Assembly: GCA_043720065.1 (NCBI GenBank)
Contig: JAYSTF010000113.1
Span: 675 to 64,674 of the forward strand
Source of the DNA: Pseudobdellovibrionaceae bacterium
Lineage (GTDB): Bacteria > Bdellovibrionota > Bdellovibrionia > Bdellovibrionales > UBA1609
Direction of reading: 5' to 3'
DNA: 64,000 nucleotides
Shown here: positions 1 through 64,000 of the stretch, piece after piece
How the letters are laid out: every line of letters begins with the position of its first letter
Position numbering within the stretch: position 1 is the first letter of the stretch
The notes under the pieces: generated by a model
Told to the model about the DNA's origin: nothing
Seen by the model: the letters and a program-made list of their open reading frames with translations, nothing else
The model's database searches: none
Made by a program: the position numbers and the translations under genes

Positions 1-1326
1 AGGAAGGTCTTGAAAGAAGTTTTGTGGAATTGTGGACATTTGGTTATTGTAAAGACCGATATATTCAAGCGTTGCAATTCCTTGGAATAATTCGGCAGGT
101 GGATTGACCATGCTGGTTCCACTTACTGATATCCAACTTACCTCGGGTAGATTTTTAAATATTTGCACTGGCAAAGTTGCAAGCGGGGAAAAATTTACGG
201 CGGACGAGATATCAATTCCTTTTAGCTGAGGCATATCGGCAAATAGATTTTCTGGTAGAGATGCTATCTCATCAATGTTTACGGAAATTGAAGTTAACAT
301 TGGTATCTTGAATGGAGCAGTTTCTCGGGCCACTCTCCCATCGATTGTCAGCTGCTGTAAAAGTGGTGTTCCGTCGAAGACGTTTGCGGGGAGCTCCGTC
401 AAGAAAGACGCGTCCATCCATAAAGTCTTAAGATTTGAGAGATCTGCAAAAATTCCCTCGGGAAACTTGGCAATGTTGCTGAAATCCATGAGTAAGGTTT
501 CAAGGGATTTCAGCCCAGCAAAAATTCCCGATGGCAATGCTTTCAGTTGAGTGAAACGGATTGTAAGCTCTTCTAATCGGGAAAGATCACTGAAGATTCC
601 ACTGGGTAGCGAAATTAAAGGATTAAAATTAAGATCAAGACGATTAAGTGATTCACAGCCAAGAAAAGCCGTAACAGGAAGTGTGCTTAGCTGGTTCTCA
701 GGCAGGTCCACCTGATCCAGCGAGGATAGACCAGCAAAAATGTAATCGGGGAGCGAGGTCAGCTGATTGCCACCTAAATAGATCTCTTCCAGTGAAGTGA
801 GGTTTCGAAAAATTCCTTCAGGAAGTTGCGTGAGTTTATTGTCACCTAATCCAATATAAGTTAAAGTAGAGAGTCCACTAAACAATTTGTCTGAAACTAA
901 ATTCAAGTTGTTCTCACTCAGCTCAATACCCTTAATCTTGCCTAAGCCCTTAAAGCTCATTTCTGAAATCGTAGCTAAGCGAACATTACTTCTTAGACTC
1001 AGCTGTTCAAGTTTTTCGAGATGTGAGAAGACTCCTTCCGGAAGTGTGACAATCGAAGTTTCATAAATATACAAATTCGTTAGGGATTTGAGCCCCTGAA
1101 AATCACGGGCAATTAAAGAAGTTGTTTCTGATCCAGTCACAACTAAATTTAAAATCTCAGCGAGATCCGTCTCAGTGATCTCTTGGCACCTCTTATTCGT
1201 TTTTTCCAAGATCCCATTGATAACACCTGGACTGCGAGTGCAGACGTTAGCTTCAGCCAAAAGCGAATGACTACTTACAATCATTGAAACTGCAAAAATC
1301 CAAAGTTTAAAAAATGGATGTCTCAT
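1..1326 (-). CDS. Secreted leucine-rich-repeat (LRR) protein, N-terminal 442 aa; the C-terminus lies beyond the window start
   Basis: Own minus-strand translation; the ORF is open at the window edge, so it is absent from the ORF track. ATG at 1326-1324. MRHPFFKLWIFAVSMIVSSHSLLAEA is a signal-like N-terminus. About 15 tandem ~24-aa LxxLxLxxNxLxxLPxxxF units follow (e.g. LTYIGLGDNKLTQLPEGIFRNLTSLEEIYLGGNQLTSLPDYIFAGLSSLDQVDLPENQLSTLP). Confidence 0.8.
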   Translation of the reverse strand, partial: MRHPFFKLWIFAVSMIVSSHSLLAEANVCTRSPGVINGILEKTNKRCQEITETDLAEILNLVVTGSETTSLIARDFQGLKSLTNLYIYETSIVTLPEGVFSHLEKLEQLSLRSNVRLATISEMSFKGLGKIKGIELSENNLNLVSDKLFSGLSTLTYIGLGDNKLTQLPEGIFRNLTSLEEIYLGGNQLTSLPDYIFAGLSSLDQVDLPENQLSTLPVTAFLGCESLNRLDLNFNPLISLPSGIFSDLSRLEELTIRFTQLKALPSGIFAGLKSLETLLMDFSNIAKFPEGIFADLSNLKTLWMDASFLTELPANVFDGTPLLQQLTIDGRVARETAPFKIPMLTSISVNIDEIASLPENLFADMPQLKGIDISSAVNFSPLATLPVQIFKNLPEVSWISVSGTSMVNPPAELFQGIATLEYIGLYNNQMSTIPQNFFQDLP

Positions 1327-1836
1327 TGATACCCCCGGATAATTTTGAATGATCTAAGTAAGATTGCGCAATGAGCATTTCATGGCCAGTATTTTGTGTC
1401 AATGGCACACCCAATTTCGAAAAAAGATTTTTCATCTGGAGGAGTGCGCTCACATGGGGTTACCATCAACGGCGCCATGGCTCGCGCTTGCTCGAGGACC
1501 ACCGGTATCAGATCAATACGATATCCTTACACAAAATTTTTCGAAAATTAACTCGACTGACAAACGCAAATATTGCCAGCGATAGCGGAGCTATAGTGGA
1601 AGTTTAGGTATGTTTATAAAAATTTATTTTATTGCAAGTTAGTGTTATGGGTTTAGTTTTTTGCTCAAGCGCAGTTGCAAGTGTGAGCAGCAGGTACAAG
1701 GCGTCTTTGCATGATGTCGCTATCGGTAGCCAAATGTTTTTGAGTCGACGACTGGTCAGCCACAACTAGCGTTCTTGATCCTATTTTTGCTAGGTAACAA
1801 GGGATTTAAATCTCCAGAAGATGGCGCGGGTTAAAT

Positions 1837-2007
1837 TTAGAATAGTAGGCGATTAAATAGGAATCTCTCTTCGCCAAATTGTCTTAAAAACGGATGCCCA
1901 AACAACAATGCATTTGGATACTCCGACTCATCCAACTCATGGGCTTGCACCACTCTGACACCTGAGGCCGTCTTGTAAAACTCATTGAGGAATGTTAACC
2001 GGTACAT
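1837..2007 (-). CDS. Hypothetical small protein (56 aa), doubtful
   Basis: Hand-found ORF below the ORF-track cutoff: MYRLTFLNEFYKTASGVRVVQAHELDESEYPNALLFGHPFLRQFGEERFLFNRLLF. It begins 20 nt after the stop of 2028..2762. No clear SD and no family recognised. Confidence 0.2.
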   Translation of the reverse strand: MYRLTFLNEFYKTASGVRVVQAHELDESEYPNALLFGHPFLRQFGEERFLFNRLLF

Positions 2008-2027
2008 TTTTCGACGGGCACTTTTTC

Positions 2028-2762
2028 TTACTGAACGTAGTCGACAGTCACATCGAACTTAATGTCCGAGTGTTCGCAATCGAATTCGTTGTTATCGCCA
2101 ATCGAGATGAATTGGAATTCGTGTTGAGCGTGGGTGGCTTCTGATGCCATAGCCGCATACATAACTTCTTTTGGGAATGACATCGAGATCTGACCTGGGA
2201 CTTCCGTGGCGGGCCATGAGCAATTTGAGTGATGCTCTTTACCATCAGTTCCGATAACAGTTGTGCAAAATACGCCTTCCCGGGCTTTGTTTCCACCCCA
2301 GTCGTACCCGGCGATGGGTGACCACATATATTGAAGCAGACCATTCGATCCAGGCAAGACATCGTCAAAGTTAAACGACGAAGCGAGTACCTTCCCGTTT
2401 AAGGTCATTAAGAAATGGTCGTCATATACATATTGTTGAGTCGGGAAAGAAAAGCTCATGTTGCAGATAGTTGCGCCGGCAGGAATATCAATAGGAGCGG
2501 TTTGCTCAATTCGTGCGGTGAAAAAATCCTCGCGGATGGCTAAATTCCCGTTTTGACCCCATTCGCAGGTTTTATCGGGCTTAGGGAAATGAACAGCCAC
2601 GTTTTTAACTTGGCGGGGCCTGGTTTCGCACGCCTCTTTCACCTCGCTCGGGGTTTTTAGCGCCGATTGGTTGGCAAAAGCGACATGTTGTTGGCAGTTT
2701 TGGAATGCGCCAAAAATGAGAAATCCACTACCAATGATGAGTCCAAACATCCGAGTTTTCAC
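2028..2762 (-). CDS. Hypothetical lipoprotein (244 aa, Cys-containing)
   Basis: ORF track. GTG start 8 nt after AAGGAG. N-terminus MKTRMFGLIIGSGFLIFGAFQNC looks like a lipoprotein signal with a lipobox-like FQNC. No family recognised. Confidence 0.75.
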   Translation of the reverse strand: MKTRMFGLIIGSGFLIFGAFQNCQQHVAFANQSALKTPSEVKEACETRPRQVKNVAVHFPKPDKTCEWGQNGNLAIREDFFTARIEQTAPIDIPAGATICNMSFSFPTQQYVYDDHFLMTLNGKVLASSFNFDDVLPGSNGLLQYMWSPIAGYDWGGNKAREGVFCTTVIGTDGKEHHSNCSWPATEVPGQISMSFPKEVMYAAMASEATHAQHEFQFISIGDNNEFDCEHSDIKFDVTVDYVQ

Positions 2763-3091
2763 AGAAGTGTCTCCTTTATAAGTCTACTAATAGGTAGAGC
2801 AATATCGTGACCAAGAGATGCCAGGCTGAGTTGTAAAACCATAGTAATTTTAGCCACTTATAAGTGTCTCAGATTGAGACGCTCGTCCTTGGTCCATTAC
2901 GGCTCAAGATTGGCACCAGAATGTCAATCGCCTTACCATTCTCACCAAACAACTGGGGCCGTTAAGTTTGCCAAAGCTTATGGAGAATTCGATAAACCTT
3001 TGGCGAAAACGTCATTTAGATTTTTTAAGAATGAAGCATATAAACTGTTCCATGCAACAGTGTTAGGGCCAAATCACTCCGGGGGGGATCG

Positions 3092-6000
3092 ATGCAGCGG
3101 AACTCTATTTCCGATCGTAAGCAATCTAAAGCGAAAGGCCGCGTCAATGGTGCAAAGCAGCCCCAGCCGGTAGAGAAAAGAGCGGTGCACGCATCTCCCA
3201 CTCCCACCTCAGGGTACATGACTGATCCGAGTAATCATCAGGACGGAAATGAAATAACTAAATCCGCTGATCCCGCACTTCGCCAACAATTGAGAAGCTT
3301 GCTGGGAACCGTAAAGGCCGTTCGTAGCGGAGATTTCTCTGTGCGAATGCCACTCGCTGAGGAAGGCATCGTTTCCGAAATCGGCGAGGTTTTAAATGAC
3401 ATCATCGAACTCAACGAGAACATGGCGAACGAGTTTTTGCGCGTTCGAAACACCGTCGGTCTTGAAGGCCGAATGAACGAACGGGTAATGATGGGCTCGG
3501 TAAAGGGCGCATGGTCGGCCGGCGTTGAATCCGTGAATCTACTTATCGGGGATCTTGTGCAGCCAACCACAGAGGTTGCGCGAGTTATTACGGCGGTCGC
3601 AAAAGGTGACGTGTCCCAGAAGATGTCGCTCGAGATGGACGGCCGACCGGTGAAGGGGGAATTCCTCCGCATCGGTACGACGGTGAACGCGATGGTGGAT
3701 CAGCTGAACTCATTCGCCTCAGAGGTAACGCGGGTTGCGAAGGAAGTGGGAACCGAAGGAAAGCTTGGCGGTCAGGCACATGTAAAGGGCGTGTCTGGTG
3801 TGTGGAAAGATCTAACGGATAATGTGAACGGTCTAGCCGGCAACTTAACGGATCAGGTTCGTAACATCGCAAAGGTGACGACCGCGGTTGCGCGAGGAGA
3901 CTTATCGCAGAAAATTACGGTTGATGCGCGCGGCGAGATCTTGGAATTGAAGAATACGATCAACACGATGGTGGATCAGCTGTCTTCCTTCGCTTCCGAG
4001 GTAACACGGGTTGCGAAGGACGTAGGCACCGAAGGAAAACTCGGCGGTCAGGCGAACGTTAAAGGTGTGTCTGGTACTTGGAAAGATCTAACAGACAACG
4101 TGAATGGTCTCGCGAACAACCTTACAGCTCAGGTTCGAAACATCGCGAAGGTAACGACCGCGGTTGCGAACGGAGATTTATCACAGAAAATTACAGTGGA
4201 TGTTCGTGGTGAGGTTCTTGAACTTAAGAACACGATCAATACAATGGTGGATCAGCTTAGATCATTCGCAGCGGAAGTTACACGGGTTGCGAAGGAAGTG
4301 GGAACGGAAGGCCGACTCGGTGGACAAGCGGATGTTAAAGGTGTGTCTGGTACTTGGAAAGATCTAACTGACAACGTGAATGGTCTTGCAAACAACCTAA
4401 CAGCGCAGGTTCGAAACATCGCCAAAGTTACGATCGCGGTTGCGAACGGAGACTTGTCGCAAAAGATTTCAGTGGATGCGCGCGGCGAGATCCTGGAACT
4501 AAAAGATACGATCAATACCATGGTGGATACACTTCGCTCATTCGCAGCGGAAGTAACGCGGGTTGCGAAGGAAGTGGGAACGGAAGGCCGACTTGGTGGA
4601 CAGGCGGACGTAAAAGGTGTGTCTGGTACTTGGAAAGATTTAACAGACAATGTGAATGCGATGGCGTCGAACCTAACGGTTCAGCTTCGTGACGTGTCAA
4701 AGGTGTCATCGGCGATCGCGAATGGCGATTTAACTCAGAAGATTACAGTAGATGTTCGCGGAGAAATTCTCCAGATCAAAGATGTTATTAATAAGATGGT
4801 GGATCAGCTTTCTTCATTCGCGGCGGAAGTAACCCGGGTGGCGAAGGAAGTGGGAACTGAAGGAAAGCTTGGCGGTCAGGCGGATGTGAAGGGAGTGTCG
4901 GGAGTTTGGAAAGACTTAACTGACAACGTGAACGGTCTAGCTGGAAACCTTACGGATCAGGTTCGAAATATTGCTAAAGTGACAACGGCGGTTGCGAAAG
5001 GTGACTTGTCACAAAAGATCACGGTCGATGCGAAGGGTGAAATTTTTGAGCTTAAGAACACGATCAATACAATGGTAGATCAGCTCAACTCGTTTACTGC
5101 GGAAGTAACACGGGTTGCGAAGGAAGTGGGAACCGAAGGAAAGCTTGGCGGTCAGGCGGATGTAAAAGGTGTGTCGGGAGTTTGGAAAGACTTAACTGAC
5201 AACGTGAATGGTCTAGCCGGTAACCTTACGGATCAGGTTCGAAACATTGCTAAGGTGACAACGGCAGTTGCAAAAGGTGACTTGTCACAGAAAATTACGG
5301 TCGATGCCCGAGGAGAAATCTTCGAATTGAAAAACACGATCAACGTCATGGTGGATCAGCTGAACTCATTCGCAGCGGAAGTTACGCGAGTTGCGAAGGA
5401 AGTGGGAACAGAAGGAAAGCTTGGCGGTCAGGCGGATGTAAAAGGTGTGTCGGGAGTTTGGAAAGACTTAACTGACAACGTGAACGGTCTAGCCGGTAAC
5501 TTAACTGATCAGGTTCGAAATATTGCTAAAGTGACAACGGCGGTTGCGACAGGTGACTTGTCACAAAAGATCACGGTCGATGCGAAGGGTGAAATCCTTG
5601 AGTTAAAGAACACAATCAATACGATGGTGGATCAGCTGAACTCATTCGCAGCGGAAGTAACGCGGGTTGCGAAGGAAGTGGGAACGGAAGGAAAGCTCGG
5701 AGGGCAGGCGGAAGTTCGCGGTGTCTCTGGCACGTGGAAAGATCTCACTGATAACGTGAACTTCATGGCGTCAAATTTGACGAAGCAGGTTCGTGGTATC
5801 GTTAAGGTAGTGACCGCAGTTGCGAATGGCGACTTAACTCAAAAATTCGTCATCGAAGCAAAAGGTGAGGTCGCAGCTCTAGCTGAAACGATCAACTCGA
5901 TGACCGATACGCTTCGAACCTTCGCCGATCAGGTGACTACGGTTGCTCGCGAAGTGGGAATCGAAGGAAAACTTGGCGGTCAGGCGAAGGTTCCTGGCGC

Positions 6001-8326
6001 CTCTGGTACTTGGAAAGATTTAACTGATAACGTGAACATCATGGCCTCAAACTTGACGAAGCAAGTGCGAGGTATCGTTAAAGTTGTGACCGCGGTTGCA
6101 GACGGCGATTTAACTCAGAAATTCGTTATCGAAGCTAAAGGTGAGGTTGCGGCCCTCGCTGAAACGATCAACTCGATGACCGATACACTTCGAACATTTG
6201 CGGATCAGGTAACATCAGTTGCCCGCGAAGTGGGAATCGAAGGAAAACTAGGCGGTCAGGCAAAGGTGCCGGGCGCTGCAGGAACTTGGAAAGATTTGAC
6301 CAACAACGTGAACCAGCTTGCAGGTAACTTGACCTCTCAGGTTCGAGCGATCGCGGAAGTTTCTACTGCGGTGACGAAGGGTGATTTGACCCGATCTATT
6401 ACAGTGGAAGCGCAAGGTGAGGTCGCGGCCCTTTCTGAAAACATCAACCAGATGATCGGAAATTTAAAAGACACGACCTCGAAAAACCAAGAGCAAGATT
6501 GGCTAAAAACCAACCTCGCGAAATTCTCGAGCATGATGCAGGGGCAAAGAAGTATCACTAGCGCAGCTCAGTTGATTATGTCAGAGCTAACCCCACTCGT
6601 TGACGCTCGTCAGGGCGCCTTCTACATGGCGGAGCTTGATACAACCCCAGAGACGACCTTAATTCTTACTGCCAGCTACGCTTTCACGGGTCGCCGAAGT
6701 GTACTTAACAAAATTCATCTTAAAGAGGGTCTCGTCGGTCAGTGCGCCTACGAGAAGAAGCCCATCCTTATTACTAATCCCGATGAGAGTTACGTAAAAG
6801 TTTCCTCGTCACTTCTTGAAATTACGCCGCGAAACATAATAGTGCTTCCGGTATTGTTCGAAGGTGAATTGAAAGCGGTCATTGAACTCGCATCGCTTAA
6901 GCCTTTCACTCAGAACTACATTTCGTTCCTTGATCAGTTGATGGATTCACTCGGTGTGATGTTGAATATGATTTCATCAAGTATGAGAACGGAAGAACTC
7001 TTGATGGAGCTGAAACGGTCTAACGCGGAGTTGGAAGCTCAGGCGAAAGAGCTCGAGGACAAAGCAAAGCTTCTCGAGGTCAAGAACCAAGAGGTGGAGC
7101 TTGCGAGCCGATCTTTGGAGGAAAAAGCCGAACAGCTTTCTCTTATCTCTAAGTACAAGTCGGAATTTCTTGCGAACATGTCGCACGAATTACGAACTCC
7201 ACTTAACAGCTTGTTGATCCTCTCTAAAACGTTGGCGGACAACAAAGAGAAGAACTTAACTAGTGACCAAGTGAAATACGCGAAGACGGTTCACTCGGCC
7301 GGTAATGATCTGCTCTCGCTAATCAACGAAATCTTGGATCTTTCTAAAGTGGAAGCCGGAAAAATGCCGGTCAACCCGAAGAATGTGGAGACTCCGGACA
7401 TCGTTGGCTATCTCGAGCAAACGTTCCGCCCTGTTGCGGAACACAAGGGGCTTGAGTTCGTGATCGAGACGGGTAAACAAATTCCAATGGTAATGTTCAC
7501 CGACGAGAGCCGATTGCAACAGATCCTCAAGAACCTTTTGTCGAACGCCTTCAAGTTCACAGAAAAAGGGCATGTTAAACTTGAGATCAATGCCGTTGAA
7601 GCTATTGACGGTGCAGGAAAGAATATCGTGTTCTCCGTTACGGACACGGGAATCGGTATTCCAGCAGAGAAGCAAAAGCTTATCTTCGAAGCCTTCCAAC
7701 AGGCCGACGGAACCACGAACCGGAAATACGGTGGAACCGGTCTCGGTCTTACAATCTCGAGAGAGATTGCAAGGCTCCTCGGCGGTATTATCGAGGTGGA
7801 ATCCGAGCCAGACATGGGAAGTACGTTCCGCTTAATCCTTCCAGAGCGCTATAGCGGTGCCGATGGCAATTACACCCTGTTACAACAAGAAGTTCGCGCC
7901 ATTCGGCCAATGTCATTCGAGAACATGGATCTCACCGGCCATAAGATTTTGATCGTCGACGACGACACAAGAAACATCTTTGCTCTTAACGCCATTCTCA
8001 AAGCGCGCGGCATGAACGTGTTGCAGGCTGAGAATGGACGTCAAGGTGTGGACCTTCTAATTCAAAATCCAGATGTTGAAATCATCTTGATGGATACCAT
8101 GATGCCAGAAATGGATGGACTCGAGGCCACAAGGCTTATCCGCGAAATGCCGATGCACAAACACTTACCGATCGTTTCACTTACGGCGAGCGCCATGAAA
8201 GGCGATCGTGAAAAGTGCTTCGAGGCAGGTGTGTCCGACTACATTACAAAACCAGTTGATGAAGACACATTGCTTGCAACAATTTATGGTTGGTTGATGG
8301 TGAAGCCGGATGCTCTTGAAAACTAA
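3092..8326 (+). CDS. Soluble hybrid sensor histidine kinase: poly-HAMP array - GAF - HisKA - HATPase - receiver
   Basis: ORF track (1744 aa). No TM segment seen. Residues ~60-1125 are concatenated HAMP-like units in 92-aa repeats ([92 protein letters not shown]). A GAF-like segment follows (QGAFYMAEL...[18 protein letters not shown]), then a coiled coil. H-box [10 protein letters not shown] (His codon 7184-7186). ATPase boxes [23 protein letters not shown]-terminal receiver ILIVDDD...[12 protein letters not shown]...ITKP. Confidence 0.9.
3722..6481 (+). repeat. Ten tandem 276-bp (92-codon) coding repeats, each a double-HAMP unit
   Basis: The GGQA(H/N/D/E/K)V motif recurs 10 times at 92-aa spacing. 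Adjacent units are near-identical in protein, and the DNA differences I checked are mostly synonymous (e.g. 4837.. vs 5113..: acc/aca, gtg/gtt, act/acc, gtg/gta, aag/aaa, gga/ggt). Confidence 0.9.
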
Positions 8327-10415
8327 TGAACGAGTCGACATCCTCGTTGTCGATGATCGCGAGGATGGGCTTTTAGCGATAGAGGCTCTTCTTGGCGAAA
8401 ACCCGGTCTACAATTTGGTTATGGCACATTCAGGGATAGAAGCGTTAAGGCTCCTGCCGAAGCATGACTTCAGCATGATCCTTCTTGATGTGCAGATGCC
8501 CGATCTTGATGGCTTTCAAACGGCGGAGCTCGTTCGCAGGCAAGCTCGTTACAATGGGATAGCGATTATTTTTATAACTGCGATCAATAAAGACGATCGT
8601 TACGTTTACCGGGGCTATGAATCTGGCGCCGTCGATTATTTGTTTAAACCATTCGACCCTGTGATTTTAAAATCAAAAGTCGCGGTTTTTGCTCAGCTTC
8701 ATCTGAAAGAGCGGCAAATTCGCGAGCAGGCTCTCCGTTTGACTGAGCAAGAATCAATCGGGCATCGCGCCCGTGTTCAAGCATTAGAAATTGAGGGATT
8801 AAATCGTTACCGCAGTCTTGCCGATGCCATCCCCCATATGGTTTGGCGAACCACAAATGTAGGCGAGCTAGATTACTGCAACGATCTTTGGAGCAGTTAC
8901 ACCGGTACCTCGCAACTTGATTGCCAAGGTTTGAACTGGCGCCAATCGGTCCACCCGGAAGACCTGCAAATTTTGTTGGATCAATGGACGGTTGCGATGG
9001 CGCAAGGAGAGACCTTTGAAGTCGAGGCCCGAATTCGCCGGCATGATGGAATTTATCGCTGGCATTGGGTTAAGGGTGTCAGTGAAAAAGGCCCTGAGGG
9101 TCATGTCAAAGCATGGCTTGGCACCTGTACGGACATTCACGACCGAAAACTTTTTGAACGTAAACTCATTGAAGCTCAGCGCCAGGCAGAGGAAGCTAAC
9201 CAGGCGAAAACCCAGTTTTTAGCAAATGTTAGCCATGAAATTCGAACCCCGCTCAATGCGATTATTGGTTTTACTGAATTGATGCTCGATCCGGATTGTA
9301 TGGTTGAAGAGCGACAGAATAATCTCTCCATCGTCCGCCGTAACGGGCAGCAGCTTTTAAAAATCATCAATGAAGTTTTGGATATATCTAAAGTAGAAGC
9401 TGGCGGTTTGGAGATCGAGCGCATCGAAACAAACCTCGCAAGTCTTATCGCTGGCATTAAATCGTCGATGAGCGTGATTGCAATTAAAAAAGGAATCAAA
9501 TTAGAGTTTCGCGTGAGAGACAAAATTCCAGAGGAAGTTTGGACGGATTCCACTCGACTACATCAAATTCTGTTAAATATTGTCGGCAATGCCTTGAAGT
9601 TTACCAGCCAGGGCTCAGTGCAAATCACGGCTGAATATTTTGGTGAAATTGACAGACGATCCATCCTTCGCTTCACGGTGTGTGACACCGGAGTGGGCGT
9701 GGATGCGACGGCCGCCCAAAAGATCTTTACGCCCTTTACCCAGGCCGACAGTTCCACAACGCGGATCTTCGGCGGCACGGGCTTAGGGTTAGCTTTAGCC
9801 AGAAAGCTGGCGCGCGCATTGGGTGGGGATATCTGGCTAGATAAGAGCGAACCTGACAAAGGAAGTAGCTTTGTCGTGGAAATTGAGGCGGCGCTTGTGG
9901 ATGAAACGGCTTGGATTAACAGATTCTCTGACGTTTCCGATGACTCCGAAGCCGGCAATGAAACCCATAGTAAAGGCGAACTTGTTGGCGCCAAAATCCT
10001 TTTGGTCGAAGACGCAAAAGATAATCAAATTTTAATTAGTTGTTTCCTACAAAACTCAGGAGCCCACATCGACATCGCGAACAACGGCAAAGAGGGAGTC
10101 GAGATGGCTCTAGCAAACGATTACTCTTTGGTTCTAATGGACATTCAGATGCCGTTTTTGGATGGCTACGAAGCGACTTCACGACTCAGACAAGCGGGCT
10201 TCAAGGCGCCAATCATCGCACTAACTGCTCACGCGTTAAACGAAGAGCGGGATAAGTGTCTGCGAGTTGGTTGCAACGCGCATTTAACGAAGCCAATCAC
10301 GCGGCAGCATTTAATCGATAGCGTCGCCCGCCATCTTGAGCCACGCGGAAGCATCAAAAAATTAGAAGCGCTTCCCAAGCGACCGGCCCGAGATCTAATG
10401 ACCGGGCAAAACTAG
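8310..10415 (+). CDS. Hybrid histidine kinase: receiver - PAS - HisKA - HATPase - receiver
   Basis: ORF track (701 aa). The start overlaps the upstream stop by 17 nt. N-terminal receiver ILVVDDRED...[15 protein letters not shown]-like [14 protein letters not shown]...[11 protein letters not shown]-box [21 protein letters not shown]-terminal receiver [10 protein letters not shown]...[12 protein letters not shown]...LTKP. Confidence 0.9.
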
Positions 10416-10484
10416 CTGAGCCGGACACATTCTCGTTCTGAGACGCAGTGACGTCGTCCTAAGTCAGTCTTTCCAACTACCAAG

Positions 10485-10513
10485 TTGAGTAAAATAGCTT
10501 AAGTACCGATAAT
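10485..10513 (+). promoter_or_regulatory. Candidate sigma-70-type promoter (TTGAGT-17 nt-GATAAT) for the 10566 lipoprotein gene
   Basis: Hexamers read directly. 17-nt spacer. About 50 nt upstream of ATG 10566. Not validated. Confidence 0.3.
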
Positions 10514-10565
10514 TATTTGTAAGATATGATCTTGGAGAGTGGGACGACCTTCGTTTGGAGACCAA

Positions 10566-11564
10566 ATGAAATCAATGGGAAGCCGTCTCAGATTCGGCGC
10601 TAGCATCCTTGGGACTCTAATTCTGATTGTAGCTTTCAACAACTGTTCGGTCGGCGGTTCGCTCGAACCCAACTCCAATATGGTTGCAGGCATTACGCCA
10701 TCGCCCTCAACATCTGAGGTGCTTTCGAAGATCTCGACTTATGATTCCAATGGCGCGCTTCTTCGTTATCAAGTGCACGAGCGGACAGCCAGCGGCTTCG
10801 CCATAACCCTTTTCGATCAAGACGATCGAGTGACCATGAAGAACGAGTCCTTTAATGCGAACGGCTTGATTACAAGCCAAACTACGACCATCTATAGAAC
10901 AGACGGCAGCACCACTATCACGAAATACTTAAATACCTATAACAATGGCAAGATTGTCTCGCAGATGCAGGAAACCGACGGCGTAATAGTCAGTATGACG
11001 ACGTACAATTGGGATAAGCAGCAAATCAAAATCGAAACATTCTCTGCCGGGAGCGGCTTACTAGACTCAACCCGAACTACGACTTACAAATATTTTTTGC
11101 CAAACGATAGCCGTCCCGTGGTTGGCGGTATTATGAGTTTTTCTGTGGCCGATAACGCTGGCACCGTCACTCAAAGCGGCTCGTCCCAAATCGCAGAAAG
11201 CGGTGGGGGTAACTACACGTCTGTTGAAACGGTGAGTATTCCCAGTACTTCGCAGGTTAAGAAACTCACTACGACCGGGATCGTGACCAATATGAAATGT
11301 CTAAACAATACAGCTCCGGTCATAAATATTCTTTCGCACAAAACGGAGAATTTCGATAACGGAAGCAGCATCCCCTCTAGCACAAGTGGATATACCATTG
11401 AATACAACAGCTCGAATTCTCAGGTTTCTCACGTGCTCACTCAAGCAAGGGGTACAAAAACCTGCTTAACAAGGTATGATCCATCGGGTTGCATAGCCGC
11501 CGAACGAACGTGCTCTGAGAATGGGATAACGGAACGCATGGTGTATCAGTATGCAGCTCAATAA
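10566..11564 (+). CDS. Hypothetical lipoprotein with degenerate YD-like repeats
   Basis: ORF track frame. I prefer the internal ATG at 10566: MKSMGSRLRFGASILGTLILIVAFNNC (lipobox-like AFNNC). Recurrent YDxxG / NG-type motifs (TYDSNGALLRY, FNANGLITSQ, YNNGKIVSQ, YDPSGCIAAE). Confidence 0.7.
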   Translation: MKSMGSRLRFGASILGTLILIVAFNNCSVGGSLEPNSNMVAGITPSPSTSEVLSKISTYDSNGALLRYQVHERTASGFAITLFDQDDRVTMKNESFNANGLITSQTTTIYRTDGSTTITKYLNTYNNGKIVSQMQETDGVIVSMTTYNWDKQQIKIETFSAGSGLLDSTRTTTYKYFLPNDSRPVVGGIMSFSVADNAGTVTQSGSSQIAESGGGNYTSVETVSIPSTSQVKKLTTTGIVTNMKCLNNTAPVINILSHKTENFDNGSSIPSSTSGYTIEYNSSNSQVSHVLTQARGTKTCLTRYDPSGCIAAERTCSENGITERMVYQYAAQ

Positions 11565-11720
11565 AGGCGCAGTGGATGCACAACGGTCTTTTGGATAAGA
11601 GGTCGTTGACCTGTATATAACACTGGTTCTCCGACTTTAGATCATTCATGTTTGCTCGTTCTAGCAAACCCGATTAGAGCTCAGTATCCTAGTCCGGCGC
11701 AGGTGTCGCGCTGTGGTGGA

Positions 11721-11749
11721 GAAAAAGGCCCCTAGAAACACGGGGCCTC
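11721..11749 (-). terminator. Rho-independent terminator downstream of 11763..14006
   Basis: The minus strand reads GAGGCCCCGTGTTTCTAGGGGCCTTTTTC. It has a 7-8 bp GC stem followed by a T-run, ~15 nt after the stop codon. Confidence 0.7.
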
Positions 11750-11762
11750 GTCAGCTGAAACA

Positions 11763-14006
11763 TTACGGAGAAACTGTCGGGTTAATTGGCCGTGGGTAAA
11801 TCGCGACGCCTTTTGCGGGGGCGTTGTTCACGGGCAAAGCCAAGCGGCTAAGAGGTGAGCGAGGCGCATGCACGCGAGTGAACTTTCCTGGAATTTTAGT
11901 CGAAGTTAAAATTACTCGGTAATAAGCCAAACGTGTCGACTCAATCGTGTATTCAAGTTCTGTACCGGGTCCGGCAAGTTCTAAACCAAGTTGGAATGTG
12001 AATGGATTTTCCAACATTGCTCGGCCGAATTGGCTGTAGGACTTCGCGAAGGCTTGTTCATCTTTAGCGCGGCGGGCTTCGCGCATTTGTTCAAGCGCTA
12101 TGTTCATGTCCTCAGTTGCCATTGTAGTTCGGCTCACGATCGAGCTTGAGCAATACTCGAACGCACTCTCATGGCTTTGGTTGCGGCAGAGGTCATACTT
12201 GTCTTCAATGGTACTAAAATAGTTGCGCGCAAGATTTGTCGTTCGCTCAGAGAGTGTTTTAACAGTCATCGCATTGAGTTCCCCTAATAGGCGGTTCGTC
12301 TGCTCTTCTCCGAAAGTCATAGTAAGCGCTAGGCGGCCATAGCCGAGGTCCGACCCACGTGGAACGGCGACTTTGGTTTCATCCCGCAGTCCTGTTCGGC
12401 GAACCAACTCGGCTTGCGCACCCTCAAGATCACCGGGGCTTGCGTTGTCGTCTTCAGCGACGAATGTGTACTGACCGAAATAGCCCTCAGTTAAAGCGTT
12501 ATTGTTAGCATCCACTAAGTTGAATGAGGTGCCGTAAAACGTCTCAGTTTTGCTTACGTGCAGATTAAATAAGCGCGCTTTATTTGAACGCATGTAAATA
12601 CCGTAGTGAACATTAGCTTTGGTTCCACTAGCTAACATATTTGTCTGGCTGAATTCATAAGCGTCGCCCGAGGAATGAACGATGTTGGCGATAATAGGTA
12701 GGCCCAAAAAGAAGTAGTTTACGTAACCACGTTGGTTGCGCGTGAAAATGTCGAGCTTCTCAACGAACGCTCCAACGTCGGCTGCGGCTTGGGCAGCCGC
12801 CACGTTTCCATGTATCAAATCATGAAGCAGTTTCGCGCCTTCAGGTTTTGAAATATCGATCGCATAGGAAAATCCTGAAGCCTCTTCGTCATAGTCTGTG
12901 CGGCCGACAGAGATAAGCGTCGCACTTACAGCGTTAGTAACTCGTGTGACTTCAATGTCTTGAACTCGGACCGCAACAACAGTGTCAGACGCCTTTTCCA
13001 CATAAACTTGGAACACACCTTCAGCCACATAAGAGGAAGAAAATCCTACCCCTCCGTAGCCAAGAGCGCCGGAGAAGATTACGCCACCTTTGGTGGCGTA
13101 ATTTACGGCATCTCCCGTTTTCCACTTCGCCAAAATTTCTTCAGACGATGGCAATGCGCTTGATTGCGGCATTGCTTCCGCTTCCGCCAAAGTGTTCGCG
13201 TGACGAAGGAACCTAGCCTCTTTGCCTTTGATCGGAATAAGTCCAACGTTAGCCCATAATGATTTATGAACACCCGCCGCATTTTCATAATTAAAGAAAA
13301 CGCTCGCGCCGATTCCGACCTCTAGATTTGAGTAAAAGATGGTCTGGTAACCGTTTTTGCTGTCGCCCTTAATGAGCCTTTCGTTATTCTCGTCGTGCGG
13401 AGTGAGGTTCACAATCTGGAACGACCGATCGAAATCTAAGTAAAAGGCCGGACGCAGCCGAGCTTTAAGCTCGCGCGTCTGCGCTGCAACCGGAGTCGGC
13501 TCTTCAGCCGGAGGTTGTACGTTTCCACCGTTGTCATCTGAAGGCGGAGTTGTCGGAGGTGTCTCTGGAGGAGTTACGGGGGGAGTGACCGGGGGAGTAT
13601 TGTCATCCGATGGAGGAGTCGCAGGCGGAGTAGTTGGAGGCGCAGTCGGTGGAGTTACCGGCGGAGTAACTGGAGGAGTCACCGGTGGGGTGTTGTCATC
13701 CGACGGAGGTGTCACCGGTGGTGTTATGGGAGGCGTAACAGGAGGAGTAACTGGTGGCGTTGTCGGAGGTTTGTTGTCATCTGACGGTGGTGTCACGGGA
13801 GGAGTCACAGGTGGAGTTGTCGGCGGTGTTACTGGCGGTTTGCCCGGAGGCACATTGTCGTCGCTGCCGCCGGGAGGATTTGCGTTTCCATTCCCGCCCG
13901 TGTTGCCTTGGTTTCCCACCGAAGTTTTGAATTTAAGTTGAGAATGTGCTGGGGTTACCAGCAAAAGTGACATCGCGAATAAACTGACCTTAATAAACTG
14001 GATCAT
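11763..14006 (-). CDS. Secreted protein with an N-terminal Pro/Thr-rich repeat region, function unknown
   Basis: ORF track (747 aa). Signal-like MIQFIKVSLFAMSLLLVTPAHSQ. Residues ~44-172 are (PPxT)n blocks punctuated four times by SDDN. The remaining ~570 aa belong to no recognised family. Confidence 0.8.
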   Translation of the reverse strand: MIQFIKVSLFAMSLLLVTPAHSQLKFKTSVGNQGNTGGNGNANPPGGSDDNVPPGKPPVTPPTTPPVTPPVTPPSDDNKPPTTPPVTPPVTPPITPPVTPPSDDNTPPVTPPVTPPVTPPTAPPTTPPATPPSDDNTPPVTPPVTPPETPPTTPPSDDNGGNVQPPAEEPTPVAAQTRELKARLRPAFYLDFDRSFQIVNLTPHDENNERLIKGDSKNGYQTIFYSNLEVGIGASVFFNYENAAGVHKSLWANVGLIPIKGKEARFLRHANTLAEAEAMPQSSALPSSEEILAKWKTGDAVNYATKGGVIFSGALGYGGVGFSSSYVAEGVFQVYVEKASDTVVAVRVQDIEVTRVTNAVSATLISVGRTDYDEEASGFSYAIDISKPEGAKLLHDLIHGNVAAAQAAADVGAFVEKLDIFTRNQRGYVNYFFLGLPIIANIVHSSGDAYEFSQTNMLASGTKANVHYGIYMRSNKARLFNLHVSKTETFYGTSFNLVDANNNALTEGYFGQYTFVAEDDNASPGDLEGAQAELVRRTGLRDETKVAVPRGSDLGYGRLALTMTFGEEQTNRLLGELNAMTVKTLSERTTNLARNYFSTIEDKYDLCRNQSHESAFEYCSSSIVSRTTMATEDMNIALEQMREARRAKDEQAFAKSYSQFGRAMLENPFTFQLGLELAGPGTELEYTIESTRLAYYRVILTSTKIPGKFTRVHAPRSPLSRLALPVNNAPAKGVAIYPRPINPTVSP
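13491..13877 (-). repeat. Coding low-complexity repeat (PPVTPP...SDDN x4)
   Basis: Read from the translation. The mirrored GGVTGGV ORF on the plus strand (13531..13941) is its antisense artefact. Confidence 0.85.
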
Positions 14007-14112
14007 AAACCGGTCCCCCGAAAGCTAGCTCTTGTTTTTTAATTCTTGAGACAAGAGATAGCACAGGAGTTCCACGAGGTTGGAATATAGATTCTTCAAA
14101 AGCCCAAGAATA

Positions 14113-15078
14113 TTACCAGCCGAGGACGTAACTAAAGATCAGCGGTGCGACAATCGATGCGTCAGACTCTACGATGAATTTCTTAGATTTATCATCGAGC
14201 TTGCCCCAAGTGATTTTTTCATTGGGAACGGCGCCTGAGTAGCCGCCGTAGCTGGTTGTGGAGTCAGAGATTTGGCAGAAGTAGGACCATTTTGCGGTTT
14301 TGCGCTTTAGGTCCTGCTCCAGCATCGGCACTACGCAGATGGGGAAGTCGCCGGCGATGCCGCCGCCGATTTGGAAGAAGCCAATCCCTTGCGGATTTTC
14401 ATTCTTAGGATACCACTGGGATAGTTCCACCATATAGTCGATACCGGTCTTCACGGCGGTGCGCTTCACGTCACCTTCGATCACGTGACCGGCAAAGATA
14501 TTTCCTAAAGTGGAGTCTTCCCAACCCGGAACAAAGATCGGAAGATTTTTTTCCGCGGCCGCCACCATCCAGGAGTTTTTCGGATCAATTTGGTAGTACT
14601 TGGAAAGCAGACCCTCATTGATGAGTTGATAGAAATACTCATGTGGAAAAAATCCCGTATCCTTCTTGGATGCGCCTTCCCACTTCGCGAGGATTTGCTT
14701 CTCGATTCGGCGGATCGCTTGCTCTTCAGGGATGCAAGTATCAGTCACACGATTCAAATGACGATCAAGCAGTTTCATTTCCTCTGCGGGAGAAAGATCG
14801 CGGTAGTTTGGAATCCGAACATAATCTTCGTGCGCCACAAGATTAAAAATATCTTCTTCTAAATTCGCACCCGTGCAAGAGATCCCGTGAACTTTTCCCT
14901 GACGGATCATCTCGGCAAGCGAGAGGCCGATCTCAGCCGTGCTCATCGCGCCAGCAAGAGTAACGAGCATCTTTCCACCGGCTTCGACATGAGCCTTGTA
15001 ACCTTGAGCGGCGTCGACAAGAGCCGCGGCGTTAAAATGGCGATAATGATGGGTAATAAATTGGCTAACTGGTCCCAT
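14113..15078 (-). CDS. Deoxyhypusine synthase-like protein (possible homospermidine synthase-type polyamine enzyme)
   Basis: ORF track (321 aa). DHS-family-like sequence (LVTLAGAMSTAEIG, GISCTGANLEEDIF, FFQIGGGIAGDFPI). The start overlaps the speA stop by 1 nt. Confidence 0.75.
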   Translation of the reverse strand: MGPVSQFITHHYRHFNAAALVDAAQGYKAHVEAGGKMLVTLAGAMSTAEIGLSLAEMIRQGKVHGISCTGANLEEDIFNLVAHEDYVRIPNYRDLSPAEEMKLLDRHLNRVTDTCIPEEQAIRRIEKQILAKWEGASKKDTGFFPHEYFYQLINEGLLSKYYQIDPKNSWMVAAAEKNLPIFVPGWEDSTLGNIFAGHVIEGDVKRTAVKTGIDYMVELSQWYPKNENPQGIGFFQIGGGIAGDFPICVVPMLEQDLKRKTAKWSYFCQISDSTTSYGGYSGAVPNEKITWGKLDDKSKKFIVESDASIVAPLIFSYVLGW

Positions 15079-17045
15079 TATAAACTCTCCCGAAGATAAG
15101 TGTAAGCGTTCAACCCTTTTTCATAGAGCTCGAGGAGCAGGCGCGCCTCACTGCGTGAAATGCGTCCTGAGGTAATTCCTGTCTCAGATGCCTTACGAAT
15201 ACGTTCAAGCAATTCGCCTTTTTGGTATTCCACATAAGCCAACACATCGCGAACGGAGTCACCTTCCACAACGTGTTCAACATTGTAAGTGCCATGTTCG
15301 GTCAATGTAATGTGTACGGCATCGGTATCGCCGAAGAGGTTGTGCATATCGCCCAAAATCTCCTGATAAGCGCCGGCCAAAAATACACCGAGGTAGTAGC
15401 GCTGGTTTTTCTCGAGGTTGTGAACTTCCAAATACTTCTGCTCGCCACCGACGTCGGCATCGATGAAGCGCGACAAGTGGCCGTCAGAGTCGCAAGTCAA
15501 ATCCACAAGTGTCGCGCGGCGCTCAGGCTTTTCGTTTAAGCGATGAATTGGAATCACCGGGAAAACTTGGCCAAGAGCCCACGAGTCTGGAAGTGATTGG
15601 AATACAGAGAAGTTGCAGTAATAAGTGTCAGACAACTCTTGCTCAAGGGCATAGTAGATGTCTTCCGCTTCTTTGTTGTTCTTCGCCATGTCGAGCATCT
15701 TAGTCGCAATCGCCCAATACAGATCTTCGGCTTTTGCCCTTTGCTCTAAACTTAGCACTCCGTATGTGAATAACTGAAGAGTGTCGCGACGTTTTTCCAC
15801 TAAGTCGTTGTAGTACTCATTCATGTTCTGAAGAGTAAGTGTTTTATGAATATCCCAAAGGTCTTGAACAAGACGAGTGTCTTTGTCCATGTTCGGAATT
15901 TGTGGCTCATGAATCTTAACATCGTTGACGCCAAGAACATCGAACACCAACAGTGAGGCGTGGGCAACTAACGCCCGGCCTGATTCAGTAACGATGTAAG
16001 GATGCGGAACGCGCTTCTCATCGCAGATCGACTGTAACGTGGAAACGATATCGTTCGCGTATTCTTGTTCGCTATAGTTTGTAGAGCTATCGCTTTTACC
16101 TGAGCCATCATAGTCAATTCCAAGACCACCGCCGACGTCGATGTACTTCATCGTGGCGCCCATTGCGTAAAGCTCCGTGTATACTCGAGCACCTTCTTTG
16201 ATCGCCGCTTTGATCGACTGAATCGATGGCACCTGAGAGCCCACGTGGAAGTGCAATAGCTCGAGACAATCAAGCGCATTTTCAGCTTTCAAGAACTCAA
16301 TGCCACGAACTATTTCCGACGGTGTAAGGCCGAATTTTGATTTTGCACCCGCCGTCTCAGCCCAACGGCCGGCGGATGGCGTATTCAATTTTGTGCGGAA
16401 CCCGATCTTAGGTTTGATGTCGAGACGCTTTCCAGCTTCGATGATGTTCTTAAGTTCGCTGTAGCGATCGACGACGATAATTGTATTACGACCAATTTTT
16501 TGCGAGATCAGTGCCATCTCGATGTAATCTTCGTCCTTAAATCCGTTACAGATAATAAGCGCCCCGGGGGTATCCATCATCGCGAGACAAATCATCAATT
16601 CTGGTTTACTTCCAGCCTCAAGGCCCACCGCGTGGCTCTGACCGAATTCCACGATCTCTTCCACAAGATGACGTTGCTGATTTACCTTAATCGGATAAAC
16701 GCCGCAGAATTTTCCGTTGTATTTTGATTCTTCAATCGCACGGGCGAAGCAACGGTTTAAGAGATCAACGCGAGAGCGGACGATATCCGGAAAGCGTAGT
16801 AAGATCGGAACGCGGATTCCGCGTTCACGTAAGTCAGCGACTAAGTGGAACAAATCTAGCGCTGGTCCTTGCGGGCCGGCCGGAGTGACTTCCACATGGC
16901 CTTGCTCGTTGATGCGGAAATACTGGGTGCCCCAATAATTGATCCCGTAGAGCTCAGCACTCTTTTTCGAATTCCAATCTTCAGAGCTCGTATTTTTCAC
17001 CACGTCACCCTGACCCTTGTCAGCTTGCCTAACTAATTCCATCAA
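15078..17045 (-). CDS. speA: Biosynthetic arginine decarboxylase
   Basis: ORF track (655 aa). N-terminal YGINYWGTQYF, PLP-Lys context YPIKVNQQ, DVGGGLGIDYDG, and a length typical of SpeA. Confidence 0.9.
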   Translation of the reverse strand: MMELVRQADKGQGDVVKNTSSEDWNSKKSAELYGINYWGTQYFRINEQGHVEVTPAGPQGPALDLFHLVADLRERGIRVPILLRFPDIVRSRVDLLNRCFARAIEESKYNGKFCGVYPIKVNQQRHLVEEIVEFGQSHAVGLEAGSKPELMICLAMMDTPGALIICNGFKDEDYIEMALISQKIGRNTIIVVDRYSELKNIIEAGKRLDIKPKIGFRTKLNTPSAGRWAETAGAKSKFGLTPSEIVRGIEFLKAENALDCLELLHFHVGSQVPSIQSIKAAIKEGARVYTELYAMGATMKYIDVGGGLGIDYDGSGKSDSSTNYSEQEYANDIVSTLQSICDEKRVPHPYIVTESGRALVAHASLLVFDVLGVNDVKIHEPQIPNMDKDTRLVQDLWDIHKTLTLQNMNEYYNDLVEKRRDTLQLFTYGVLSLEQRAKAEDLYWAIATKMLDMAKNNKEAEDIYYALEQELSDTYYCNFSVFQSLPDSWALGQVFPVIPIHRLNEKPERRATLVDLTCDSDGHLSRFIDADVGGEQKYLEVHNLEKNQRYYLGVFLAGAYQEILGDMHNLFGDTDAVHITLTEHGTYNVEHVVEGDSVRDVLAYVEYQKGELLERIRKASETGITSGRISRSEARLLLELYEKGLNAYTYLRESL

Positions 17046-17046
17046 C

Positions 17047-19464
17047 CTACCCTTTTGCGATAAGATTCAAAATCTTTCCAGGTTTATAAATGACCTTCAA
17101 TGGTGGATTTCCACCTAACGCATTTTTCACGGCGGTTAGCTGCACCGCTGCCAGAAGCGCCGCGGCCTCGGGCGCGTCAGGCGCAAGGTCCACAGTCCCC
17201 CGAGTTTTTCCATTCACTTGGACAGCCATCGTCACTGTGTCATCAACAATGAGCCGAGGATCGTGAGTGGGCCAAGTAGCTAAAGATACAAAGCCTTTTT
17301 GTCCAAGGCGCTCCCAGATTTCTTCCGCCAAGTGAGGGGCAAAAGGCGCCATCAGCTGAACGAGCGGCAATAACGCTCGGCGCGAGCGCGAGCTGTGTTT
17401 GTACATCTCATTCACCAGAATCATCATGGTGCTAATGGCGGTGTTAAAGCTCATGGCTTCAATGTCGTCGCCCACCTTTTTGATGGTCTTATGGAGAAGC
17501 TTTTCAAGCTCAGGGGGCAAGGCTTCGTCGGTGGAATGATCGCCACCAGTTTCATCGACCACCATGCGCCAGGTGCGCTCGAGAAAGCGACGCACGCCCT
17601 CGATACCGGTTGACGACCAAGGCTTGTCCTTATCAAAGGGGCCAAGAAAAGAAATGTACATCCGAAGGCCATCGGCGCCGACTTCAGCCCGAACATCGTC
17701 AGGGCTTACCACGTTGCCTCTCGATTTCGACATGCGCTGACCGTCTGGGCCCATGATTGTCCCTTGATGGGCCAATTTTTTAAAAGGCTCATCGTGGGTC
17801 ACTAATCCCACGTCAAAAAGTACCTTTTGCCAGAACCTCGCATAGAGCAAGTGTCCAACCGTGTGCTCGGCACCCCCCACGTAAAGATCAACGGGCATCC
17901 AGTACTTCTGGGCGGCAAAGGAAAATGGTTCAGAGGAATTGTGTGGATCTGCGTAGCGCAAGAAATACCAAGAGGAACCCGCAGAGCCTGGCATGGTGTC
18001 AGTTTCCCGAGTTCCCGTCGCCCCTGACTTCGGGTTTTTGTATTGCACAAATTCTTTTACCCGCGCCAAAGGCGGCTCACCTTGCTCCGTCGGTTCATAA
18101 TCAGCGACCGGCGGAAGCATCACAGGAAGTTCATCGGCGGTCACACCCTCTGGGCCTTTTGCGGTGTGGACCACAGGAAATGGTTCGCCCCAGTAGCGCT
18201 GACGGCTGAAAAGCCAATCCCGGAGTTTGTAGGTGATTTGCTTTTCCCCGAGCTTGCGCTTTTCGATCTCCGTGATTGCTTTGGAAACCGCCGCGGCTTT
18301 GTTCAAACCATTTAAGAATTCAGAGTTGACCGCCACGCCGTCCCCTGAATAGGGAAGGTCTCCCTCGCTTTGCACTACGCGAGCTATGCCCAGACCAAAC
18401 TGCTTTGCGAATTCAAAATCGCGCTCGTCATGGCCCGGGACCGCCATGATCGCGCCCGTGCCATAGTCCATCAGAACGTAATCAGCGATCCAAACTGGAA
18501 TTCGGGCGCGGGGGTCTGTGGCCGGCAGCAATGGATTTAGAGCGAACCCACCCGTGAAGACGCCGGTTTTGTTCGTGTCCGCTTTGCGGTCGACTTCAAG
18601 TTTTTTAGAGGCCGCCTCTTGATAGGATTTTACCGCCGCCTTTTGCGCCGGAGTAGTAAGCTTGTCGACGAGCGGATGCTCAGGTGCCATTACCATGAAC
18701 GTGACGCCAAAAATCGTGTCAGGGCGAGTGGTGAAAACCTCAAGCGAATTTTTCCGGCCCTCAAGACCGAAAAGAATTCGGGCACCTTCGGATTTGCCGA
18801 TCCAATTGCGTTGCCCCTCTTTTGTCCGCTCGGGCCAATCGATTTTGTCGAGATCGCTCAGCAGACGTTCCGCATAGTCTGTGATTTTCAACATCCACTG
18901 CTTCATGGGTTTTCGCACCACGGGGTGGCCGCCGCGCTCGCTTTTGCCGTCGACGACTTCTTCGTTCGCTAAGACCGTCTTCAAAGCGGGGCACCAATTC
19001 ACGGGAACTTCTTTTTGGTAGGCGAGTCCCTTGTCAAAAAGTTTCAAAAAAACAAACTGGGTCCACTTGTAGTAATCAGGCTCACAAGTGGAAATCTCCC
19101 GGTTCCAATCAAAGCTGAAACCAAACGACTTAAGTGTTTTTCGAAAGCTCTCGATCGAATTCTTCGTCGTCTCCGCCGGATGAATGCCGGTTTGAATCGC
19201 ATATTGCTCGGCGGGAAGGCCAAAGGCATCGTATCCCATTGGGTGAAGGACGTTAAAACCCTTGGTTCTCTTGTACCGGGCAATAATGTCAGTCGGTGTG
19301 TAAGAGGCGATGTGGCCGATGTGAAGCCCCGCGCCTGACGGGTAGGGGAACATGTCCAAAGCATAGTACTTCGGACGGGAAGAATCCTCTGTGGCCGCAA
19401 AGCATTTTGCTTCGTCCCAACGGGCCTGCCATTTCTTGTCGATATCGGCGTGGACATATGTCAT
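17047..19464 (-). CDS. leuS: Leucine--tRNA ligase
   Basis: ORF track frame. I prefer the start at MTYVHADIDKKWQARW (ATG 19464). HIGH motif GLHIGHIASY and KMSKS motif RMSKSRGN. The stop lies 1 nt from the speA start. Confidence 0.95.
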   Translation of the reverse strand: MTYVHADIDKKWQARWDEAKCFAATEDSSRPKYYALDMFPYPSGAGLHIGHIASYTPTDIIARYKRTKGFNVLHPMGYDAFGLPAEQYAIQTGIHPAETTKNSIESFRKTLKSFGFSFDWNREISTCEPDYYKWTQFVFLKLFDKGLAYQKEVPVNWCPALKTVLANEEVVDGKSERGGHPVVRKPMKQWMLKITDYAERLLSDLDKIDWPERTKEGQRNWIGKSEGARILFGLEGRKNSLEVFTTRPDTIFGVTFMVMAPEHPLVDKLTTPAQKAAVKSYQEAASKKLEVDRKADTNKTGVFTGGFALNPLLPATDPRARIPVWIADYVLMDYGTGAIMAVPGHDERDFEFAKQFGLGIARVVQSEGDLPYSGDGVAVNSEFLNGLNKAAAVSKAITEIEKRKLGEKQITYKLRDWLFSRQRYWGEPFPVVHTAKGPEGVTADELPVMLPPVADYEPTEQGEPPLARVKEFVQYKNPKSGATGTRETDTMPGSAGSSWYFLRYADPHNSSEPFSFAAQKYWMPVDLYVGGAEHTVGHLLYARFWQKVLFDVGLVTHDEPFKKLAHQGTIMGPDGQRMSKSRGNVVSPDDVRAEVGADGLRMYISFLGPFDKDKPWSSTGIEGVRRFLERTWRMVVDETGGDHSTDEALPPELEKLLHKTIKKVGDDIEAMSFNTAISTMMILVNEMYKHSSRSRRALLPLVQLMAPFAPHLAEEIWERLGQKGFVSLATWPTHDPRLIVDDTVTMAVQVNGKTRGTVDLAPDAPEAAALLAAVQLTAVKNALGGNPPLKVIYKPGKILNLIAKG

Positions 19465-19561
19465 GAAGGAATTGGGGATATAGTAGTCGCCGCTTAGAGT
19501 CAACAGTCGATATATATGCAAAGCTTGAGCAGATTCCGAAATAAAGCTACAGCTCTCATCC

Positions 19562-21583
19562 ATGATGACACCCAAGAATCCGACGAAGCTTGAAAAGCAC
19601 GGCGACGTACGCAGCGATGATTACTTCTGGATGAAAGAAAGGGACTCGGGCCCTGTACTTGAGTTTTTGAAGATGGAAAATGTGCGGGTGGAAGAGGCCC
19701 TTGGCGACACCAAAGAGTTTCGTGAGCAGCTCGTGAAGGAGATGCGCGGCCGGGTGAAAGAGGACGACATCACCGTCCCAGTCAAAGATGGGGAGTTTTA
19801 CTATCAAGTTCGTTTTCAACAAGGAAAAGAGTACCCGGTTTACATTCGCCGTAAAGGCAGCCCCGAAGCCAATGAAAACGTTCTTGCTGACGTCAACGAA
19901 ATGGCAAAAGGGCACACGTATTACAACTCCGCTGGGGTATCGGTCACACCCGATCATAAGATTGCTGCGCTAGCCGCAGACACTCAGGGGCGCAGGTTTT
20001 ACGATTTGAAATTTAAAAACCTAGAGACCGGCCAAATGCTACCGGATTCGATTCCAGCAATGACGGGCAGTGTAGCTTGGGCGAAAGATAATAGAACCGT
20101 TTTTTACTCCAAGCAAGATCCAGCCACTTTAAGGTCTTACCAGATCTATCGCTACGAGCTGGGCAGCAACAAGCCTGAGCTAGTGTACGAGGAAAAAGAT
20201 GAAACTTTCTACGTCGACGTCGACACGAGCAAAGACGGCGAGATGCTTTTGATTTCAAGTGCCTCTACTCTTTCGAATGAGTGGCGTTATTTGGATGCGA
20301 ACACTCCGAAAGCAGTGTGGCAAGTGTTCCTCCCGCGGGAAGAAAAGCACGAGTATTCCCTAGTTTTTGGCGGCGATCGGTTTTTTATTCTTACGAACTG
20401 GAACGCACAAAACTTTCGTGTGATGGAAGCTGCGATCACGTCGCGTGACAAAAATGATTGGCGCGAGGTCGTAAGCCACAAGAGCGATGTTTTGATCGAA
20501 GCTTTCGATGTTTACCGAACCCATTTAGTTCTAGAGCAGCGCTTTAACGGGTTAACCCGGTTGACAGTTAGGGATCGAAGCACTGGTCGCTCAAAACAAG
20601 TCGAGTTTACGGACGAAACCTATGTCACTTCGATGGTAGGGCTTCCAGAATACGACAGCCCTTATTTCCGCTACACGTATGAAAGTTTGGCAAGACCACC
20701 TTCAGTTTTTGATTTTAATTTCACGGACCACAAGTCGACTTTAAAAAAGGAGCGTGAGGTTCCTGGCTATGATCGCGCTAAATATGTCTCACGCCGACTT
20801 TGGGCAACGGCGCCAGATGGAACAAAAGTCCCTGTTTCATTGCTGCAGTTAAAAGATCGGCCAGCCAACGGCGGCCCCCTGCTTTTGTACGGCTATGGTT
20901 CCTATGGATATAGCGTGGACCCGCATTTTAATAGCAACGTCATCAGTCTCGTTGATCGCGGGTTTGCTTACGCCATAGCGCATATTCGTGGTGGTGCGGA
21001 GATGGGTCGGCATTGGTACGACGATGGAAAACTTTTAAAGAAGCGCAACACCTTCACGGATTTCATTGCGGTAGCCGAACATTTAGAAGGCGAAAAGTTA
21101 ACTTCTCGTGAGCATCTCTACATCATGGGGGGCAGCGCGGGCGGTCTCTTGATGGGCGCAGTGTTAAACCTTCGTCCAGATTTATTCAAAGGGGCGGTAG
21201 CAGCCGTCCCATTTGTCGATGTGGTCACGACGATGCTAGACGACACGATACCGCTCACAACGTTTGAGTACGACGAATGGGGCAACCCAAATGAAAAGCA
21301 GTATTACGATTACATGAAAAGCTATTCGCCGTACGACAATGTCACGACCAAAGCCTACCCGAACATCCTAATCACGACCGGTTATCACGATTCGCAGGTC
21401 CAATACTGGGAACCAGCCAAATGGGTAGCTAAGCTTAGGGACCTCAAGATCGATGAAAATCTGCTATTATTTAAGACGGAAATGTCGGCTGGCCATTCCG
21501 GAGCTTCGGGCCGTTTTGAGCGACTAAAAGAGATTGCGTTGAACTACGCTTTTTTCCTGAAGCTAGAAGGAAAAACCAAGTAG
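19562..21583 (+). CDS. ptrB: Oligopeptidase B (protease II), S9 family
   Basis: ORF track (673 aa). N-terminal DDYFWMKERD and catalytic Ser context GGSAGGLLMG. Length and C-terminal catalytic domain are typical. Confidence 0.9.
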   Translation: MMTPKNPTKLEKHGDVRSDDYFWMKERDSGPVLEFLKMENVRVEEALGDTKEFREQLVKEMRGRVKEDDITVPVKDGEFYYQVRFQQGKEYPVYIRRKGSPEANENVLADVNEMAKGHTYYNSAGVSVTPDHKIAALAADTQGRRFYDLKFKNLETGQMLPDSIPAMTGSVAWAKDNRTVFYSKQDPATLRSYQIYRYELGSNKPELVYEEKDETFYVDVDTSKDGEMLLISSASTLSNEWRYLDANTPKAVWQVFLPREEKHEYSLVFGGDRFFILTNWNAQNFRVMEAAITSRDKNDWREVVSHKSDVLIEAFDVYRTHLVLEQRFNGLTRLTVRDRSTGRSKQVEFTDETYVTSMVGLPEYDSPYFRYTYESLARPPSVFDFNFTDHKSTLKKEREVPGYDRAKYVSRRLWATAPDGTKVPVSLLQLKDRPANGGPLLLYGYGSYGYSVDPHFNSNVISLVDRGFAYAIAHIRGGAEMGRHWYDDGKLLKKRNTFTDFIAVAEHLEGEKLTSREHLYIMGGSAGGLLMGAVLNLRPDLFKGAVAAVPFVDVVTTMLDDTIPLTTFEYDEWGNPNEKQYYDYMKSYSPYDNVTTKAYPNILITTGYHDSQVQYWEPAKWVAKLRDLKIDENLLLFKTEMSAGHSGASGRFERLKEIALNYAFFLKLEGKTK

Positions 21584-21590
21584 GTAAGAG

Positions 21591-22571
21591 ATGTCTGCTT
21601 TGCTGGAAAATAAGAAACGAAAGATCTTAGTCGTCGACGACGATCCTGCAAGTCTGCGTATTTCGTCGAAGGCTTTGGAGTTTGAGGGCTATCAGGTTGA
21701 AACCGCGAACTCAGGTCATGAAGCGGTAACGAAAATGAATGCCTGGCGCCCGCACTTGGTTCTGCTCGACATCAGCATGCCAGCTCTCGATGGGTTAGAG
21801 ACACTTAAAATTTTGCGTGCCCGTGATGAGTACGTTTCCGTGCTTTTCGTAAGCGGAAGATCCGCATCTGAAGATGTAATTCGCGGCCTGGATTCAGGGG
21901 CCGATGATTACATCCGCAAACCCTTCGATACGCTCGAGCTGCTTGCCCGAGTTCGTAGCCAACTACGCATCAAAGATTTAAATGACAGTCTAAAAAAAGC
22001 TAACGACAAACTTAAGGAATTGATCGATATCGATGACCTGACCGGCCTCTTTAACATGCGATCGCTTTATAAGCGTTTGGATTTTGAACTCGATCGGGCC
22101 CGACGCTACAAACGCTCCGTTTGCGTTGTTATGATGGACATGGATCATTTTAAGCAGGTCAACGATAAGCATGATCACTTGTTTGGCAGTTTTGTGCTTT
22201 CCCAAGTGGGAAAAATGATTAAAGACAATATTCGCAAAGTAGATTTCGCCGCCCGCTATGGCGGGGATGAATATCTCGTGGTGCTTACGGAAATCGATCA
22301 AAAAGGAACTGACACATTCACTGAAAGGTTACGCGCTCGCATTGAGGGCTTCACATTTATTTCCGACAATCATTCCATCCGATTAACGGCCAGCCTCGGT
22401 TATTGTTTAGCTTCACCGGCCACGCAAAACATCGACGCCAGGGCGTTAGTGCGATTGGCAGACAAAGCGCTTTACCGGGCAAAACAAGGTGGTCGAAATC
22501 GCGTGGAAGCTTGGACTGACGTTGAAGAACGCAATCCTATTCCAGAGGAATCATTGCGCCGTGGGAATTGA
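21591..22571 (+). CDS. Response-regulator receiver + GGDEF nucleotide cyclase with a Hypr-type Ser at the base-specificity position
   Basis: ORF track (326 aa). Receiver KILVVDDD...LLDISMPALDG...IRKPF. Cyclase DMDHFKQVNDKHDHLFGSFVL, with Ser200 (codon 22188-22190) where canonical enzymes have GD. I-site RKVD lies 5 aa before the active-site motif GGDEY. Confidence 0.9.
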   Translation: MSALLENKKRKILVVDDDPASLRISSKALEFEGYQVETANSGHEAVTKMNAWRPHLVLLDISMPALDGLETLKILRARDEYVSVLFVSGRSASEDVIRGLDSGADDYIRKPFDTLELLARVRSQLRIKDLNDSLKKANDKLKELIDIDDLTGLFNMRSLYKRLDFELDRARRYKRSVCVVMMDMDHFKQVNDKHDHLFGSFVLSQVGKMIKDNIRKVDFAARYGGDEYLVVLTEIDQKGTDTFTERLRARIEGFTFISDNHSIRLTASLGYCLASPATQNIDARALVRLADKALYRAKQGGRNRVEAWTDVEERNPIPEESLRRGN

Positions 22572-23592
22572 AAGCCAACAGCTTAGTGACCTAGAACAAA
22601 AGCGTCGCAGAAATGCGGTCGTGCTTTCATTGGTCATCAGCATAATTTTGATGGTCATAAAGTTCTGGGCTCATAACATGACCGAGTCCCAGGCGATATA
22701 TTCCGATGCGGTAGAGAGTATCGTTAACGTATTAGCCGCGATGGTCGCACTCTGGGTGATCTGGTATTCTGCAAAGCCGGCGGATGAGGATCATCCGTAT
22801 GGCCACGGAAAGATCGAATTTTTCTCCGCCGCTTTCGAAGGCGGATTGATTGCTTTCGCTTCACTCGCGATTATCGTTGAAGCCGGAAAAGCCCTCTATC
22901 GTGGCAATACTTTAAATCATCTTGGTGAAGGGTTAATTCTTGTCGCGATTGCGGGCTTTGGTAATCTGGCTCTCGGACTTTATCTCCGCCATCGCGGCAA
23001 CTCACTAAGTTCAGTGGCCTTAAAAGCCAGCTCTGCTCACGTAATTTCAGATTTTTGGACGAGCGCCGGCGTGATCGTTGGTCTTTTGATCGTACACCTC
23101 ACGGGTTGGGTATGGGCGGATGCGGTCATCGCTATCTTGGTAGGCCTATGGCTTGGCTATACAGGTTTCAAGTTAGTTGGTTCAGCGGTTGGCGGATTAA
23201 TGGATCAAGAAGATCCTCGGCTCCTGGAAACTCTTGCAGAAGTTTTTAAGAAAAGCACCAAACCAGGAATCATCCAGATTCATCATGTCCGAGTCATTCG
23301 CTCTGGATGGTATCATCATATCGACGCGCACTTAGTGATGCCGGAATACTGGGATGTTAAGCGGGTTCACGAAGTCGTGAATCAATTTGAACGCTCTGTG
23401 ATTCAAAATTACGAGTACGGCGGCGAAATGAATTATCATGTTGATCCATGCCGTAGAGCGTACTGCAAATTCTGCGATGTTCTTGAATGTCCTATTCGCG
23501 TGGAACAATTTGAAGCCGCAATGCCGGTTCGCTTGGAGCATTTACGCTCGCCAGTAGAGCCCGCGGAATTCCGCAAACGCCGTAAGCCGTAA
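22561..23592 (+). CDS. Cation diffusion facilitator (CDF) metal efflux transporter with a Cys-rich C-terminal tail
   Basis: ORF track frame. The GTG at 22561 is chosen as start and overlaps the GGDEF stop by 11 nt; the start is uncertain. CDF motifs YSDAVESIVN, HPYGHGKIEF, HVISDFWTS. Tail CRRAYCKFCDVLEC. Confidence 0.8.
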   Translation: MGIESQQLSDLEQKRRRNAVVLSLVISIILMVIKFWAHNMTESQAIYSDAVESIVNVLAAMVALWVIWYSAKPADEDHPYGHGKIEFFSAAFEGGLIAFASLAIIVEAGKALYRGNTLNHLGEGLILVAIAGFGNLALGLYLRHRGNSLSSVALKASSAHVISDFWTSAGVIVGLLIVHLTGWVWADAVIAILVGLWLGYTGFKLVGSAVGGLMDQEDPRLLETLAEVFKKSTKPGIIQIHHVRVIRSGWYHHIDAHLVMPEYWDVKRVHEVVNQFERSVIQNYEYGGEMNYHVDPCRRAYCKFCDVLECPIRVEQFEAAMPVRLEHLRSPVEPAEFRKRRKP

Positions 23593-23595
23593 CAA

Positions 23596-25170
23596 CTACC
23601 GGTGACCGAGTTCGCGCAAAATGTAATCGCTGAAAGCTTCCACTTTCGCGGGGCCGAAGCCGTAGACTTCGCCGAGCTCTTCGGACGATTTGGGATTTTT
23701 GACGGCCAAATCAGTTAGAGTGCGATCACTGAAGACCATGAAGGCGGGGAGGTCGTTTTCTTTCGCATATTGTTTTCGCCAGTCTTTAAGAACAATGCGA
23801 CGGGCTTCAATTTCGGCACTAAATATGGTTGTGGAGCTTGGTTTAGTTTTGCGAGTTTTTGTTTTGGCTTTGCGCTCAGTGACAGGCTGCAAAGTTTCAG
23901 CCGGGCGGGCCACTAGCATTTCGGAATTCGGTTTGCAAACATCGCAGTGGCCGCATTCGTTGATGCGCTCAGAATCTTTGAAATAAGTTAAAATCCCGGC
24001 GTGGCGGCATTCGCCACCCTCGGCAAAATTAATCATGGCGTTTAGCGAATCCCAGCGTCGGCGAATGACGTCTTTCGCGGCACTGGACTGTTCGATAAAG
24101 TAGGCCTGAAGCCCTTTGTCTTTTTTAGAGTAAAGTAGAAGGCAGCGCGAATTAACACCATCGCGTCCGGCGCGGCCCATTTCCTGATAAAATGATTCAA
24201 TGTTCGCGGGCATCTGGTAGTGCACCACTAAGCGCACATCGGGATAGTCGATTCCCATTCCGAATGCGTTCGTGGCGGCAACAATGCGTACTTCGCCGGA
24301 GTTCAACTTTTCCTGAACAGCCTTGCGATCTTCAGCACTTCGGCCAGCGTGATAATAGTCGACATTGCCAAACTCCATCGACAGGTGAAGTGATAAGTCC
24401 TCACAAGTCTGGCGAGTACCACAATAAATCAAAACGCGGCCGTCAGTGACGCGGCGAAGAGCGTGACGCAAAAACAAAAATTTAAAGGAGTCGTCCTTAC
24501 AGGTTTCAACTTGGTAATAAAGATTGGGACGATAAAATCCGTGCACGTGACGGTCCGGCTCTTTCATCCCGAGCTGAACGCCCACGTCTTTTAACACTGT
24601 CGGAGTGGCAGTCGCGGTGAGAGCTAAAACCGGCACATCGGGACGAATTTCGCGTAAAAGTTTAAGCTTGTGATAATCTTCTCGGAAATCAGGTCCCCAT
24701 TGCGACACGCAATGCGCTTCATCGATGGCAAACAAAACTACGTTCTGGGTTTTGATCCAGTCGGCGAAGCCCGGATTTTGTACTCGTTCCGGAGAGACGT
24801 AAAGCACGAATGCCCCGCCTTTTTTTATGCGGGCAAATACATCACGCTTGTCGTCTGCGGTTTGCGCCGAGTGTATGCAGCCTGCTTGAATCCCAAGATT
24901 TTGCAATAAGCGCACTTGATCATTCATCAAGGCGATCAAGGGCGATACGACAACAACTAAACCTTCGAAATGAATGGCGGGAAGCTGATAGCAGAGCGAT
25001 TTACCACCGCCCGTTGGCAGCACGGCAAGTGCATCTTTGCGATTAAAGACGGAAGACAAAATCGCCATTTGGCCTTTGCGAAAGGACGAAAGGCCAAAAC
25101 GGCTCTGCAATAAATCTGTGAGTTGTTTTTCTAACATCGAATCAATAACCGCCAGCGGCACCTTCGCCAC
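23596..25170 (-). CDS. recQ: ATP-dependent DNA helicase RecQ (short form: helicase + Zn-binding + HRDC)
   Basis: ORF track (524 aa). FRKGQ, PTGGGKSLCYQ, DEAHCVSQWG, Zn cluster CRH...CGHCDVC, and an HRDC-like C-terminus. The alternative start MLEKQ at 25137 is possible. Confidence 0.9.
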   Translation of the reverse strand: MAKVPLAVIDSMLEKQLTDLLQSRFGLSSFRKGQMAILSSVFNRKDALAVLPTGGGKSLCYQLPAIHFEGLVVVVSPLIALMNDQVRLLQNLGIQAGCIHSAQTADDKRDVFARIKKGGAFVLYVSPERVQNPGFADWIKTQNVVLFAIDEAHCVSQWGPDFREDYHKLKLLREIRPDVPVLALTATATPTVLKDVGVQLGMKEPDRHVHGFYRPNLYYQVETCKDDSFKFLFLRHALRRVTDGRVLIYCGTRQTCEDLSLHLSMEFGNVDYYHAGRSAEDRKAVQEKLNSGEVRIVAATNAFGMGIDYPDVRLVVHYQMPANIESFYQEMGRAGRDGVNSRCLLLYSKKDKGLQAYFIEQSSAAKDVIRRRWDSLNAMINFAEGGECRHAGILTYFKDSERINECGHCDVCKPNSEMLVARPAETLQPVTERKAKTKTRKTKPSSTTIFSAEIEARRIVLKDWRKQYAKENDLPAFMVFSDRTLTDLAVKNPKSSEELGEVYGFGPAKVEAFSDYILRELGHR

Positions 25171-26797
25171 GGGAATCGAAGGCGCCTTGAAGTGTTCCGT
25201 CCTTCGCTAATCTCACCATGTAAACCCGGCCGATGCCACCAAACTCGACCTGGTGACCCCGCTTGGTAAGTCCCGCAACGGTTTCAGGCGAAAATTTTAG
25301 ATCATCTAAAATAAGTTTGTTTGGCAGAAATTGATGATGCACCCGCGCGGCTTGCACGGCCTGGTCGACATCTAAGCCAGTGACTAAATGACGGTAAAGC
25401 GCCTGAAATACCGACGAAATAATTCTTGGGCCCCCAGGGGCGCCCGCTGCTAATATGATCTTGCCGCCTTGCTCAACAAGAGTAGGACTCATGGAACTCA
25501 GCGGCCGCTTTCCCGGCTGCACGACGTTGCCCTCGCCTTGAATCAAACCAAACATATTGGGGACACCAGGCCTGGTCGTAAAATCATCCATTTCATTGTT
25601 GAGTGCGATGCCAAACCGTTCACTTACAACCCGCGATCCATAATTTCCGTTTAGGGTCACGGTAAGAGCCACTGCATTGCCTTTGCTGTCTATGATGGAA
25701 AAATGTGTGGTCTGGGAACTCTCTTGGGGCACGTCTTTGAGGGCGGCGAGAGTTGTCGCCTTATCGGCTTTTACACTTGCAACAAGCTCGTTCAAATAAT
25801 TCGGGGAGGCCAAATAGGAGAGCGGATTTTTATGGAAGTCTGGATCTCCCAGCAGGGGGCGGCCGCGAAAAGAGCGATGCAGAATTTCGCCGAGGAAATG
25901 CAGCTCTTCGACGGAAAACGGCTTAAGCTTCGTAATATTCAAACGATCTACTAGCTGAAGCGCCGTTCGCATTACTACGCCACCGCTTGACGGAGGTGGC
26001 ATTAAATAAAATTTATAACCTTTAAACTCATTCACCAGCGGTTCAAGCCAACGCACCTTGTAGCTCTTTAAATCGGCCATGGTCAGGTTGCCGCCAGCTG
26101 CGTTGACCGACTTCGTAATATCGGTGGCGACAGCTCCTTGATAAAACCCATCGCCACCTTTGTTCCGAAGTTCGATCAAAGCCTGCGCTAAAGAAACCTG
26201 TTTTAACAAATCACCGGCGCGATAAGCGGACCTGTCGGGTTTTACGAAAAAATGCATTCCCGCCGCATTAAAATCGGCCATTTCTTCTTTTGTCGTGGTC
26301 GCCCATTCGCCCGTGACGCGAAACCCTTCTTGCGCGAGCTTGAGCGGTGTTTGGAAAAGTCTCTTCCATGGCAGTTTGCCGTGTTTTTTGTGAATCGCCC
26401 AAAGACCGGCGGGAACTCCTGGGACGGCGACCGCAGTGCCCCCTTTGGTTGAGGCGTTTTCTGGCTTACCTTCATAATACTGTTTGCCTGCTGCCGCGGG
26501 CGCGGTTTCCCGGAAGTCGAGGACCTCAACTTTTCCACTGAGCTTCATCATCGCGAAACCTCCGCCACCGAGGGCGGCAAAGTAAGGCGATGTAACGGCC
26601 AAGGTAAGGAGTGCTACGACTGTCGCGTCGGCGACATTACCACCGGCTGCGGAAATTTCACGAACGGCTTCCACCATGTACTGTGATGGGCCAGAAATCA
26701 TGATCTGGGACCCTTCATTAGGGACGGCCCAAACCCGTGGTACAGGGAGAGCTATGAAAATCGTGCAAATTAGAAGGCGAAATCTCTTGAGCAACAT
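25142..26797 (-). CDS. ggt: Gamma-glutamyltranspeptidase
   Basis: ORF track frame. Preferred start MLLKRFRLLICTIFIALPVPRVWA (ATG 26797, GGAGG upstream), which is signal-like. GGT-family sequence TTHFSIIDSKGNAV (nucleophile Thr context), PLSSMSPT. Confidence 0.9.
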   Translation of the reverse strand: MLLKRFRLLICTIFIALPVPRVWAVPNEGSQIMISGPSQYMVEAVREISAAGGNVADATVVALLTLAVTSPYFAALGGGGFAMMKLSGKVEVLDFRETAPAAAGKQYYEGKPENASTKGGTAVAVPGVPAGLWAIHKKHGKLPWKRLFQTPLKLAQEGFRVTGEWATTTKEEMADFNAAGMHFFVKPDRSAYRAGDLLKQVSLAQALIELRNKGGDGFYQGAVATDITKSVNAAGGNLTMADLKSYKVRWLEPLVNEFKGYKFYLMPPPSSGGVVMRTALQLVDRLNITKLKPFSVEELHFLGEILHRSFRGRPLLGDPDFHKNPLSYLASPNYLNELVASVKADKATTLAALKDVPQESSQTTHFSIIDSKGNAVALTVTLNGNYGSRVVSERFGIALNNEMDDFTTRPGVPNMFGLIQGEGNVVQPGKRPLSSMSPTLVEQGGKIILAAGAPGGPRIISSVFQALYRHLVTGLDVDQAVQAARVHHQFLPNKLILDDLKFSPETVAGLTKRGHQVEFGGIGRVYMVRLAKDGTLQGAFDSRGEGAAGGY

Positions 26798-26884
26798 CCG
26801 TGGACCTCCGTTATACCTAAGACCGCGATATATTCTGCCTGTAACGCTATTGATGCAAGGCCGGCGATTTGTTACACCCAGGCA

Positions 26885-27589
26885 ATGTCTCGCGGCGCAC
26901 AAACTCGGGTCAGTAAGACTCGCACCATACCTTTACCAAACGCTTACATCAAAGCCCTCTATGGTGAGTTTGGCGATTATTGCCTAGATGAGGAGGCGGC
27001 GCCCTTGAAAAAGGGAGTTTGGCGCTCAGACGTCTTTCATGCTTCGGCAGGAACACCTCTCGATTTAGAGATCGGCACTGGGAACGGCTACCATTTCGCG
27101 CACCGGGCCTTTAGCTTTCGTGACCGCTTAATCTTAGGTTTGGAATTAAAGTACAAACCTTTGATCCAATCAATACGCCGAGCCGTACGGCAGGGAAGCC
27201 AAAATGCCCGCGCCGCCCGCTACAACGCCGTATTAACTCAAGAGCTATTCGCAGCGGAAGAGATCAACAACGTTTACATTCACTTTCCTGATCCTTGGAG
27301 CAAAACGGCTCAGCAGAAACACCGGTTGCTCCAGGTGGAATTTCTCCAGCGTTTATGGAACGTCCAACAACCAGGATCATTCGTCGAAATAAAAACCGAT
27401 AACCGGGAATATTTCGACTGGATGCTTATTAAGATTGCGGCGTCCCCGTACAAACTTGAAGCTAAGAGCTTTGATTTGCATCATTCGGAATTCGCCGCGA
27501 CCAATTTTGTGACTCAATTTGAAGGACTATTTGTTCGTCAGGGCACGAAAATTAATTATGCTGTACTTCACAAGGCTCCTTCAGCTTGA
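26885..27589 (+). CDS. trmB: tRNA (guanine-N7)-methyltransferase
   Basis: ORF track (234 aa). LEIGTGNGYHF, HFPDPWSKTAQQKHRL. The start is uncertain. Confidence 0.85.
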   Translation: MSRGAQTRVSKTRTIPLPNAYIKALYGEFGDYCLDEEAAPLKKGVWRSDVFHASAGTPLDLEIGTGNGYHFAHRAFSFRDRLILGLELKYKPLIQSIRRAVRQGSQNARAARYNAVLTQELFAAEEINNVYIHFPDPWSKTAQQKHRLLQVEFLQRLWNVQQPGSFVEIKTDNREYFDWMLIKIAASPYKLEAKSFDLHHSEFAATNFVTQFEGLFVRQGTKINYAVLHKAPSA

Positions 27590-28880
27590 GTTGCTTCAAA
27601 TCTGAAAAATCGAATTTCCCGTCCTGGCGGTGAGGCTCCCAGTAGGCATATTTCCAAGCCTCAGGAAATGGGGCGATAGTCGTTTTAAAAGCGGAATCAA
27701 TGGACGCCCCGTCCACTGCGAGTGGACCCACATTCCCTTGCGCGAAGTAAGCCAAGTAGGCTTGAGTATAATCCGGGTGCCTAATCGGAATTCTGCATGA
27801 GTACTTGTTTAAGATTAGTATTTCGACTCTCACAGATTCGCCTGGTGCCACAGTTATGGTTTTAGCATCTTTATTATCAAGAAAGGCGAATTGGATCGAT
27901 AGTGAAATCGGGACGTAACCTTCAGTAGTGACGACGTGAAACATCTCTAACTTTTGTGCATTGGTTGCAGGAAGCTCTAGCTGGATTGGCAAAGCCTCCA
28001 GGTTTTTTATTTCCGAAATCCCAAAACTGATCCAGCCCCATCGATTGATCGCCACAGCAGGCGTAAACTTTGCCTCAGTCTTCAACATCGGAAAGCGCAC
28101 TTTTAAAAGTGGTGAATAGCTGCGATTTGATTTTTTGGAAGTGGCGATGACTCGGCAAAACTGCTGAGGAACTCTTGAGGGACCACCCTTCATTTTTCCG
28201 CGGGGAATTGCCTTAATGAGATCAAATTCTGGCAGATTAACGAGGCCATCGCCCCTAGCCTGAATAACGATGCGATGGAATTCACACTCGAGGGCAAGTT
28301 CCGAAATATTTTTATCTGTAACAAGCGAGTACCTTTGCCATTCGCTCATCGGAAGCTCAAGCGCTAGAGCAGTTGCACTGATTGGCGTGAAATCCCGCCT
28401 AAATGAGAGTTCCTGGCCATTTATTTTCGATTGAAACTTGAAATCGAGGGGAGGAAAAATTTGGGAGGAGCCTCCTTTGTTAGTGGCAACGATCTCGACG
28501 CGACAAAGGAAAGGTTTTTCAGGATATAGGAGTGCCTCCGTTGGGACGATATCTTTAATGTGAATTCGGTCGGGGCCATCAAACGAGGTTACAAAGGAAA
28601 GGCTGCGCTCGCTGACTCCGCACTGACTGTTTACACTTAGTCGAATACCTTCGGCGGGCACGACTTGAGTCAGTTGCAAGTAGCTTCTATCATCAAGTTC
28701 AGGCGAGACTTTTGCGGTGAATTCTTTCCATTCCAAGGGTTTTTCATCTCCTCGGACGATCTGTGGCGCGGGAAGGCGAATAGACGGCGCACTCTTCTTT
28801 TTGTCCGGCGCACAAGAAACCATTCCAGAAGAAAAGACGCTAATGACACTGAGAATACATAAAACACGGTTAAATTTCAT
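27552..28880 (-). CDS. Hypothetical lipoprotein (443 aa)
   Basis: ORF track frame. Preferred start MKFNRVLCILSVISVFSSGMVSC (ATG 28880, GGAGG 5 nt upstream, lipobox-like MVSC). No family recognised. The 3' end overlaps trmB convergently by 38 nt. Confidence 0.75.
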   Translation of the reverse strand: MKFNRVLCILSVISVFSSGMVSCAPDKKKSAPSIRLPAPQIVRGDEKPLEWKEFTAKVSPELDDRSYLQLTQVVPAEGIRLSVNSQCGVSERSLSFVTSFDGPDRIHIKDIVPTEALLYPEKPFLCRVEIVATNKGGSSQIFPPLDFKFQSKINGQELSFRRDFTPISATALALELPMSEWQRYSLVTDKNISELALECEFHRIVIQARGDGLVNLPEFDLIKAIPRGKMKGGPSRVPQQFCRVIATSKKSNRSYSPLLKVRFPMLKTEAKFTPAVAINRWGWISFGISEIKNLEALPIQLELPATNAQKLEMFHVVTTEGYVPISLSIQFAFLDNKDAKTITVAPGESVRVEILILNKYSCRIPIRHPDYTQAYLAYFAQGNVGPLAVDGASIDSAFKTTIAPFPEAWKYAYWEPHRQDGKFDFSDLKQLKLKEPCEVQHN

Positions 28881-29012
28881 TTGGACCTCCAAGCGAGGCC
28901 AACGTCGCAAGGCGAGTGCCACTTCGCATCTTGGGTAAGTTTTCACTTAACTTTCATTTGGCCAGCCGTATACTGGCGCCAGTTTGGCAATGTGACTAAA
29001 GGAGAACCGATT

Positions 29013-29438
29013 ATGAACAGACGCGCGTTTCTTAAAGTGACCTCGATTTCCGCTGTGGCCTTGGCTTTCGGTTCACAGCTTCTAGCTCTTGGCCAGCGAG
29101 CGTGGGCCGCGGCTGCGTTGGCTTTGGTCGATATGTCGAAAACAAAGCGTAAAGATCCGGAGAATGAAAAGGCCGTCGGAATCCTTGCGGGCTTAGGCTA
29201 TGTCGAAGATGCCGTTGCCGCGGAAAAAGCCGGTAAGTATAAACGGGTCGACAAAAATCATCCGTCGGGAAAGCCGATGCCAGCCGCTAAACAATTTTGT
29301 AGCAACTGCTCTTTTTTTGAAGACGCTAAGGTCGACACGAAGGACCATGCGAAATGCAAATTAGTGCCAGTGGAAATTCAGGTTCACAGTAAAGGAATCT
29401 GCAACACTTATAACGCTCATCCAAAATCTAAAGTCTAA
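29013..29438 (+). CDS. Tat-exported high-potential iron-sulfur protein (HiPIP)-like
   Basis: ATG 29013 after AAGGAG. Twin-arginine motif NRRAFLK. Four Cys spaced C-x2-C-x15-C-x14-C (FCSNCSFF...AKCKLVPVEIQVHSKGICNTY), a near match to the HiPIP signature with Ile in place of Trp/Tyr. Confidence 0.7.
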   Translation: MNRRAFLKVTSISAVALAFGSQLLALGQRAWAAAALALVDMSKTKRKDPENEKAVGILAGLGYVEDAVAAEKAGKYKRVDKNHPSGKPMPAAKQFCSNCSFFEDAKVDTKDHAKCKLVPVEIQVHSKGICNTYNAHPKSKV

Positions 29439-29726
29439 TCACCAGTAGGTGGCGTCCACGGTGACGTCACCATTCACTTGCACTTGGCAACCCACGCGCG
29501 TGCCCTTTGGTAAACTCAATCGGTCTTGCACTATAAGTTCAATGGTTTCGGGTTTAGAGAGATTCTCTCGGCCCTTTACGATTTCTAATCGGCATTTCCC
29601 GCAGACCCCATCCCCATAGCAGGAACTAGCTACCGGGATGCCAACACCTAGGAGGCTTTGCATTAGATTCGCGCCGACGGGAACCTCGAGCGCGGGGTAG
29701 TCTTTTACGAATGAAATTGTTGGCAT
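29439..29726 (-). CDS. 2Fe-2S ferredoxin
   Basis: ORF track (95 aa). SSCYGDGVCGKCRLEI...GCQVQV Cys pattern. Its stop directly abuts the HiPIP stop. Confidence 0.8.
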   Translation of the reverse strand: MPTISFVKDYPALEVPVGANLMQSLLGVGIPVASSCYGDGVCGKCRLEIVKGRENLSKPETIELIVQDRLSLPKGTRVGCQVQVNGDVTVDATYW

Positions 29727-29800
29727 TTCCAGGAAAAGATACCCCTTTAAATCGACAAAGGCTACACTTTGAGACCCGTTTAAAGGAAGGACTGCTAGCC

Positions 29801-30739
29801 GTGAGCGCCACTGTGGAAAACGTAATTATTTTGGGTTCTGGTCCTGCGGGTCTTACGGCAGCTATCTACGCGGCTCGCGCCAATCTTAAGCCTCTAATGA
29901 TCGAGGGCGACGAGGCCGGCGGTCAGCTGATGACAACAACCGAAGTGGAAAACTATCCGGGTTTCCCCAAGGGAATTCAAGGTCCAGAATTAATGATGAT
30001 CACCCGTGAACAAGCGGAGCGGTTTGGGACGCGGTTCATCACTCGTAACGCGACAAAAGTAGATTTCTCCTCACGACCTTTTCGCATTTGGGTGGGGGAG
30101 AAAGAGTACCAAGCCAAGACCGTGATTATTTCAACCGGCGCCAGTGCAAAGTACTTGGGCTTGCCCAATGAACGTAAATATTTAGGCCGCGGAGTTTCTG
30201 CCTGCGCCACTTGCGATGGGGCTTTCTTTAAAAATCTTCAGGTTGCGGTCATCGGCGGTGGGGATACTGCGATGGAGGAAGCGAATTTTCTAACTCGCTT
30301 TGCTAGTAAAGTTTTTGTCGTTCATCGAAAAGATCATTTCCGCGCTTCGAAAATCATGGCGGATCGAGTGATGAAGAATCCTAAGATCGAAGTCTTGTGG
30401 AATTCAGAACTCGTCGACGTGACTGGCGATGAAGTTGTTAAATCGATTAAGGTGTTGAACAATCAAACAAATGAAATGCAAGACATGACGATGGATGGTG
30501 TGTTTATCGCCATCGGGCACAAGCCTAATACGGATTTGTTTAAGGGCCAGCTGCGCATGAATGAAGTAGGTTATCTTTTAACTGAGGGTAAGACCGCATA
30601 CACTTCAGTGCCAGGCATCTTTGCTTCCGGTGATGTGCAAGATCCAGTGTACCGGCAAGCGATCACGGCCGCTGGTACTGGTTGCATGGCTGCGATCGAT
30701 GCCGAACGCTGGCTTGAAGCCAACGAGGCCCATGGCTAA
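29801..30739 (+). CDS. trxB: Thioredoxin-disulfide reductase
   Basis: ORF track frame. GTG 29801 is preferred (AAGGAAGG 10 nt upstream; the longer ORF would overlap the ferredoxin gene). GSGPAGLTAAIYAARA, redox CATCDG, GGGDTAMEEA. Confidence 0.9.
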   Translation: MSATVENVIILGSGPAGLTAAIYAARANLKPLMIEGDEAGGQLMTTTEVENYPGFPKGIQGPELMMITREQAERFGTRFITRNATKVDFSSRPFRIWVGEKEYQAKTVIISTGASAKYLGLPNERKYLGRGVSACATCDGAFFKNLQVAVIGGGDTAMEEANFLTRFASKVFVVHRKDHFRASKIMADRVMKNPKIEVLWNSELVDVTGDEVVKSIKVLNNQTNEMQDMTMDGVFIAIGHKPNTDLFKGQLRMNEVGYLLTEGKTAYTSVPGIFASGDVQDPVYRQAITAAGTGCMAAIDAERWLEANEAHG

Positions 30740-31238
30740 AACACCCCGCCGCATGCATACAAAAGATCTTGTCGATAAAATCGAAAAGATCACTAAAGAG
30801 CGCATGGCAAGAGAGAAGGTCGTTAACATTCGCGACCTCCGTCAAATGCGGCCGCCGGAGCAGCCCCTTACTATATTGGTTATTGAGGATGACGAAACTA
30901 TTCGCGCGGCGCTGAAGCGCATCTTCGAAGGCGAAGGTTATAAGGTAATCGCGGCCGCGGACGGCACTCAGCTAAGCGCTGTTTTAGATGATAACCCGAT
31001 CGACCTAATTATATTAGATGTCGGCTTACCCTGGATTAACGGGTTTGAGCTTGCGACGTTAATGAAGTCCCACGCCGACCTAAAAAACATTCCATTAATT
31101 TTCGTTTCTGGGCGCACCTCAGAGGCAGACATAAAGCAGGGGTTTGAAGTTGGCGCGGACGACTTCATAAAAAAACCCTTCGACATAGAAAAGATCAAAA
31201 AGACCGTCCACACCCTCATGCAACTCGCGCATTCCTAG
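30732..31238 (+). CDS. Single-domain (CheY-like) response regulator with a ~40-aa basic N-terminal extension
   Basis: ATG 30732 overlaps the trxB stop (ATGGCTAA). ILVIEDDETIR...IILDVGLPWINGFE...IKKPF. Confidence 0.8.
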   Translation: MAKTPRRMHTKDLVDKIEKITKERMAREKVVNIRDLRQMRPPEQPLTILVIEDDETIRAALKRIFEGEGYKVIAAADGTQLSAVLDDNPIDLIILDVGLPWINGFELATLMKSHADLKNIPLIFVSGRTSEADIKQGFEVGADDFIKKPFDIEKIKKTVHTLMQLAHS

Positions 31239-31312
31239 AGGTACCACATGACATTCCTCAACTGTTTGCGTCGGCCGACGCAAACAGTTGAGGAATGTCA
31301 TGTGGTACCTCT
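31237..31312. repeat. Perfect 76-bp palindrome (38-bp arms, no spacer); probable strong bidirectional terminator or cruciform
   Basis: agaggtaccacatgacattcctcaactgtttgcgtcgg|ccgacgcaaacagttgaggaatgtcatgtggtacctct, checked base by base. It starts within the TAG stop of the response-regulator gene. Confidence 0.95.
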
Positions 31313-31511
31313 TGTTTGGCTACATTTCCGCAACCGTTTAAGGCGCGGTTTATCCTTCAAAACGCCCATATTGCAGCGTGTCGACGGCCCTTCGATCTCA
31401 ACGTAAAAGCGTCTCAGACTGAAACACATGGTCCAGTTTTTCTCGGAAAACCGCTCAAGCTTTGGTCGGGCGTCACCGAATAATACATCAGCACGTATGT
31501 TGGAGGTTCCA

Positions 31512-31775
31512 ATGAGAACTATTATATTCGGTATCCTATTGTCTTTATGCGCCATGTCCGTACCTTCGTATGGGGACGTTCAGATGGTCGCAAAAAACAT
31601 CCACACTGAAGACGGCGAAGAAACCGCCGTTGCGAACTACGACAAAAAAATCAATCAACTAGACCAAGCTTCTGATGAACTCAGCGCTTCCATCTTTTCA
31701 CGCAAGGACGGCGTAAAGAATGAAGGCCCAAGCAAAGACGGCATGGCCGTTTCACTCGTGAAGGTCCGCCGATAA
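31512..31775 (+). CDS. Small secreted hypothetical protein (87 aa)
   Basis: ATG 31512 lies 5 nt after GGAGG. MRTIIFGILLSLCAMSVPSYG is signal-like. Confidence 0.6.
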   Translation: MRTIIFGILLSLCAMSVPSYGDVQMVAKNIHTEDGEETAVANYDKKINQLDQASDELSASIFSRKDGVKNEGPSKDGMAVSLVKVRR

Positions 31776-31870
31776 GTAGCCACAGGTACTATTCGCCCGG
31801 TTGAGGACCTTCCCGTTGACAAAGCCTTCACTGAATTTACAGTAAGGCATGGGTACAATCAGGTTACTTC

Positions 31871-32833
31871 ATGGCGATGGTGCTCGAGACTAAATATACA
31901 TTTAAAGGCGGTTGGCGGGTATTTCTCTCCAGTCGATTTCTACGTATCCATCCGGCCTATTGGATTTTTCTCATTCTCTCGCTTGCCTTCTATCCCTGGT
32001 TTAGCGAATTGAATCCAGGGCCCCCATGCCTCACAACTTTGGTTCGAAACTGGGAGGGGCTTACGACATTATCGAAGGTCCGACTTGCCTTTACGAACGT
32101 CTTTATCTTTGGTCAAGAACTCGGTGTTTTTCTTGGCCTAGATCCTAGTAAACAATATCTATGGTATAGATACCTGGGTCTGCACTTCTACCATCCGGTC
32201 ATTCAAGCTTGGAGCCTTTCCCACGAGCTTATGTTCTACCTCTTAGCGCCCTTTTTTGCGGGGTTCAAAAAATTCACGGTCGCCTTGTTGGTGGTGTTGT
32301 TAGGGGCGCGCATGGCCGTAACTCATCTCGGCTATTCTTATGAACCCGTTATTTTTCGTACGTTTCCACTGCAGTTGCCTTTGTTTTTATTCGGGATGTG
32401 CGTTTATTGGTTGAGGAGCCACTTGATAATTCCGCGCCAGACCGTCCAACTGATTTCAATCGGGGCCCTTTTTCTTGCCGTCGTAACTTACGCTCAATGG
32501 GCGACGATTGAAGCGGGTGACTCTGCAGCGAAGATAGCTTTGATGGTTTTTACCGCTCTTTTGTTGCCGACATTAACAACTTTTTTTGCCCGCGTGCCAG
32601 TCGACGGTTTTTTGGGTCATCTTGCATACCCCGTGTATATTTCGCATGTTTGGTGCATCGGTGTAACAACTGCCCTGCTTACAGAGTCGGCGGATCGCGT
32701 CCTCTACACGTTGGCTCTTGTTCTATTGACTTCGTTAATCGTCTATTTTCTCGTGGATCGGCGAATTGATTCTTTCAGGGCCTCTCGGTTTGGTGCTCGC
32801 CCGCGGGTCGATTCACCTCGACAGTCGACATAA
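31871..32833 (+). CDS. Acyltransferase family 3 (OafA-like) membrane protein, apparently N-terminally truncated
   Basis: ORF track (320 aa). SRFLRIHPAYWIFLIL and multiple TM segments. The usual N-terminal region (LDGLRG..., TM1 His, FFxxSG) is absent, and only 95 bp lie upstream. Confidence 0.6.
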   Translation: MAMVLETKYTFKGGWRVFLSSRFLRIHPAYWIFLILSLAFYPWFSELNPGPPCLTTLVRNWEGLTTLSKVRLAFTNVFIFGQELGVFLGLDPSKQYLWYRYLGLHFYHPVIQAWSLSHELMFYLLAPFFAGFKKFTVALLVVLLGARMAVTHLGYSYEPVIFRTFPLQLPLFLFGMCVYWLRSHLIIPRQTVQLISIGALFLAVVTYAQWATIEAGDSAAKIALMVFTALLLPTLTTFFARVPVDGFLGHLAYPVYISHVWCIGVTTALLTESADRVLYTLALVLLTSLIVYFLVDRRIDSFRASRFGARPRVDSPRQST

Positions 32834-32878
32834 AATCAGTCCTTTTTCGGGGCATTTCTATTGCAATCTCCAGAAGGA

Positions 32879-34093
32879 ATGAACTCGATTTCTCCCTCTC
32901 GGCTATTGTATGGTTGGCTAGGGGCCTTTTTTGGGCTCCTGTTCTGCATTTCGACAGAGGCCGCTGAGCCAGGTCAGGCTTACTTCAATCACCTTCAAAC
33001 TGTAAAAACCAGGTACGGCATAAAACGGATTCAAGATTTGTTGCCATTCCTGCCATCAGAATTGCGCGCTAATTTTGTTCTCATGTTTAAAAGCCGGAGT
33101 TTACAAGAGGCCACTTATCTCGCCCCTAGAGTAATCCTCTATAGTCCTCAGTCTGATTTTATAATGACTTTCAATGGCGACAAATCGCAGGAAGGATTCG
33201 AATCAATCGAAACCGTGCGATTCATTCATTCAGAAAACCGTTTTATTTTCGAAGAAATTTTATTTGATGGGGACCTGAAAAGTCGAATGGAATTTCTTAG
33301 TCAAAAAGGGGAGACTCAGCGGGCAAACTATCTTTTGGATCGATCTACTAGAACAGGGCCAAATCCACCGGTCTGTCGGGCCTGCCACCAGAGCGATCCG
33401 CGACCCAACTGGGAGCACTATAGTTTTTGGCCCGGAGCTTACGGGCAATTCGATAATGCTCAGCTACTTAACGGTAGGACCGTACAAGATGATCCCGTAG
33501 ATGGGGCCGCTAAAACATATAACAATAGTGCAGCTGCCAAGTCCCTCCCTGAGTTTGTTGCATTGGCAGATCGGCATCCGCGCTATAAATCTCTGGTTAA
33601 CTTAAAGAGTATCTTAAAGCTTGGGAAGGACCAATCGGGACGATACGGCCGCTCAGAGAACTCGAATTTATTTACATTCACGGCACACGTCAGCGCCCTT
33701 AATTTCAAACGTATAGTGCGGATTATGAAGAGCCACAGAAACTATGATCAGCTGAAATGGACGGTCTTTTCTTATCAGAAGGCTATTTGTGGAGGCCCCG
33801 AATTTTCTGGCTATCAAGATTTCCTTGATTATCTAAGTTTAAGACTTAACGTTCGTCGAAATTTTTTATCTATGAATTTTATAGAAGGAAAGGGCAATGC
33901 ACTCACTACTCCGGGCCTTCACCTATCTGAATTACTTTATGTCCTGACCACTATGGATCCGCCCCTTCGCAAATATGTGACGAGCACCGGTAAACTCCTC
34001 AGTACCTATAATGGCGTGGAGCGCTCCATCCCGATTCAAGGGTTCACTTGTAACGAGTTAAACCTTAAATACCGTTCCGGCTCAGTAGAGTAG
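32879..34093 (+). CDS. Secreted hypothetical protein with a single CxxCH motif (possible c-type haem protein)
   Basis: ORF track frame. ATG 32879 (MNSISPSRLLYGWLGAFFGLLFCISTEA, signal-like). Motif PPVCRACHQSD. Confidence 0.65.
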   Translation: MNSISPSRLLYGWLGAFFGLLFCISTEAAEPGQAYFNHLQTVKTRYGIKRIQDLLPFLPSELRANFVLMFKSRSLQEATYLAPRVILYSPQSDFIMTFNGDKSQEGFESIETVRFIHSENRFIFEEILFDGDLKSRMEFLSQKGETQRANYLLDRSTRTGPNPPVCRACHQSDPRPNWEHYSFWPGAYGQFDNAQLLNGRTVQDDPVDGAAKTYNNSAAAKSLPEFVALADRHPRYKSLVNLKSILKLGKDQSGRYGRSENSNLFTFTAHVSALNFKRIVRIMKSHRNYDQLKWTVFSYQKAICGGPEFSGYQDFLDYLSLRLNVRRNFLSMNFIEGKGNALTTPGLHLSELLYVLTTMDPPLRKYVTSTGKLLSTYNGVERSIPIQGFTCNELNLKYRSGSVE

Positions 34094-34182
34094 TTCTAAA
34101 CGAACAGCTTTTTGGTAGACCCGAGGACTCCATAAGACGCCGATCCGAGCAGACCGAGTTGTCTCAGACGCTTCGTTTTCTT

Positions 34183-34271
34183 AACGCTTAGCTTCTCCGG
34201 CGTAGAGAAGCGACGCGTAACCAAATTCATAACGCGAAGCGACCCCGGCGCCGGGGTTGCACCGCGTAACC
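34183..34271 (+). repeat. REP-like GC-rich double-hairpin element, copy C
   Basis: aacgcttagcttctccggcgtagagaagcgacgcgtaaccaaattcataacgcgaagcgaccccggcgccggggttgcaccgcgtaaccaa. About 94% identical to 35055-35146, in the same orientation. Confidence 0.85.
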
Positions 34272-34309
34272 AAAATTATTTTTGTTTCGGACCTGCGCGG
34301 CGATAAAAC

Positions 34310-34957
34310 TTAGTTGAGCACAAATAGTTTTTCGACGACCCAACCCACCCCATAGAAAACATAGCCAAGCGGGCCGAGTTGTCTTTCGCGCTCAAGAGTC
34401 AGGCTGATTTTTGAAAGCGCAACTTGGTTTTTTAAAAGTTTCAAGCGACCTTCTAAAGAATCTATTTCTGTTTGAACGCGCTGAAGTTGGGTTTCAATTT
34501 CAAGGATGTCTTTTACCGCCGTCGCTTTGGCGATGAGTTGTTGTAAACGATCACGCATGGTTTTTGAGTTTTTCAACTGCGCCTCAAGATCTACACTTTG
34601 GCCAGTCACATCAACCGCAGAAACTTCGCGGTATTCTTCTTTTCCAAGACCAGCCATAGCTTCCAAAGCTTGATCTAGATTTGCCGAAGGCACTCGGATT
34701 TCGAAACGCGCTGTTTTTTCTTCCGACAAATTGGATTCTTCGACATATCCGCCAAGCTTAGTCGTGGTTTCTTGAATAGTTTGGTTGGCCACTTTGAGGT
34801 CTTTCACTTCCACTCGCTGGGTGGCGGCTTTGATGATTTCCCGTTGCGGCGAACCAGCCGCTGTAACAGCCATTTCAGCTGACCCGGAATCCATCATCAC
34901 TGTTTTTTGAGCGCAACTTACAAATGAGAACGCTAGAACACAGAGAAGAATCCGCAC
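34310..34957 (-). CDS. DUF4349-like lipoprotein
   Basis: GTG 34957 lies 6 nt after GGAGG. (V)RILLCVLAFSFVSC lipobox. The C-terminal pattern DLEAQLKNSKTMRDRLQQLIAKATAVKDILEIETQLQRVQTEIDSLEGRLKLLKNQVALSKISLTL plus a terminal TM is typical of DUF4349. The longer ORF-track version reads through the repeat element. Confidence 0.75.
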   Translation of the reverse strand: MRILLCVLAFSFVSCAQKTVMMDSGSAEMAVTAAGSPQREIIKAATQRVEVKDLKVANQTIQETTTKLGGYVEESNLSEEKTARFEIRVPSANLDQALEAMAGLGKEEYREVSAVDVTGQSVDLEAQLKNSKTMRDRLQQLIAKATAVKDILEIETQLQRVQTEIDSLEGRLKLLKNQVALSKISLTLERERQLGPLGYVFYGVGWVVEKLFVLN

Positions 34958-35054
34958 GTGAAACCTCCAAAATTTATTTAGAAGCGATGGTGCTTTGAAG
35001 CTTGCCAACTTGCAAGGCTCACCTCTGGACGATAGTCGCTGGGCACATTTTATC

Positions 35055-35146
35055 AACGCGCAGCTTCTCCGGCGCCGGAGAAGCGACGCGTAACCAAATT
35101 CGTAACGCGAAGCGACCCCGGCGCCGGGGTTGCACCGCGTAACCAA
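35055..35146 (+). repeat. REP-like GC-rich double-hairpin element, copy D
   Basis: It contains the perfect 20-nt palindrome cttctccggcgccggagaag and the 16-nt palindrome accccggcgccggggt. It matches copy C. Confidence 0.85.
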
Positions 35147-35148
35147 TA

Positions 35149-35228
35149 GCTAAACAACGTAATGAAGTGCTGAACAACGCAATTAAAGGCTGAACAACAT
35201 CACAAAATGCCGAACATCCAAAAGGGAG
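35149..35228. repeat. Four tandem 20-bp units with core GC(T/C)(G/A)AACA(A/T)C
   Basis: gctaaacaacgtaatgaagt / gctgaacaacgcaattaaag / gctgaacaacatcacaaaat / gccgaacatccaaaagggag, read directly. Confidence 0.8.
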
Positions 35229-35249
35229 CCAAGCACTCTTAGTGCTTGG
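35229..35249 (-). terminator. Hairpin at the end of the peptide-ABC operon; the stop codon sits in the loop
   Basis: The minus strand reads CCAAGCACTAAGAGTGCTTGG (9-bp stem) followed by CTCCCTTTTGG. The T-tract is weak. Confidence 0.45.
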
Positions 35250-36954
35250 GGATTCCCTTAGGGATCGCGCTGAGAAGTTTTTTTGTGTATTCGTGTTGGG
35301 GGTTTTCGTAGATGGATATGGCGTCGTTTTTCTCGACGACCTTACCATTGTACATCACGGCGATTTCGTCAGAGATGAATTTAACGACAGCCAAATCATG
35401 TGAGATGAATACGTACGTTAAATTAAATTCTTCTTGGAGATCCAACAACAAATTTAAGATCTGCGCCTGGATTGACACGTCCAAAGCGGAAACCGATTCA
35501 TCGCAAATAATAAACTCTGGCCTCACGGCCAAAGCGCGAGCGATACAAATGCGCTGGCGCTGACCGCCTGAGAATTCATGCGGGTAGCGATTAAGCATGA
35601 TGGGATCTAGTCCAACACGCTTCATTAGCGTTGCGGCCATGTCCAAACGTTCGCGTTTATTCGTCCCTAAATTATGAATGACCATGGGCTCAGTCAATGC
35701 AGCCCCGATCGTCATACGTGGATTTAAAGAAGCGTATGGGTCTTGGAAGATGATCTGCATCTTGCGACGCATGTTTCGCATGGCTTCTTTATCGAGTTTA
35801 GTAATGTCGGTGCCGTTATAGCTGATCACACCTTCGGTGGGCTCAATCAAACGCAATACGGTTCGCCCCAACGTCGTTTTGCCGCAACCAGACTCACCAA
35901 CAAGACCTAGAGTACGGCCACGTCGAACCTGCAAACTAACGTCGTCAACCGCCTTAACCCAATCCTTCACGCCACCAAGAAAACCCTTTTTGAGAGGGAA
36001 ATACTTCTTTAAATTCTTGATCTCCAAAACGACCGGATTCGCTTGTTCGCCCGAAGTGCGAGTTACCTTAGCCTTCGTCAAAGTCGACATATCAAATGGC
36101 CGCTCAACACCGTCAGCGGTCATAAAGTCACTAACAACTGGCAGGCGACGAGGGTTACGGTCCAGGTGAGGGCGGCAAGCCAACAAACCCTTAGTGTAAG
36201 GATGCTTCGGATTTGCGAACAACGCTTGAGACGTTTCGTTCTCTACGATGTCACCACGATACATAACGACTACTTCGTCGGCAATATCGGCAATCACGCC
36301 AAGATCGTGCGTGATAAATAAAATGCTCATCTTGTACTTTTTCTGGAGAGCAGCCAACAATTCTAGGATCTGCTTTTGAATAGTTACATCAAGAGCTGTC
36401 GTCGGCTCATCCGCGATCAATAATTCTGGTTCACACGCGATCGCCATTGCGATCATCACGCGCTGGCGCTGACCACCGCTCATCTCGTGCGGATAAGACC
36501 CAATGCGCTGCTTGGGATTAGGAATTCCCACCTGGGTGAGAAGGTCTTCGGCTTTTGCCATTGCGGCTTTTTTATCGAGCTTCTGGTGTAAAATAAGAGT
36601 TTCACAGATCTGGTCACCCACGGTGAAGACAGGATTCAAACTCGTCATGGGTTCTTGAAAAATCATTGAAATGCGATTGCCGCGCACTTGGCGCATCTGG
36701 CCCTCAGACAATTTCAAAAGATCCTGACCCTCAAGGAGGATTTTACCTGAAGTGATCTTGCCCGGAGGATTTGGAATCAAACGCATAATTGCCAAGGAGC
36801 TTACGCTTTTTCCAGAGCCAGATTCGCCGACGAGACCCACAGTTTTTCCGCGGGGAATAGAGAACGAAACGTTTTTTACGGCGTGGATCGTGCCTTCATC
36901 AGTCTTAAATTCCACTGAGAGGTTTTCGACTCTTAGGATTTTGTCATCAGCCAT
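35239..36954 (-). CDS. Opp/Dpp-type peptide ABC transporter, fused double ATPase (OppD-OppF-like)
   Basis: Start [16 protein letters not shown] (ATG 36954, GAGG upstream). Two Walker A motifs ([16 protein letters not shown]) and two signature motifs ([16 protein letters not shown]). Confidence 0.9.
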
Positions 36955-36964
36955 GGGCCAAGCC

Positions 36965-37876
36965 TCACTTGTTCTTAAGCTTAGGATCGAGGGCATCACG
37001 AAGCGCATCGTTGAAAAGAATCAAAGACAAAACTAGGAAGAACATAAATCCGGTAGCAGCTGCAAGGCCCCACCAAACACCGCGCGCCAGCTCAAGCTTC
37101 GCATCGCTAATCATCATTCCCCAAGAAGGAATGCCAGGTTCCACGCCAAGACCGAGGTAGCTTAAAATTACTTCGCTCATGATCGCGGTCACAACTCCAA
37201 GGCTGAAGTTGATTAATATCAAATGGGAAACGTTAGGCAAAATATGAACAAAAATTCGCCGGTAATGAGAGGCGCCCATGCTGACAGCACCTTGCACGTA
37301 CTCACGGTCACGGTGCTTCATAAACTCTGAGCGCATCACACGGCAATGGCTTACCCAGAAGGTTAATCCAATCACGAGGCAAAGGGTGGTGAGACCTGGC
37401 CCAAGGACCATCGAGAAAGCGATAACTAACAATATATAAGGAATGGTATCTACGGTCGTGTAAAACCAAACGATCAACTCATCGACCTTGCCGCCGAAAT
37501 AGCCCGCGAGAGCGCCAAGAATAGTCCCTATAATCATCGATAGGCCAGTGCCGGCAAATCCAACTGTAAGTGACGTCAATGTTCCGTGAGCGGCGCGAGC
37601 TAAAACATCGCGCCCGAAGATATCAGTACCCAACCAATGCTCGGGACCCGGAGGCAGGTAAGATTTCGAATTATCCACGACCGCAAAGTCTGTAAAAATC
37701 AAACCCAGCAGACAGAGCAAGCACATCACCAAATAAGCTAAGATAATAACAAACGAAACCACGGCTACGTTGTCGCGTGATAAGCGACGAAGGGCATCCC
37801 ACCATAATGAGTTGCGGAGGGCTCTTTTCGAGGCCGGCAGAGTGACGGCAGACATTGTAGATTCCTTCATGCCCAT
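36965..37876 (-). CDS. Opp/Dpp-type ABC permease (OppC/DppC-like)
   Basis: ORF track frame. The ATG overlaps the upstream stop (TGATG). Multi-TM, with a BPD_transp_1-like EAA region. Confidence 0.85.
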
Positions 37877-38811
37877 CACCTTAATTGAACCTTTGGGTCG
37901 ACAACGGCGTACAGCACGTCAGAGAACAACTGAAAAATCATATAGAGAACCGCGCTCAAAAAAGTCATTGCTTTGATCACCGGGAAATCCGAGTTCTGAA
38001 TCGCTTGAACGACAATTCCGCCGATTCCTGGAATGCCAAAAAACGATTCAAGAAGAAGCGAGCCAAGAATAAGGAAAGGCATCTGTAGCACGACTCGCGT
38101 GATTATCGGAATCATCGCATTTCGTAGCACGTGTTTGAAAAGAATCGCCTTGTCGCTAAGCCCCTTGGCTCTGGCAGTGCGGACATAGTCATGATAAATT
38201 TCGTCTAAGAAAACCGAGCGGTAGAAAAGAATGTTCCCGCCAAGACTAAGCAGAACGAAAATTAGAATCGGCAAACCAAGAAATTCCCAACGGCCCACAA
38301 AGCTTGAGTCCCACCCGGATATGGGAAACCAGCCGAATTGAAATGCTAAAACATACTGCCCCCAAAGAATATAGACGAGGCTTGAAAGGCTAAGGAGAGC
38401 AAGGCTGGAGATCTTTGTCATCTTATCGAAAACCGTCCCACGATAGCGGGCAAGCATTAATGCGACGGAAATTGTAATCACTTGAGCTAGCAAAAACGCC
38501 GGCAAAGTCAAAGAGAGCGAAGGGCCAACGCCTTCCCGAAACATCGTGAGGATTTGTTGCTTAGTCGACCAGCTGCGGCCGAAGTCGAGAGTGAAAATCT
38601 GTTTCAGGAAAAACAGATATTGTTGAATAAGAGAACCATTAAGTCCAAGCTCGCGGCGAATCACTTCGATTTGTTCCGCGGACGCATGGCGGCCTGCCGC
38701 TTGGGCTGCCGGATCGCCGCCCACGACGTTGAAGAGAAGAAACGTCAAGAGCGTCACGCCAAACATGATCGGAATCATATAAAGCAGACGTCGGGTGACG
38801 TATTTGAACAT
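37876..38811 (-). CDS. Opp/Dpp-type ABC permease (OppB/DppB-like)
   Basis: ORF track (311 aa). MFKYVTRRLLYMIPIMFGVTLLTF is a typical N-terminus. YVRTARAKGL motif. Confidence 0.9.
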   Translation of the reverse strand: MFKYVTRRLLYMIPIMFGVTLLTFLLFNVVGGDPAAQAAGRHASAEQIEVIRRELGLNGSLIQQYLFFLKQIFTLDFGRSWSTKQQILTMFREGVGPSLSLTLPAFLLAQVITISVALMLARYRGTVFDKMTKISSLALLSLSSLVYILWGQYVLAFQFGWFPISGWDSSFVGRWEFLGLPILIFVLLSLGGNILFYRSVFLDEIYHDYVRTARAKGLSDKAILFKHVLRNAMIPIITRVVLQMPFLILGSLLLESFFGIPGIGGIVVQAIQNSDFPVIKAMTFLSAVLYMIFQLFSDVLYAVVDPKVQLR

Positions 38812-40571
38812 TAGAGCTTGGCCTTCATCTCGCCCCGAGCCTTCGTGTCCACCTTCAAATACTTGAAATAATCATTCACGATGGAGTGAGACTTGAAGTT
38901 CTTCACCCAGCCATGATGCACCTGGTACCCCAACCGGTGAGCGGCTGGAACCCAAGGCATGTCGCGCACTACGATGTCGCGCATTGCCTGGTAAACTTTC
39001 GCGCGCTCAGGTCCTGGCGGCATGCGGCTCGCCTTTTCATAAAGATCATCGAACTCTTTGCTCTTATAGTTCGCGTTATTAGGTCCGGGGCTTACGTTTT
39101 GTCCGTACAAAAGCTGCAAGAAATTTTCAGCGTCGGGATAATCAGCAAGCCAAGCAATACCCCAAACTTGCGCCTTCTTCTCGCGAAGTTTCGTGGTGAA
39201 TTGCGGCCATGATGTCGTAACGATGTTTACCTGAATTCCAATCGTTTCCATGTTTTGCTTAAAGTACTCGGCCATCTGACGAGCCGTTGAGCTGTTCGTC
39301 GTTGAGTACTCAATAGGCTTTAGGCCTTTTCCCTCTGGGAAACCGGCCATGGCGAGAAATTCTTTCGCCTTAGAAATACTGAATTCCTTGTACGGATTTT
39401 TGAAAGCGGGATCGAAGCCTTCAACGTCTGGTGGGATCGGGCTGTGCGCAACAATGGCTCGACCATTATAAAACTTCTGGATCAAGGTCGGAGTGTCATA
39501 AGCGAGCGAGATCGCCTTACGCAAATTCTCGTTTTTGCCAACCACTGGATCTAGCATGTTGAACGATGTGTACGTCACATCTGGCTCGCGTGTGATAACG
39601 AGCTGAACGCCTTTATCCGCAAGCTCTTTAGAGAGCTTGTCATTTTGCACGGCTCTATCGAAGTTGTCCTTTGGAATCGAAACGAAATCTAGATTTCCTT
39701 TTAAGAAATTCAGCCACCGCGGTTGATCTTCTACAATCTCCTGAACAACGATTTTATCAATAAACGGAATTTTCTTTCCAGCCTCAGCTAAGTAGCCTTT
39801 CGCTGTGTCTTCCGCTTCGCCTTCAGTGGGGTAGGTATGAAGATTCCAGTTTGGATTTTTCACTAAGACGACTTGGCTGTTACGAGTCCAGCTTTCAAAC
39901 TTGTAAGCACCGGTGCCGACAGGGTGGTTCAAGAACTCTTTGCCATATTTTGCAACGGCTTCCTTGGGCACAACAACGGTGTAACCAATCGCCAATACAT
40001 AGTGCAGTTGGTAATAGGGCTTGGTTAATTTAATGACGATCGTGTTGTTGTCAGGTGCCTGAAAGCCTTCGATGGGAGTGTCGTAAGTTGCCTCACCTTT
40101 ACTCATTTTATCGCGCCATTCGTTGAGGCCCGCGATTTTGCCGTCAAACACCCAAAAGCCGTCACTTTGGTTTGCTGGATCAGCCAATCGTCTCCATGAA
40201 TAAATAAAATCTTGCGCCGTTACTTCGCGGCCGTTGCCATCCGTAAATGCCTCGCTATCTTGAAATTTAACTCCAGAGCGAAGTTTGAAAGTGTGAGTTA
40301 AACCATCTTCTGAAACCTTCGGCATTTCAGCGGCAAGCAAAGGTTGTAACTGAAGTGGGCGTTTCAAATAATTGTAATGAAGAAGTCCTTCAAACACTTG
40401 TGAGACAACGAGGTTTGAATAAACATCCGACGAAGTTACCGGGTCAAGCCCCTTGATGTTGGCGCTAACGACGACGTTTAAAGTGTTTTCGGCGTCACGG
40501 CCTTTGCGAGTGCAATTAGTGGCCGAAACCAGAACCAAAAGACCTACAAAAAGGTGGCGAAGCATGAACAT
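38811..40571 (-). CDS. Family-5 peptide/nickel ABC substrate-binding lipoprotein (OppA/DppA-like)
   Basis: ORF track (586 aa). Lipobox-like VSATNC. SBP_bac_5-like sequence. The stop overlaps the permease start (TAATG). Confidence 0.85.
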   Translation of the reverse strand: MFMLRHLFVGLLVLVSATNCTRKGRDAENTLNVVVSANIKGLDPVTSSDVYSNLVVSQVFEGLLHYNYLKRPLQLQPLLAAEMPKVSEDGLTHTFKLRSGVKFQDSEAFTDGNGREVTAQDFIYSWRRLADPANQSDGFWVFDGKIAGLNEWRDKMSKGEATYDTPIEGFQAPDNNTIVIKLTKPYYQLHYVLAIGYTVVVPKEAVAKYGKEFLNHPVGTGAYKFESWTRNSQVVLVKNPNWNLHTYPTEGEAEDTAKGYLAEAGKKIPFIDKIVVQEIVEDQPRWLNFLKGNLDFVSIPKDNFDRAVQNDKLSKELADKGVQLVITREPDVTYTSFNMLDPVVGKNENLRKAISLAYDTPTLIQKFYNGRAIVAHSPIPPDVEGFDPAFKNPYKEFSISKAKEFLAMAGFPEGKGLKPIEYSTTNSSTARQMAEYFKQNMETIGIQVNIVTTSWPQFTTKLREKKAQVWGIAWLADYPDAENFLQLLYGQNVSPGPNNANYKSKEFDDLYEKASRMPPGPERAKVYQAMRDIVVRDMPWVPAAHRLGYQVHHGWVKNFKSHSIVNDYFKYLKVDTKARGEMKAKL

Positions 40572-40628
40572 TCCTCCTGCTGAATAATGCGGCTTGTTGT
40601 ATGACGGCGGGCTAGTTTAAGTCAAATA

Positions 40629-41294
40629 TTACAAATACGACTCGAGCTGCAAAATTTTGCGCGGGAGCTCTTCGAAATGGTCGATCCAATGTTGGGCGCC
40701 CAGACTCTGTAATTCGGCCAATGGAGAGTAGCCAAATGAAACCGCCAACAATGGAGTTTTACACGCGATCGCGACGCCAACGTCGGGAGGACCATCACCG
40801 ACCATCAGGGTCTCGCCGGGGCCGCACCGCGCGTCTCGCATCGCTGTTTCGAGCGTAAGAGGGTGCGGTTTACGCTGGCTTAACGTGTCGCCTCCAATAA
40901 TAGAAGTCCACGGGATCCTATCCATCTTGAGATGCTTTAGTAGCTGGTGGATATATCTTTCAGGCTTATTTGAGACGATCGCGACCTTGCCCTTCCAGGT
41001 GGTAAGGAACTCGACGACTCCATCAAACGGTCGCGCATCGCGTAGCACATGCTCATCATAAACTTTTGAGAACTGTGTTTCGATGGCTTTTGCGATTTCC
41101 GGATGATGCGCGGCTTCGGGAATCACCCCCCGAATCAAATCGGTCAGCCCCATCCCGATATGCGAGATCACCTCGTCATCTGAAAGCGGCTCACGACCAT
41201 GAAGTTGTAGAAATTCATTAGTCGCCCGAATGATGTCGGGCGCGGTGTGCACGAGAGTGCCGTCAAAATCAAAGGCTACGAGTTCGATTGACAT
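40629..41294 (-). CDS. HAD-superfamily phosphatase (phosphoglycolate phosphatase-like)
   Basis: ORF track (221 aa). Motif I FDFDGTLV, VSNKP, MVGDGPPD. Confidence 0.8.
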   Translation of the reverse strand: MSIELVAFDFDGTLVHTAPDIIRATNEFLQLHGREPLSDDEVISHIGMGLTDLIRGVIPEAAHHPEIAKAIETQFSKVYDEHVLRDARPFDGVVEFLTTWKGKVAIVSNKPERYIHQLLKHLKMDRIPWTSIIGGDTLSQRKPHPLTLETAMRDARCGPGETLMVGDGPPDVGVAIACKTPLLAVSFGYSPLAELQSLGAQHWIDHFEELPRKILQLESYL

Positions 41295-41341
41295 GAAGAC
41301 CTACTGGTATACCTAATCCCCCATCTCTTTAGGAGTTAATT

Positions 41342-41992
41342 ATGCGAAAAGCTGGCGATCGTGAACGCTACATGACAGAAGCGTTCCCCATTGAAGACGA
41401 AATTCTACGTTCGATTCGAAAAGCTCTGGTGAACGACACGATGGATGGAATCCAAGTGGGTGAGTCGGATGCTCGTTTGCTGCAGTTCTTGGCGCGTTTG
41501 ACGCGGGCCAAGTCGGTAGTAGAGGTGGGCACATTGTATGGCTATTCGACGTTATGCTGGGCGCGGGCTTTGCCAGTGGACGGTGTGGTCTACTCTGTGG
41601 ATGTAAGTGAAGTTCATCATGCCAAGGCGCGCGATCTTTTATCTGCGGCCCCCGAATTTAGTAAGATCAAGTTTGTCACTGGTGACGGCCGGGAGAAATT
41701 GCGCGAGCTTGAAAAGGCAGGTCCTTTCGACATTGTTTTCATCGATGCGAATAAGGCGGGTTATCTAGACTATTTGGATTGGGCTGAGAAACACGTGCGC
41801 GTCGGTGGCTTAATCATTGGCGACAACACTTTTCTTTTCGATTCTCTGTGGGGTTTATCGCGCGATCCAAATATCGGAGAGAAGCAAAAGGCCGTCATGC
41901 GCGAGTTTAATATCCGACTCGCGAATCCTCAACGTTACAATTCTTGTATTATTCCAACCGGTGAGGGACTCACCGTCGCGCAGCGCCTCTAG
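41342..41992 (+). CDS. Class I SAM-dependent O-methyltransferase (family 3, caffeoyl-CoA OMT-like)
   Basis: ORF track (216 aa). VVEVGTLYGYST, FDIVFIDANK. Confidence 0.8.
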   Translation: MRKAGDRERYMTEAFPIEDEILRSIRKALVNDTMDGIQVGESDARLLQFLARLTRAKSVVEVGTLYGYSTLCWARALPVDGVVYSVDVSEVHHAKARDLLSAAPEFSKIKFVTGDGREKLRELEKAGPFDIVFIDANKAGYLDYLDWAEKHVRVGGLIIGDNTFLFDSLWGLSRDPNIGEKQKAVMREFNIRLANPQRYNSCIIPTGEGLTVAQRL

Positions 41993-42738
41993 CGAGAAAC
42001 TTCGCTGTGGTGGTTTGAAGCCTTGAGCGGGGTGGAGTGACGCGCAAGAAACCGCTCAACGCGCGGTTTGTACTCCAAAGGGAAGCGCGAGAGGCCGTCG
42101 ATGTGATCGCCCTCGGGCAGAGTTAGCGTTTCCAATTTTAATTTGTGTTTGGTCGCGAAGGCTTGGTCGATGGCGGAAATCGGGACCAACTGATCTTGCC
42201 ACGAGCGAATGTTCAAAACCGGGAAGGCTTGGGGGAATTTTTCGAGGGCGGCATGAAGGTCACCTTTGATATTCCACATGCCCATCGCGCCAAAGCCCAA
42301 CGCTGCACGGGCCGACCTAAGCCAAAGAGCTTTTGTGGGTTCATGGTGGGTGTAGTAGTTCCACAGGCATTGCACTGGCATTAAGAATGGACCGCCGTCG
42401 CAAATCCAAGCTTTGATATCAGTGGCGCCCCGTACTGCGATAGCACCCGCCGTCGGCGCTGAAGGAAATGAAAAACTGAAGACGATCTTAGGGCGCGGGA
42501 TGGCGTCCAGAATTTGGCCGATTTCGTTCTCCCAGCGTGAGCGAAGTTTTAGGCGAGGCTTACTCAAGCTAAAACTAACACTGTCATAGCCAAGTTCGGC
42601 GACGAAATTTTGGTGCTTCTTCGTGGTCGCGCGGGAGCCGCCGTAGTGATGCACCAAAACGATGGTCTCGACGAACGAACGTTTAGGGGCACAGTGCCAG
42701 CGTCCGTCTAATGGTAACCCAGAATTCTTAGTGCTCAT
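41989..42738 (-). CDS. Hypothetical protein, possible alpha/beta-hydrolase fold
   Basis: ORF track frame. Start MSTKNSGLP (ATG 42738) overlaps the upstream stop by 11 nt. ETIVLVHHYGGS resembles an oxyanion-region strand. No clean GxSxG seen. Confidence 0.5.
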   Translation of the reverse strand: MSTKNSGLPLDGRWHCAPKRSFVETIVLVHHYGGSRATTKKHQNFVAELGYDSVSFSLSKPRLKLRSRWENEIGQILDAIPRPKIVFSFSFPSAPTAGAIAVRGATDIKAWICDGGPFLMPVQCLWNYYTHHEPTKALWLRSARAALGFGAMGMWNIKGDLHAALEKFPQAFPVLNIRSWQDQLVPISAIDQAFATKHKLKLETLTLPEGDHIDGLSRFPLEYKPRVERFLARHSTPLKASNHHSEVSR

Positions 42739-45538
42739 GGCGGTCTTGAGTGCTCCATAATTGGCGCCAGTCACCTTTTAGCGGTGAGGCTTTGGTAGAT
42801 TCATCTAACAAACGACGCGAAACTTCAACTTTCTCTAGAGCCGTCTCCGCCAAAACTTTGCCGCACGCTTCTTTTACCGACTCCGCATCAATGTGATGGT
42901 AGGCGTAGATTTCAACGGGGCGACCGGATTTTGAGTGCTTGCGAACTGCCAATGATTCTTGGCGAACACCAATGATGGACCCGATGTTGTCGAGCAATCC
43001 AGGCTCACCATCATGAACACTAACGACCGGTACACGTCGGCCGGAAAGAGTCATGAGTTCACCAACGTGAGAGTTGCCATTGAGGTAAGGCTCCAAGTAG
43101 AGCGTCGCATCTACTCCCAGGTTTTGTTTCAGGTGTTGATAGCCGTTTTCATGCGCCAGGTTACCTACCAATAAGTCAGTGCAAGTTACGATGATAACAT
43201 TCGCATAAATACCTTTTTCGAGAAGCGCTTTTGAAGCTCGTATCGCCTCAGTGCCAAGGGCTCCCAAAGCAAAGATATTTACCACGTTATCACCGGGCTC
43301 ATAACCCATGTACCCGCAGTAATCGATTAAATAGTAAGCGCCCGCCAAGACGTCTTGGCGGAGTTGTTCCATGATTTCCTGTTCACTCCTGGTTTCGATA
43401 GTGTCTTCTTCTATCGCGCCATCAAAACTAAATCCTTTTGCCGCAAGCAATTGGCTTTCCTCAACCCCGACTTTGAAGCGGCGCTGGGTTTTTAAGAGTG
43501 TCAGTAGCTCGCGTTGTTCAATCCCTTTAGTTACTCCACGAATAAGAGTCCCAAACCGTCCAGCATTGTCGTTCGTCATATGGCGTTTCAAAGTGTCGAC
43601 CAAAATCCAATCGAGCTCTTGCGGATAGAAAGGCTCCCAAGTGATCTGGTTGGGAATTTGGATATCAGATTTCCAACCGTGCTGAGCGCCTTCAGGAGAA
43701 AGCGTTACACCAGATGGCGTTCCGATTAATAAAAAGCTGGATTTCCAATAGAGATTATAAAAGTACTGATCAAGTGCCCGTTTGATAAAGAAATCATAAA
43801 CCGTCATAAGCGGCAGAATTGGAATGCCGAGAATATCGCGCAGTTTTCCGAACGAACCCATGCATGACATCACATTCGCTTCAGCAATTTCAAATCTTAG
43901 GAAGCGATCTGATTCTTCTTCCCCAGGAATAAGATCGGGGACGTTTTTGTCCTTAACCCCGAATTCTGTCTCTAAATCTTCAACAATTTGCGCGCTAAAG
44001 ATTTTCCCGTCCATAGAAGGATTTAAATTCGTACTTGTGCCAACGTCTGGAGCCATTGAAATAATGTGCTCAGCCGCCGTCTTAAAAGCCATCTCCGTTT
44101 CAGTGAGAGCCCGTTGTTTGTTTTTTAGCTTTTTTTCATCCACCGGAGTGTTTGCGAGGCGTGTAAGTTTAGACGTGAGCTGGCCAAGCATCCACTGAGT
44201 GTGCGGATAGCTTGCCATTTTTAAATTGATCTCTAACGTATCGGGCATAGTGCCTAGCTTTTCCATGCGTTCTTGAACGCGCGCCCAGTTTTGCCGTTTG
44301 AGTTCGTGTTGCGCTTGAATCTCAGCGTAAAGCGCATTGCCACGGTCTTTTAAGTATTTACCTTCGTCACTTGAGGCCTGAAAACCCACGAACGGATCAT
44401 TGACGTTTACGCCTTGAACATCACGAAGTGAGTTCATTTCATCCTCTTCAGGAAGGCTTGAGTGGTTGCCGGGATTGGCGGCCATTTGTAAGCCCCAACC
44501 TTTTAGAGTGTGCGCGATAATCATCGTCGGACGCGATTTGTCCTTCTTACTTTGTTCCATCGCTTCGATGAGTGAGGGGAAGTCGTGACCACCAAGGTCG
44601 CGCATGGCTTCCCAAAGTTCTTGATCCTCGACACCCTTAAGGAAGCCCTCAAGACTTTTATGCTTCGTCAAAAGTTCCTTGCGCAGCTCGCCGCCGTTTT
44701 TGAACTGAAGCAAAACTTGAATTTCATAATCGGCGATTTCATTCTCGATAAAATTCTTAAACTTTTCGCCGTTTGATTTCGCGAAAATCGCTTTGCGTTT
44801 TTGCCCGTGGCGAACTTGGATCACTTCCCAGCCATTCGCCTCCATGGTGCGCTGAATACGCTGGTCGTCCGTTCCTCGCATAGCGCCTTTGTTGGTAATG
44901 CGGTGACCATCTAAACTTTGGCGATTGTAATCCACGATCCAAGTCAGATTTCCTACTTCGCGCTCGGCAAAATCAGGAATCGCTTCATACAAAGAACCTT
45001 CGCGGAACTCGGAATCCCCAATCAATGACCAAAAGTGAGCAGCGGGAACTTCATAACCCTGTTTCTGCGCGAAATTGTAAGCCAAAGCTAAATAACCCGC
45101 ATTTACTGGTGGAATACCGACAGTGCCTGAAGGCAAAAAGTTATGATGATCAGGATCGTAAGCCGAATGATAAGACTGAAAGCCGTATTCGCCCTCCTGA
45201 GTGAAAGCGCGAAGATTACCCATGGCTTGCTTCGCTTCCGCTTCGGAAAGTCGCGAAAGATTGGGGCGCAGAAGAAGATTGAGCAAGAAATTATAGGAGT
45301 GATCGGCTGGCGAGGCGTGCGGTTTTACCGCCATGTGATCAAAGCCAGATTTCACCACCAGATGCAGAGCGCCGAGAATGTGTAGAGCGCTTGCACTAGC
45401 TGAGCTATGACCACCTACCTTCGGGTCGCCCTTTTGGACATTTGTGCGGTGATTGGCCATGTAAATCATCTGGTTGGTCAGATAATGGGCCCGAAGGGCA
45501 ATGCGATTTAAGGCCTTAAAATTCAGATTCTTAGCCAT
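42728..45538 (-). CDS. AceE-type (homodimeric pyruvate dehydrogenase E1-like) thiamine-diphosphate enzyme, divergent
   Basis: ORF track (start at 45538 or 45550). VGGHSSASASA aligns with E. coli AceE LGGHMASFQSSA. GDSEFREGSLYEAIPDFAEREVGNLTWIVDYNRQSLDG aligns length-for-length with AceE GDGEMDEPES...VINCNLQRLDG (ThDP motif). GGHDF...IIAHTLKGWG. Confidence 0.8.
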   Translation of the reverse strand: MAKNLNFKALNRIALRAHYLTNQMIYMANHRTNVQKGDPKVGGHSSASASALHILGALHLVVKSGFDHMAVKPHASPADHSYNFLLNLLLRPNLSRLSEAEAKQAMGNLRAFTQEGEYGFQSYHSAYDPDHHNFLPSGTVGIPPVNAGYLALAYNFAQKQGYEVPAAHFWSLIGDSEFREGSLYEAIPDFAEREVGNLTWIVDYNRQSLDGHRITNKGAMRGTDDQRIQRTMEANGWEVIQVRHGQKRKAIFAKSNGEKFKNFIENEIADYEIQVLLQFKNGGELRKELLTKHKSLEGFLKGVEDQELWEAMRDLGGHDFPSLIEAMEQSKKDKSRPTMIIAHTLKGWGLQMAANPGNHSSLPEEDEMNSLRDVQGVNVNDPFVGFQASSDEGKYLKDRGNALYAEIQAQHELKRQNWARVQERMEKLGTMPDTLEINLKMASYPHTQWMLGQLTSKLTRLANTPVDEKKLKNKQRALTETEMAFKTAAEHIISMAPDVGTSTNLNPSMDGKIFSAQIVEDLETEFGVKDKNVPDLIPGEEESDRFLRFEIAEANVMSCMGSFGKLRDILGIPILPLMTVYDFFIKRALDQYFYNLYWKSSFLLIGTPSGVTLSPEGAQHGWKSDIQIPNQITWEPFYPQELDWILVDTLKRHMTNDNAGRFGTLIRGVTKGIEQRELLTLLKTQRRFKVGVEESQLLAAKGFSFDGAIEEDTIETRSEQEIMEQLRQDVLAGAYYLIDYCGYMGYEPGDNVVNIFALGALGTEAIRASKALLEKGIYANVIIVTCTDLLVGNLAHENGYQHLKQNLGVDATLYLEPYLNGNSHVGELMTLSGRRVPVVSVHDGEPGLLDNIGSIIGVRQESLAVRKHSKSGRPVEIYAYHHIDAESVKEACGKVLAETALEKVEVSRRLLDESTKASPLKGDWRQLWSTQDRHEH

Positions 45539-45578
45539 ATTTTTCCCCATGCTCCAAGATGCCGAATGTAAAGGTGAT

Positions 45579-46055
45579 CTAGGGCTGAGGCAAGAGGTCA
45601 GCCAGGCTGGTGATGTTCTTATTGCGAAGGACGGCGTCGCAACCTCTCAAGGTCAAAAGCATGGGGAAAGATTGGTGGATAACGTCGCTCTCTGCTCGAG
45701 CCCCTTGCTGCGCCGCCCTACCAATCTGGTCAAAAACAGCTTTTTCTTCACCAAAACTAAGCTCCGCAGGAAGCACGATAGCAGGATCGATACTTGTTGC
45801 GAGCGCGGCTTTGAGGTTTGACAGAAGATTCGGGGACTCATGGGTATCGAATACCAATTCGCAGTTTTCAAGTGAGGGGCAGATGCGAAGAGCCTCATCG
45901 GCGGCTACCCCAGCCAACACGACAATGCATTCTTGGCCGAACTTTCGCGCTTGGCGCACACGAGCTTCTAAAATGGGGAGGCCATTTTCGAATTGCAGCC
46001 AAGGACAGCTGTCAGCGTCAGTTTGTTTATATCCGGCTAAAAGGATTGTTCGCAT
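45579..46055 (-). CDS. Hypothetical protein (158 aa)
   Basis: ATG 46055 lies 6 nt after GGAGG (MRTILLAGYKQTD...). There is only a vague resemblance to MobA-like nucleotidyltransferases, and the GxG(T/S)R motif is absent. Confidence 0.55.
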   Translation of the reverse strand: MRTILLAGYKQTDADSCPWLQFENGLPILEARVRQARKFGQECIVVLAGVAADEALRICPSLENCELVFDTHESPNLLSNLKAALATSIDPAIVLPAELSFGEEKAVFDQIGRAAQQGARAESDVIHQSFPMLLTLRGCDAVLRNKNITSLADLLPQP

Positions 46056-46992
46056 GAGAGGCCTCCTTGGCCACTTTACGAGTTTTAAGTAAAGGTCGGA
46101 AGCTACTTGCTTCCAAGACGAAGTCCCAGCGTATTTTGATTTCGCCCTCTTCGTCGATAAGTCCTTTAGGAGGATTCGGGAATGGCGCTGCAGCACGGAA
46201 CGCTTGCACGGCCGCATCATCAAGGGCTTCAACGCCACTTGGGGTGATAACTTCAATCCCAACGAGCTCGCCATTTCTGTTCAGCGTGATTACGACTTGG
46301 GTGATGTGATCTTTCGCTGAAGCGATATTTCGGCCTTGGCGGAAAATCATTTTCACGCGGTCACGGATATTGGGTTCCCAATGTTGTTTGATTCGCTCTT
46401 TGATGCGCGCGTAGTAGGAGTAATAAATAAATTCTCTTGTGGAGAGCATTGTCTGAAGGCCTGTCTCGACATCTTTGAGGTAATCGTCGGTGGCGCTTGC
46501 GTCCGCGGTTTGGCCTTCATCGCCAGGCTGTGTGGGGGGGCGAGGGGACATTTGCATTTGCGGTTTTAAACTTGAAAGCGAGGGCAAACCCTTGGTGCGT
46601 TTCGACTCGGCCGGAGGTGTTTGTGCCACGGGCGGAGCAGGTGGTTGCTGGGGCGCGTTTTTGCCGGCGAGTGATGCGTTTTTGAAATCACCTGAATTAG
46701 CGGCGCGGGTTTCTTTTAAAACTTTTTGGTCCTTGGCGCTGAGGAATTTCGCTTTTTCATCGACTTCGTCGTTCACGGAGTCTTTTTGCTCGACGATCTG
46801 CTGTTTGTCTTTTGTCACGTCTTTGGGTGTAGGCTCGCTGTGGTCGACGATCTCGACCTCGACCTGCTGTTGACGGTCGTACGGAGCCGGTGGTCGCGGG
46901 GCCAACTCAAAGCTCACCCACGTCAAAGTGTGTAATAACAGTGAGCAAAGTACGAAAATGATTGTCGTGTTGCGGAACCGAGAAAACATCAC
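46027..46992 (-). CDS. TonB-family energy-transducer-like protein
   Basis: ORF track (321 aa). N-terminal TM anchor, Pro-rich spacer (PQQPPAPPVAQTPPA), and a TonB_C-like end (VVITLNRNGELVGIEVITPSGVEALDDAAVQAFRAAAPFPNPP). Confidence 0.75.
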   Translation of the reverse strand: MMFSRFRNTTIIFVLCSLLLHTLTWVSFELAPRPPAPYDRQQQVEVEIVDHSEPTPKDVTKDKQQIVEQKDSVNDEVDEKAKFLSAKDQKVLKETRAANSGDFKNASLAGKNAPQQPPAPPVAQTPPAESKRTKGLPSLSSLKPQMQMSPRPPTQPGDEGQTADASATDDYLKDVETGLQTMLSTREFIYYSYYARIKERIKQHWEPNIRDRVKMIFRQGRNIASAKDHITQVVITLNRNGELVGIEVITPSGVEALDDAAVQAFRAAAPFPNPPKGLIDEEGEIKIRWDFVLEASSFRPLLKTRKVAKEASHANNPFSRI

Positions 46993-47066
46993 AACCTCTT
47001 CATAGTTTCATCGGCGAAAAGGCGGTCTTGATTGAGGTCCTGATGCTAGGTATCCTGCATAAATAT

Positions 47067-47792
47067 ATGAAGTTTGAAGTCATTGCCTTAACCGATGTCG
47101 GCCTGAAGAGAGAGATCAATCAAGACTCCGTTTTAGTGGACCACGACCTTGGTCTGTTCGTTGTCGCTGACGGGATGGGTGGCCACCGTGGCGGTGAAGT
47201 AGCGTCGGCATTGGCCGTTGAGACGGTGCAAAGTTATATCCGCGAGCACAAAGAGGCGTCTCAACGTGAGCCGCGAAAATTATTTATCGAAGCTTACCGT
47301 GAAGCGAGCGCGCGCATCCATCATAAAAGCACATATGAATCGCCGGAGCTCATGGGCATGGGCACAACAATGGTTGGTGTGCTTTGCGTGGAAAATAAAA
47401 TTTATATCGCAAACGTTGGGGATTCCCGGGCGTACTTGTTCCGAAACCCGCTCTTGTGGCAGCTAACAGAGGATCACTCTTTAGTGAATGAACAAGTGCG
47501 GGCCGGTGTAATTCATGAAGAAGAGGCGGGCAGCATGGTTGGCCGCAATGTGATTACCCGAAGTGTTGGATTTGAACGGGAAGTTTCCGCCGACCTTATT
47601 GAACGAACTATCGAGAAAAATGAAATTTATTTACTTTGCTCCGATGGCCTCACCGGTATGGTCAGCAACGACCGAATCGTCGAAATCTGCCGTAAAGGAA
47701 GCCTTAAAGAAATTGGCCAAAAGCTCATCACCGAAGCCAAACGCGCCGGCGGTGACGACAACATCACTGTGATCCTTATTCGTTCCACGTAA
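47067..47792 (+). CDS. PP2C-family Ser/Thr protein phosphatase
   Basis: Start MKFEVIALTDVGLKREINQDS (ATG 47067). VADGMGGHRGGEVAS, LCSDGLT, GGDDNITVILI. Confidence 0.85.
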   Translation: MKFEVIALTDVGLKREINQDSVLVDHDLGLFVVADGMGGHRGGEVASALAVETVQSYIREHKEASQREPRKLFIEAYREASARIHHKSTYESPELMGMGTTMVGVLCVENKIYIANVGDSRAYLFRNPLLWQLTEDHSLVNEQVRAGVIHEEEAGSMVGRNVITRSVGFEREVSADLIERTIEKNEIYLLCSDGLTGMVSNDRIVEICRKGSLKEIGQKLITEAKRAGGDDNITVILIRST

Positions 47793-47927
47793 GTGGCGGA
47801 GCTGGGAGTACGGTCTTCCGGCGCTAAGCATTAAAGTTTTACGACGAAGGGCTGTATTTTCAATTTCAGCGCTGGCGAAGGGGAACTGTTACCATACGCC
47901 CCAGCTGGTCTTGACGCGACCTCCCAG

Positions 47928-48950
47928 ATGCTCGTAGAGTTAAGGGACATGGACCGCAAAAGCTATACGGTTATTTTCTCCAGTAACCGCCGGGGGGTCA
48001 CCAAGAGTTGGACGATGTCCGCCGCTTGGATGAAGGCTCTGGCGATATTCGGATTCACCTTTTCGGTGATCGTCGCGGCCGCGGTTGTCGATTATGTCGG
48101 GCTGTTGATGACGGCTGGCCAAAGTAAAGTTCTTCGCGCTGAAAACGATCAACTCAAACGCCAGTTTCAGGTGGTGGAAAGTAAACTTTCATCGCTGGAA
48201 TCCAGTTTAGAGCGAGTGCAAAACTTCACAAGGAAACTCAAGGCGATAACTAACGTCGAGGACCAAGATCGTCCGGTGAATCTGGCGCTAGGGCCGATAC
48301 CAAAACCGGGACAGGATTTACCTAGCGAAGAGGGCGCTATGGAACGCGAACCGACTTCAGAGATGCTGGTAAAAGAGTCGCCATTTGATGAGCGGCTTCC
48401 GGTGGATGAGCAATCCGGTGAACTCACTCGCGATGTCGCGCGCAATTACGCCTCCTTGTCGGTTCGCATTGATCGGGCGGTAAAACAAACTCAGCTTCGT
48501 GAGCAGGGTGTTCTGCAACTTTGGGAAACTCTTTCCGAGCGACAGAGTTTGGTGAACGCCACGCCAAACATCAAACCGAGCCGCGGTTGGTTTACCTCTC
48601 GTTTTGGATATCGCATTGACCCTTTCACCGGAAAGCCAACGATGCACGCTGGTCTCGATATCGCCGCGCCCCCTGGGACTCCTGTCTATGCGCCCGCCGA
48701 CGGAATCATTTCTTATATTGGTTATGAAAGTGGTTACGGAAAAATCGTTTCGATCGATCACGGTTATGGCGTCGTGACTCGTTTCGCGCATAACTCACGA
48801 GTTTTTGTCGAGCAGGGACAAAAGGTTTCCCGGCGCGACGTGATCTCGGCAATTGGCAATACCGGCCGCTCTTCGGGTCCTCACGTTCACTACGAAGTGC
48901 GAGTCAACGGCGTTCCTGTCGATCCTGAGAACTACGTTCTCGACGAGTAG
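47928..48950 (+). CDS. M23-family metallopeptidase with an N-terminal membrane anchor and coiled coil
   Basis: ORF track (340 aa). HAGLDIAAPPGTPVYAPADG, GNTGRSSGPHVHYEV. Confidence 0.85.
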   Translation: MLVELRDMDRKSYTVIFSSNRRGVTKSWTMSAAWMKALAIFGFTFSVIVAAAVVDYVGLLMTAGQSKVLRAENDQLKRQFQVVESKLSSLESSLERVQNFTRKLKAITNVEDQDRPVNLALGPIPKPGQDLPSEEGAMEREPTSEMLVKESPFDERLPVDEQSGELTRDVARNYASLSVRIDRAVKQTQLREQGVLQLWETLSERQSLVNATPNIKPSRGWFTSRFGYRIDPFTGKPTMHAGLDIAAPPGTPVYAPADGIISYIGYESGYGKIVSIDHGYGVVTRFAHNSRVFVEQGQKVSRRDVISAIGNTGRSSGPHVHYEVRVNGVPVDPENYVLDE

Positions 48951-49222
48951 TTTTCAAATTGAACACTGATTCAGCGGATTTTAAATTCGAGAAATGGCGC
49001 TTTTCTAAAACGTCCGGAAGTTTTCCTTTTTCACGTCCAGTGATCAATAAAAGAAAACGACCACCATCATCTGTTAGGACAGCGTGAAGAGTTTTGCCAT
49101 CCAACTGACGAGTGCGCGTGATTTCCGCTTGTGCACTCCAGTGTCGCTGATGCGAGTGAAGCATCAAAGACGACGACTGAAGAACTGCACTAGAGCCCAG
49201 TCCATTTTTTTCTACACCTATC

Positions 49223-50113
49223 TTAATGGCTTGAGAGGACGATCAAGCCGCCCGCCACAGCCAAAACAATCGCCAATATGCGATTGCGGGTTAAGCGCTC
49301 CTCAAGGAATATCGCTGCAAGAATAATAATGAGAATTGTGGACAACTGATTGTAAGCCGCAGCTTTCCCAGCAAGCGTATATTTAAATCCCGCAAACCAA
49401 AGCAAAGTCGCTAAAAATGGACCGAGGATTGTTCCCGGAATGGTGACTTTCCAAGCTACAGAGGGGCGAAAGCCCGCAACTAAACTCTTCGCCTGACCCT
49501 TCAAAGTGTAGGTTACTAAGAGCACCAAAGTTCCTATGAGAAACCTATAGGCCGTAATTGTAAGTAGTGAATGGACAACCAACAAATCCTTCACCATGAC
49601 AACGCAAACGGCCATCATAAGTTGAGAAATAATCGCGTAAGTCACGCCACTCGCTAGATGCTCCTTAGGGTAACTGGATTTAAACACATCCAGATTCGCA
49701 ACAAGAATAGCAATGATAACTAGAAGTGCACCCCACCAAACTGTGACCGGCAAAATTTCACCGAAGAACAAGAATGCCATAATGGTTACGAGGGGCATAT
49801 AAAGTCCATCCACAATGGCCTGAAAACCTGCCCCAATGCGATTGATAGCAGCTATATAAAAAGTGTCGGCCAACGTGATACCTAAAATCGCGCTTATGGC
49901 CACTTTCGACCAACTGGCTAAATCGAGATCAAGAGTTAATGGCTCACCAGCGACGACGATGACACCGAAGAACAAAGTGGTTGCGATAATATTTTGGAAC
50001 GCCTTGAGGGGCACGGTTTCTAAATGCGCGCCGGAAAGCTTAAAAAAGATCACAGCGGCCGACCACGCTACAGCCGTCAGAATCGCAAAAATATCTCCGA
50101 GGTACTGATTCAT
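49223..50113 (-). CDS. EamA/DMT-family transporter
   Basis: ORF track (296 aa). About 10 hydrophobic segments and a duplicated EamA-like architecture. Confidence 0.8.
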   Translation of the reverse strand: MNQYLGDIFAILTAVAWSAAVIFFKLSGAHLETVPLKAFQNIIATTLFFGVIVVAGEPLTLDLDLASWSKVAISAILGITLADTFYIAAINRIGAGFQAIVDGLYMPLVTIMAFLFFGEILPVTVWWGALLVIIAILVANLDVFKSSYPKEHLASGVTYAIISQLMMAVCVVMVKDLLVVHSLLTITAYRFLIGTLVLLVTYTLKGQAKSLVAGFRPSVAWKVTIPGTILGPFLATLLWFAGFKYTLAGKAAAYNQLSTILIIILAAIFLEERLTRNRILAIVLAVAGGLIVLSSH

Positions 50114-50153
50114 AAGTGAACTTGGTTTTTAATCGAGAGTCGGCTAAAACACC

Positions 50154-50855
50154 ATGACCATGTATAGACAAGAGTTGCCTTTATCAAAAATAGGTCCTTT
50201 GGAGTGTCTGGATTTCCATCAGCCTGGCAAACCGACGATCGTGTTTTTTCACGGCTATGGTGCGAATGCCTACGACTTGGCTCCGCTGGCCGAAGAGATG
50301 GGATTGAAGTCGCAGTTCCGGTGGATTTTTCCTCAGGGCCCAAAGACCGTGGATATCGGGGGCGGTTTTAGCGGGCGCGCATGGTTTAGTATTGATATGG
50401 CCGCTCACGAACGGGCCGCAAGAACGGGCGAAGAAGTCACTTACGCGGATATTCGCCCGCCGGGAGCCAACGAAGCTCGTGATAAAGCCCTCGCATTTTT
50501 GAAAGCGCTTAATGTTCCTTCTGCGCAGTTAACTTTAGGCGGCTTCAGTCAGGGATCGATGCTCGCAGTGGATCTTGCGGTTCAGTTGCAAGAGTCGCCG
50601 GCGGCAGTTGTTATTTTATCTGGAACCCTTGCGGATCTTAAAGGGCTAAGAGCGGGCGGAGAAAAACGCAAAGGGCTTCGCTTTTTTCAGAGTCATGGGG
50701 AGCGTGATCCCGTCCTGCCGTTTTCTGGCGCTGAAAAATTAAAGGAGGAACTTGAAGCTCTTGGATGGCAGAGCCAGTGGTCCGCATTTCCGGGAGGACA
50801 TGAGATTCCCCCACGAGTGATAAAAGACTTACGGAATTTTTTAGTACGCGCCTAA
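50154..50855 (+). CDS. Phospholipase/carboxylesterase-family serine hydrolase
   Basis: ORF track (233 aa). VFFHGYGANAYDL, nucleophile GFSQGSM, HGERDPV, GGHEI. Confidence 0.8.
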   Translation: MTMYRQELPLSKIGPLECLDFHQPGKPTIVFFHGYGANAYDLAPLAEEMGLKSQFRWIFPQGPKTVDIGGGFSGRAWFSIDMAAHERAARTGEEVTYADIRPPGANEARDKALAFLKALNVPSAQLTLGGFSQGSMLAVDLAVQLQESPAAVVILSGTLADLKGLRAGGEKRKGLRFFQSHGERDPVLPFSGAEKLKEELEALGWQSQWSAFPGGHEIPPRVIKDLRNFLVRA

Positions 50856-51563
50856 GCTGCGGCCCGAGCCAGATGATCTTTTCCCAGCACCAAATGCCAA
50901 AGTGATGCCAGCGACAAAGTCAGAACGATGATATTCAGAATCGCTCACGGAATAATCGTGATTTTCAATGCCGCCCATTAGTCCAGCGCGAACATTATTG
51001 CCGAATTCTACTCGAACAGTGCCACGGGAAAAACCGCCGTACTTAAAATCGCCTTCTAGCGGCGTTGTCGGATTGGATACCGGAACTCCAAAATTGACGT
51101 CGAGAGTTATGCGATAACCTTTTCCCCAGCCAAAGAGTTTCAATCCGAGGACACCGAATCCGACGTCTTCTTTATCGAGGGTGAAGGCGGTACCGGATTG
51201 ATCGATGAGATAGGGAGCATCTTTGTTTTCATATGTTAATGACAACCACGCAACCTGACTTGTCCAACGAAAGCCGGTGCCATAGGAAATAATCTGCACC
51301 TCGGGGTTGGCGAGAGTACGAGCTCCTGGAACTTCAAATAAAAACTGGTTTAGTTCGCCTTGAAGGAGAAACTCCCAAGGTCCACTGCCTAAAGAAAGCT
51401 CGCTGCGCGCAAATGTTCCCCCAGAGGAAAGTAATGTGAAAGAGGCGGCACCTTTGTATTCCAGGCGTGAATAATTAAAGCCGCCATCGATCCCTAGTGT
51501 GACCTTGGCGTTGGCTTTCAACGAAATGCTGAATAATATTAGTAAGAAAACACGTGCACCCAT
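50841..51563 (-). CDS. Putative outer-membrane beta-barrel protein (240 aa)
   Basis: ORF track. Signal-like MGARVFLLILFSISLKANA. Alternating hydrophobic/aromatic beta-strand pattern, Gly/Tyr-rich. Confidence 0.6.
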   Translation of the reverse strand: MGARVFLLILFSISLKANAKVTLGIDGGFNYSRLEYKGAASFTLLSSGGTFARSELSLGSGPWEFLLQGELNQFLFEVPGARTLANPEVQIISYGTGFRWTSQVAWLSLTYENKDAPYLIDQSGTAFTLDKEDVGFGVLGLKLFGWGKGYRITLDVNFGVPVSNPTTPLEGDFKYGGFSRGTVRVEFGNNVRAGLMGGIENHDYSVSDSEYHRSDFVAGITLAFGAGKRSSGSGRSLGAY

Positions 51564-51647
51564 GTATTTACTTTTCGGATGGGACGAAAGCAGTATTTTG
51601 GGTTAAAGGTCCAGAACATTAAAAATCTGGATGAAGAGCCTGTTCGC

Positions 51648-54600
51648 CTATGGTTTTTTGACCACGACCAACGACGCATTGGAGCTTGTAACGGCACCTA
51701 CGTTCGCTTCCGATTGGCTTGTGACCGAGATGATGTCGTTAGCGTTTAAGCGGCGTAACAAGAAGACAATGCTCTCCGAGGCTTCAGTGTGACCAGCAGT
51801 GTTTCGTATATATCCAGTCTTGCCTTCGGCACCGCTAATCGCCACTCCGTTCACTAGTATTTTCTTGATGGCGTTCACCCTAGCGGCCGCCGCTGATTCG
51901 GCAGAGTTAAACATCACCAAGTAATCACCGGCGCTTAAGACCGTAACTTGGTGAGAATTTGATACAGTTGAGTGAGTAAATGTAGAAGTATCTCTGACTG
52001 GTTCAGTGGTTAAAGTAATCGGACTTGCGGTAGCCGCATTGAAATCCGCGCCACTAACAAGGGAAGTTCCATAACCATAGAAAACACCGGACGTGGATCC
52101 CAGTCGCTCAACAAATAGCGAAGCGGTACGTCCTGCCGGGACAGCTATTGTTCCAGCCGCGCCCTCAAGCTGGGCGGTAATCGTGAGAATTGCATTTGCT
52201 GACGCGGCTCTAACCATTCCTGACCAATGAACGGAGGATTGCGTGTGAGTGCCAGTGGCGGAAATGTAACCCTGCTTGGCCTCGCCGCCAATTACAGGCG
52301 ATCCATTCAGATTCAAAACCACTTTGACGTTTCCGTTTGTTACGGCACCGCTTAGCGGCAGATTTACATGTACCAAGTAATCTCCTACGGCATCGAGAAT
52401 AATGTTTTGAGTATTAGTAGCATTACTGTGTGTGAAGCCAGGATCCATGATTGAGTTGGTCCACGCCAACCCATAAGCGGTGGTTTGGTTAAAATTCGTT
52501 GGCGCAGTCACATCGACAGTTTGTGTCGCTGTCGCCCTAAAGATGGTGCGTGCGGGCGCAATATACTCGACATAAAGTGAGGCTGTGCCCGTGATCGTCA
52601 CCGTCGCGACAGCGCCACCTTTAAGCACCGTAACGTCAACGATGTCGTTCGCGGCCAATCCAGGGAGCAAGATCGCCATATTGATTGAAGACTCGGTGTG
52701 ACCGCCTGTGTTCGCCATATAGAACGGTTGCGCGCGGCTGCCTGTGTTGACGACGCCGTTCACTCGAACTTCAGTTATAATATTGGTAGCTGCAGTCGCC
52801 GCCGTACCAGGCAAAGTTAATGCAACTAAATAATCCCCAGCGACTCTTACAGCCAGCTGGTGGGAAAGTGCTGTAGTTGAATGGGTATAATAGTCATAAT
52901 CGAAATCCGATGAGCTCCACTGCATAGAGTAAGCCGTTGCTTGATTAAGATTCGTTGGAGTTGTCGGAGCCGTAGTTTGTGTTCCCTTGAGAGAGGCAAC
53001 GCCAACACCAATCGTGTAAGCTTCATAAACAGCGGATGTGGACGAGCAAGCTGAGGCATTGCCGGCCGCATCTGTGGCTTTGGCGTAGTATGTGACGTTT
53101 GTATTCCACGGTCCTGTCATCGCGACGTTAAAAGTTCCGCCGCCGCTGGTTGTTCCGGATGTGACCGCAGTCGTACAAATGGAGTTAGAAAACACTGAAA
53201 TTGTACTTGCCGCTTCGGCGGTTCCATCAAGTGTGACGGCTTGCTTGCTGGAGCGAAGAGCAGGTGTGGTTCCGGAAATCACTGGAATCGCCGGCGCAAC
53301 CGAATCTTCGATGTAGTTCAGTGGCGATAGTGAGCAAGCCGAAATATTGCCAGAAGCGTCCGTCGCATTGGCATAGACGCCGGTAGTGGTGTTATCAGTC
53401 ACTGATATTGCGATGCTAATAGCTCCTAGCGCACTCGCGGTTCCAGAGCTGAGAGTGATCGTGCAGGCGGCATTGCTAAACAGGGAAATGGCGGCATTAT
53501 TTTCAGCCGTACCAAGAACCGCGGGAGCATTGTTGTTTGCAGGACTGTTTGGCGAAGTACCGGTTAGAGTCGGCGCACTGGGGGCCGTAGAGTCTTCAAC
53601 ATATGTCACTGGTGTGGCACTACAAGCGGAAACGTTACCAGCACCGTCCATCGCAGTAGCGTATACGGATGTTGAAGTGTCATTTAAAACTGAAATTGCG
53701 ATCGTGAAAGCCCCAGCTCCATTCGCCGTACCTGTGGCGAGCGAAGCCGTGCACGCTGCGTTTGAGTAAAGAGCCACAGGGGCATTGTTTTCAGTCGTTC
53801 CATTTATAACCGGAGAGTTATTGTTTGCCGGGCTGTTTGGAGTCGAAAGACCAAACGTCGGAGCGGCTGGTCCCAAAGAGTCCTCGACATACCCCACGGG
53901 AGTCAAACTGCAGGCGGATGTGTTTCCGGCTGGATCTGAGGCCAAGCCAAAAATCGAAGTGGTCGTATTATCTGCAACGCTTGCCGCCACTGAGAAATTG
54001 CCCAATCCATTTGAAGCGCCACTTCCAATAACGGTTGTGCACGTGGCATCTGAAAAAAGCGTAACTGTGTTATTGGCTTCAGCTGTACCGTTTACCGTCG
54101 GAGAATTGTTGTTCGCTGGTCCCGTTGGAGTTGTAGAAACCAGTGCAGGAGCCGCAGGAGGGGTAGAATCTTCGACATAAGGAACGGTAGTTGTGCTGCA
54201 TCCGGAAGCATTTCCAGCCACGTCAGTGGCGATGCCATAAACATTAGTAGTTGTGTTGTTGGCGACGGATATCGTCACCGTGAAGCTGCCTATGCCGCTA
54301 GCGACGCCGCTGGCTAAAGCAGTGGAGCAAGTATTATTTGAGAACAAGCTCACAGTAGCAATGGCCTCCGCAGTGCCTGTGATCACGGGAGCGTTGTTAT
54401 TCGCCGGTCCCGTCGGGGTTGCCGAACTCACTATGGGCGCCGCTGGGCTCGCGGAGTCTTCAATAAAGTTTAACGCGGTCGATGTGCATGCACCGAGATT
54501 GCCCGAGACATCTGTGGCATTTCCATAAATAGTTGTTGTCGTGTTATCGGCTGCTGAAATCGTAACTGTAAAGTTTCCGCTGCCGTTCGCAGCGCCAGAA

Positions 54601-56864
54601 CTAAGTGCGACGGTGCAACCAGAATTTGTATACAACGCTACGGTAGAGTTCGCGTCCGTTGTTCCGGCAACAACGGGGACGTTGTAATTTGCCGGGCTCA
54701 CAGGTGAAACGCTAACGACATTTAGCACTGGCCCAGTGGAATCTTCAAGGTAGGTAACATTAGTAGTTGAGCAGACCGATGGGTTTCCAAGAACATCGTA
54801 GGCCCGGCCATAAACGACGGTGCTTGTGTCATTAGCTACAGAAATCGCAATTGAGAAATTGCCGGTTCCATTGGTCGGGCCGCCAGCTAAGGTGGTTGTG
54901 CAAGCCGCGTTCGAGAATAGAGTAACTGTAATATTGGCGGCTGCAGTTCCAACAATCGTCGGTGAATTATTATTGGCTGGGCTTAGTGGTGTGCTGCCAA
55001 CCATGACGGGTGGGGGAGGGCCGGCTGAGCTTTCAACGTAGGTGAGTGAAGCGGTCGTACACGCCGAAGAGTTCAGTGCCACGTCGGTTGATTTGGCATA
55101 AACATTAGTTGTAGAATCGTTGGCGACCGCGATCGTAACAGCGAAAGTTCCTACGCCGCTGATCGTGCCTGATCCGAGTGAAGTCGTGCACGTCGCATTA
55201 TTGTAAAGCAGAATGCTCGCGCTAGCTTCACCAGTTCCGTTAACGACGGGACTGTTATTGTTCGCAGGACCTGCAGGTGTCGTGCTGCTTAACACAGGAA
55301 CGCTCGGCGCCGTTGAATCCTCGACATATGTCAAAGTCGAAACTGAGCACGAGGATGGATTGCCAGAGGTATCTACTGCCTTGGCATAAATCGTAGTCGA
55401 CGTGTCATTCACCACTGGGGTCGCAATCGAGAATACGCCTGATCCATTTGCTGTTCCGCTTGCCAATGAAGTCGCGCATGCTGCATCGGAAAAGAGGGTC
55501 ACTGTAGCACTGGCTTCAGTGGTTCCGGAAACGGCTGGATTGTTGTTGTTACGCGGACTAACGGGGCTCGTGCCAGTCAAGACAGGAGCTGCGGGTGCTG
55601 TCGAATCTTCTACATAATTGCGAACGGCACTACATGCAGAAATATTTCCGGAAGCATCGGTGGCCGTCGCGTAATAAGTGTTTGTTGTGTTGTCCAAGAC
55701 TGTTAGAGGCAAAGTAAAAGTTCCGCTACCAGATGCCGCAAAAGTAGATAGTGCGGTGGTGCAGGCTGCTCCGGTATATACAGTCACAGATGAATTCGCC
55801 TCAGCTGTCCCATTTAGAGTCGGAGAGTTATTATTAGCGGGGCTTACCGGCGCAGTACTGCCAAGCACGGGAGCGGCTGGAGGGGCCGAATCTTCGACAT
55901 ATATTAGGGGTGAAGTGGTGCAACTCGAAGGCGTTCCAGCGGGGCTGACAGTTCTTGCGTAAATCCATCGAGTTGTGTTGTCACTTACCGCAACTGGGAT
56001 TGCGAAGGTTCCGCCGGCGTTAACTAAACCGCTTGCCACTGACGTTACGCAAAGAGCGCTTGAGTAAAAAATTATTGTGGAATTGGCGAGTGCAGTTCCA
56101 TTGATCGCTGGATTGTTATTATTCGCCGGGGAGAGTGGCGTTGTGTTAACCAATACCGGTTGAGCAGGAATCACCGAATCTTCAACATAACTCACAGAAG
56201 TCGAGGAACAGCCGGAGACATTACCGGCGAGGTCAGTAGCCTTTCCATAAATCGTTGTTGTTGAATTGTCGGAAACCGTTACGGGCACTGAGAATCCGCC
56301 AGACCCATTGGCGGAGCCTGAACCAATCACAGTAGTGCAAGGCGCATCCGAGTAAAGACTAACAACAGCCGAGGCCTCACTGGTTCCAGTTACGACGGGG
56401 GAGTTATTATTTTTTGGGCCGACTGGGTTTGTTGCGGAAACCGTTGGCTGCCCTGGGGCAGTAGAGTCTTCGACGTATATGACGGAAGCTGTCGAGCATG
56501 CGGATGTCGTTACACCATCTGTTGCACTAGCACAAAAAGTGGTGCTCGAGTCGCTTAGTACAGCAACCGCAATTGAAAACGCGCCGAGACTATTTGCGAC
56601 GCCGGTTCCAACTGACGTGGTGCAGGAGCAGTCAGAAAACAGCGTAACGGTTGAAGCTGCCTGAGCGATTCCACCAACACTAGGGTTATTGTTACTTGAG
56701 GGCCCTGTCGGTGAAACCACGAGATTTTTCGGCGTGAACATTCCGGCCGGAAGTCCTTCAATGTCTTCCGTCGGCTGCGCACCGCATGCGGCAATGAGCA
56801 AGGTAAGGCAAAGCCCTGCTCCCTTCCAAAACGGATTTTGTTTTTGCCCAAACCTGCCTAACAT
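51648..56864 (-). CDS. Giant surface lipoprotein: 13 tandem Ig-like repeats + 3 C-terminal ~150-aa jelly-roll-like modules
   Basis: ORF track (1738 aa). Lipobox LLIAAC. Repeats of 96-99 aa are delimited by Y(V/I)EDS...P and contain PANNNxP...GTAEA...CTT...DxxGNxSxCS. Three C-terminal modules share ...THS...GDYLV...(V/L)NG...TGGHTESS...ANDI.... AGGCGGG lies before the ATG. Confidence 0.9.
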   Translation of the reverse strand: MLGRFGQKQNPFWKGAGLCLTLLIAACGAQPTEDIEGLPAGMFTPKNLVVSPTGPSSNNNPSVGGIAQAASTVTLFSDCSCTTSVGTGVANSLGAFSIAVAVLSDSSTTFCASATDGVTTSACSTASVIYVEDSTAPGQPTVSATNPVGPKNNNSPVVTGTSEASAVVSLYSDAPCTTVIGSGSANGSGGFSVPVTVSDNSTTTIYGKATDLAGNVSGCSSTSVSYVEDSVIPAQPVLVNTTPLSPANNNNPAINGTALANSTIIFYSSALCVTSVASGLVNAGGTFAIPVAVSDNTTRWIYARTVSPAGTPSSCTTSPLIYVEDSAPPAAPVLGSTAPVSPANNNSPTLNGTAEANSSVTVYTGAACTTALSTFAASGSGTFTLPLTVLDNTTNTYYATATDASGNISACSAVRNYVEDSTAPAAPVLTGTSPVSPRNNNNPAVSGTTEASATVTLFSDAACATSLASGTANGSGVFSIATPVVNDTSTTIYAKAVDTSGNPSSCSVSTLTYVEDSTAPSVPVLSSTTPAGPANNNSPVVNGTGEASASILLYNNATCTTSLGSGTISGVGTFAVTIAVANDSTTNVYAKSTDVALNSSACTTASLTYVESSAGPPPPVMVGSTPLSPANNNSPTIVGTAAANITVTLFSNAACTTTLAGGPTNGTGNFSIAISVANDTSTVVYGRAYDVLGNPSVCSTTNVTYLEDSTGPVLNVVSVSPVSPANYNVPVVAGTTDANSTVALYTNSGCTVALSSGAANGSGNFTVTISAADNTTTTIYGNATDVSGNLGACTSTALNFIEDSASPAAPIVSSATPTGPANNNAPVITGTAEAIATVSLFSNNTCSTALASGVASGIGSFTVTISVANNTTTNVYGIATDVAGNASGCSTTTVPYVEDSTPPAAPALVSTTPTGPANNNSPTVNGTAEANNTVTLFSDATCTTVIGSGASNGLGNFSVAASVADNTTTSIFGLASDPAGNTSACSLTPVGYVEDSLGPAAPTFGLSTPNSPANNNSPVINGTTENNAPVALYSNAACTASLATGTANGAGAFTIAISVLNDTSTSVYATAMDGAGNVSACSATPVTYVEDSTAPSAPTLTGTSPNSPANNNAPAVLGTAENNAAISLFSNAACTITLSSGTASALGAISIAISVTDNTTTGVYANATDASGNISACSLSPLNYIEDSVAPAIPVISGTTPALRSSKQAVTLDGTAEAASTISVFSNSICTTAVTSGTTSGGGTFNVAMTGPWNTNVTYYAKATDAAGNASACSSTSAVYEAYTIGVGVASLKGTQTTAPTTPTNLNQATAYSMQWSSSDFDYDYYTHSTTALSHQLAVRVAGDYLVALTLPGTAATAATNIITEVRVNGVVNTGSRAQPFYMANTGGHTESSINMAILLPGLAANDIVDVTVLKGGAVATVTITGTASLYVEYIAPARTIFRATATQTVDVTAPTNFNQTTAYGLAWTNSIMDPGFTHSNATNTQNIILDAVGDYLVHVNLPLSGAVTNGNVKVVLNLNGSPVIGGEAKQGYISATGTHTQSSVHWSGMVRAASANAILTITAQLEGAAGTIAVPAGRTASLFVERLGSTSGVFYGYGTSLVSGADFNAATASPITLTTEPVRDTSTFTHSTVSNSHQVTVLSAGDYLVMFNSAESAAAARVNAIKKILVNGVAISGAEGKTGYIRNTAGHTEASESIVFLLRRLNANDIISVTSQSEANVGAVTSSNASLVVVKKP
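53031..56738 (-). repeat. 13 tandem ~290-bp coding repeats (Ig-like domains)
   Basis: Counted from 12 Y(V/L/I)E(D/S)S boundary motifs plus the terminal VYEAY boundary. The repeats are diverged at the DNA level. Confidence 0.85.
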
Positions 56865-56911
56865 TTACCCGCCTACATACGTTCAACATAATTTTTAGGG
56901 CTGACATATAT

Positions 56912-56939
56912 TTATCGGGGATTTATCGGGGGTTCTTTA
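56912..56939 (-). promoter_or_regulatory. Candidate sigma-28 (FliA)-type promoter: TAAA-N16-CCCGATAA, with a second CCCGATAA copy 11 nt upstream
   Basis: The minus strand reads tTTAAAGaacCCCCGATAAATCCCCGATAAATat, about 45 nt upstream of ATG 56864. E. coli consensus is TAAA-N15-GCCGATAA. Confidence 0.35.
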
Positions 56940-57036
56940 AAGAATTCAGTAACTTAACATATGATGGAATTCTCATATATTGGCCTTCCTACGCGTTGTA
57001 TTCAGGTTGAGCTATGCCTCACAAAATGACGGCGTC

Positions 57037-57546
57037 TCAAAAATAGAAGGTAAGTCCCGATCCCACATTGAGAGACCGGCCGGGGCCGAAGTTCATTTTG
57101 AAATCGGTCCTGATGTAGAGCTGCTTGTTGATTTCGATTAACGGAGCAAATCCAATGTGTGAACCAAACGAAGTTCCGAACTCGAGTTCCCTTAAATTTG
57201 TTCGCCCGTGGTAATAGTGAACATCCGCGCCGACATAAGGAATAAATCGAATTCCCTCAAAGTCCATAGTGAATGCGATGGAGATAGCGCCGCTATAAAA
57301 GACTACGCCCTTTGCCATGATCGAGGTGAAGGAGTATTCGGGATCGAAGATGGGCATCGTATGACCATATAAAATTCCCCAGTATGGATAGGTATCGCGA
57401 ACGCCGAAAATCCCGTAGGGGAGAAATCGCCCCGCGAAAGCGCTCACATAGGAGGTTTGTTTGCCCTTATTAGAATCGCCCGTGGGCTCAGGAGCCTGAG
57501 CCCAAACGAAACAAGGAAGAAGAAAAGTAAGAATCAGCGCGCGCAT
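57037..57546 (-). CDS. Small outer-membrane beta-barrel protein (169 aa)
   Basis: ORF track. Signal-like MRALILTFLLPCFVWA. C-terminal ...GSGLTFYF (terminal Phe). Confidence 0.65.
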   Translation of the reverse strand: MRALILTFLLPCFVWAQAPEPTGDSNKGKQTSYVSAFAGRFLPYGIFGVRDTYPYWGILYGHTMPIFDPEYSFTSIMAKGVVFYSGAISIAFTMDFEGIRFIPYVGADVHYYHGRTNLRELEFGTSFGSHIGFAPLIEINKQLYIRTDFKMNFGPGRSLNVGSGLTFYF

Positions 57547-57549
57547 GTT

Positions 57550-57843
57550 TTAGGGACATTCATACGCAAGGCCAGTCACAGAAGTTTGATTGGCAGAGTA
57601 TTGTTTTACGACAACAAAGTTAGCACCTTTATTCGCAGCTTCCTGTTTCATGTCGGCGAGTGCCTCTTCCGCAGTGCCCTTGGTTGACATCGTTGTCCCG
57701 GTGACTTTACCGATTTCTTTGCAGTCTTTGTCAGCGGCTTCACGAGTAACAGTGACCTCCTTCGTGTCAGGTGTGACCGAGCGAGAAGAGCAAGCGCCGA
57801 CCAACAAACTTGAAACCATCAGAAGAACCGCTTTAACGAACAT
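57550..57843 (-). CDS. DUF4156-like small lipoprotein
   Basis: ATG 57843 lies after GGAGG. MFVKAVLLMVSSLLVGAC lipobox. CKEIGKVTG...ANKGANFVVV...GLAYEC pattern. Confidence 0.6.
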   Translation of the reverse strand: MFVKAVLLMVSSLLVGACSSRSVTPDTKEVTVTREAADKDCKEIGKVTGTTMSTKGTAEEALADMKQEAANKGANFVVVKQYSANQTSVTGLAYECP

Positions 57844-57891
57844 TTCTGAACCTCCGTTATGTTGTCTGGATCTAGACGCTAACATAGACCC

Positions 57892-58989
57892 TCAAAACTG
57901 AGTATGAAGTTGTAGAACAAACGCGACATCCGGTGCGTTATTCACATACAGATTATCTTGGCGGTTGTCGTGATCCCCAACGCCCCAGTCTTCCACTAGT
58001 AACAAATTGATTTGATGCCCGTTGCGCGACCGCCATCGCGGCCCAAGGCTTTGCGAGCCGCGCCAATAAACCAAACTATTCCAGCCCGACGCTATACGAA
58101 AAGCAACTTGGCCACGGGGATCCGTCGTTGTGTAGTTGTACGAAAGTTCACCCTTGTTCATGATGGGAGATTCGGCTCGTGCTTGCATGATGAATCCCCA
58201 CTTTTGACCAAAGCCGAAGTCGAAAGTCAGCTCGTACATTTGCGCCCATCGACGTTGTGGCCAGTCCTTAAAAACGTCATTTTTGCCGAGGCCAGTGAAG
58301 CCGGCTGTTGCCCAAACTCCGGAATTTGTGAACAGTGGCGCTCCCAAATGCGCGAGCAAACTGTAATCGTAATGTCCTGAACTCCAGCCACTTGTGGATT
58401 TAGCGAGGGGCGCCTTTACTTGGGCGCTGAGCGCGAAGCCGCATTCGCAAGAGCCATTTTGGCTGCCGCGCCACTGCCACATCCAGTACTTCATTTTTAA
58501 TTTTACGTTTCCGACGGCCGTTAATGTGGGTTGCATTTGCCCGGTGCCGCTGGTTTTCACTTCATATCGATTGCCAAAATCCCCGTTGTGATTTCGTTGA
58601 AATCGCTCACTACCGATTAAGATATGAAACTGGTCGATAAAGTCATCAAGCACGCCACCACCGCGGCTAGCAAATGGTGCCTCAACTGAGACGGCAAGCC
58701 TCTTCCCCAAGGCAAACCCCATTTCCGCAATGACGGAACCTTGTTCAAAATCCGCTTGATAGGTGAGAATTTGTCCTGTCGTGTCGTTGGTTAGATTAAA
58801 TTCGTCGTTCCACACATTTCCTTGGTTGAGTTCCAAGTTAAACCAAAGCGATTTACCCCATCCCGGCGCCTCGCCAACAGGTAGCTGATGCATCCAACCG
58901 ATGGGATGCGACAGGCGATAGCTAGGCTTGTTTGCCGCAGCATTAAACCCGCTTAAGACTATGAAAATAAAAACGAATATACGTCGCAT
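57892..58989 (-). CDS. Putative outer-membrane beta-barrel protein (365 aa; DUF3187-like by impression only)
   Basis: ORF track. Signal-like MRRIFVFIFIVLSGFNAAA. C-terminal ...VLQLHTQF. Confidence 0.55.
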   Translation of the reverse strand: MRRIFVFIFIVLSGFNAAANKPSYRLSHPIGWMHQLPVGEAPGWGKSLWFNLELNQGNVWNDEFNLTNDTTGQILTYQADFEQGSVIAEMGFALGKRLAVSVEAPFASRGGGVLDDFIDQFHILIGSERFQRNHNGDFGNRYEVKTSGTGQMQPTLTAVGNVKLKMKYWMWQWRGSQNGSCECGFALSAQVKAPLAKSTSGWSSGHYDYSLLAHLGAPLFTNSGVWATAGFTGLGKNDVFKDWPQRRWAQMYELTFDFGFGQKWGFIMQARAESPIMNKGELSYNYTTTDPRGQVAFRIASGWNSLVYWRGSQSLGPRWRSRNGHQINLLLVEDWGVGDHDNRQDNLYVNNAPDVAFVLQLHTQF

Positions 58990-59024
58990 GGCTTACGAAC
59001 GTTTCGGCTCAAAATGAGATTTAA

Positions 59025-60155
59025 TTAAAGGGAATCGTAATCGATGTGGATTTCGCTAGACGCGGCCTTAGCCTGGCATGTGAGGGTTTCGCCAGCGGCC
59101 ATGTTGTCCTCAAGTAAAATGCCGGGATCGTCTTGGTAGACACGTCCCGCCCGGACCTTACCCATGCAAGCCATGCAGTTGCCCTCTAAGCATGAATAGG
59201 GTGGGCTTGCACCGGATTCGATGATCGCTTCAAGGACGTTTTGCTCTGGCTTTAACGTTAAATTCAGTTCTTCACCACCAAGGCTCACTTTTAACTTCGC
59301 ATTTCCATTTGGTGGGTTTAAGTTTTTGTCGCCAATGAAAACCCGTGACGCAGGACCTGGATCGATTTCAACCTGACTGCCCTGGCCCGGGTGAGCGATG
59401 GTGAAACTCTCCATGTGAATTCGGGCCTGATCTACTCCGCGACTTAGCAATCCGGCTTTTACATTCGCCATAAATTGATCCGGGCCACAAAGATAAGATT
59501 CTACCGGCAGGGGATGGGCGCCCATAACTTGATCTAAAATTTTAGTTAATAGCTCACCCTCGACACGGCCTTTGAGTCCTGACCATCCGGCTGGAGGCTG
59601 CGACATGACATGAACAATTCTCAGTTGGCCTTTGTGTCGGTCGGCCCAATTCGCGAGTTCCTTTGCGTAAATCACCAAGTCAGGACTGCGATTGCAGAAC
59701 AATAAAGTGACTTGGGCTTTTGGTTCAGAGAGCAAAACGGTCTTTAAAATAGAAAAAATCGGCGTGATGCCACTCCCAGCGGCAGCGAGTAACCAATGAT
59801 GTGGCCCCGCGGTCGCCGGAGGGCGAAAGAAGTGTCCAGCTGGCGGTGATACTCGGATTACATCGCCAAGGCGCACGCTATCCATAATGTAATTAGAGCC
59901 TTTGCCGCCTGACACTCGCTTTATCGTGATTTTTAAATCTTTATCCACGAGCGGAGAAGAACAAATCGAATAACTGCGCGGCACGACCTCGCCATTGATG
60001 TTCAAAAACAAGGTGAGAAACTGCCCTGGGCCAAAACGGAATTCCCGTTTTTTTTCCTCTGGTATAGCAAAAACCAAAGATACGGAGTCTGAAGTTTCCG
60101 GAATTCTTTGGGCCACTGCGAGTGGCGTAGTCATTTTATCTAAATCGTAACTCAT
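59025..60155 (-). CDS. Ferredoxin-NAD(P)+ reductase-type flavoprotein with a C-terminal 2Fe-2S domain (PaaE / phthalate-dioxygenase-reductase-like)
   Basis: ORF track (376 aa). RSYSICSSP (RxYS FAD motif), AAGSGITP, C-terminal CLEGNCMACMG...C. Confidence 0.8.
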   Translation of the reverse strand: MSYDLDKMTTPLAVAQRIPETSDSVSLVFAIPEEKKREFRFGPGQFLTLFLNINGEVVPRSYSICSSPLVDKDLKITIKRVSGGKGSNYIMDSVRLGDVIRVSPPAGHFFRPPATAGPHHWLLAAAGSGITPIFSILKTVLLSEPKAQVTLLFCNRSPDLVIYAKELANWADRHKGQLRIVHVMSQPPAGWSGLKGRVEGELLTKILDQVMGAHPLPVESYLCGPDQFMANVKAGLLSRGVDQARIHMESFTIAHPGQGSQVEIDPGPASRVFIGDKNLNPPNGNAKLKVSLGGEELNLTLKPEQNVLEAIIESGASPPYSCLEGNCMACMGKVRAGRVYQDDPGILLEDNMAAGETLTCQAKAASSEIHIDYDSL

Positions 60156-61006
60156 GGAACCAAAACTCCATCACCATGCACATGCACTTGGCAATCCGCA
60201 ACCCAGTGGGCCGGCCCGATCAAATGTGGTTGCCCATGACCAAGATCCACTTCCAACTTTCCACCAAGCACTTCGACTTTAATATGCGTTTGCCCTGAAG
60301 CGCGCGCCTGCCGGAAAGCCGCAGCCACGGCCCCTGTACCGCAAGCTCGAGTAAAATCCTCTACTCCACGTTCAAATGTCATCGTTGAAATCACATCCTT
60401 GCCGCCGTTGACGACGAACGTCACGTTTGCACCGGCGTCACCAAAATGTTTGTGTCGGCGCAGTTCAGCGGCCCATTCTTTTAAGGTCGGAGTGGGTAGA
60501 AGTTTATCGATCGGAACAACGGCATGCGGAACGCCGCTATTGATCCAATCCACGATCACTTCTTTGCCTTTAACATTAAGACTTAAGTTTTCGCCAAGAA
60601 GCTGTACGCTAGGCATCGTAACTTCGATCAAGTGGTCCTTACGTCGCTTTGCGCTAACAAGGCCCGCGGGGGTTTGAAAAGTAAAGACACGCCAGTTTCC
60701 GGATTGTCTTGCCGCCCAAAGGCCTGCACACCTCGCCGCATTGCCGCACATCTCAGCGCGTGAACCATCTTGATTATAAAATTCCCAGCTCCAATCCGCG
60801 CTGTCCGATGCATGCATAAAAAGCATTCCATCGGCGCCAAGCCCGTCAAACCGGTTGCAGAGGCGCTGAGCTACTTGCGACCGTGGCCATCTGCCAAAGG
60901 ATGTTTTCCACTGGTCTTCAAGAATGGGAGAAGCGACCTCAACAATAAGAAAGTCATTACCCGTGGCGGAGAGCTTGCTGATCAATGATGGCGCTACCTG
61001 AAGCAT
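60152..61006 (-). CDS. dapF: Diaminopimelate epimerase
   Basis: ORF track (284 aa). SATGNDFLIV, catalytic Cys contexts MCGNAARC and ACGTGAVA. 4-nt overlap with the downstream reductase gene. Confidence 0.9.
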   Translation of the reverse strand: MLQVAPSLISKLSATGNDFLIVEVASPILEDQWKTSFGRWPRSQVAQRLCNRFDGLGADGMLFMHASDSADWSWEFYNQDGSRAEMCGNAARCAGLWAARQSGNWRVFTFQTPAGLVSAKRRKDHLIEVTMPSVQLLGENLSLNVKGKEVIVDWINSGVPHAVVPIDKLLPTPTLKEWAAELRRHKHFGDAGANVTFVVNGGKDVISTMTFERGVEDFTRACGTGAVAAAFRQARASGQTHIKVEVLGGKLEVDLGHGQPHLIGPAHWVADCQVHVHGDGVLVP

Positions 61007-61158
61007 GATTCATTGAGCTACCAAGAATCCGCATATGACACAACATGAGATATCCACAGTCGTTTCATGACTCTGTTAGGAGCGTGGAAAACCCCGATTA
61101 GCCGTAGACGAAAAAACTTACCCGGGTATCGTTGTGTCTACAACTTTGGAGGCAGCCA

Positions 61159-61623
61159 ATGACTTGGAAAGTTTTGATCGCACTCGGATTTTTAGTAACT
61201 CAAGGGACACTTGCTCAAGAGATAGAGATCCAGTCCACTTGCACGGCAACCAGTTCCTCATTGCCATGCGTGCGCTTCTTAAGAAATTACGATGGCGATA
61301 CGTTCACCGTAAATATTGCTTATGTTCATCCATTGCTGGGCGATAAAATCACGGTGCGAGTTAACGGGATCGATGCTCCGGAAATGGGCGCCGATAAACC
61401 TTGTGAACGCCAAGCCGCCTACAAAGCCCAGCAAGAGGTCGAAAAGTTTCTCGCCAACGCACGTCGTATAGACCTTAAGAACGTGCAGCGCGACAAATAC
61501 TTCCGCGTCTTGGCCGAGGTCCGGGTTGATGGCAAATCCTTAAGTGAACATATGCTCCAGGCCCGCCTCGCGGTACCCTATGACGGCGGTCACAAAGACG
61601 ACACCAATTGGTGTAAGCGCTGA
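61159..61623 (+). CDS. Secreted thermonuclease (SNase-like)
   Basis: ATG 61159 lies after GGAGG. MTWKVLIALGFLVTQGTLAQ signal. YDGDTF, VRVNGIDAPE, RDKYFRVLAEV. Confidence 0.8.
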   Translation: MTWKVLIALGFLVTQGTLAQEIEIQSTCTATSSSLPCVRFLRNYDGDTFTVNIAYVHPLLGDKITVRVNGIDAPEMGADKPCERQAAYKAQQEVEKFLANARRIDLKNVQRDKYFRVLAEVRVDGKSLSEHMLQARLAVPYDGGHKDDTNWCKR

Positions 61624-62494
61624 GAATCAGGAGCACTTCTTGTCCACATTGAAACGGTACCGGAAACCTGGCGATTTCCGTCCGGAGAAATTTGACCCAG
61701 CGCTTGCGAACAATTGAAAACGCTGAGCGCTCAGGCAGTACTTTGCCGCCATAGGTGTAACCGACAAGCAGTTTCGTACCTCGGGGCAGATGGCTTAATA
61801 TGCCAGGATGATGAAGGCTAAGTTGTTCCCCATCAAAAATGCGGCCATCAGGCAAAAAGTAAATTGTGGTGCGATCGTTGAACTTTTTGCCTACGAGCGC
61901 ATAAGCGGTCAGACCATCAACACCGATTTCGCGAAATTTTACGGGTTCATCCGCATGATCCTCCATAGGGTCAAGTTGTATTGGGGAGGGAGGCGGTGGC
62001 CGGAATACCGGGTTCGGATCCTCACCAAGAAGGGGCCGCAAATATTGATCTACTGCGGATCGTTTCGCGTCGAAAATCCCAATTGAAGTTTCCGGGTTAT
62101 ACAAAAAGGCGAAAAGGGGCCGATCGGCGATGATAAGGCGTCGCGCTCGAATTTCCGGATCGCCATCCGGAAAATCATTTAGTCCGAGGGCCACTCGAAC
62201 TTCGGGTCGCGCCATCATCATGCCGCAGCGGCGGCGACCGCGGTGGTCATCATCGAAGTATTTATTCGGCAATCCATAAGCCACCATCGAATGGGTGAGG
62301 ACGCGTTGCGCGGGAGTAGGGGGAACCGTGTAAAAGCCTTCGAGTTCTATACCGATCGAAAAGTGACTCACGCTTTGGGCCTTGTTCCAAATGCTTCGAC
62401 CCGCGTGATTTGCGAGCCGTAGCATGTCCATTGCTTGGATAATTTGTCCGCTATAGGTAACAAGAAAGTGTGCCTTACCACCTCGGCGTTTCAA
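61475..62494 (-). CDS. Amidase_2 (N-acetylmuramoyl-L-alanine amidase)-like protein, probably 5'-truncated; possible pseudogene
   Basis: ORF track (TTG start). AHFLVTYSGQIIQ...ANHAGRSIWN...SIGIELEG matches the middle of the amidase_2 fold. The in-frame upstream sequence (..RHKSTFATGG..) has no start codon and runs into a REP-like element. The last 49 codons are antisense to the nuclease gene. Confidence 0.45.
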   Translation of the reverse strand: MKRRGGKAHFLVTYSGQIIQAMDMLRLANHAGRSIWNKAQSVSHFSIGIELEGFYTVPPTPAQRVLTHSMVAYGLPNKYFDDDHRGRRRCGMMMARPEVRVALGLNDFPDGDPEIRARRLIIADRPLFAFLYNPETSIGIFDAKRSAVDQYLRPLLGEDPNPVFRPPPPSPIQLDPMEDHADEPVKFREIGVDGLTAYALVGKKFNDRTTIYFLPDGRIFDGEQLSLHHPGILSHLPRGTKLLVGYTYGGKVLPERSAFSIVRKRWVKFLRTEIARFPVPFQCGQEVLLILSAYTNWCRLCDRRHRVPRGGPGAYVHLRICHQPGPRPRRGSICRAARS

Positions 62495-62537
62495 CTTTAG
62501 GGTGGGAGAATTACCCCCGGTGGCGAAGGTAGATTTA

Positions 62538-62581
62538 TGACGCGGATCGCTTCCGCTGCGGAAGCGGCCCGCTTTAAGCGG
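62538..62581 (-). repeat. REP-like double-hairpin element, copy A (inverted relative to copy B)
   Basis: The minus strand reads ccgcttaaagcgg gc cgcttccgcagcggaagcgatccgcgtca. The 27-nt core differs at 2 positions from 63285-63311. Confidence 0.8.
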
Positions 62582-62608
62582 TCGTTTTCGAAGTCTTTAA
62601 TTTATTAA

Positions 62609-63112
62609 CTAAAGCGCAAAATCGTAGGTGACCGAAATCTTACCGCGCACGCTTGTATCCAAACTGCAATTAGCATCGCCGCATGGGACGTCATAAACGC
62701 CCTTTGAGCTCTCAACAATTTTGCTGCGCCGGCTGATAGTTAAATTCCTCATCCAGCCGTCCTTCAAATGGTCCGTCTGAACGGTCGGAGTTTCTACCAT
62801 TAGCGACAACGATAAATAGACGAGTTCATCCAAATTCTTCGGCTTCTGATTGAATCCGCTATAGGTAAAGCTGTAGCCCACGTGAGCGCATCCGCCGCCG
62901 CTAAATTCAACCTTCACGCCATTGTCCAAAGTCACGTCTTGGCGCAATACCTTTTTAACCTCGTCACGAACTACAGGTGATGCTCGCTTGACGGTGTAAT
63001 GCTGTCCGTCGAGTGGCGAGCGGAAACCGTCGAAGTTGAAAATGCAGCCATCGTCAGCTTGTGCGAACGTGCTAAAACCAAATACCAAAAGTGCGGCGGC
63101 AAAAGTCTTCAT
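62609..63112 (-). CDS. Secreted hypothetical protein (167 aa)
   Basis: ATG 63112 lies after GGGGGA. MKTFAAALLVFGFSTFAQA signal. No family recognised. Confidence 0.7.
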   Translation of the reverse strand: MKTFAAALLVFGFSTFAQADDGCIFNFDGFRSPLDGQHYTVKRASPVVRDEVKKVLRQDVTLDNGVKVEFSGGGCAHVGYSFTYSGFNQKPKNLDELVYLSLSLMVETPTVQTDHLKDGWMRNLTISRRSKIVESSKGVYDVPCGDANCSLDTSVRGKISVTYDFAL

Positions 63113-63241
63113 AAGAAATCCCCCTAGAGTTACCGAAGGCGATAACAAAGGCACCAGGCAGATGCAAATCATCACCAGGATAATTGGTCGGCAGAAAGAT
63201 TTACTCTCAAGGCACATTAGCCTCAGGGGCCGTTGAGATCA

Positions 63242-63311
63242 TGACGCAAACTTTTCTCCGCGCGGAGAATCGAACCGCGATTCACTTCCGCAGCGGAAGC
63301 GACCTGCGTCA
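63242..63311 (+). repeat. REP-like double-hairpin element, copy B, closed by a 7-bp outer stem
   Basis: tgacgca...tctccgcgcggaga...cttccgcagcggaagcgacc tgcgtca. The two internal palindromes and the tgacgca/tgcgtca pairing were read directly. Confidence 0.8.
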
Positions 63312-63377
63312 ATTTGCTCTTTGGGCGGAGTAGTATAATTGGTGGACCAAATCCGGGCCGCGGCAAGCCACACCAAA

Positions 63378-63409
63378 ATAAAAAAGCGCAGCTTTTGGCT
63401 GCGCTTTTT
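63378..63409 (-). terminator. Bidirectional rho-independent terminator downstream of rpsI
   Basis: aataaaaaAGCGCAGCttttgGCTGCGCTtttttc. 8-bp stem with A-run and T-run flanks. Confidence 0.8.
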
Positions 63410-63435
63410 CATCGATCCAAACTCTCGTTCGCGAA

Positions 63436-63834
63436 TTATCGCTTAGAGAACTGAGTGCTCTTACGAGCTTTATGCTTTCCGTACTTCTTACGTTCAACCA
63501 TTCGCGAATCGCGAGTGAGGTAACCGGCCTTTTTCAAGATCGGGCGTAAGTCTTCGCTGGCCGCGACTAACGCGCGCGAAATTCCGTGCCGGATGGCTTC
63601 GCACTGACCAGTGGGTCCGCCGCCAATTACAGTTACCCGAGCATCGTATTTGTTACGAGTGTCGGTCACTGTGAATGGCGTAAGAATCGTCATGCGACCA
63701 GTGGATGTTGAAAGATAGAGATCAGCGTCTTTACCGTTGATCGTGATTTTGCCGGCACCGGGCTTTAAAAATACCCGAGCTGCGCTCGTCTTACGGCGTC
63801 CAGTTGCGTAGAAAACTTTTTTCTCAGAGGCCAT
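63436..63834 (-). CDS. rpsI: 30S ribosomal protein S9
   Basis: ORF track frame. Preferred start [21 protein letters not shown] (ATG 63834). C-terminal [18 protein letters not shown]. Confidence 0.95.
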
Positions 63835-64000
63835 GTCGGATGCTTCCTTCAATAGTTAGTGCTTCGGGCTTTTGAGCGCTGTGAGGATGCTCGGCACCTT
63901 TATAAGCCTTGAGTTTGGTGATGAGCTGTCGGCCGAGCTTCGTCTTCGGCAACATTCCAGCCACTGCTTCAGTAATAATGAATGAAGGATCTTTCTCACG
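63824..64000 (-). CDS. rplM: 50S ribosomal protein L13, C-terminal part (gene continues beyond the window end)
   Basis: Own translation: ...[47 protein letters not shown]. Stop TGA at 63826-63824 overlaps the rpsI start by 11 nt. Confidence 0.85.

Follow-up and report, generated by a model that had tools for sequence, protein, structure and literature searches.

Gene organization and domain architecture

The 64-kb window (the whole stretch of DNA analysed, 64 000 nucleotides) originates from a Bdellovibrionota metagenome bin and contains a gene for a soluble poly-HAMP hybrid histidine kinase at 3092..8326 on the forward strand, the strand of all features described below. The ORF comprises 1744 codons and a stop codon; the G-rich stretch GGGGGGGATCG stands before its ATG, and the frame stays open for only 16 codons upstream of this start. 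From the N terminus, the product consists of a basic tail, a HAMP array of ∼1064 residues, GAF, HisKA and HATPase_c domains, and one receiver (REC) domain, and its nearest relatives are encoded in Bdellovibrionota genomes. The ORF listing, Pfam domains and hydropathy agree with the preliminary description of this DNA as encoding a soluble hybrid kinase in which a HAMP rod precedes GAF-HisKA-HATPase-REC. No transmembrane helix was found by Kyte-Doolittle hydropathy across the whole protein in 19-residue windows, as previously stated; the maximum mean value of 1.65 falls on a charged β-strand segment inside the GAF domain. Pfam detected no sensor domain upstream of the array (residues 1–62) and no methyl-accepting (MCP) signalling domain in the protein, which carries a kinase core instead.

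The output half begins with a helical linker (6470..6547) that contains a QDWLKTN motif and runs from the output helix of the last HAMP to the GAF domain. In the AlphaFold2 model, which is a monomer and reaches a pLDDT of only 50–60 across the HAMP part, residues 1110–1149 form a single unbroken helix from HAMP23 into GAF; the QDWL.TN motif is invariant in 27 homologues. The GAF domain (residues 1153–1291, 6548..6964; Pfam GAF_2, E = 1.6e-14; GAF, E = 4.7e-10) was modelled with a pLDDT of ∼85–92. It is followed by a coiled-coil signalling helix leading into DHp/HisKA (6965..7360; HisKA, residues 1356–1423, E = 1.1e-18), which the model depicts as one helix of ∼110 residues (1274–1383) from GAF to DHp, and the H-box SHELRTP contains the predicted phospho-acceptor His1365. 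The catalytic ATP-binding domain HATPase_c (residues 1470–1585, 7499..7846; E = 9.6e-31) has N, G1 and G2 boxes starting at residues 1481, 1518 and 1547, respectively, and the single receiver domain (residues 1619–1731, 7946..8284; Response_reg, E = 6.8e-27) has the predicted acceptor Asp1668 together with the conserved DDD, T and K residues. All four families (GAF, HisKA, HATPase_c and Response_reg) exceeded the Pfam curated cut-offs.

The 3′ end of the gene overlaps by 17 nt with a gene for a second hybrid kinase of 701 residues (8310..10415), to which Pfam assigned the domain order REC-PAS-HisKA-HATPase-REC, and both kinases retain their catalytic residues. In 46 of the 72 related loci with enough sequence, the next gene downstream encodes a full-length homologue of this partner (35–60% identity), and a REC-PAS-HisKA-HATPase gene occupies the same position in a distant locus (L082). 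This adjacent pair recalls askB-askC of Myxococcus xanthus, in which askC (MXAN_6734) lies immediately downstream of askB; AskA, AskB and AskC interact (PMC7643160). The gene overlap and the conserved adjacency suggest that the poly-HAMP kinase would work as a pair with its co-transcribed partner, likewise a predicted soluble protein.

Organization of the HAMP array

The array extends from approximately residue 63 to residue 1126, and its 1064 residues (ten units and three N-terminal HAMPs) match the rod of about 1060 residues proposed earlier. Tandem Repeats Finder reported a 276-nt period across 3690–6455 with a top score of 2150, and the WKDLT motif occurs ten times between residues 238 and 1066 at an exact spacing of 92 residues, a periodicity far beyond the chance level; the ten clear 92-residue units of the preliminary description were thus recovered. 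These units, beginning at residues 201, 293 and so on up to 1029, are ten di-HAMP modules (U1–U10, corresponding to HAMP4–HAMP23; 3710..6469) of 92 residues or 276 nt each, and repeat and unit alignment revealed no indels among them. The unit profile has 92 columns, of which 43 show no variation; the glycines and Trp38 (unit numbering) are among them. Overall, one D1-type HAMP is followed by 11 pairs of C and D2 types, joined head to tail without linkers, which brings the total to 23 HAMPs instead of the approximately 22 originally estimated. U1–U7 are core modules, and the terminal modules U8–U10 are specialised; U9 duplicates its neighbours in a shifted register, its C half resembling that of U10 and its D2 half that of U8. 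Adjacent units share 76–96% identity in protein and 73–87% in DNA, and the near identity of neighbouring proteins claimed for the whole array therefore applies to U5–U7 only.

The three N-terminal HAMPs precede these modules. HAMP1 (approximately residues 63–108, 3278..3415) is of the canonical D1 type, aligns without gaps to HAMP1 of M. xanthus AskA in the structure 9trk, with V77 opposite AskA V41, and scored weakly when compared alone with Pfam HAMP (15.2 bits). HAMP2 (approximately residues 109–154, 3416..3553) is of the non-canonical C type and colinear with 9trk; its interface residue Trp141 aligns with AskA W105, a named interface tryptophan (PMC13446029). HAMP3 (approximately residues 155–206, 3554..3709), a canonical D2 variant, has Pro158 in helix 1, a QPTTE motif and a 5-residue connector insertion, with a Trp-to-Trp spacing of 97 instead of 92, and alone it matched Pfam HAMP (25.6 bits) and HAMP_2 (27.5 bits). 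Published AskA-like arrays likewise have, in HAMP3, an input-helix proline and an inserted β-hairpin in the connector (PMC13446029).

Pfam returned 11 HAMP and 11 HAMP_2 matches on the whole protein. Because the canonical segments tested alone (HAMP3 and the D2 half of U1) match both models, the two sets most likely represent the same 11 canonical HAMPs, not 22 separate domains. The non-canonical segments tested alone (HAMP2 and the C half of U1) were invisible to Pfam.

Membership of the kinase-type poly-HAMP family

The hallmarks of kinase-type poly-HAMP proteins have been defined previously (PMC13446029), and we compared the array and its output domains with them. At least five directly joined HAMPs in linker-less di-HAMP modules are represented here by ten modules and three HAMPs, and the 9trk alignment and Pfam analysis of separate segments support a D1 HAMP followed by alternating C and D2 types. 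An interface tryptophan is present in every C-type HAMP (W141 and the ten WKDLT motifs), the junction glycines are invariant, and HAMP3 has the expected proline and connector insertion. GAF, DHp, catalytic and receiver domains follow the array, as identified by Pfam and by His1365, the N/G1/G2 boxes and Asp1668, and the hydropathy maximum and the Pfam-blank residues 1–62 correspond to a soluble protein with no upstream sensor domain. Moreover, residues 66–344 align gap-free to the 6-HAMP AskA structure 9trk (E = 1.3e-115) and residues 66–252 equally so to the 4-HAMP structure 9trj. Based on the exact 92-residue spacing, the gap-free AskA alignment, the Trp/Gly/Pro hallmarks and the domain order, we consider it likely that the gene product is a soluble hybrid histidine kinase, presumably a homodimer, of the kinase-type poly-HAMP family (the AskA/AskB class, related to the fungal group III kinases), acting by the mechanism proposed below.

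The protein resembles AskA (MXAN_0712) and AskB (MXAN_6735) in being soluble, in its D1 HAMP followed by 92-residue C-D2 modules, in the HAMP3 proline and insertion, in the interface tryptophans and junction glycines, and in the GAF-DHp-CA-REC order after the array; with AskA, the gap-free alignment covers the first six HAMPs. It differs in its lineage (Bdellovibrionota, not Myxococcota), in a longer basic tail of ∼60 residues, in being known from sequence alone, and in having 23 HAMPs, compared with 21 in AskA and 31 in AskB (PMC13446029). It also has a single receiver, whereas a ‘Rec3’ of AskA has been mentioned (PMC7643160) and long homologues have additional receiver-like regions. A total of 4778 poly-HAMP kinases have been counted in NR90 (PMC13446029), and our homologue search yielded at least 8000 candidates; among the best 120 of these, 115 have at least 27 HAMPs by motif count. 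Together with AskA, AskB and a Bdellovibrio orthologue with 25 HAMPs, these numbers contradict the earlier statement that bacterial arrays are rarely this long. The implied novelty, including an unexplained signal propagation along the rod, could not be maintained either, since crystal structures of the 4-HAMP and 6-HAMP AskA segments and a model of signal propagation by alternating rotation of helices have already been published (PMC13446029), as has the genetics of AskA, AskB and AskC.

Other poly-HAMP proteins were compared by their described features. The fungal group III kinases (Nik1, Os-1, TcsC, Bos1) are, by description, likewise soluble, with an N-terminal di-HAMP array, a kinase core and a receiver; their arrays comprise approximately 5–6 repeats, and they feed the HOG pathway through Ypd1/Ssk1. 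They thus differ in being eukaryotic, in their much shorter arrays and in their HOG output, whereas the present kinase is bacterial and has 23 HAMPs. Their HAMP number has also been given as ‘frequently more than 5’ (PMC7643160). The suggestion that the 92-residue module is of the fungal type was borne out, as bacterial and fungal kinase-type arrays are treated as one family (PMC13446029), but membership of the fungal group itself was rejected given the nearest relatives in Bdellovibrionota and the 23 HAMPs; the kinase is a relative within the family. Chemoreceptor-type arrays, in which A/B-type HAMPs lie upstream of a methyl-accepting domain (PMC13446029), are similarly soluble and long, with canonical/non-canonical alternation, identical linker lengths and junction glycines; however, they are of independent origin, with other HAMP types, Phe in place of the interface Trp and a methyl-accepting output, and this class was rejected because Pfam found a kinase core and no MCP domain. 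The soluble multi-HAMP receptors Aer2, in which HAMP conformations alternate, and FrzCD differ in that their HAMPs are few, diverse and interrupted by linkers or PAS domains, and in that their output is of the chemoreceptor type.

Selection on the units and their history

The dN/dS values between units, the calculation of which had been suggested previously, ranged from 0.026 to 0.31, and those against positional orthologues ranged from 0.013 to 0.044. The dS between units is approximately 1 or more, with lower values (0.36–0.78) for U5–U7, which are younger or homogenised. For U1–U4 and U8–U10, the best match is the same-position unit of relatives, at 92–98% identity. These comparisons indicate that the units are old, each under purifying selection and not recently duplicated, which upholds the earlier argument for purifying selection on every unit. 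The accompanying observation that the DNA differences checked were all synonymous holds for most differences only: adjacent pairs differ by 29–48 synonymous and 7.5–37 non-synonymous changes. Among orthologues, the exact 92-residue spacing was observed in all 14 arrays checked, and complete ORFs contain from 3 to 11 modules (9–25 HAMPs).

Proposed mechanism and the site of sensing

On the pattern of the crystallised AskA segments and the model published for them, two subunits would build one continuous, parallel four-helix rod of ∼50 nm. Each HAMP in it would be coupled in conformation to its neighbours, with helix-rotation states alternating from one HAMP to the next, and the array state would therefore shift the balance of the GAF-DHp-CA module between on and off. 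The phosphoryl group may pass from His1365 to the protein's own Asp1668 and/or to the partner receiver, as proposed for AskB-AskC, a route that is only a guess, since the neighbourhood yielded neither an HPt domain nor a cognate output regulator. By analogy, the kinase may respond to a physico-chemical change inside the cell (osmotic or solute stress) or to a small molecule.

Tentatively, the HAMP array itself could be the sensor, its bundle stability responding to osmolarity or water activity, temperature, hydrophobic compounds or HAMP modification, with no input role for the GAF domain and the tail; we regard this reading as possible but rather unlikely. Osmosensing and the fungicide response of fungal group III kinases both depend on their poly-HAMP region. 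Every module here is strongly constrained, no domain precedes the array, the family lacks an upstream sensor domain, and intrinsic HAMP ligand recognition or modification has been raised as a possibility (PMC13446029). However, the variation in module number among orthologues with fixed ends is better fitted by a tunable connector with specialised ends, the conserved GAF domain and the PAS-containing partner offer conventional ligand sites, and in M. xanthus ambruticin bound AskC, not AskA or AskB (PMC7643160).

Reliability of the module number

The number of ten modules rests on a short-read metagenome assembly, and the true gene might have 11 modules (25 HAMPs), one near-identical middle unit having been collapsed. 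Eleven WKDLT modules (25 HAMPs) were counted in each of the nine complete Bdellovibrio genomes retrieved, and the difference from the present array maps to the homogeneous middle block, which contains three units in this array and four in those of two relatives (L002 and L003). The sequence was found only in Logan unitigs of short-read sediment metagenomes, in which the array is split into pieces of 56–867 nt, and the contig stops inside the array, with the ORF still open, at 30 of the 80 related loci. In addition, some unitigs of U5–U7 have a depth of 20–23×, compared with 13–16× in the flanks (corrected for 31-mer multiplicity). This excess is nevertheless ∼1.4–1.6× instead of 2×, one unitig of the same block is at 10×, and a second strain visible at ∼7× would account for the uneven depth. 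A seamless collapse is not favoured because even the closest units differ by 9% in DNA and their longest exact shared run is 74 nt. Ten modules also occur in three other loci (L001, L032 and L041), and long contigs show real length variation, such as five modules on a 3.26-Mb contig (L025). We thus consider a collapsed array unlikely.

The N-terminal tail and possible DNA binding

The N-terminal tail (residues 1–62, 3092..3277) is a basic, low-complexity segment by residue composition, with no recognised domain. It contains 10 K+R and 6 D+E residues (9 and 2, respectively, in the first 35 residues); 28 of the 30 tails examined are net positive (median +5.5), their sequences are not conserved, and the tail is nearly absent from homologues of other phyla. 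FrzCD binds DNA through its positively charged N-terminal extension (PMC12077210, cited in PMC13446029), and the likeness to that protein lies in the basic tail. It is conceivable, though quite improbable, that the Bdellovibrionota kinase gained a long, basic, disordered tail that tethers the distal tip of the ∼50-nm rod to the nucleoid or an anionic membrane surface, and that the array serves as a length-tunable mechanical link, with 9–25 HAMPs among orthologues, through which the kinase pair would be informed of the state of the chromosome or envelope, perhaps in the course of predatory growth.

That the repeats are instead DNA-binding modules (SpoIIID-like or RpiR-type HTH) of a DNA-bound regulator, a role put forward for AskA and AskB, is highly improbable: whole-protein Pfam scores in the array exceed the thresholds (SpoIIID, 53 bits; HTH_6, 34 bits), both families have been reported for AskA and AskB, and AskB bound PmrpC DNA in vitro (PMC7643160), but these scores sum ten weak matches of ∼30 residues, none of which passes alone, the best SpoIIID stretch (residues 234–263) overlies the Trp238 segment of a C-type HAMP, and the homologous AskA positions are HAMP bundle helices in the crystal structure (PMC13446029). 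Any DNA binding would more plausibly take place at the basic tail than at the repeats.

The gene product is thus a real but ordinary representative of the already described soluble poly-HAMP kinase family; our literature search found no experiments on this protein or its Bdellovibrionota orthologues. Across the phylum, HAMP1–HAMP3 and the last three modules are conserved and specific to their positions; the modules between them are nearly interchangeable and differ in number among orthologues. In the proposed mechanism, the specialised ends of the array would link input to output, and this coupling would be tuned by the middle block.

Domain architecture of the poly-HAMP kinase

The ORF at 3092–8326 on the + strand starts with ATG and encodes a hybrid histidine kinase of 1744 residues, in which Pfam identified a GAF_2 domain (aa 1153–1291), HisKA (aa 1356–1423), HATPase_c (aa 1470–1585) and one receiver (aa 1619–1731). 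In the catalytic domain, the N, G1 and G2 boxes are intact, as are DDD, Asp1668, Thr and Lys of the receiver. No transmembrane helix was detected in this protein, and its highest 19-residue hydropathy value (1.65) fell on a charged strand within the GAF domain. The physical features proposed in a preliminary description of the sequence, namely the ORF, the 92-residue repeat, the GAF-HisKA-HATPase-REC order and the lack of a transmembrane helix, were all seen.

We modeled residues 1029–1430 as a monomer with AlphaFold2, using an alignment of 27 sequences. The mean pLDDT was 77.6, with values of approximately 50–60 in the HAMP part and 85–92 in the GAF and DHp parts. In this model, continuous helices run from HAMP22 helix 2 into HAMP23 helix 1 (aa 1066–1096), from the HAMP23 output helix into the GAF domain (aa 1110–1149), and from the GAF domain, by way of a coiled coil, to the His1365-bearing helix 1 of DHp (aa 1274–1383).

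The 62 residues preceding HAMP1 (positions 3092–3277) form a basic, low-complexity tail (10 K+R versus 6 D+E; 9 versus 2 in the first 35 residues). Across Bdellovibrionota orthologues, the charge of the tail is conserved, but its sequence is not; tails of approximately 45–140 aa were net positive in 28 of the 30 examined, with a median charge of +5.5. The tail is absent from homologues of other phyla; those of acidobacterial and ignavibacterial origin begin almost directly at HAMP1. The multi-HAMP receptor FrzCD, as cited in PMC13446029, has a positively charged N-terminal extension that binds DNA. By analogy, the basic tail may bind DNA, which we regard as a lead rather than a result.

The array comprises 23 HAMPs

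Tandem Repeats Finder detected a period of 276 nt over positions 3690–6455 (best score, 2150), and the motif WKDLT appears ten times in the protein at a spacing of exactly 92 residues, from aa 238 to aa 1066. The corresponding ten units (U1–U10) begin at aa 201, 293 and so on to 1029, with no indels among them. On the coding strand, positions 3500–6000 exhibit a GC skew of 0.2–0.29 and an AT skew of approximately 0.16, compared with approximately 0.03–0.09 in the flanks; these high skews are a compositional signature of repeated G-/A-rich codons. A search across the window found no second poly-HAMP gene.

Pfam reported 11 HAMP and 11 HAMP_2 stretches in the kinase. When pieces were scanned separately, the second half of U1 and HAMP3 matched both models, the first half of U1 and HAMP2 matched neither, and HAMP1 scored 15 bits only. 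Because canonical pieces match both models and non-canonical pieces match neither, the two sets of 11 most likely represent a single set of canonical HAMPs, made up of HAMP3 and one HAMP in each unit. The halves that are silent in Pfam are nevertheless HAMPs, because residues 66–344 align without gaps to PDB 9trk (E = 1.3e-115) and residues 66–252 align without gaps to PDB 9trj, which are crystal structures of 6-HAMP and 4-HAMP constructs, respectively, of Myxococcus xanthus AskA (PMC13446029). Mapped from the AskA alignment, HAMP1, HAMP2 and HAMP3 occupy residues ~63–108, ~109–154 and ~155–206, and are followed by ten C-D2 pairs (non-canonical and canonical types) ending at approximately aa 1126. 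This adds up to 23 HAMPs (D1 plus 11 C/D2 pairs) over approximately 1064 residues; at approximately 15–16 helical residues per HAMP layer, the predicted length of such a rod is roughly 50 nm. The Pfam HAMP and HAMP_2 models thus apparently miss the non-canonical half of each 92-residue module. As only every second HAMP is seen, automated Pfam counts for the kinase-type poly-HAMP family capture approximately half of the HAMPs present, and the domains that are found are counted twice, once by each model.

Further Pfam hits in the array (3092–6469), including SpoIIID, HTH_6 (RpiR), Laminin_II, IcmF-related_N and PilJ, contained no single significant stretch and were rejected as sums of weak matches that recur over HAMP segments; for SpoIIID, HTH_6, Laminin_II and IcmF-related_N, the score over the whole protein nevertheless exceeded the threshold. 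In AskA and AskB, it is the SpoIIID and HTH_6 hits that were interpreted as partial DNA-binding domains.

The kinase belongs to a large family that is already described and partly solved structurally. It shares with AskA the hallmarks of the kinase-type poly-HAMP family defined in PMC13446029: an interface Trp in each non-canonical HAMP (W141, corresponding to AskA W105, plus those of the ten WKDLT motifs), the partner position V77 (AskA V41), invariant junction glycines, and a HAMP3 with Pro158 and a 5-residue connector insertion.

Selection on the repeat units

Protein identity among the units was 58–97% and DNA identity was 59–91%; the longest exact DNA run common to two units was 74 nt. 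According to the Nei-Gojobori method, dS values of unit pairs were mostly near or above 1, dN values were 0.03–0.2, and the median dN/dS was 0.13 (range, 0.026–0.31). U5–U7, with dS values of 0.36–0.78, are alone among the units in being younger or homogenised. For U1–U4 and U8–U10, the best match was the positionally equivalent unit in L001–L003 (related loci carrying kinase homologues), at 92–98% identity, and the dN/dS of each unit against its positional orthologue in L001 was 0.013–0.044. The three terminal modules are still recognisable as far as a Bacteriovoracia genome. Both sets of dN/dS values and the positional orthology support the earlier proposal of old duplications followed by purifying selection on every unit, although the accompanying statement that the DNA differences checked were all synonymous must be relaxed to mostly, not wholly, synonymous.

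U9 is a hybrid, with a C half like that of U10 and a D2 half like that of U8; this composition indicates a putative shifted-register duplication near the output end.

Array length varies among relatives

Relatives were searched with the non-repeat C-terminal 624 residues, using one genome per species. This yielded 230 confirmed relatives, of which the best 80 almost all belonged to Bdellovibrionota, with identities of 77–78% to Pseudobdellovibrionaceae and Bdellovibrionales bins and 71–74% to complete Bdellovibrio genomes. An exact-sequence search of public assemblies with the kinase protein returned no match, and a literature search on HAMP and hybrid histidine kinases in Bdellovibrio returned just one database paper. 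Wherever checked in orthologues with a complete ORF, the spacing was always 92 residues, whereas the number of modules varied: 11 WKDLT modules (25 HAMPs, approximately 1840 aa) were present in all complete Bdellovibrio genomes (9/9), 10 in the window and in loci L001, L032 and L041, and 3–8 in others, including one with 5 on a 3.26-Mb contig. The unit absent here relative to the 11-module arrays maps to the homogeneous middle block. In two cases (L057/L075 and L046/L074), a kinase relative is present on each of two contigs from one Bdellovibrio bin, and some genomes may hold two paralogues, like AskA and AskB of M. xanthus.

A broader homologue search returned at least 8000 candidates, all with E-values below 1e-10. 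Of the 120 cluster representatives with the best scores, 115 had at least 27 HAMPs by a motif count, although ranking by score favours long arrays; these representatives came from Acidobacteriota, Planctomycetota, Verrucomicrobiota, Ignavibacteria and others. The present kinase lies at the short end of these 120 and has one receiver, compared with extra receiver-like regions in long homologues. AskA and AskB contain 21 and 31 HAMPs, respectively, and 4778 poly-HAMP kinases have been counted in NR90 (PMC13446029). The claim that bacterial arrays are rarely this long is contradicted by these HAMP counts; the preliminary interpretation holds in part, with respect to a poly-HAMP kinase and to purifying selection, but not with respect to an exceptional length or an unexplored protein.

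Read-level evidence for the number of units was sought. The sequence was found only in Logan unitigs from four short-read sediment metagenomes, and those within the array were shattered into pieces of 56–867 nt. After correction for 31-mer multiplicity, the unitig depth was 10–23x in U5–U7 versus 13–16x in the flanks; a variant unitig at approximately 7x points to a second strain, which confounds the depth. In 30 of 80 related loci (L004–L078), the contig breaks off at its 5΄ end within the array, so that the ORF is cut; such repeats therefore routinely break short-read assemblies, and poly-HAMP arrays are common breakpoints. One of these ORFs, that of L011, lies right at the beginning of a 2.7-Mb contig. 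That one unit was collapsed by assembly and the true number is higher seems to us improbable, though a real chance.

A partner kinase and the genomic neighbourhood

The adjoining gene (8310–10415, +) encodes a REC-PAS-HisKA-HATPase-REC partner kinase with intact phospho-sites and overlaps the poly-HAMP kinase gene by 17 nt. In 46 of the 72 related loci with enough sequence, the gene immediately downstream encodes a full-length partner homologue, and several further loci contain a shorter REC-containing version; no other flanking gene shares this conservation. In L082, from a distant lineage, a REC-PAS-HisKA-HATPase gene directly follows the poly-HAMP kinase, and its product shows 28% identity overall, the N-terminal receiver being visibly best conserved. 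In M. xanthus, askC is immediately downstream of askB, AskA, AskB and AskC interact, AskC binds ambruticin, and mutants are affected in development (PMC7643160). Given the downstream kinase gene here and in L082, and askC next to askB, the window carries a pair that is askB-askC-like in gene arrangement. Around the pair, predicted sigma-70-type promoters and intrinsic terminators were no more numerous than in shuffled sequence, so that the argument for an operon comes solely from the 17-nt overlap.

The remaining neighbours look like housekeeping genes (leucyl-tRNA synthetase, arginine decarboxylase, a deoxyhypusine-synthase-like gene and prolyl oligopeptidase). ORFs of 341 aa (10539–11564, +), 747 aa (11763–14006, –) and 244 aa (2028–2762, –) had no Pfam or NCBIfam match and no counterpart beside the kinase pair in related loci. 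A REC-GGDEF response regulator (21591–22571, +) and a stand-alone receiver protein (30621–31238, +), approximately 11 and 20 kb downstream of the pair, are possible unlinked phosphorelay partners. CheR/CheB methyltransferase/methylesterase genes lie a few genes from the poly-HAMP kinases of the ignavibacterial L081 (15417–17329) and of L082 (15160–19161; fused to PAS and kinase domains), whereas none was found near the kinase in the window. A second giant ORF (51648–56864, –; 1738 aa), with nine Big_6 Ig-like repeats and Big_13 matches, probably encodes a surface or adhesin-type protein.

Implications for signalling

The published family model is the best supported. In this model, the array would be a four-helix rod formed by a dimer, its HAMPs packed tightly and coupled in conformation. 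Canonical and non-canonical HAMPs would adopt opposite rotations, and the downstream kinase would be biased according to the state of the array. The ends of the array (HAMP1–3 and U8–U10) are fixed and specialised and the middle modules vary in number, which fits the idea that the ends may couple input and output and the middle may be tunable. Both the stimulus and the phosphoryl route, from His1365 to Asp1668 and/or a receiver of the partner kinase, are inferred. As a rival explanation, the HAMP array itself might be the sensor. It is unlikely that the repeats bind DNA, as the SpoIIID and HTH_6 scores add up recurring matches over HAMP segments that are each below threshold.

Within Bdellovibrionota, the orthologue is well conserved and occurs in genetically tractable predators, where it is paired with a REC-PAS hybrid kinase. 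The fixed ends and variable-copy middle provide a natural experiment on whether signalling is tuned by the length of the array, as has been proposed in the literature.

Follow-up and report, generated by a model that had tools for sequence, protein, structure and literature searches.

Here we describe a Rec-GGDEF cyclase encoded within the 64-kb stretch of DNA that we analysed (hereafter the window), which is very probably a Bd0367-orthologous, cGAMP-producing Hypr GGDEF enzyme of an uncultured Bdellovibrionales/Pseudobdellovibrionaceae-like bacterium, the cGAMP part of this assignment following by homology at 56 % identity. Bd0367 (DgcA) of Bdellovibrio bacteriovorus HD100 is said to have been presented as a Hypr GGDEF by Hallberg in 2016. 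This Rec-GGDEF enzyme makes mainly 3',3'-cGAMP, together with c-di-GMP and little c-di-AMP (Lowry et al., 2022; PMC9140294). Its specificity residue is S214, and the S214D mutant produces almost only c-di-GMP, has no cellular cGAMP and is blocked in its gliding exit from prey (PMC9140294); the same work assigns R260 to the I-site, D74 as the phospho-acceptor and a Met to the cross-dimer position (PMC9140294). As laid out below, each of these residues has its counterpart in the cyclase of the window, and the gene itself lies in the same chromosomal neighbourhood.

Results

The cyclase gene occupies positions 21591..22571 of the forward (+) strand, on which all features given below are also located, and encodes 326 residues of the Bd0367 type. 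Its identification as a Rec-GGDEF reading frame in the sequence-only reading is confirmed by the ORF list and by Pfam (Response_reg and GGDEF), with every listed element found in its place; the ATG at 21591 is the sole possible start because of an in-frame TAA at 21585-21587. The REC domain spans residues 12-122 (21624..21956; Pfam Response_reg, E 2.7e-29) and carries the acidic pocket residues D16/D17 as well as D60, S88, Y107 and K110, all invariant across 59 homologues. Phospho-acceptor D60 (codon gac, 21768-21770) is the counterpart of Bd0367 D74 (PMC9140294), and the REC domain is, by residue content, intact and phosphorylation-competent. The GGDEF catalytic domain, residues 147-304 (22029..22502), is complete, covering profile positions 3-161 of 161 (Pfam PF00990, E 1.2e-38). 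In an AlphaFold2 model built with 59 homologues (mean pLDDT 84, with per-10-residue block means mostly 81-94 inside both domains), the REC and catalytic domains are joined by a long helix of 34 residues, 114-147 (21930..22031), which comprises REC alpha5 and the stalk/linker to GGDEF. Foldseek places the full-length model closest to WspR, DgcR and PleD (3bre, 6zxb and 1w25). No foreign-island signature was found in the base composition.

The canonical Rec-GGDEF cyclases PleD, WspR and DgcR make c-di-GMP only. They share with the cyclase its fold, domain order, REC phospho-acceptor, helical stalk and RxxD feedback site, but have a specificity Asp, a cross-dimer Arg, a Gly in the 'GH' pair and often GGEEF as the active-site motif. 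In the cyclase, the nucleobase-specificity position is instead occupied by Ser200 (agt, 22188..22190), equivalent to PleD D344, GacA S348 and Bd0367 S214, while the sugar-face base contact is Asn191 (22161..22163), equivalent to PleD N335 and GacA N339 by HMMER and multiple alignment and invariant among the 59 homologues. Both residues lie in the segment DMDHFKQVNDKHDHLFGSFVL (residues 183-203), a region that HMMER aligns without gaps to PleD as well as to 6d9m, a T4-lysozyme fusion of the Geobacter metallireducens GacA Hypr GGDEF domain; from the Asn to the specificity residue, the cyclase reads ndkhdhlfgs, PleD reads ndtfghdigd and 6d9m reads ndthghlvgs. When the GGDEF domain is searched alone, 6d9m is the top solved-structure match (145.8 bits, with the next chain at 113.7; HMMER), and Foldseek aligns the GGDEF domain of the model to it over 161 columns at 48 % identity with an rmsd of 2.3 A. 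The proposal that Ser200 falls in the base-reading column is therefore borne out three ways, by HMMER (PleD and 6d9m), by multiple alignment and by the AlphaFold model laid on 6d9m; in this last, structure-based alignment, Ser200 stays at the base-recognition position.

Beyond the specificity residue itself, two further positions bear on the product of such enzymes. The base contacts seen in the structure of GacA are Ser348 and Asn339 (Hallberg et al., 2019; PMC6456294). According to that study, natural Ser/Thr-348 enzymes have no motif other than GGDE[F/Y], since a Ser paired with GGEEF would leave the base contact too distant from the Mg2+ ('Goldilocks'; PMC6456294). The cross-dimer residue in turn tunes the product ratio, being Arg in canonical cyclases and Tyr304 in GacA (PMC6456294), and in cGAMP-favouring enzymes it is Tyr, Ser, Ala, Gln or Met (PMC6456294; PMC9140294). 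The cyclase has the central Asp in its active-site motif GGDEY, residues 224-228 (22260..22274), and alignment puts Met156 (22056..22058), which sits in LTGLFNMR and is invariant among the 59 homologues, at the cross-dimer position that is likewise Met in Bd0367. All of the sequence features published for Hypr enzymes are thus found here, including the central Asp and Met156. The Hypr assignment, first proposed from the Asp-to-Ser change in a Rec-GGDEF architecture, is now supported by a complete GGDEF domain, Ser200, Asn191, the central Asp and a non-Arg cross-dimer residue together.

We find that this combination of residues is shared well beyond the single gene. The counterpart of Ser200 is Ser in 120 of the 120 closest homologues (66-100 % identity) and in 12 of 12 Bdellovibrionales genome loci, and Asp occupies this column in all of the distant Rec-GGDEFs retrieved (<=42 % identity, GGDEF domain); Ser200 is therefore not a chance substitution. 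The 12 loci, which come from Bdellovibrionales, Pseudobdellovibrionaceae or related assemblies at 49-69 % identity, all show Met156, Asp195, Ser200 and GGDE[F/Y] (BLAST and a MAFFT column table), while the distant Rec-GGDEFs, from Gemmatimonadota, Acidobacteriota, Pseudomonas and others, have Arg, Gly and Asp at the respective columns and usually GGEEF. An exhaustive HMMER search with the GGDEF domain against 1.84 billion cluster representatives recovered ~40 representatives (300-360 aa, 50 % identity clusters) that combine Met, a non-Gly residue at position 195 and Ser (Thr once); among 150 representatives, the central Asp is never missing from a Ser/Thr domain whose active-site motif is intact. 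Read from these homologue counts, the Asp-to-Ser change has become fixed under selection in a sizeable clade.

The remaining member of this signature, Asp195 (22173..22175), gives a 'DH' pair (D195-H196) in place of the canonical 'GH' and serves as a clade marker in our homologue table. The pair is found in 120 of the 120 closest homologues; across the Met-bearing Ser/Thr clade, position 195 is mostly Asp, occasionally Asn, Ser or Glu, and never Gly, whereas Gly is essentially universal at this column in sampled canonical GGDEF domains. In the model, Asp195 is located in a short loop ahead of helix 196-211, the helix that carries Ser200. The sequence-only reading had counted GGDEY and 'DH' as two additional deviations of this enzyme, and both motifs are indeed present, but neither is anomalous. 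GGDEY is no deviation, since natural Ser/Thr-348 enzymes are confined to GGDE[F/Y] (PMC6456294), within a published active-site motif range of [G/A/S]G[D/E]E[F/Y], and the 120 closest homologues divide into 29 with GGDEY and 91 with GGDEF. Nor is 'DH' peculiar to this gene, as it occurs throughout the clade and in the Bd0367 peptide itself, for which the published mutagenesis primers encode HDHLFG-[S214]-YVLSEVG (PMC9140294). Taking either motif as the mark of a degenerate or unusual enzyme is ruled out by the homologue tables and by both papers (PMC9140294; PMC6456294).

The strongest alternative to a cGAMP-producing enzyme is that the cyclase functions as an ordinary diguanylate cyclase, making essentially c-di-GMP only in vivo as a result of GTP/ATP ratios, of its phosphorylation state or of the Tyr228/Asp195 variants. 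A Ser at the specificity site alone is insufficient for cGAMP output; the D-to-S variant of GSU3350, the sole canonical mutant still active, stayed a pure diguanylate cyclase with c-di-GMP as its only product (PMC6456294). c-di-GMP is also the favoured product where a Hypr enzyme has Arg at the cross-dimer position (PMC6456294), and Bd0367 too makes some c-di-GMP, with a phosphomimic mutant whose output is shifted further toward it (PMC9140294). However, the cross-dimer residue here is Met rather than Arg, as it is in the primarily cGAMP-producing Bd0367 (PMC9140294), and invariance of the Ser across the clade, over deep divergence, would be hard to explain without a functional consequence. 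We consider it unlikely, on this balance, that the cyclase is restricted to c-di-GMP, and we retain the cGAMP-producing enzyme as the preferred reading.

The Bdellovibrio Rec-GGDEF enzyme to which the cyclase had been likened from its sequence is Bd0367, and the gene in the window proves to be its syntenic orthologue by identity, gene order and residue offset. D60, M156, S200 and R246 correspond to Bd0367 D74, M170, S214 and R260 at a constant offset of 14, so that the stretch from the REC phospho-site to the I-site is free of indels. When read from an upstream ATG, the orthologue of a Bdellovibrio sp. (locus L006) reproduces the published numbers D74, S214 and R260 and the cross-dimer Met exactly, and it carries the exact peptide HDHLFGSYVLSEVG. 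A second homologue search, seeded with the L006 protein, yielded two clusters named Bdellovibrio bacteriovorus, P0279 and P0282. The cyclase is 56 % identical over 314 residues to P0279, which stands here as a proxy for HD100 Bd0367, and the P0282 gene (locus L084), ~0.41 Mb into a 4.09-Mb chromosome, has the native bd0367 15-mer GGCGGGGATGAATTC (PMC9140294) exactly at its GGDEF motif.

Gene order points the same way. In B. bacteriovorus, the order is arginine decarboxylase (-), LeuRS (-), Rec-GGDEF (+), cation diffusion facilitator (CDF) transporter (+), TrmB-like methyltransferase (+), variable genes, thioredoxin-reductase-like (+) and REC (+), and the arrangement ArgDC-LeuRS / cyclase-CDF-TrmB-like ... 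TrxR-like-REC is common to the window and to loci L083 and L084. The neighbours in the window are 49 % (CDF), 51 % (methyltransferase), 73 % (TrxR-like) and 62 % (REC) identical to those of B. bacteriovorus; relative to it, the window has an S9 peptidase inserted in the LeuRS-cyclase gap, and RecQ and gamma-glutamyltranspeptidase after the CDF. From these converging proxies for the HD100 record, we regard positional orthology of the cyclase gene with B. bacteriovorus bd0367 as established. The two proteins are alike in their Rec-GGDEF architecture, Ser specificity site, cross-dimer Met, HDHLFGS, RxxD with a second I-site Arg, and central-Asp GGDE[F/Y], and they differ in that the N-terminus of the cyclase is 14 residues shorter than in the 343-aa numbering of Bd0367 and in that Bd0367 has GGDEF where the cyclase has GGDEY.

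The CDF gene itself (22561..23592, 343 aa, GTG start; Pfam Cation_efflux and ZT_dimer) overlaps the end of the cyclase gene by 11 nt. This overlap, already proposed from the sequence, is real: an independent gene call puts the CDF start at 22561, alignment of orthologues agrees, with a GTG start at this position fitting the aligned N-termini of nine of them, and at the closest genome locus (L001) the GTG is the only feasible CDF start. Spacing between the two genes ranges from -11 to +81 nt across loci and from -4 to +81 nt among the orthologues, with a gap of ~40 nt in B. bacteriovorus, and the 11-nt overlap is specific to the lineage of the window. In 11 of 13 informative loci, including that of B. 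bacteriovorus, the next gene after the cyclase is a CDF gene; in L011 and L082 there is none beside it. As a feature of gene order, the pairing is a conserved linkage and at most a candidate functional coupling, and none of the papers in the collection searched connects Bd0367 with its CDF neighbour.

Upstream of the cyclase, an oligopeptidase-B-like S9 peptidase gene (19562..21583; Pfam) ends with its stop 7 nt ahead of the cyclase ATG, an arrangement also seen in L082. Promoter- and terminator-like matches between 19300 and 23900 are at or below shuffle expectation. Because no such signal exceeds chance in this interval, the peptidase, cyclase and CDF genes probably form one transcription unit in this lineage, with the peptidase first.

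The CDF neighbour could invite another reading, in which the cyclase has become dedicated to another product, c-di-AMP, say, or some non-canonical purine dinucleotide, and the overlapping gene ties it to metal export. Other purine NTPs are indeed substrates of Hypr enzymes, c-di-AMP is among the products of Bd0367 (PMC6456294; PMC9140294), and the adjacency recurs at most of the informative loci; nevertheless, none of the Hypr enzymes in these two papers makes more than minor amounts of c-di-AMP (PMC6456294; PMC9140294), the CDF gene is missing beside the cyclase in the two loci named above, and the spacing of the junction is not conserved. We regard such a specialisation as highly improbable for what is otherwise best read as a cGAMP-producing enzyme.

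An Rfam scan of all 64 kb gave zero matches at gathering score, and no GEMM riboswitch was detected in the window even at E <= 1. Among sub-threshold Rfam matches, STnc400 at 31192-31312 alone drew our attention, and was rejected since the match is due to a perfect 74-bp palindrome. A Pfam survey of 44 ORFs, together with motif scans, revealed no PilZ, HD-GYP, EAL or second GGDEF gene in the window, and no gene for a cGAMP receptor or cGAMP phosphodiesterase was found in these 64 kb. A 464-aa ORF at 27552-28946 was considered as a PilZ candidate, as it sits where one B. bacteriovorus genome has a PilZ gene, though the two genes are unrelated. Separately, two hybrid histidine kinases are encoded 11-18 kb upstream of the cyclase, with no evidence linking either to it.

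The catalytic and inhibitory sites of the cyclase are both preserved. G224, G225, D226, E227, N191, D183, D185, K298 and R302 are intact and invariant among the 59 homologues. The primary inhibitory site, an RxxD motif, is R215-K-V-D218 (22233..22244); the early observation, read directly from the sequence, that this RKVD I-site is retained holds for residues 215-218, for the five-residue spacing to GGDEY, which is as in PleD, and for 120 of the 120 closest homologues. By alignment, Arg246 (22326..22328) is the secondary I-site arginine, corresponding to Bd0367 R260 and GacA R393, and it is invariant among the 59 homologues. That the cyclase might be a catalytically inactive, degenerate GGDEF serving only as an I-site receptor for cyclic dinucleotides would fit these two retained inhibitory elements and the GGDEY in place of the textbook GGDEF, yet is very hard to credit given the full and invariant catalytic set, the acceptance of GGDE[F/Y] as an active motif (PMC6456294) and the activity of the orthologue Bd0367.

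Discussion

Taken with what is known of its homologues, the cyclase can be placed in a working scheme. By comparison with Bd0367, GacA, WspR and DgcR, dimerisation via the REC domain and the helical stalk would pair two GGDEF domains, and each GGDEF half-site would, as in homologues, bind one purine NTP, either ATP or GTP, via Ser200 and Asn191, with Ser200 together with Asn191 predicted to be able to hydrogen-bond adenine or guanine. The short Ser200 side chain would be compatible only with the shorter Asp226 holding Mg2+, at the 'Goldilocks' distance, and Glu227 would act across the dimer. Met156, in place of the Arg that reaches across the dimer in canonical cyclases, would remove the bias toward guanine. 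From the dual base contact of Ser200/Asn191, together with Asp226 and Met156, mainly 3',3'-cGAMP would therefore be expected, with c-di-GMP predicted as a second signal and little c-di-AMP.

This output is probably subject to control by phosphorylation and by its own product. The unlinked hybrid kinase Bd0596 has been proposed as the partner of Bd0367 (2026 preprint; 10.64898/2026.01.30.702909), and phosphorylation of D60 in the cyclase by an unlinked kinase would likewise tune its activity or its product ratio, while binding of a dinucleotide at the R215-D218/R246 I-site would bring about feedback inhibition. Downstream, cGAMP may act on surface (gliding) motility and hence on prey exit, by analogy with Bd0367; this motility and prey-exit output is the weakest and least secure step of the scheme.

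Judged by sequence, the cyclase adds one more member, at ~56 % identity, to an enzyme family that has already been characterised and is known from this lineage. Production of 3',3'-cGAMP out of ATP and GTP, with reversion to c-di-GMP on changing the Ser to Asp, is established for Bd0367 and GacA only (PMC9140294; PMC6456294). GacA (GSU1658 / Gmet_1914) of Geobacter, the founding Hypr GGDEF (5VS9 / 6D9M; PMC6456294), resembles the cyclase in its Rec-GGDEF architecture, its Ser348/Asn339 equivalents, its central Asp and its I-site Arg, with GGDEF domains that are ~48 % identical. GacA has a cross-dimer Tyr and 'GH', however, where the cyclase has Met and 'DH'; it signals via GEMM-Ib riboswitches, none of which is detectable in this window, and its gene is not syntenic with that of the cyclase. 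The DncV / CD-NTase cGAMP synthases (Vibrio, CBASS) are alike only in that 3',3'-cGAMP is the predicted main product of the cyclase as well; they have an unrelated nucleotidyltransferase fold and a different reaction order and genomic context, and no CD-NTase domain is present in the cyclase.

Two modest new leads emerge from the comparison: an Asp that replaces the Gly of the 'GH' loop across the clade, and a CDF gene that recurs next to the cyclase. We found no discussion of this Asp in the Bd0367 and GacA literature cited here, nor is the CDF neighbour discussed there. A broader proposal, speculative and rather improbable as a whole, would combine both. The Hypr enzymes of Bdellovibrionales would then be a subclass of their own, marked by a co-varying set of Met, a non-Gly (mostly Asp) loop residue where helix alpha2 begins, Ser and the central Asp; the loop Asp would act as a second, so far unrecognised determinant of the dual cGAMP/c-di-GMP output, and the frequent CDF pairing, with overlapping reading frames in the window, would link metal status to dinucleotide signalling.

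More generally, the published rules for recognising cGAMP-producing GGDEFs ask for Ser/Thr at the specificity position, for the central Asp and for a cross-dimer residue other than Arg; the present case illustrates that raw sequence is enough to apply them. The Bd0367-type enzyme and its genomic position are conserved well outside the genus Bdellovibrio, among Bdellovibrionales and Pseudobdellovibrionaceae metagenome lineages (~40 clusters), and this conservation suggests that cGAMP signalling may go back to the ancestor of this predatory group.

Conserved features of the cyclase and its locus

At the position of Asp195 (22173-22175) in the Rec-GGDEF cyclase, all 120 of 120 close homologues carry Asp, in place of the Gly that is nearly universal in the 'GH' loop of GGDEF domains. 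Within the Bd0367-like clade, Ser/Thr domains that bear Met at the cross-dimer position have Asp, Asn, Ser or Glu at the 195 position and never Gly, a residue that canonical GGDEF domains retain. The Hypr papers on Bd0367 (PMC9140294) and GacA (PMC6456294) make no mention of this replacement.

The genomic setting of the cyclase is likewise conserved on its 3' side, where a CDF metal exporter gene directly follows Bd0367-type cyclases in 11 of 13 informative loci. This adjacency ranges from the window MAG (CDF gene at 22561-23592) through to B. bacteriovorus (L083, L084), and includes loci L001-L007, L010 and L012, with the two genes overlapping by up to 11 nt or standing up to 81 nt apart; loci L011 and L082 lack the CDF gene. 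A literature search gave no report of the pairing. On the 5' side, LeuRS and the cyclase are separated by an oligopeptidase-B-like S9 peptidase gene (19562-21583), whose end is 7 nt ahead of the cyclase ATG. One other Bdellovibrionales MAG (L082, 2868-4988) shares this arrangement, and Bdellovibrio species have no S9 peptidase gene at that place; the peptidase gene is an extra component of the locus, specific to the lineage.

Other elements of the window

Beside LeuRS, an arginine decarboxylase gene is followed immediately, on the same strand, by a deoxyhypusine-synthase-family gene (14113-17045, minus), an arrangement that points to a pair for polyamine (homospermidine-type) biosynthesis. The reading frames of two hybrid histidine kinases (3092-10415, plus) share 17 nt; the first codes for 1744 aa with about 10 HAMP repeats, a GAF domain, HisKA/HATPase and a C-terminal REC, and the second 701 aa arranged as REC-PAS-HisKA-HATPase-REC. 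No link was found between these kinases and the cyclase, 11 kb apart in the window. Bacterial Ig-like domains recur (Big_6 x5, Big_13) in a 1738-aa protein (51648-56864, minus), probably a large surface adhesin. A perfect 74-bp palindrome of two abutting 37-nt arms (31238-31311), present once in the window, starts at the stop codon of a stand-alone REC gene (30621-31238) and may be a bidirectional terminator or REP-like element; the palindrome hairpin probably accounts for a below-threshold Rfam match to STnc400 (E 6.6e-10; 64 bits, where the gathering score is 80).

One B. bacteriovorus genome (L084) carries a 285-aa PilZ-domain gene (7753-8610, minus), and at its position a second strain has an unrelated 357-aa gene and the window an unrelated 464-aa ORF (27552-28946, minus), which gave no match in a Pfam search and whose N-terminus looks, by eye, like a signal peptide. 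Lying two genes past the CDF gene, the L084 PilZ-domain gene puts a possible dinucleotide receptor close to bd0367.
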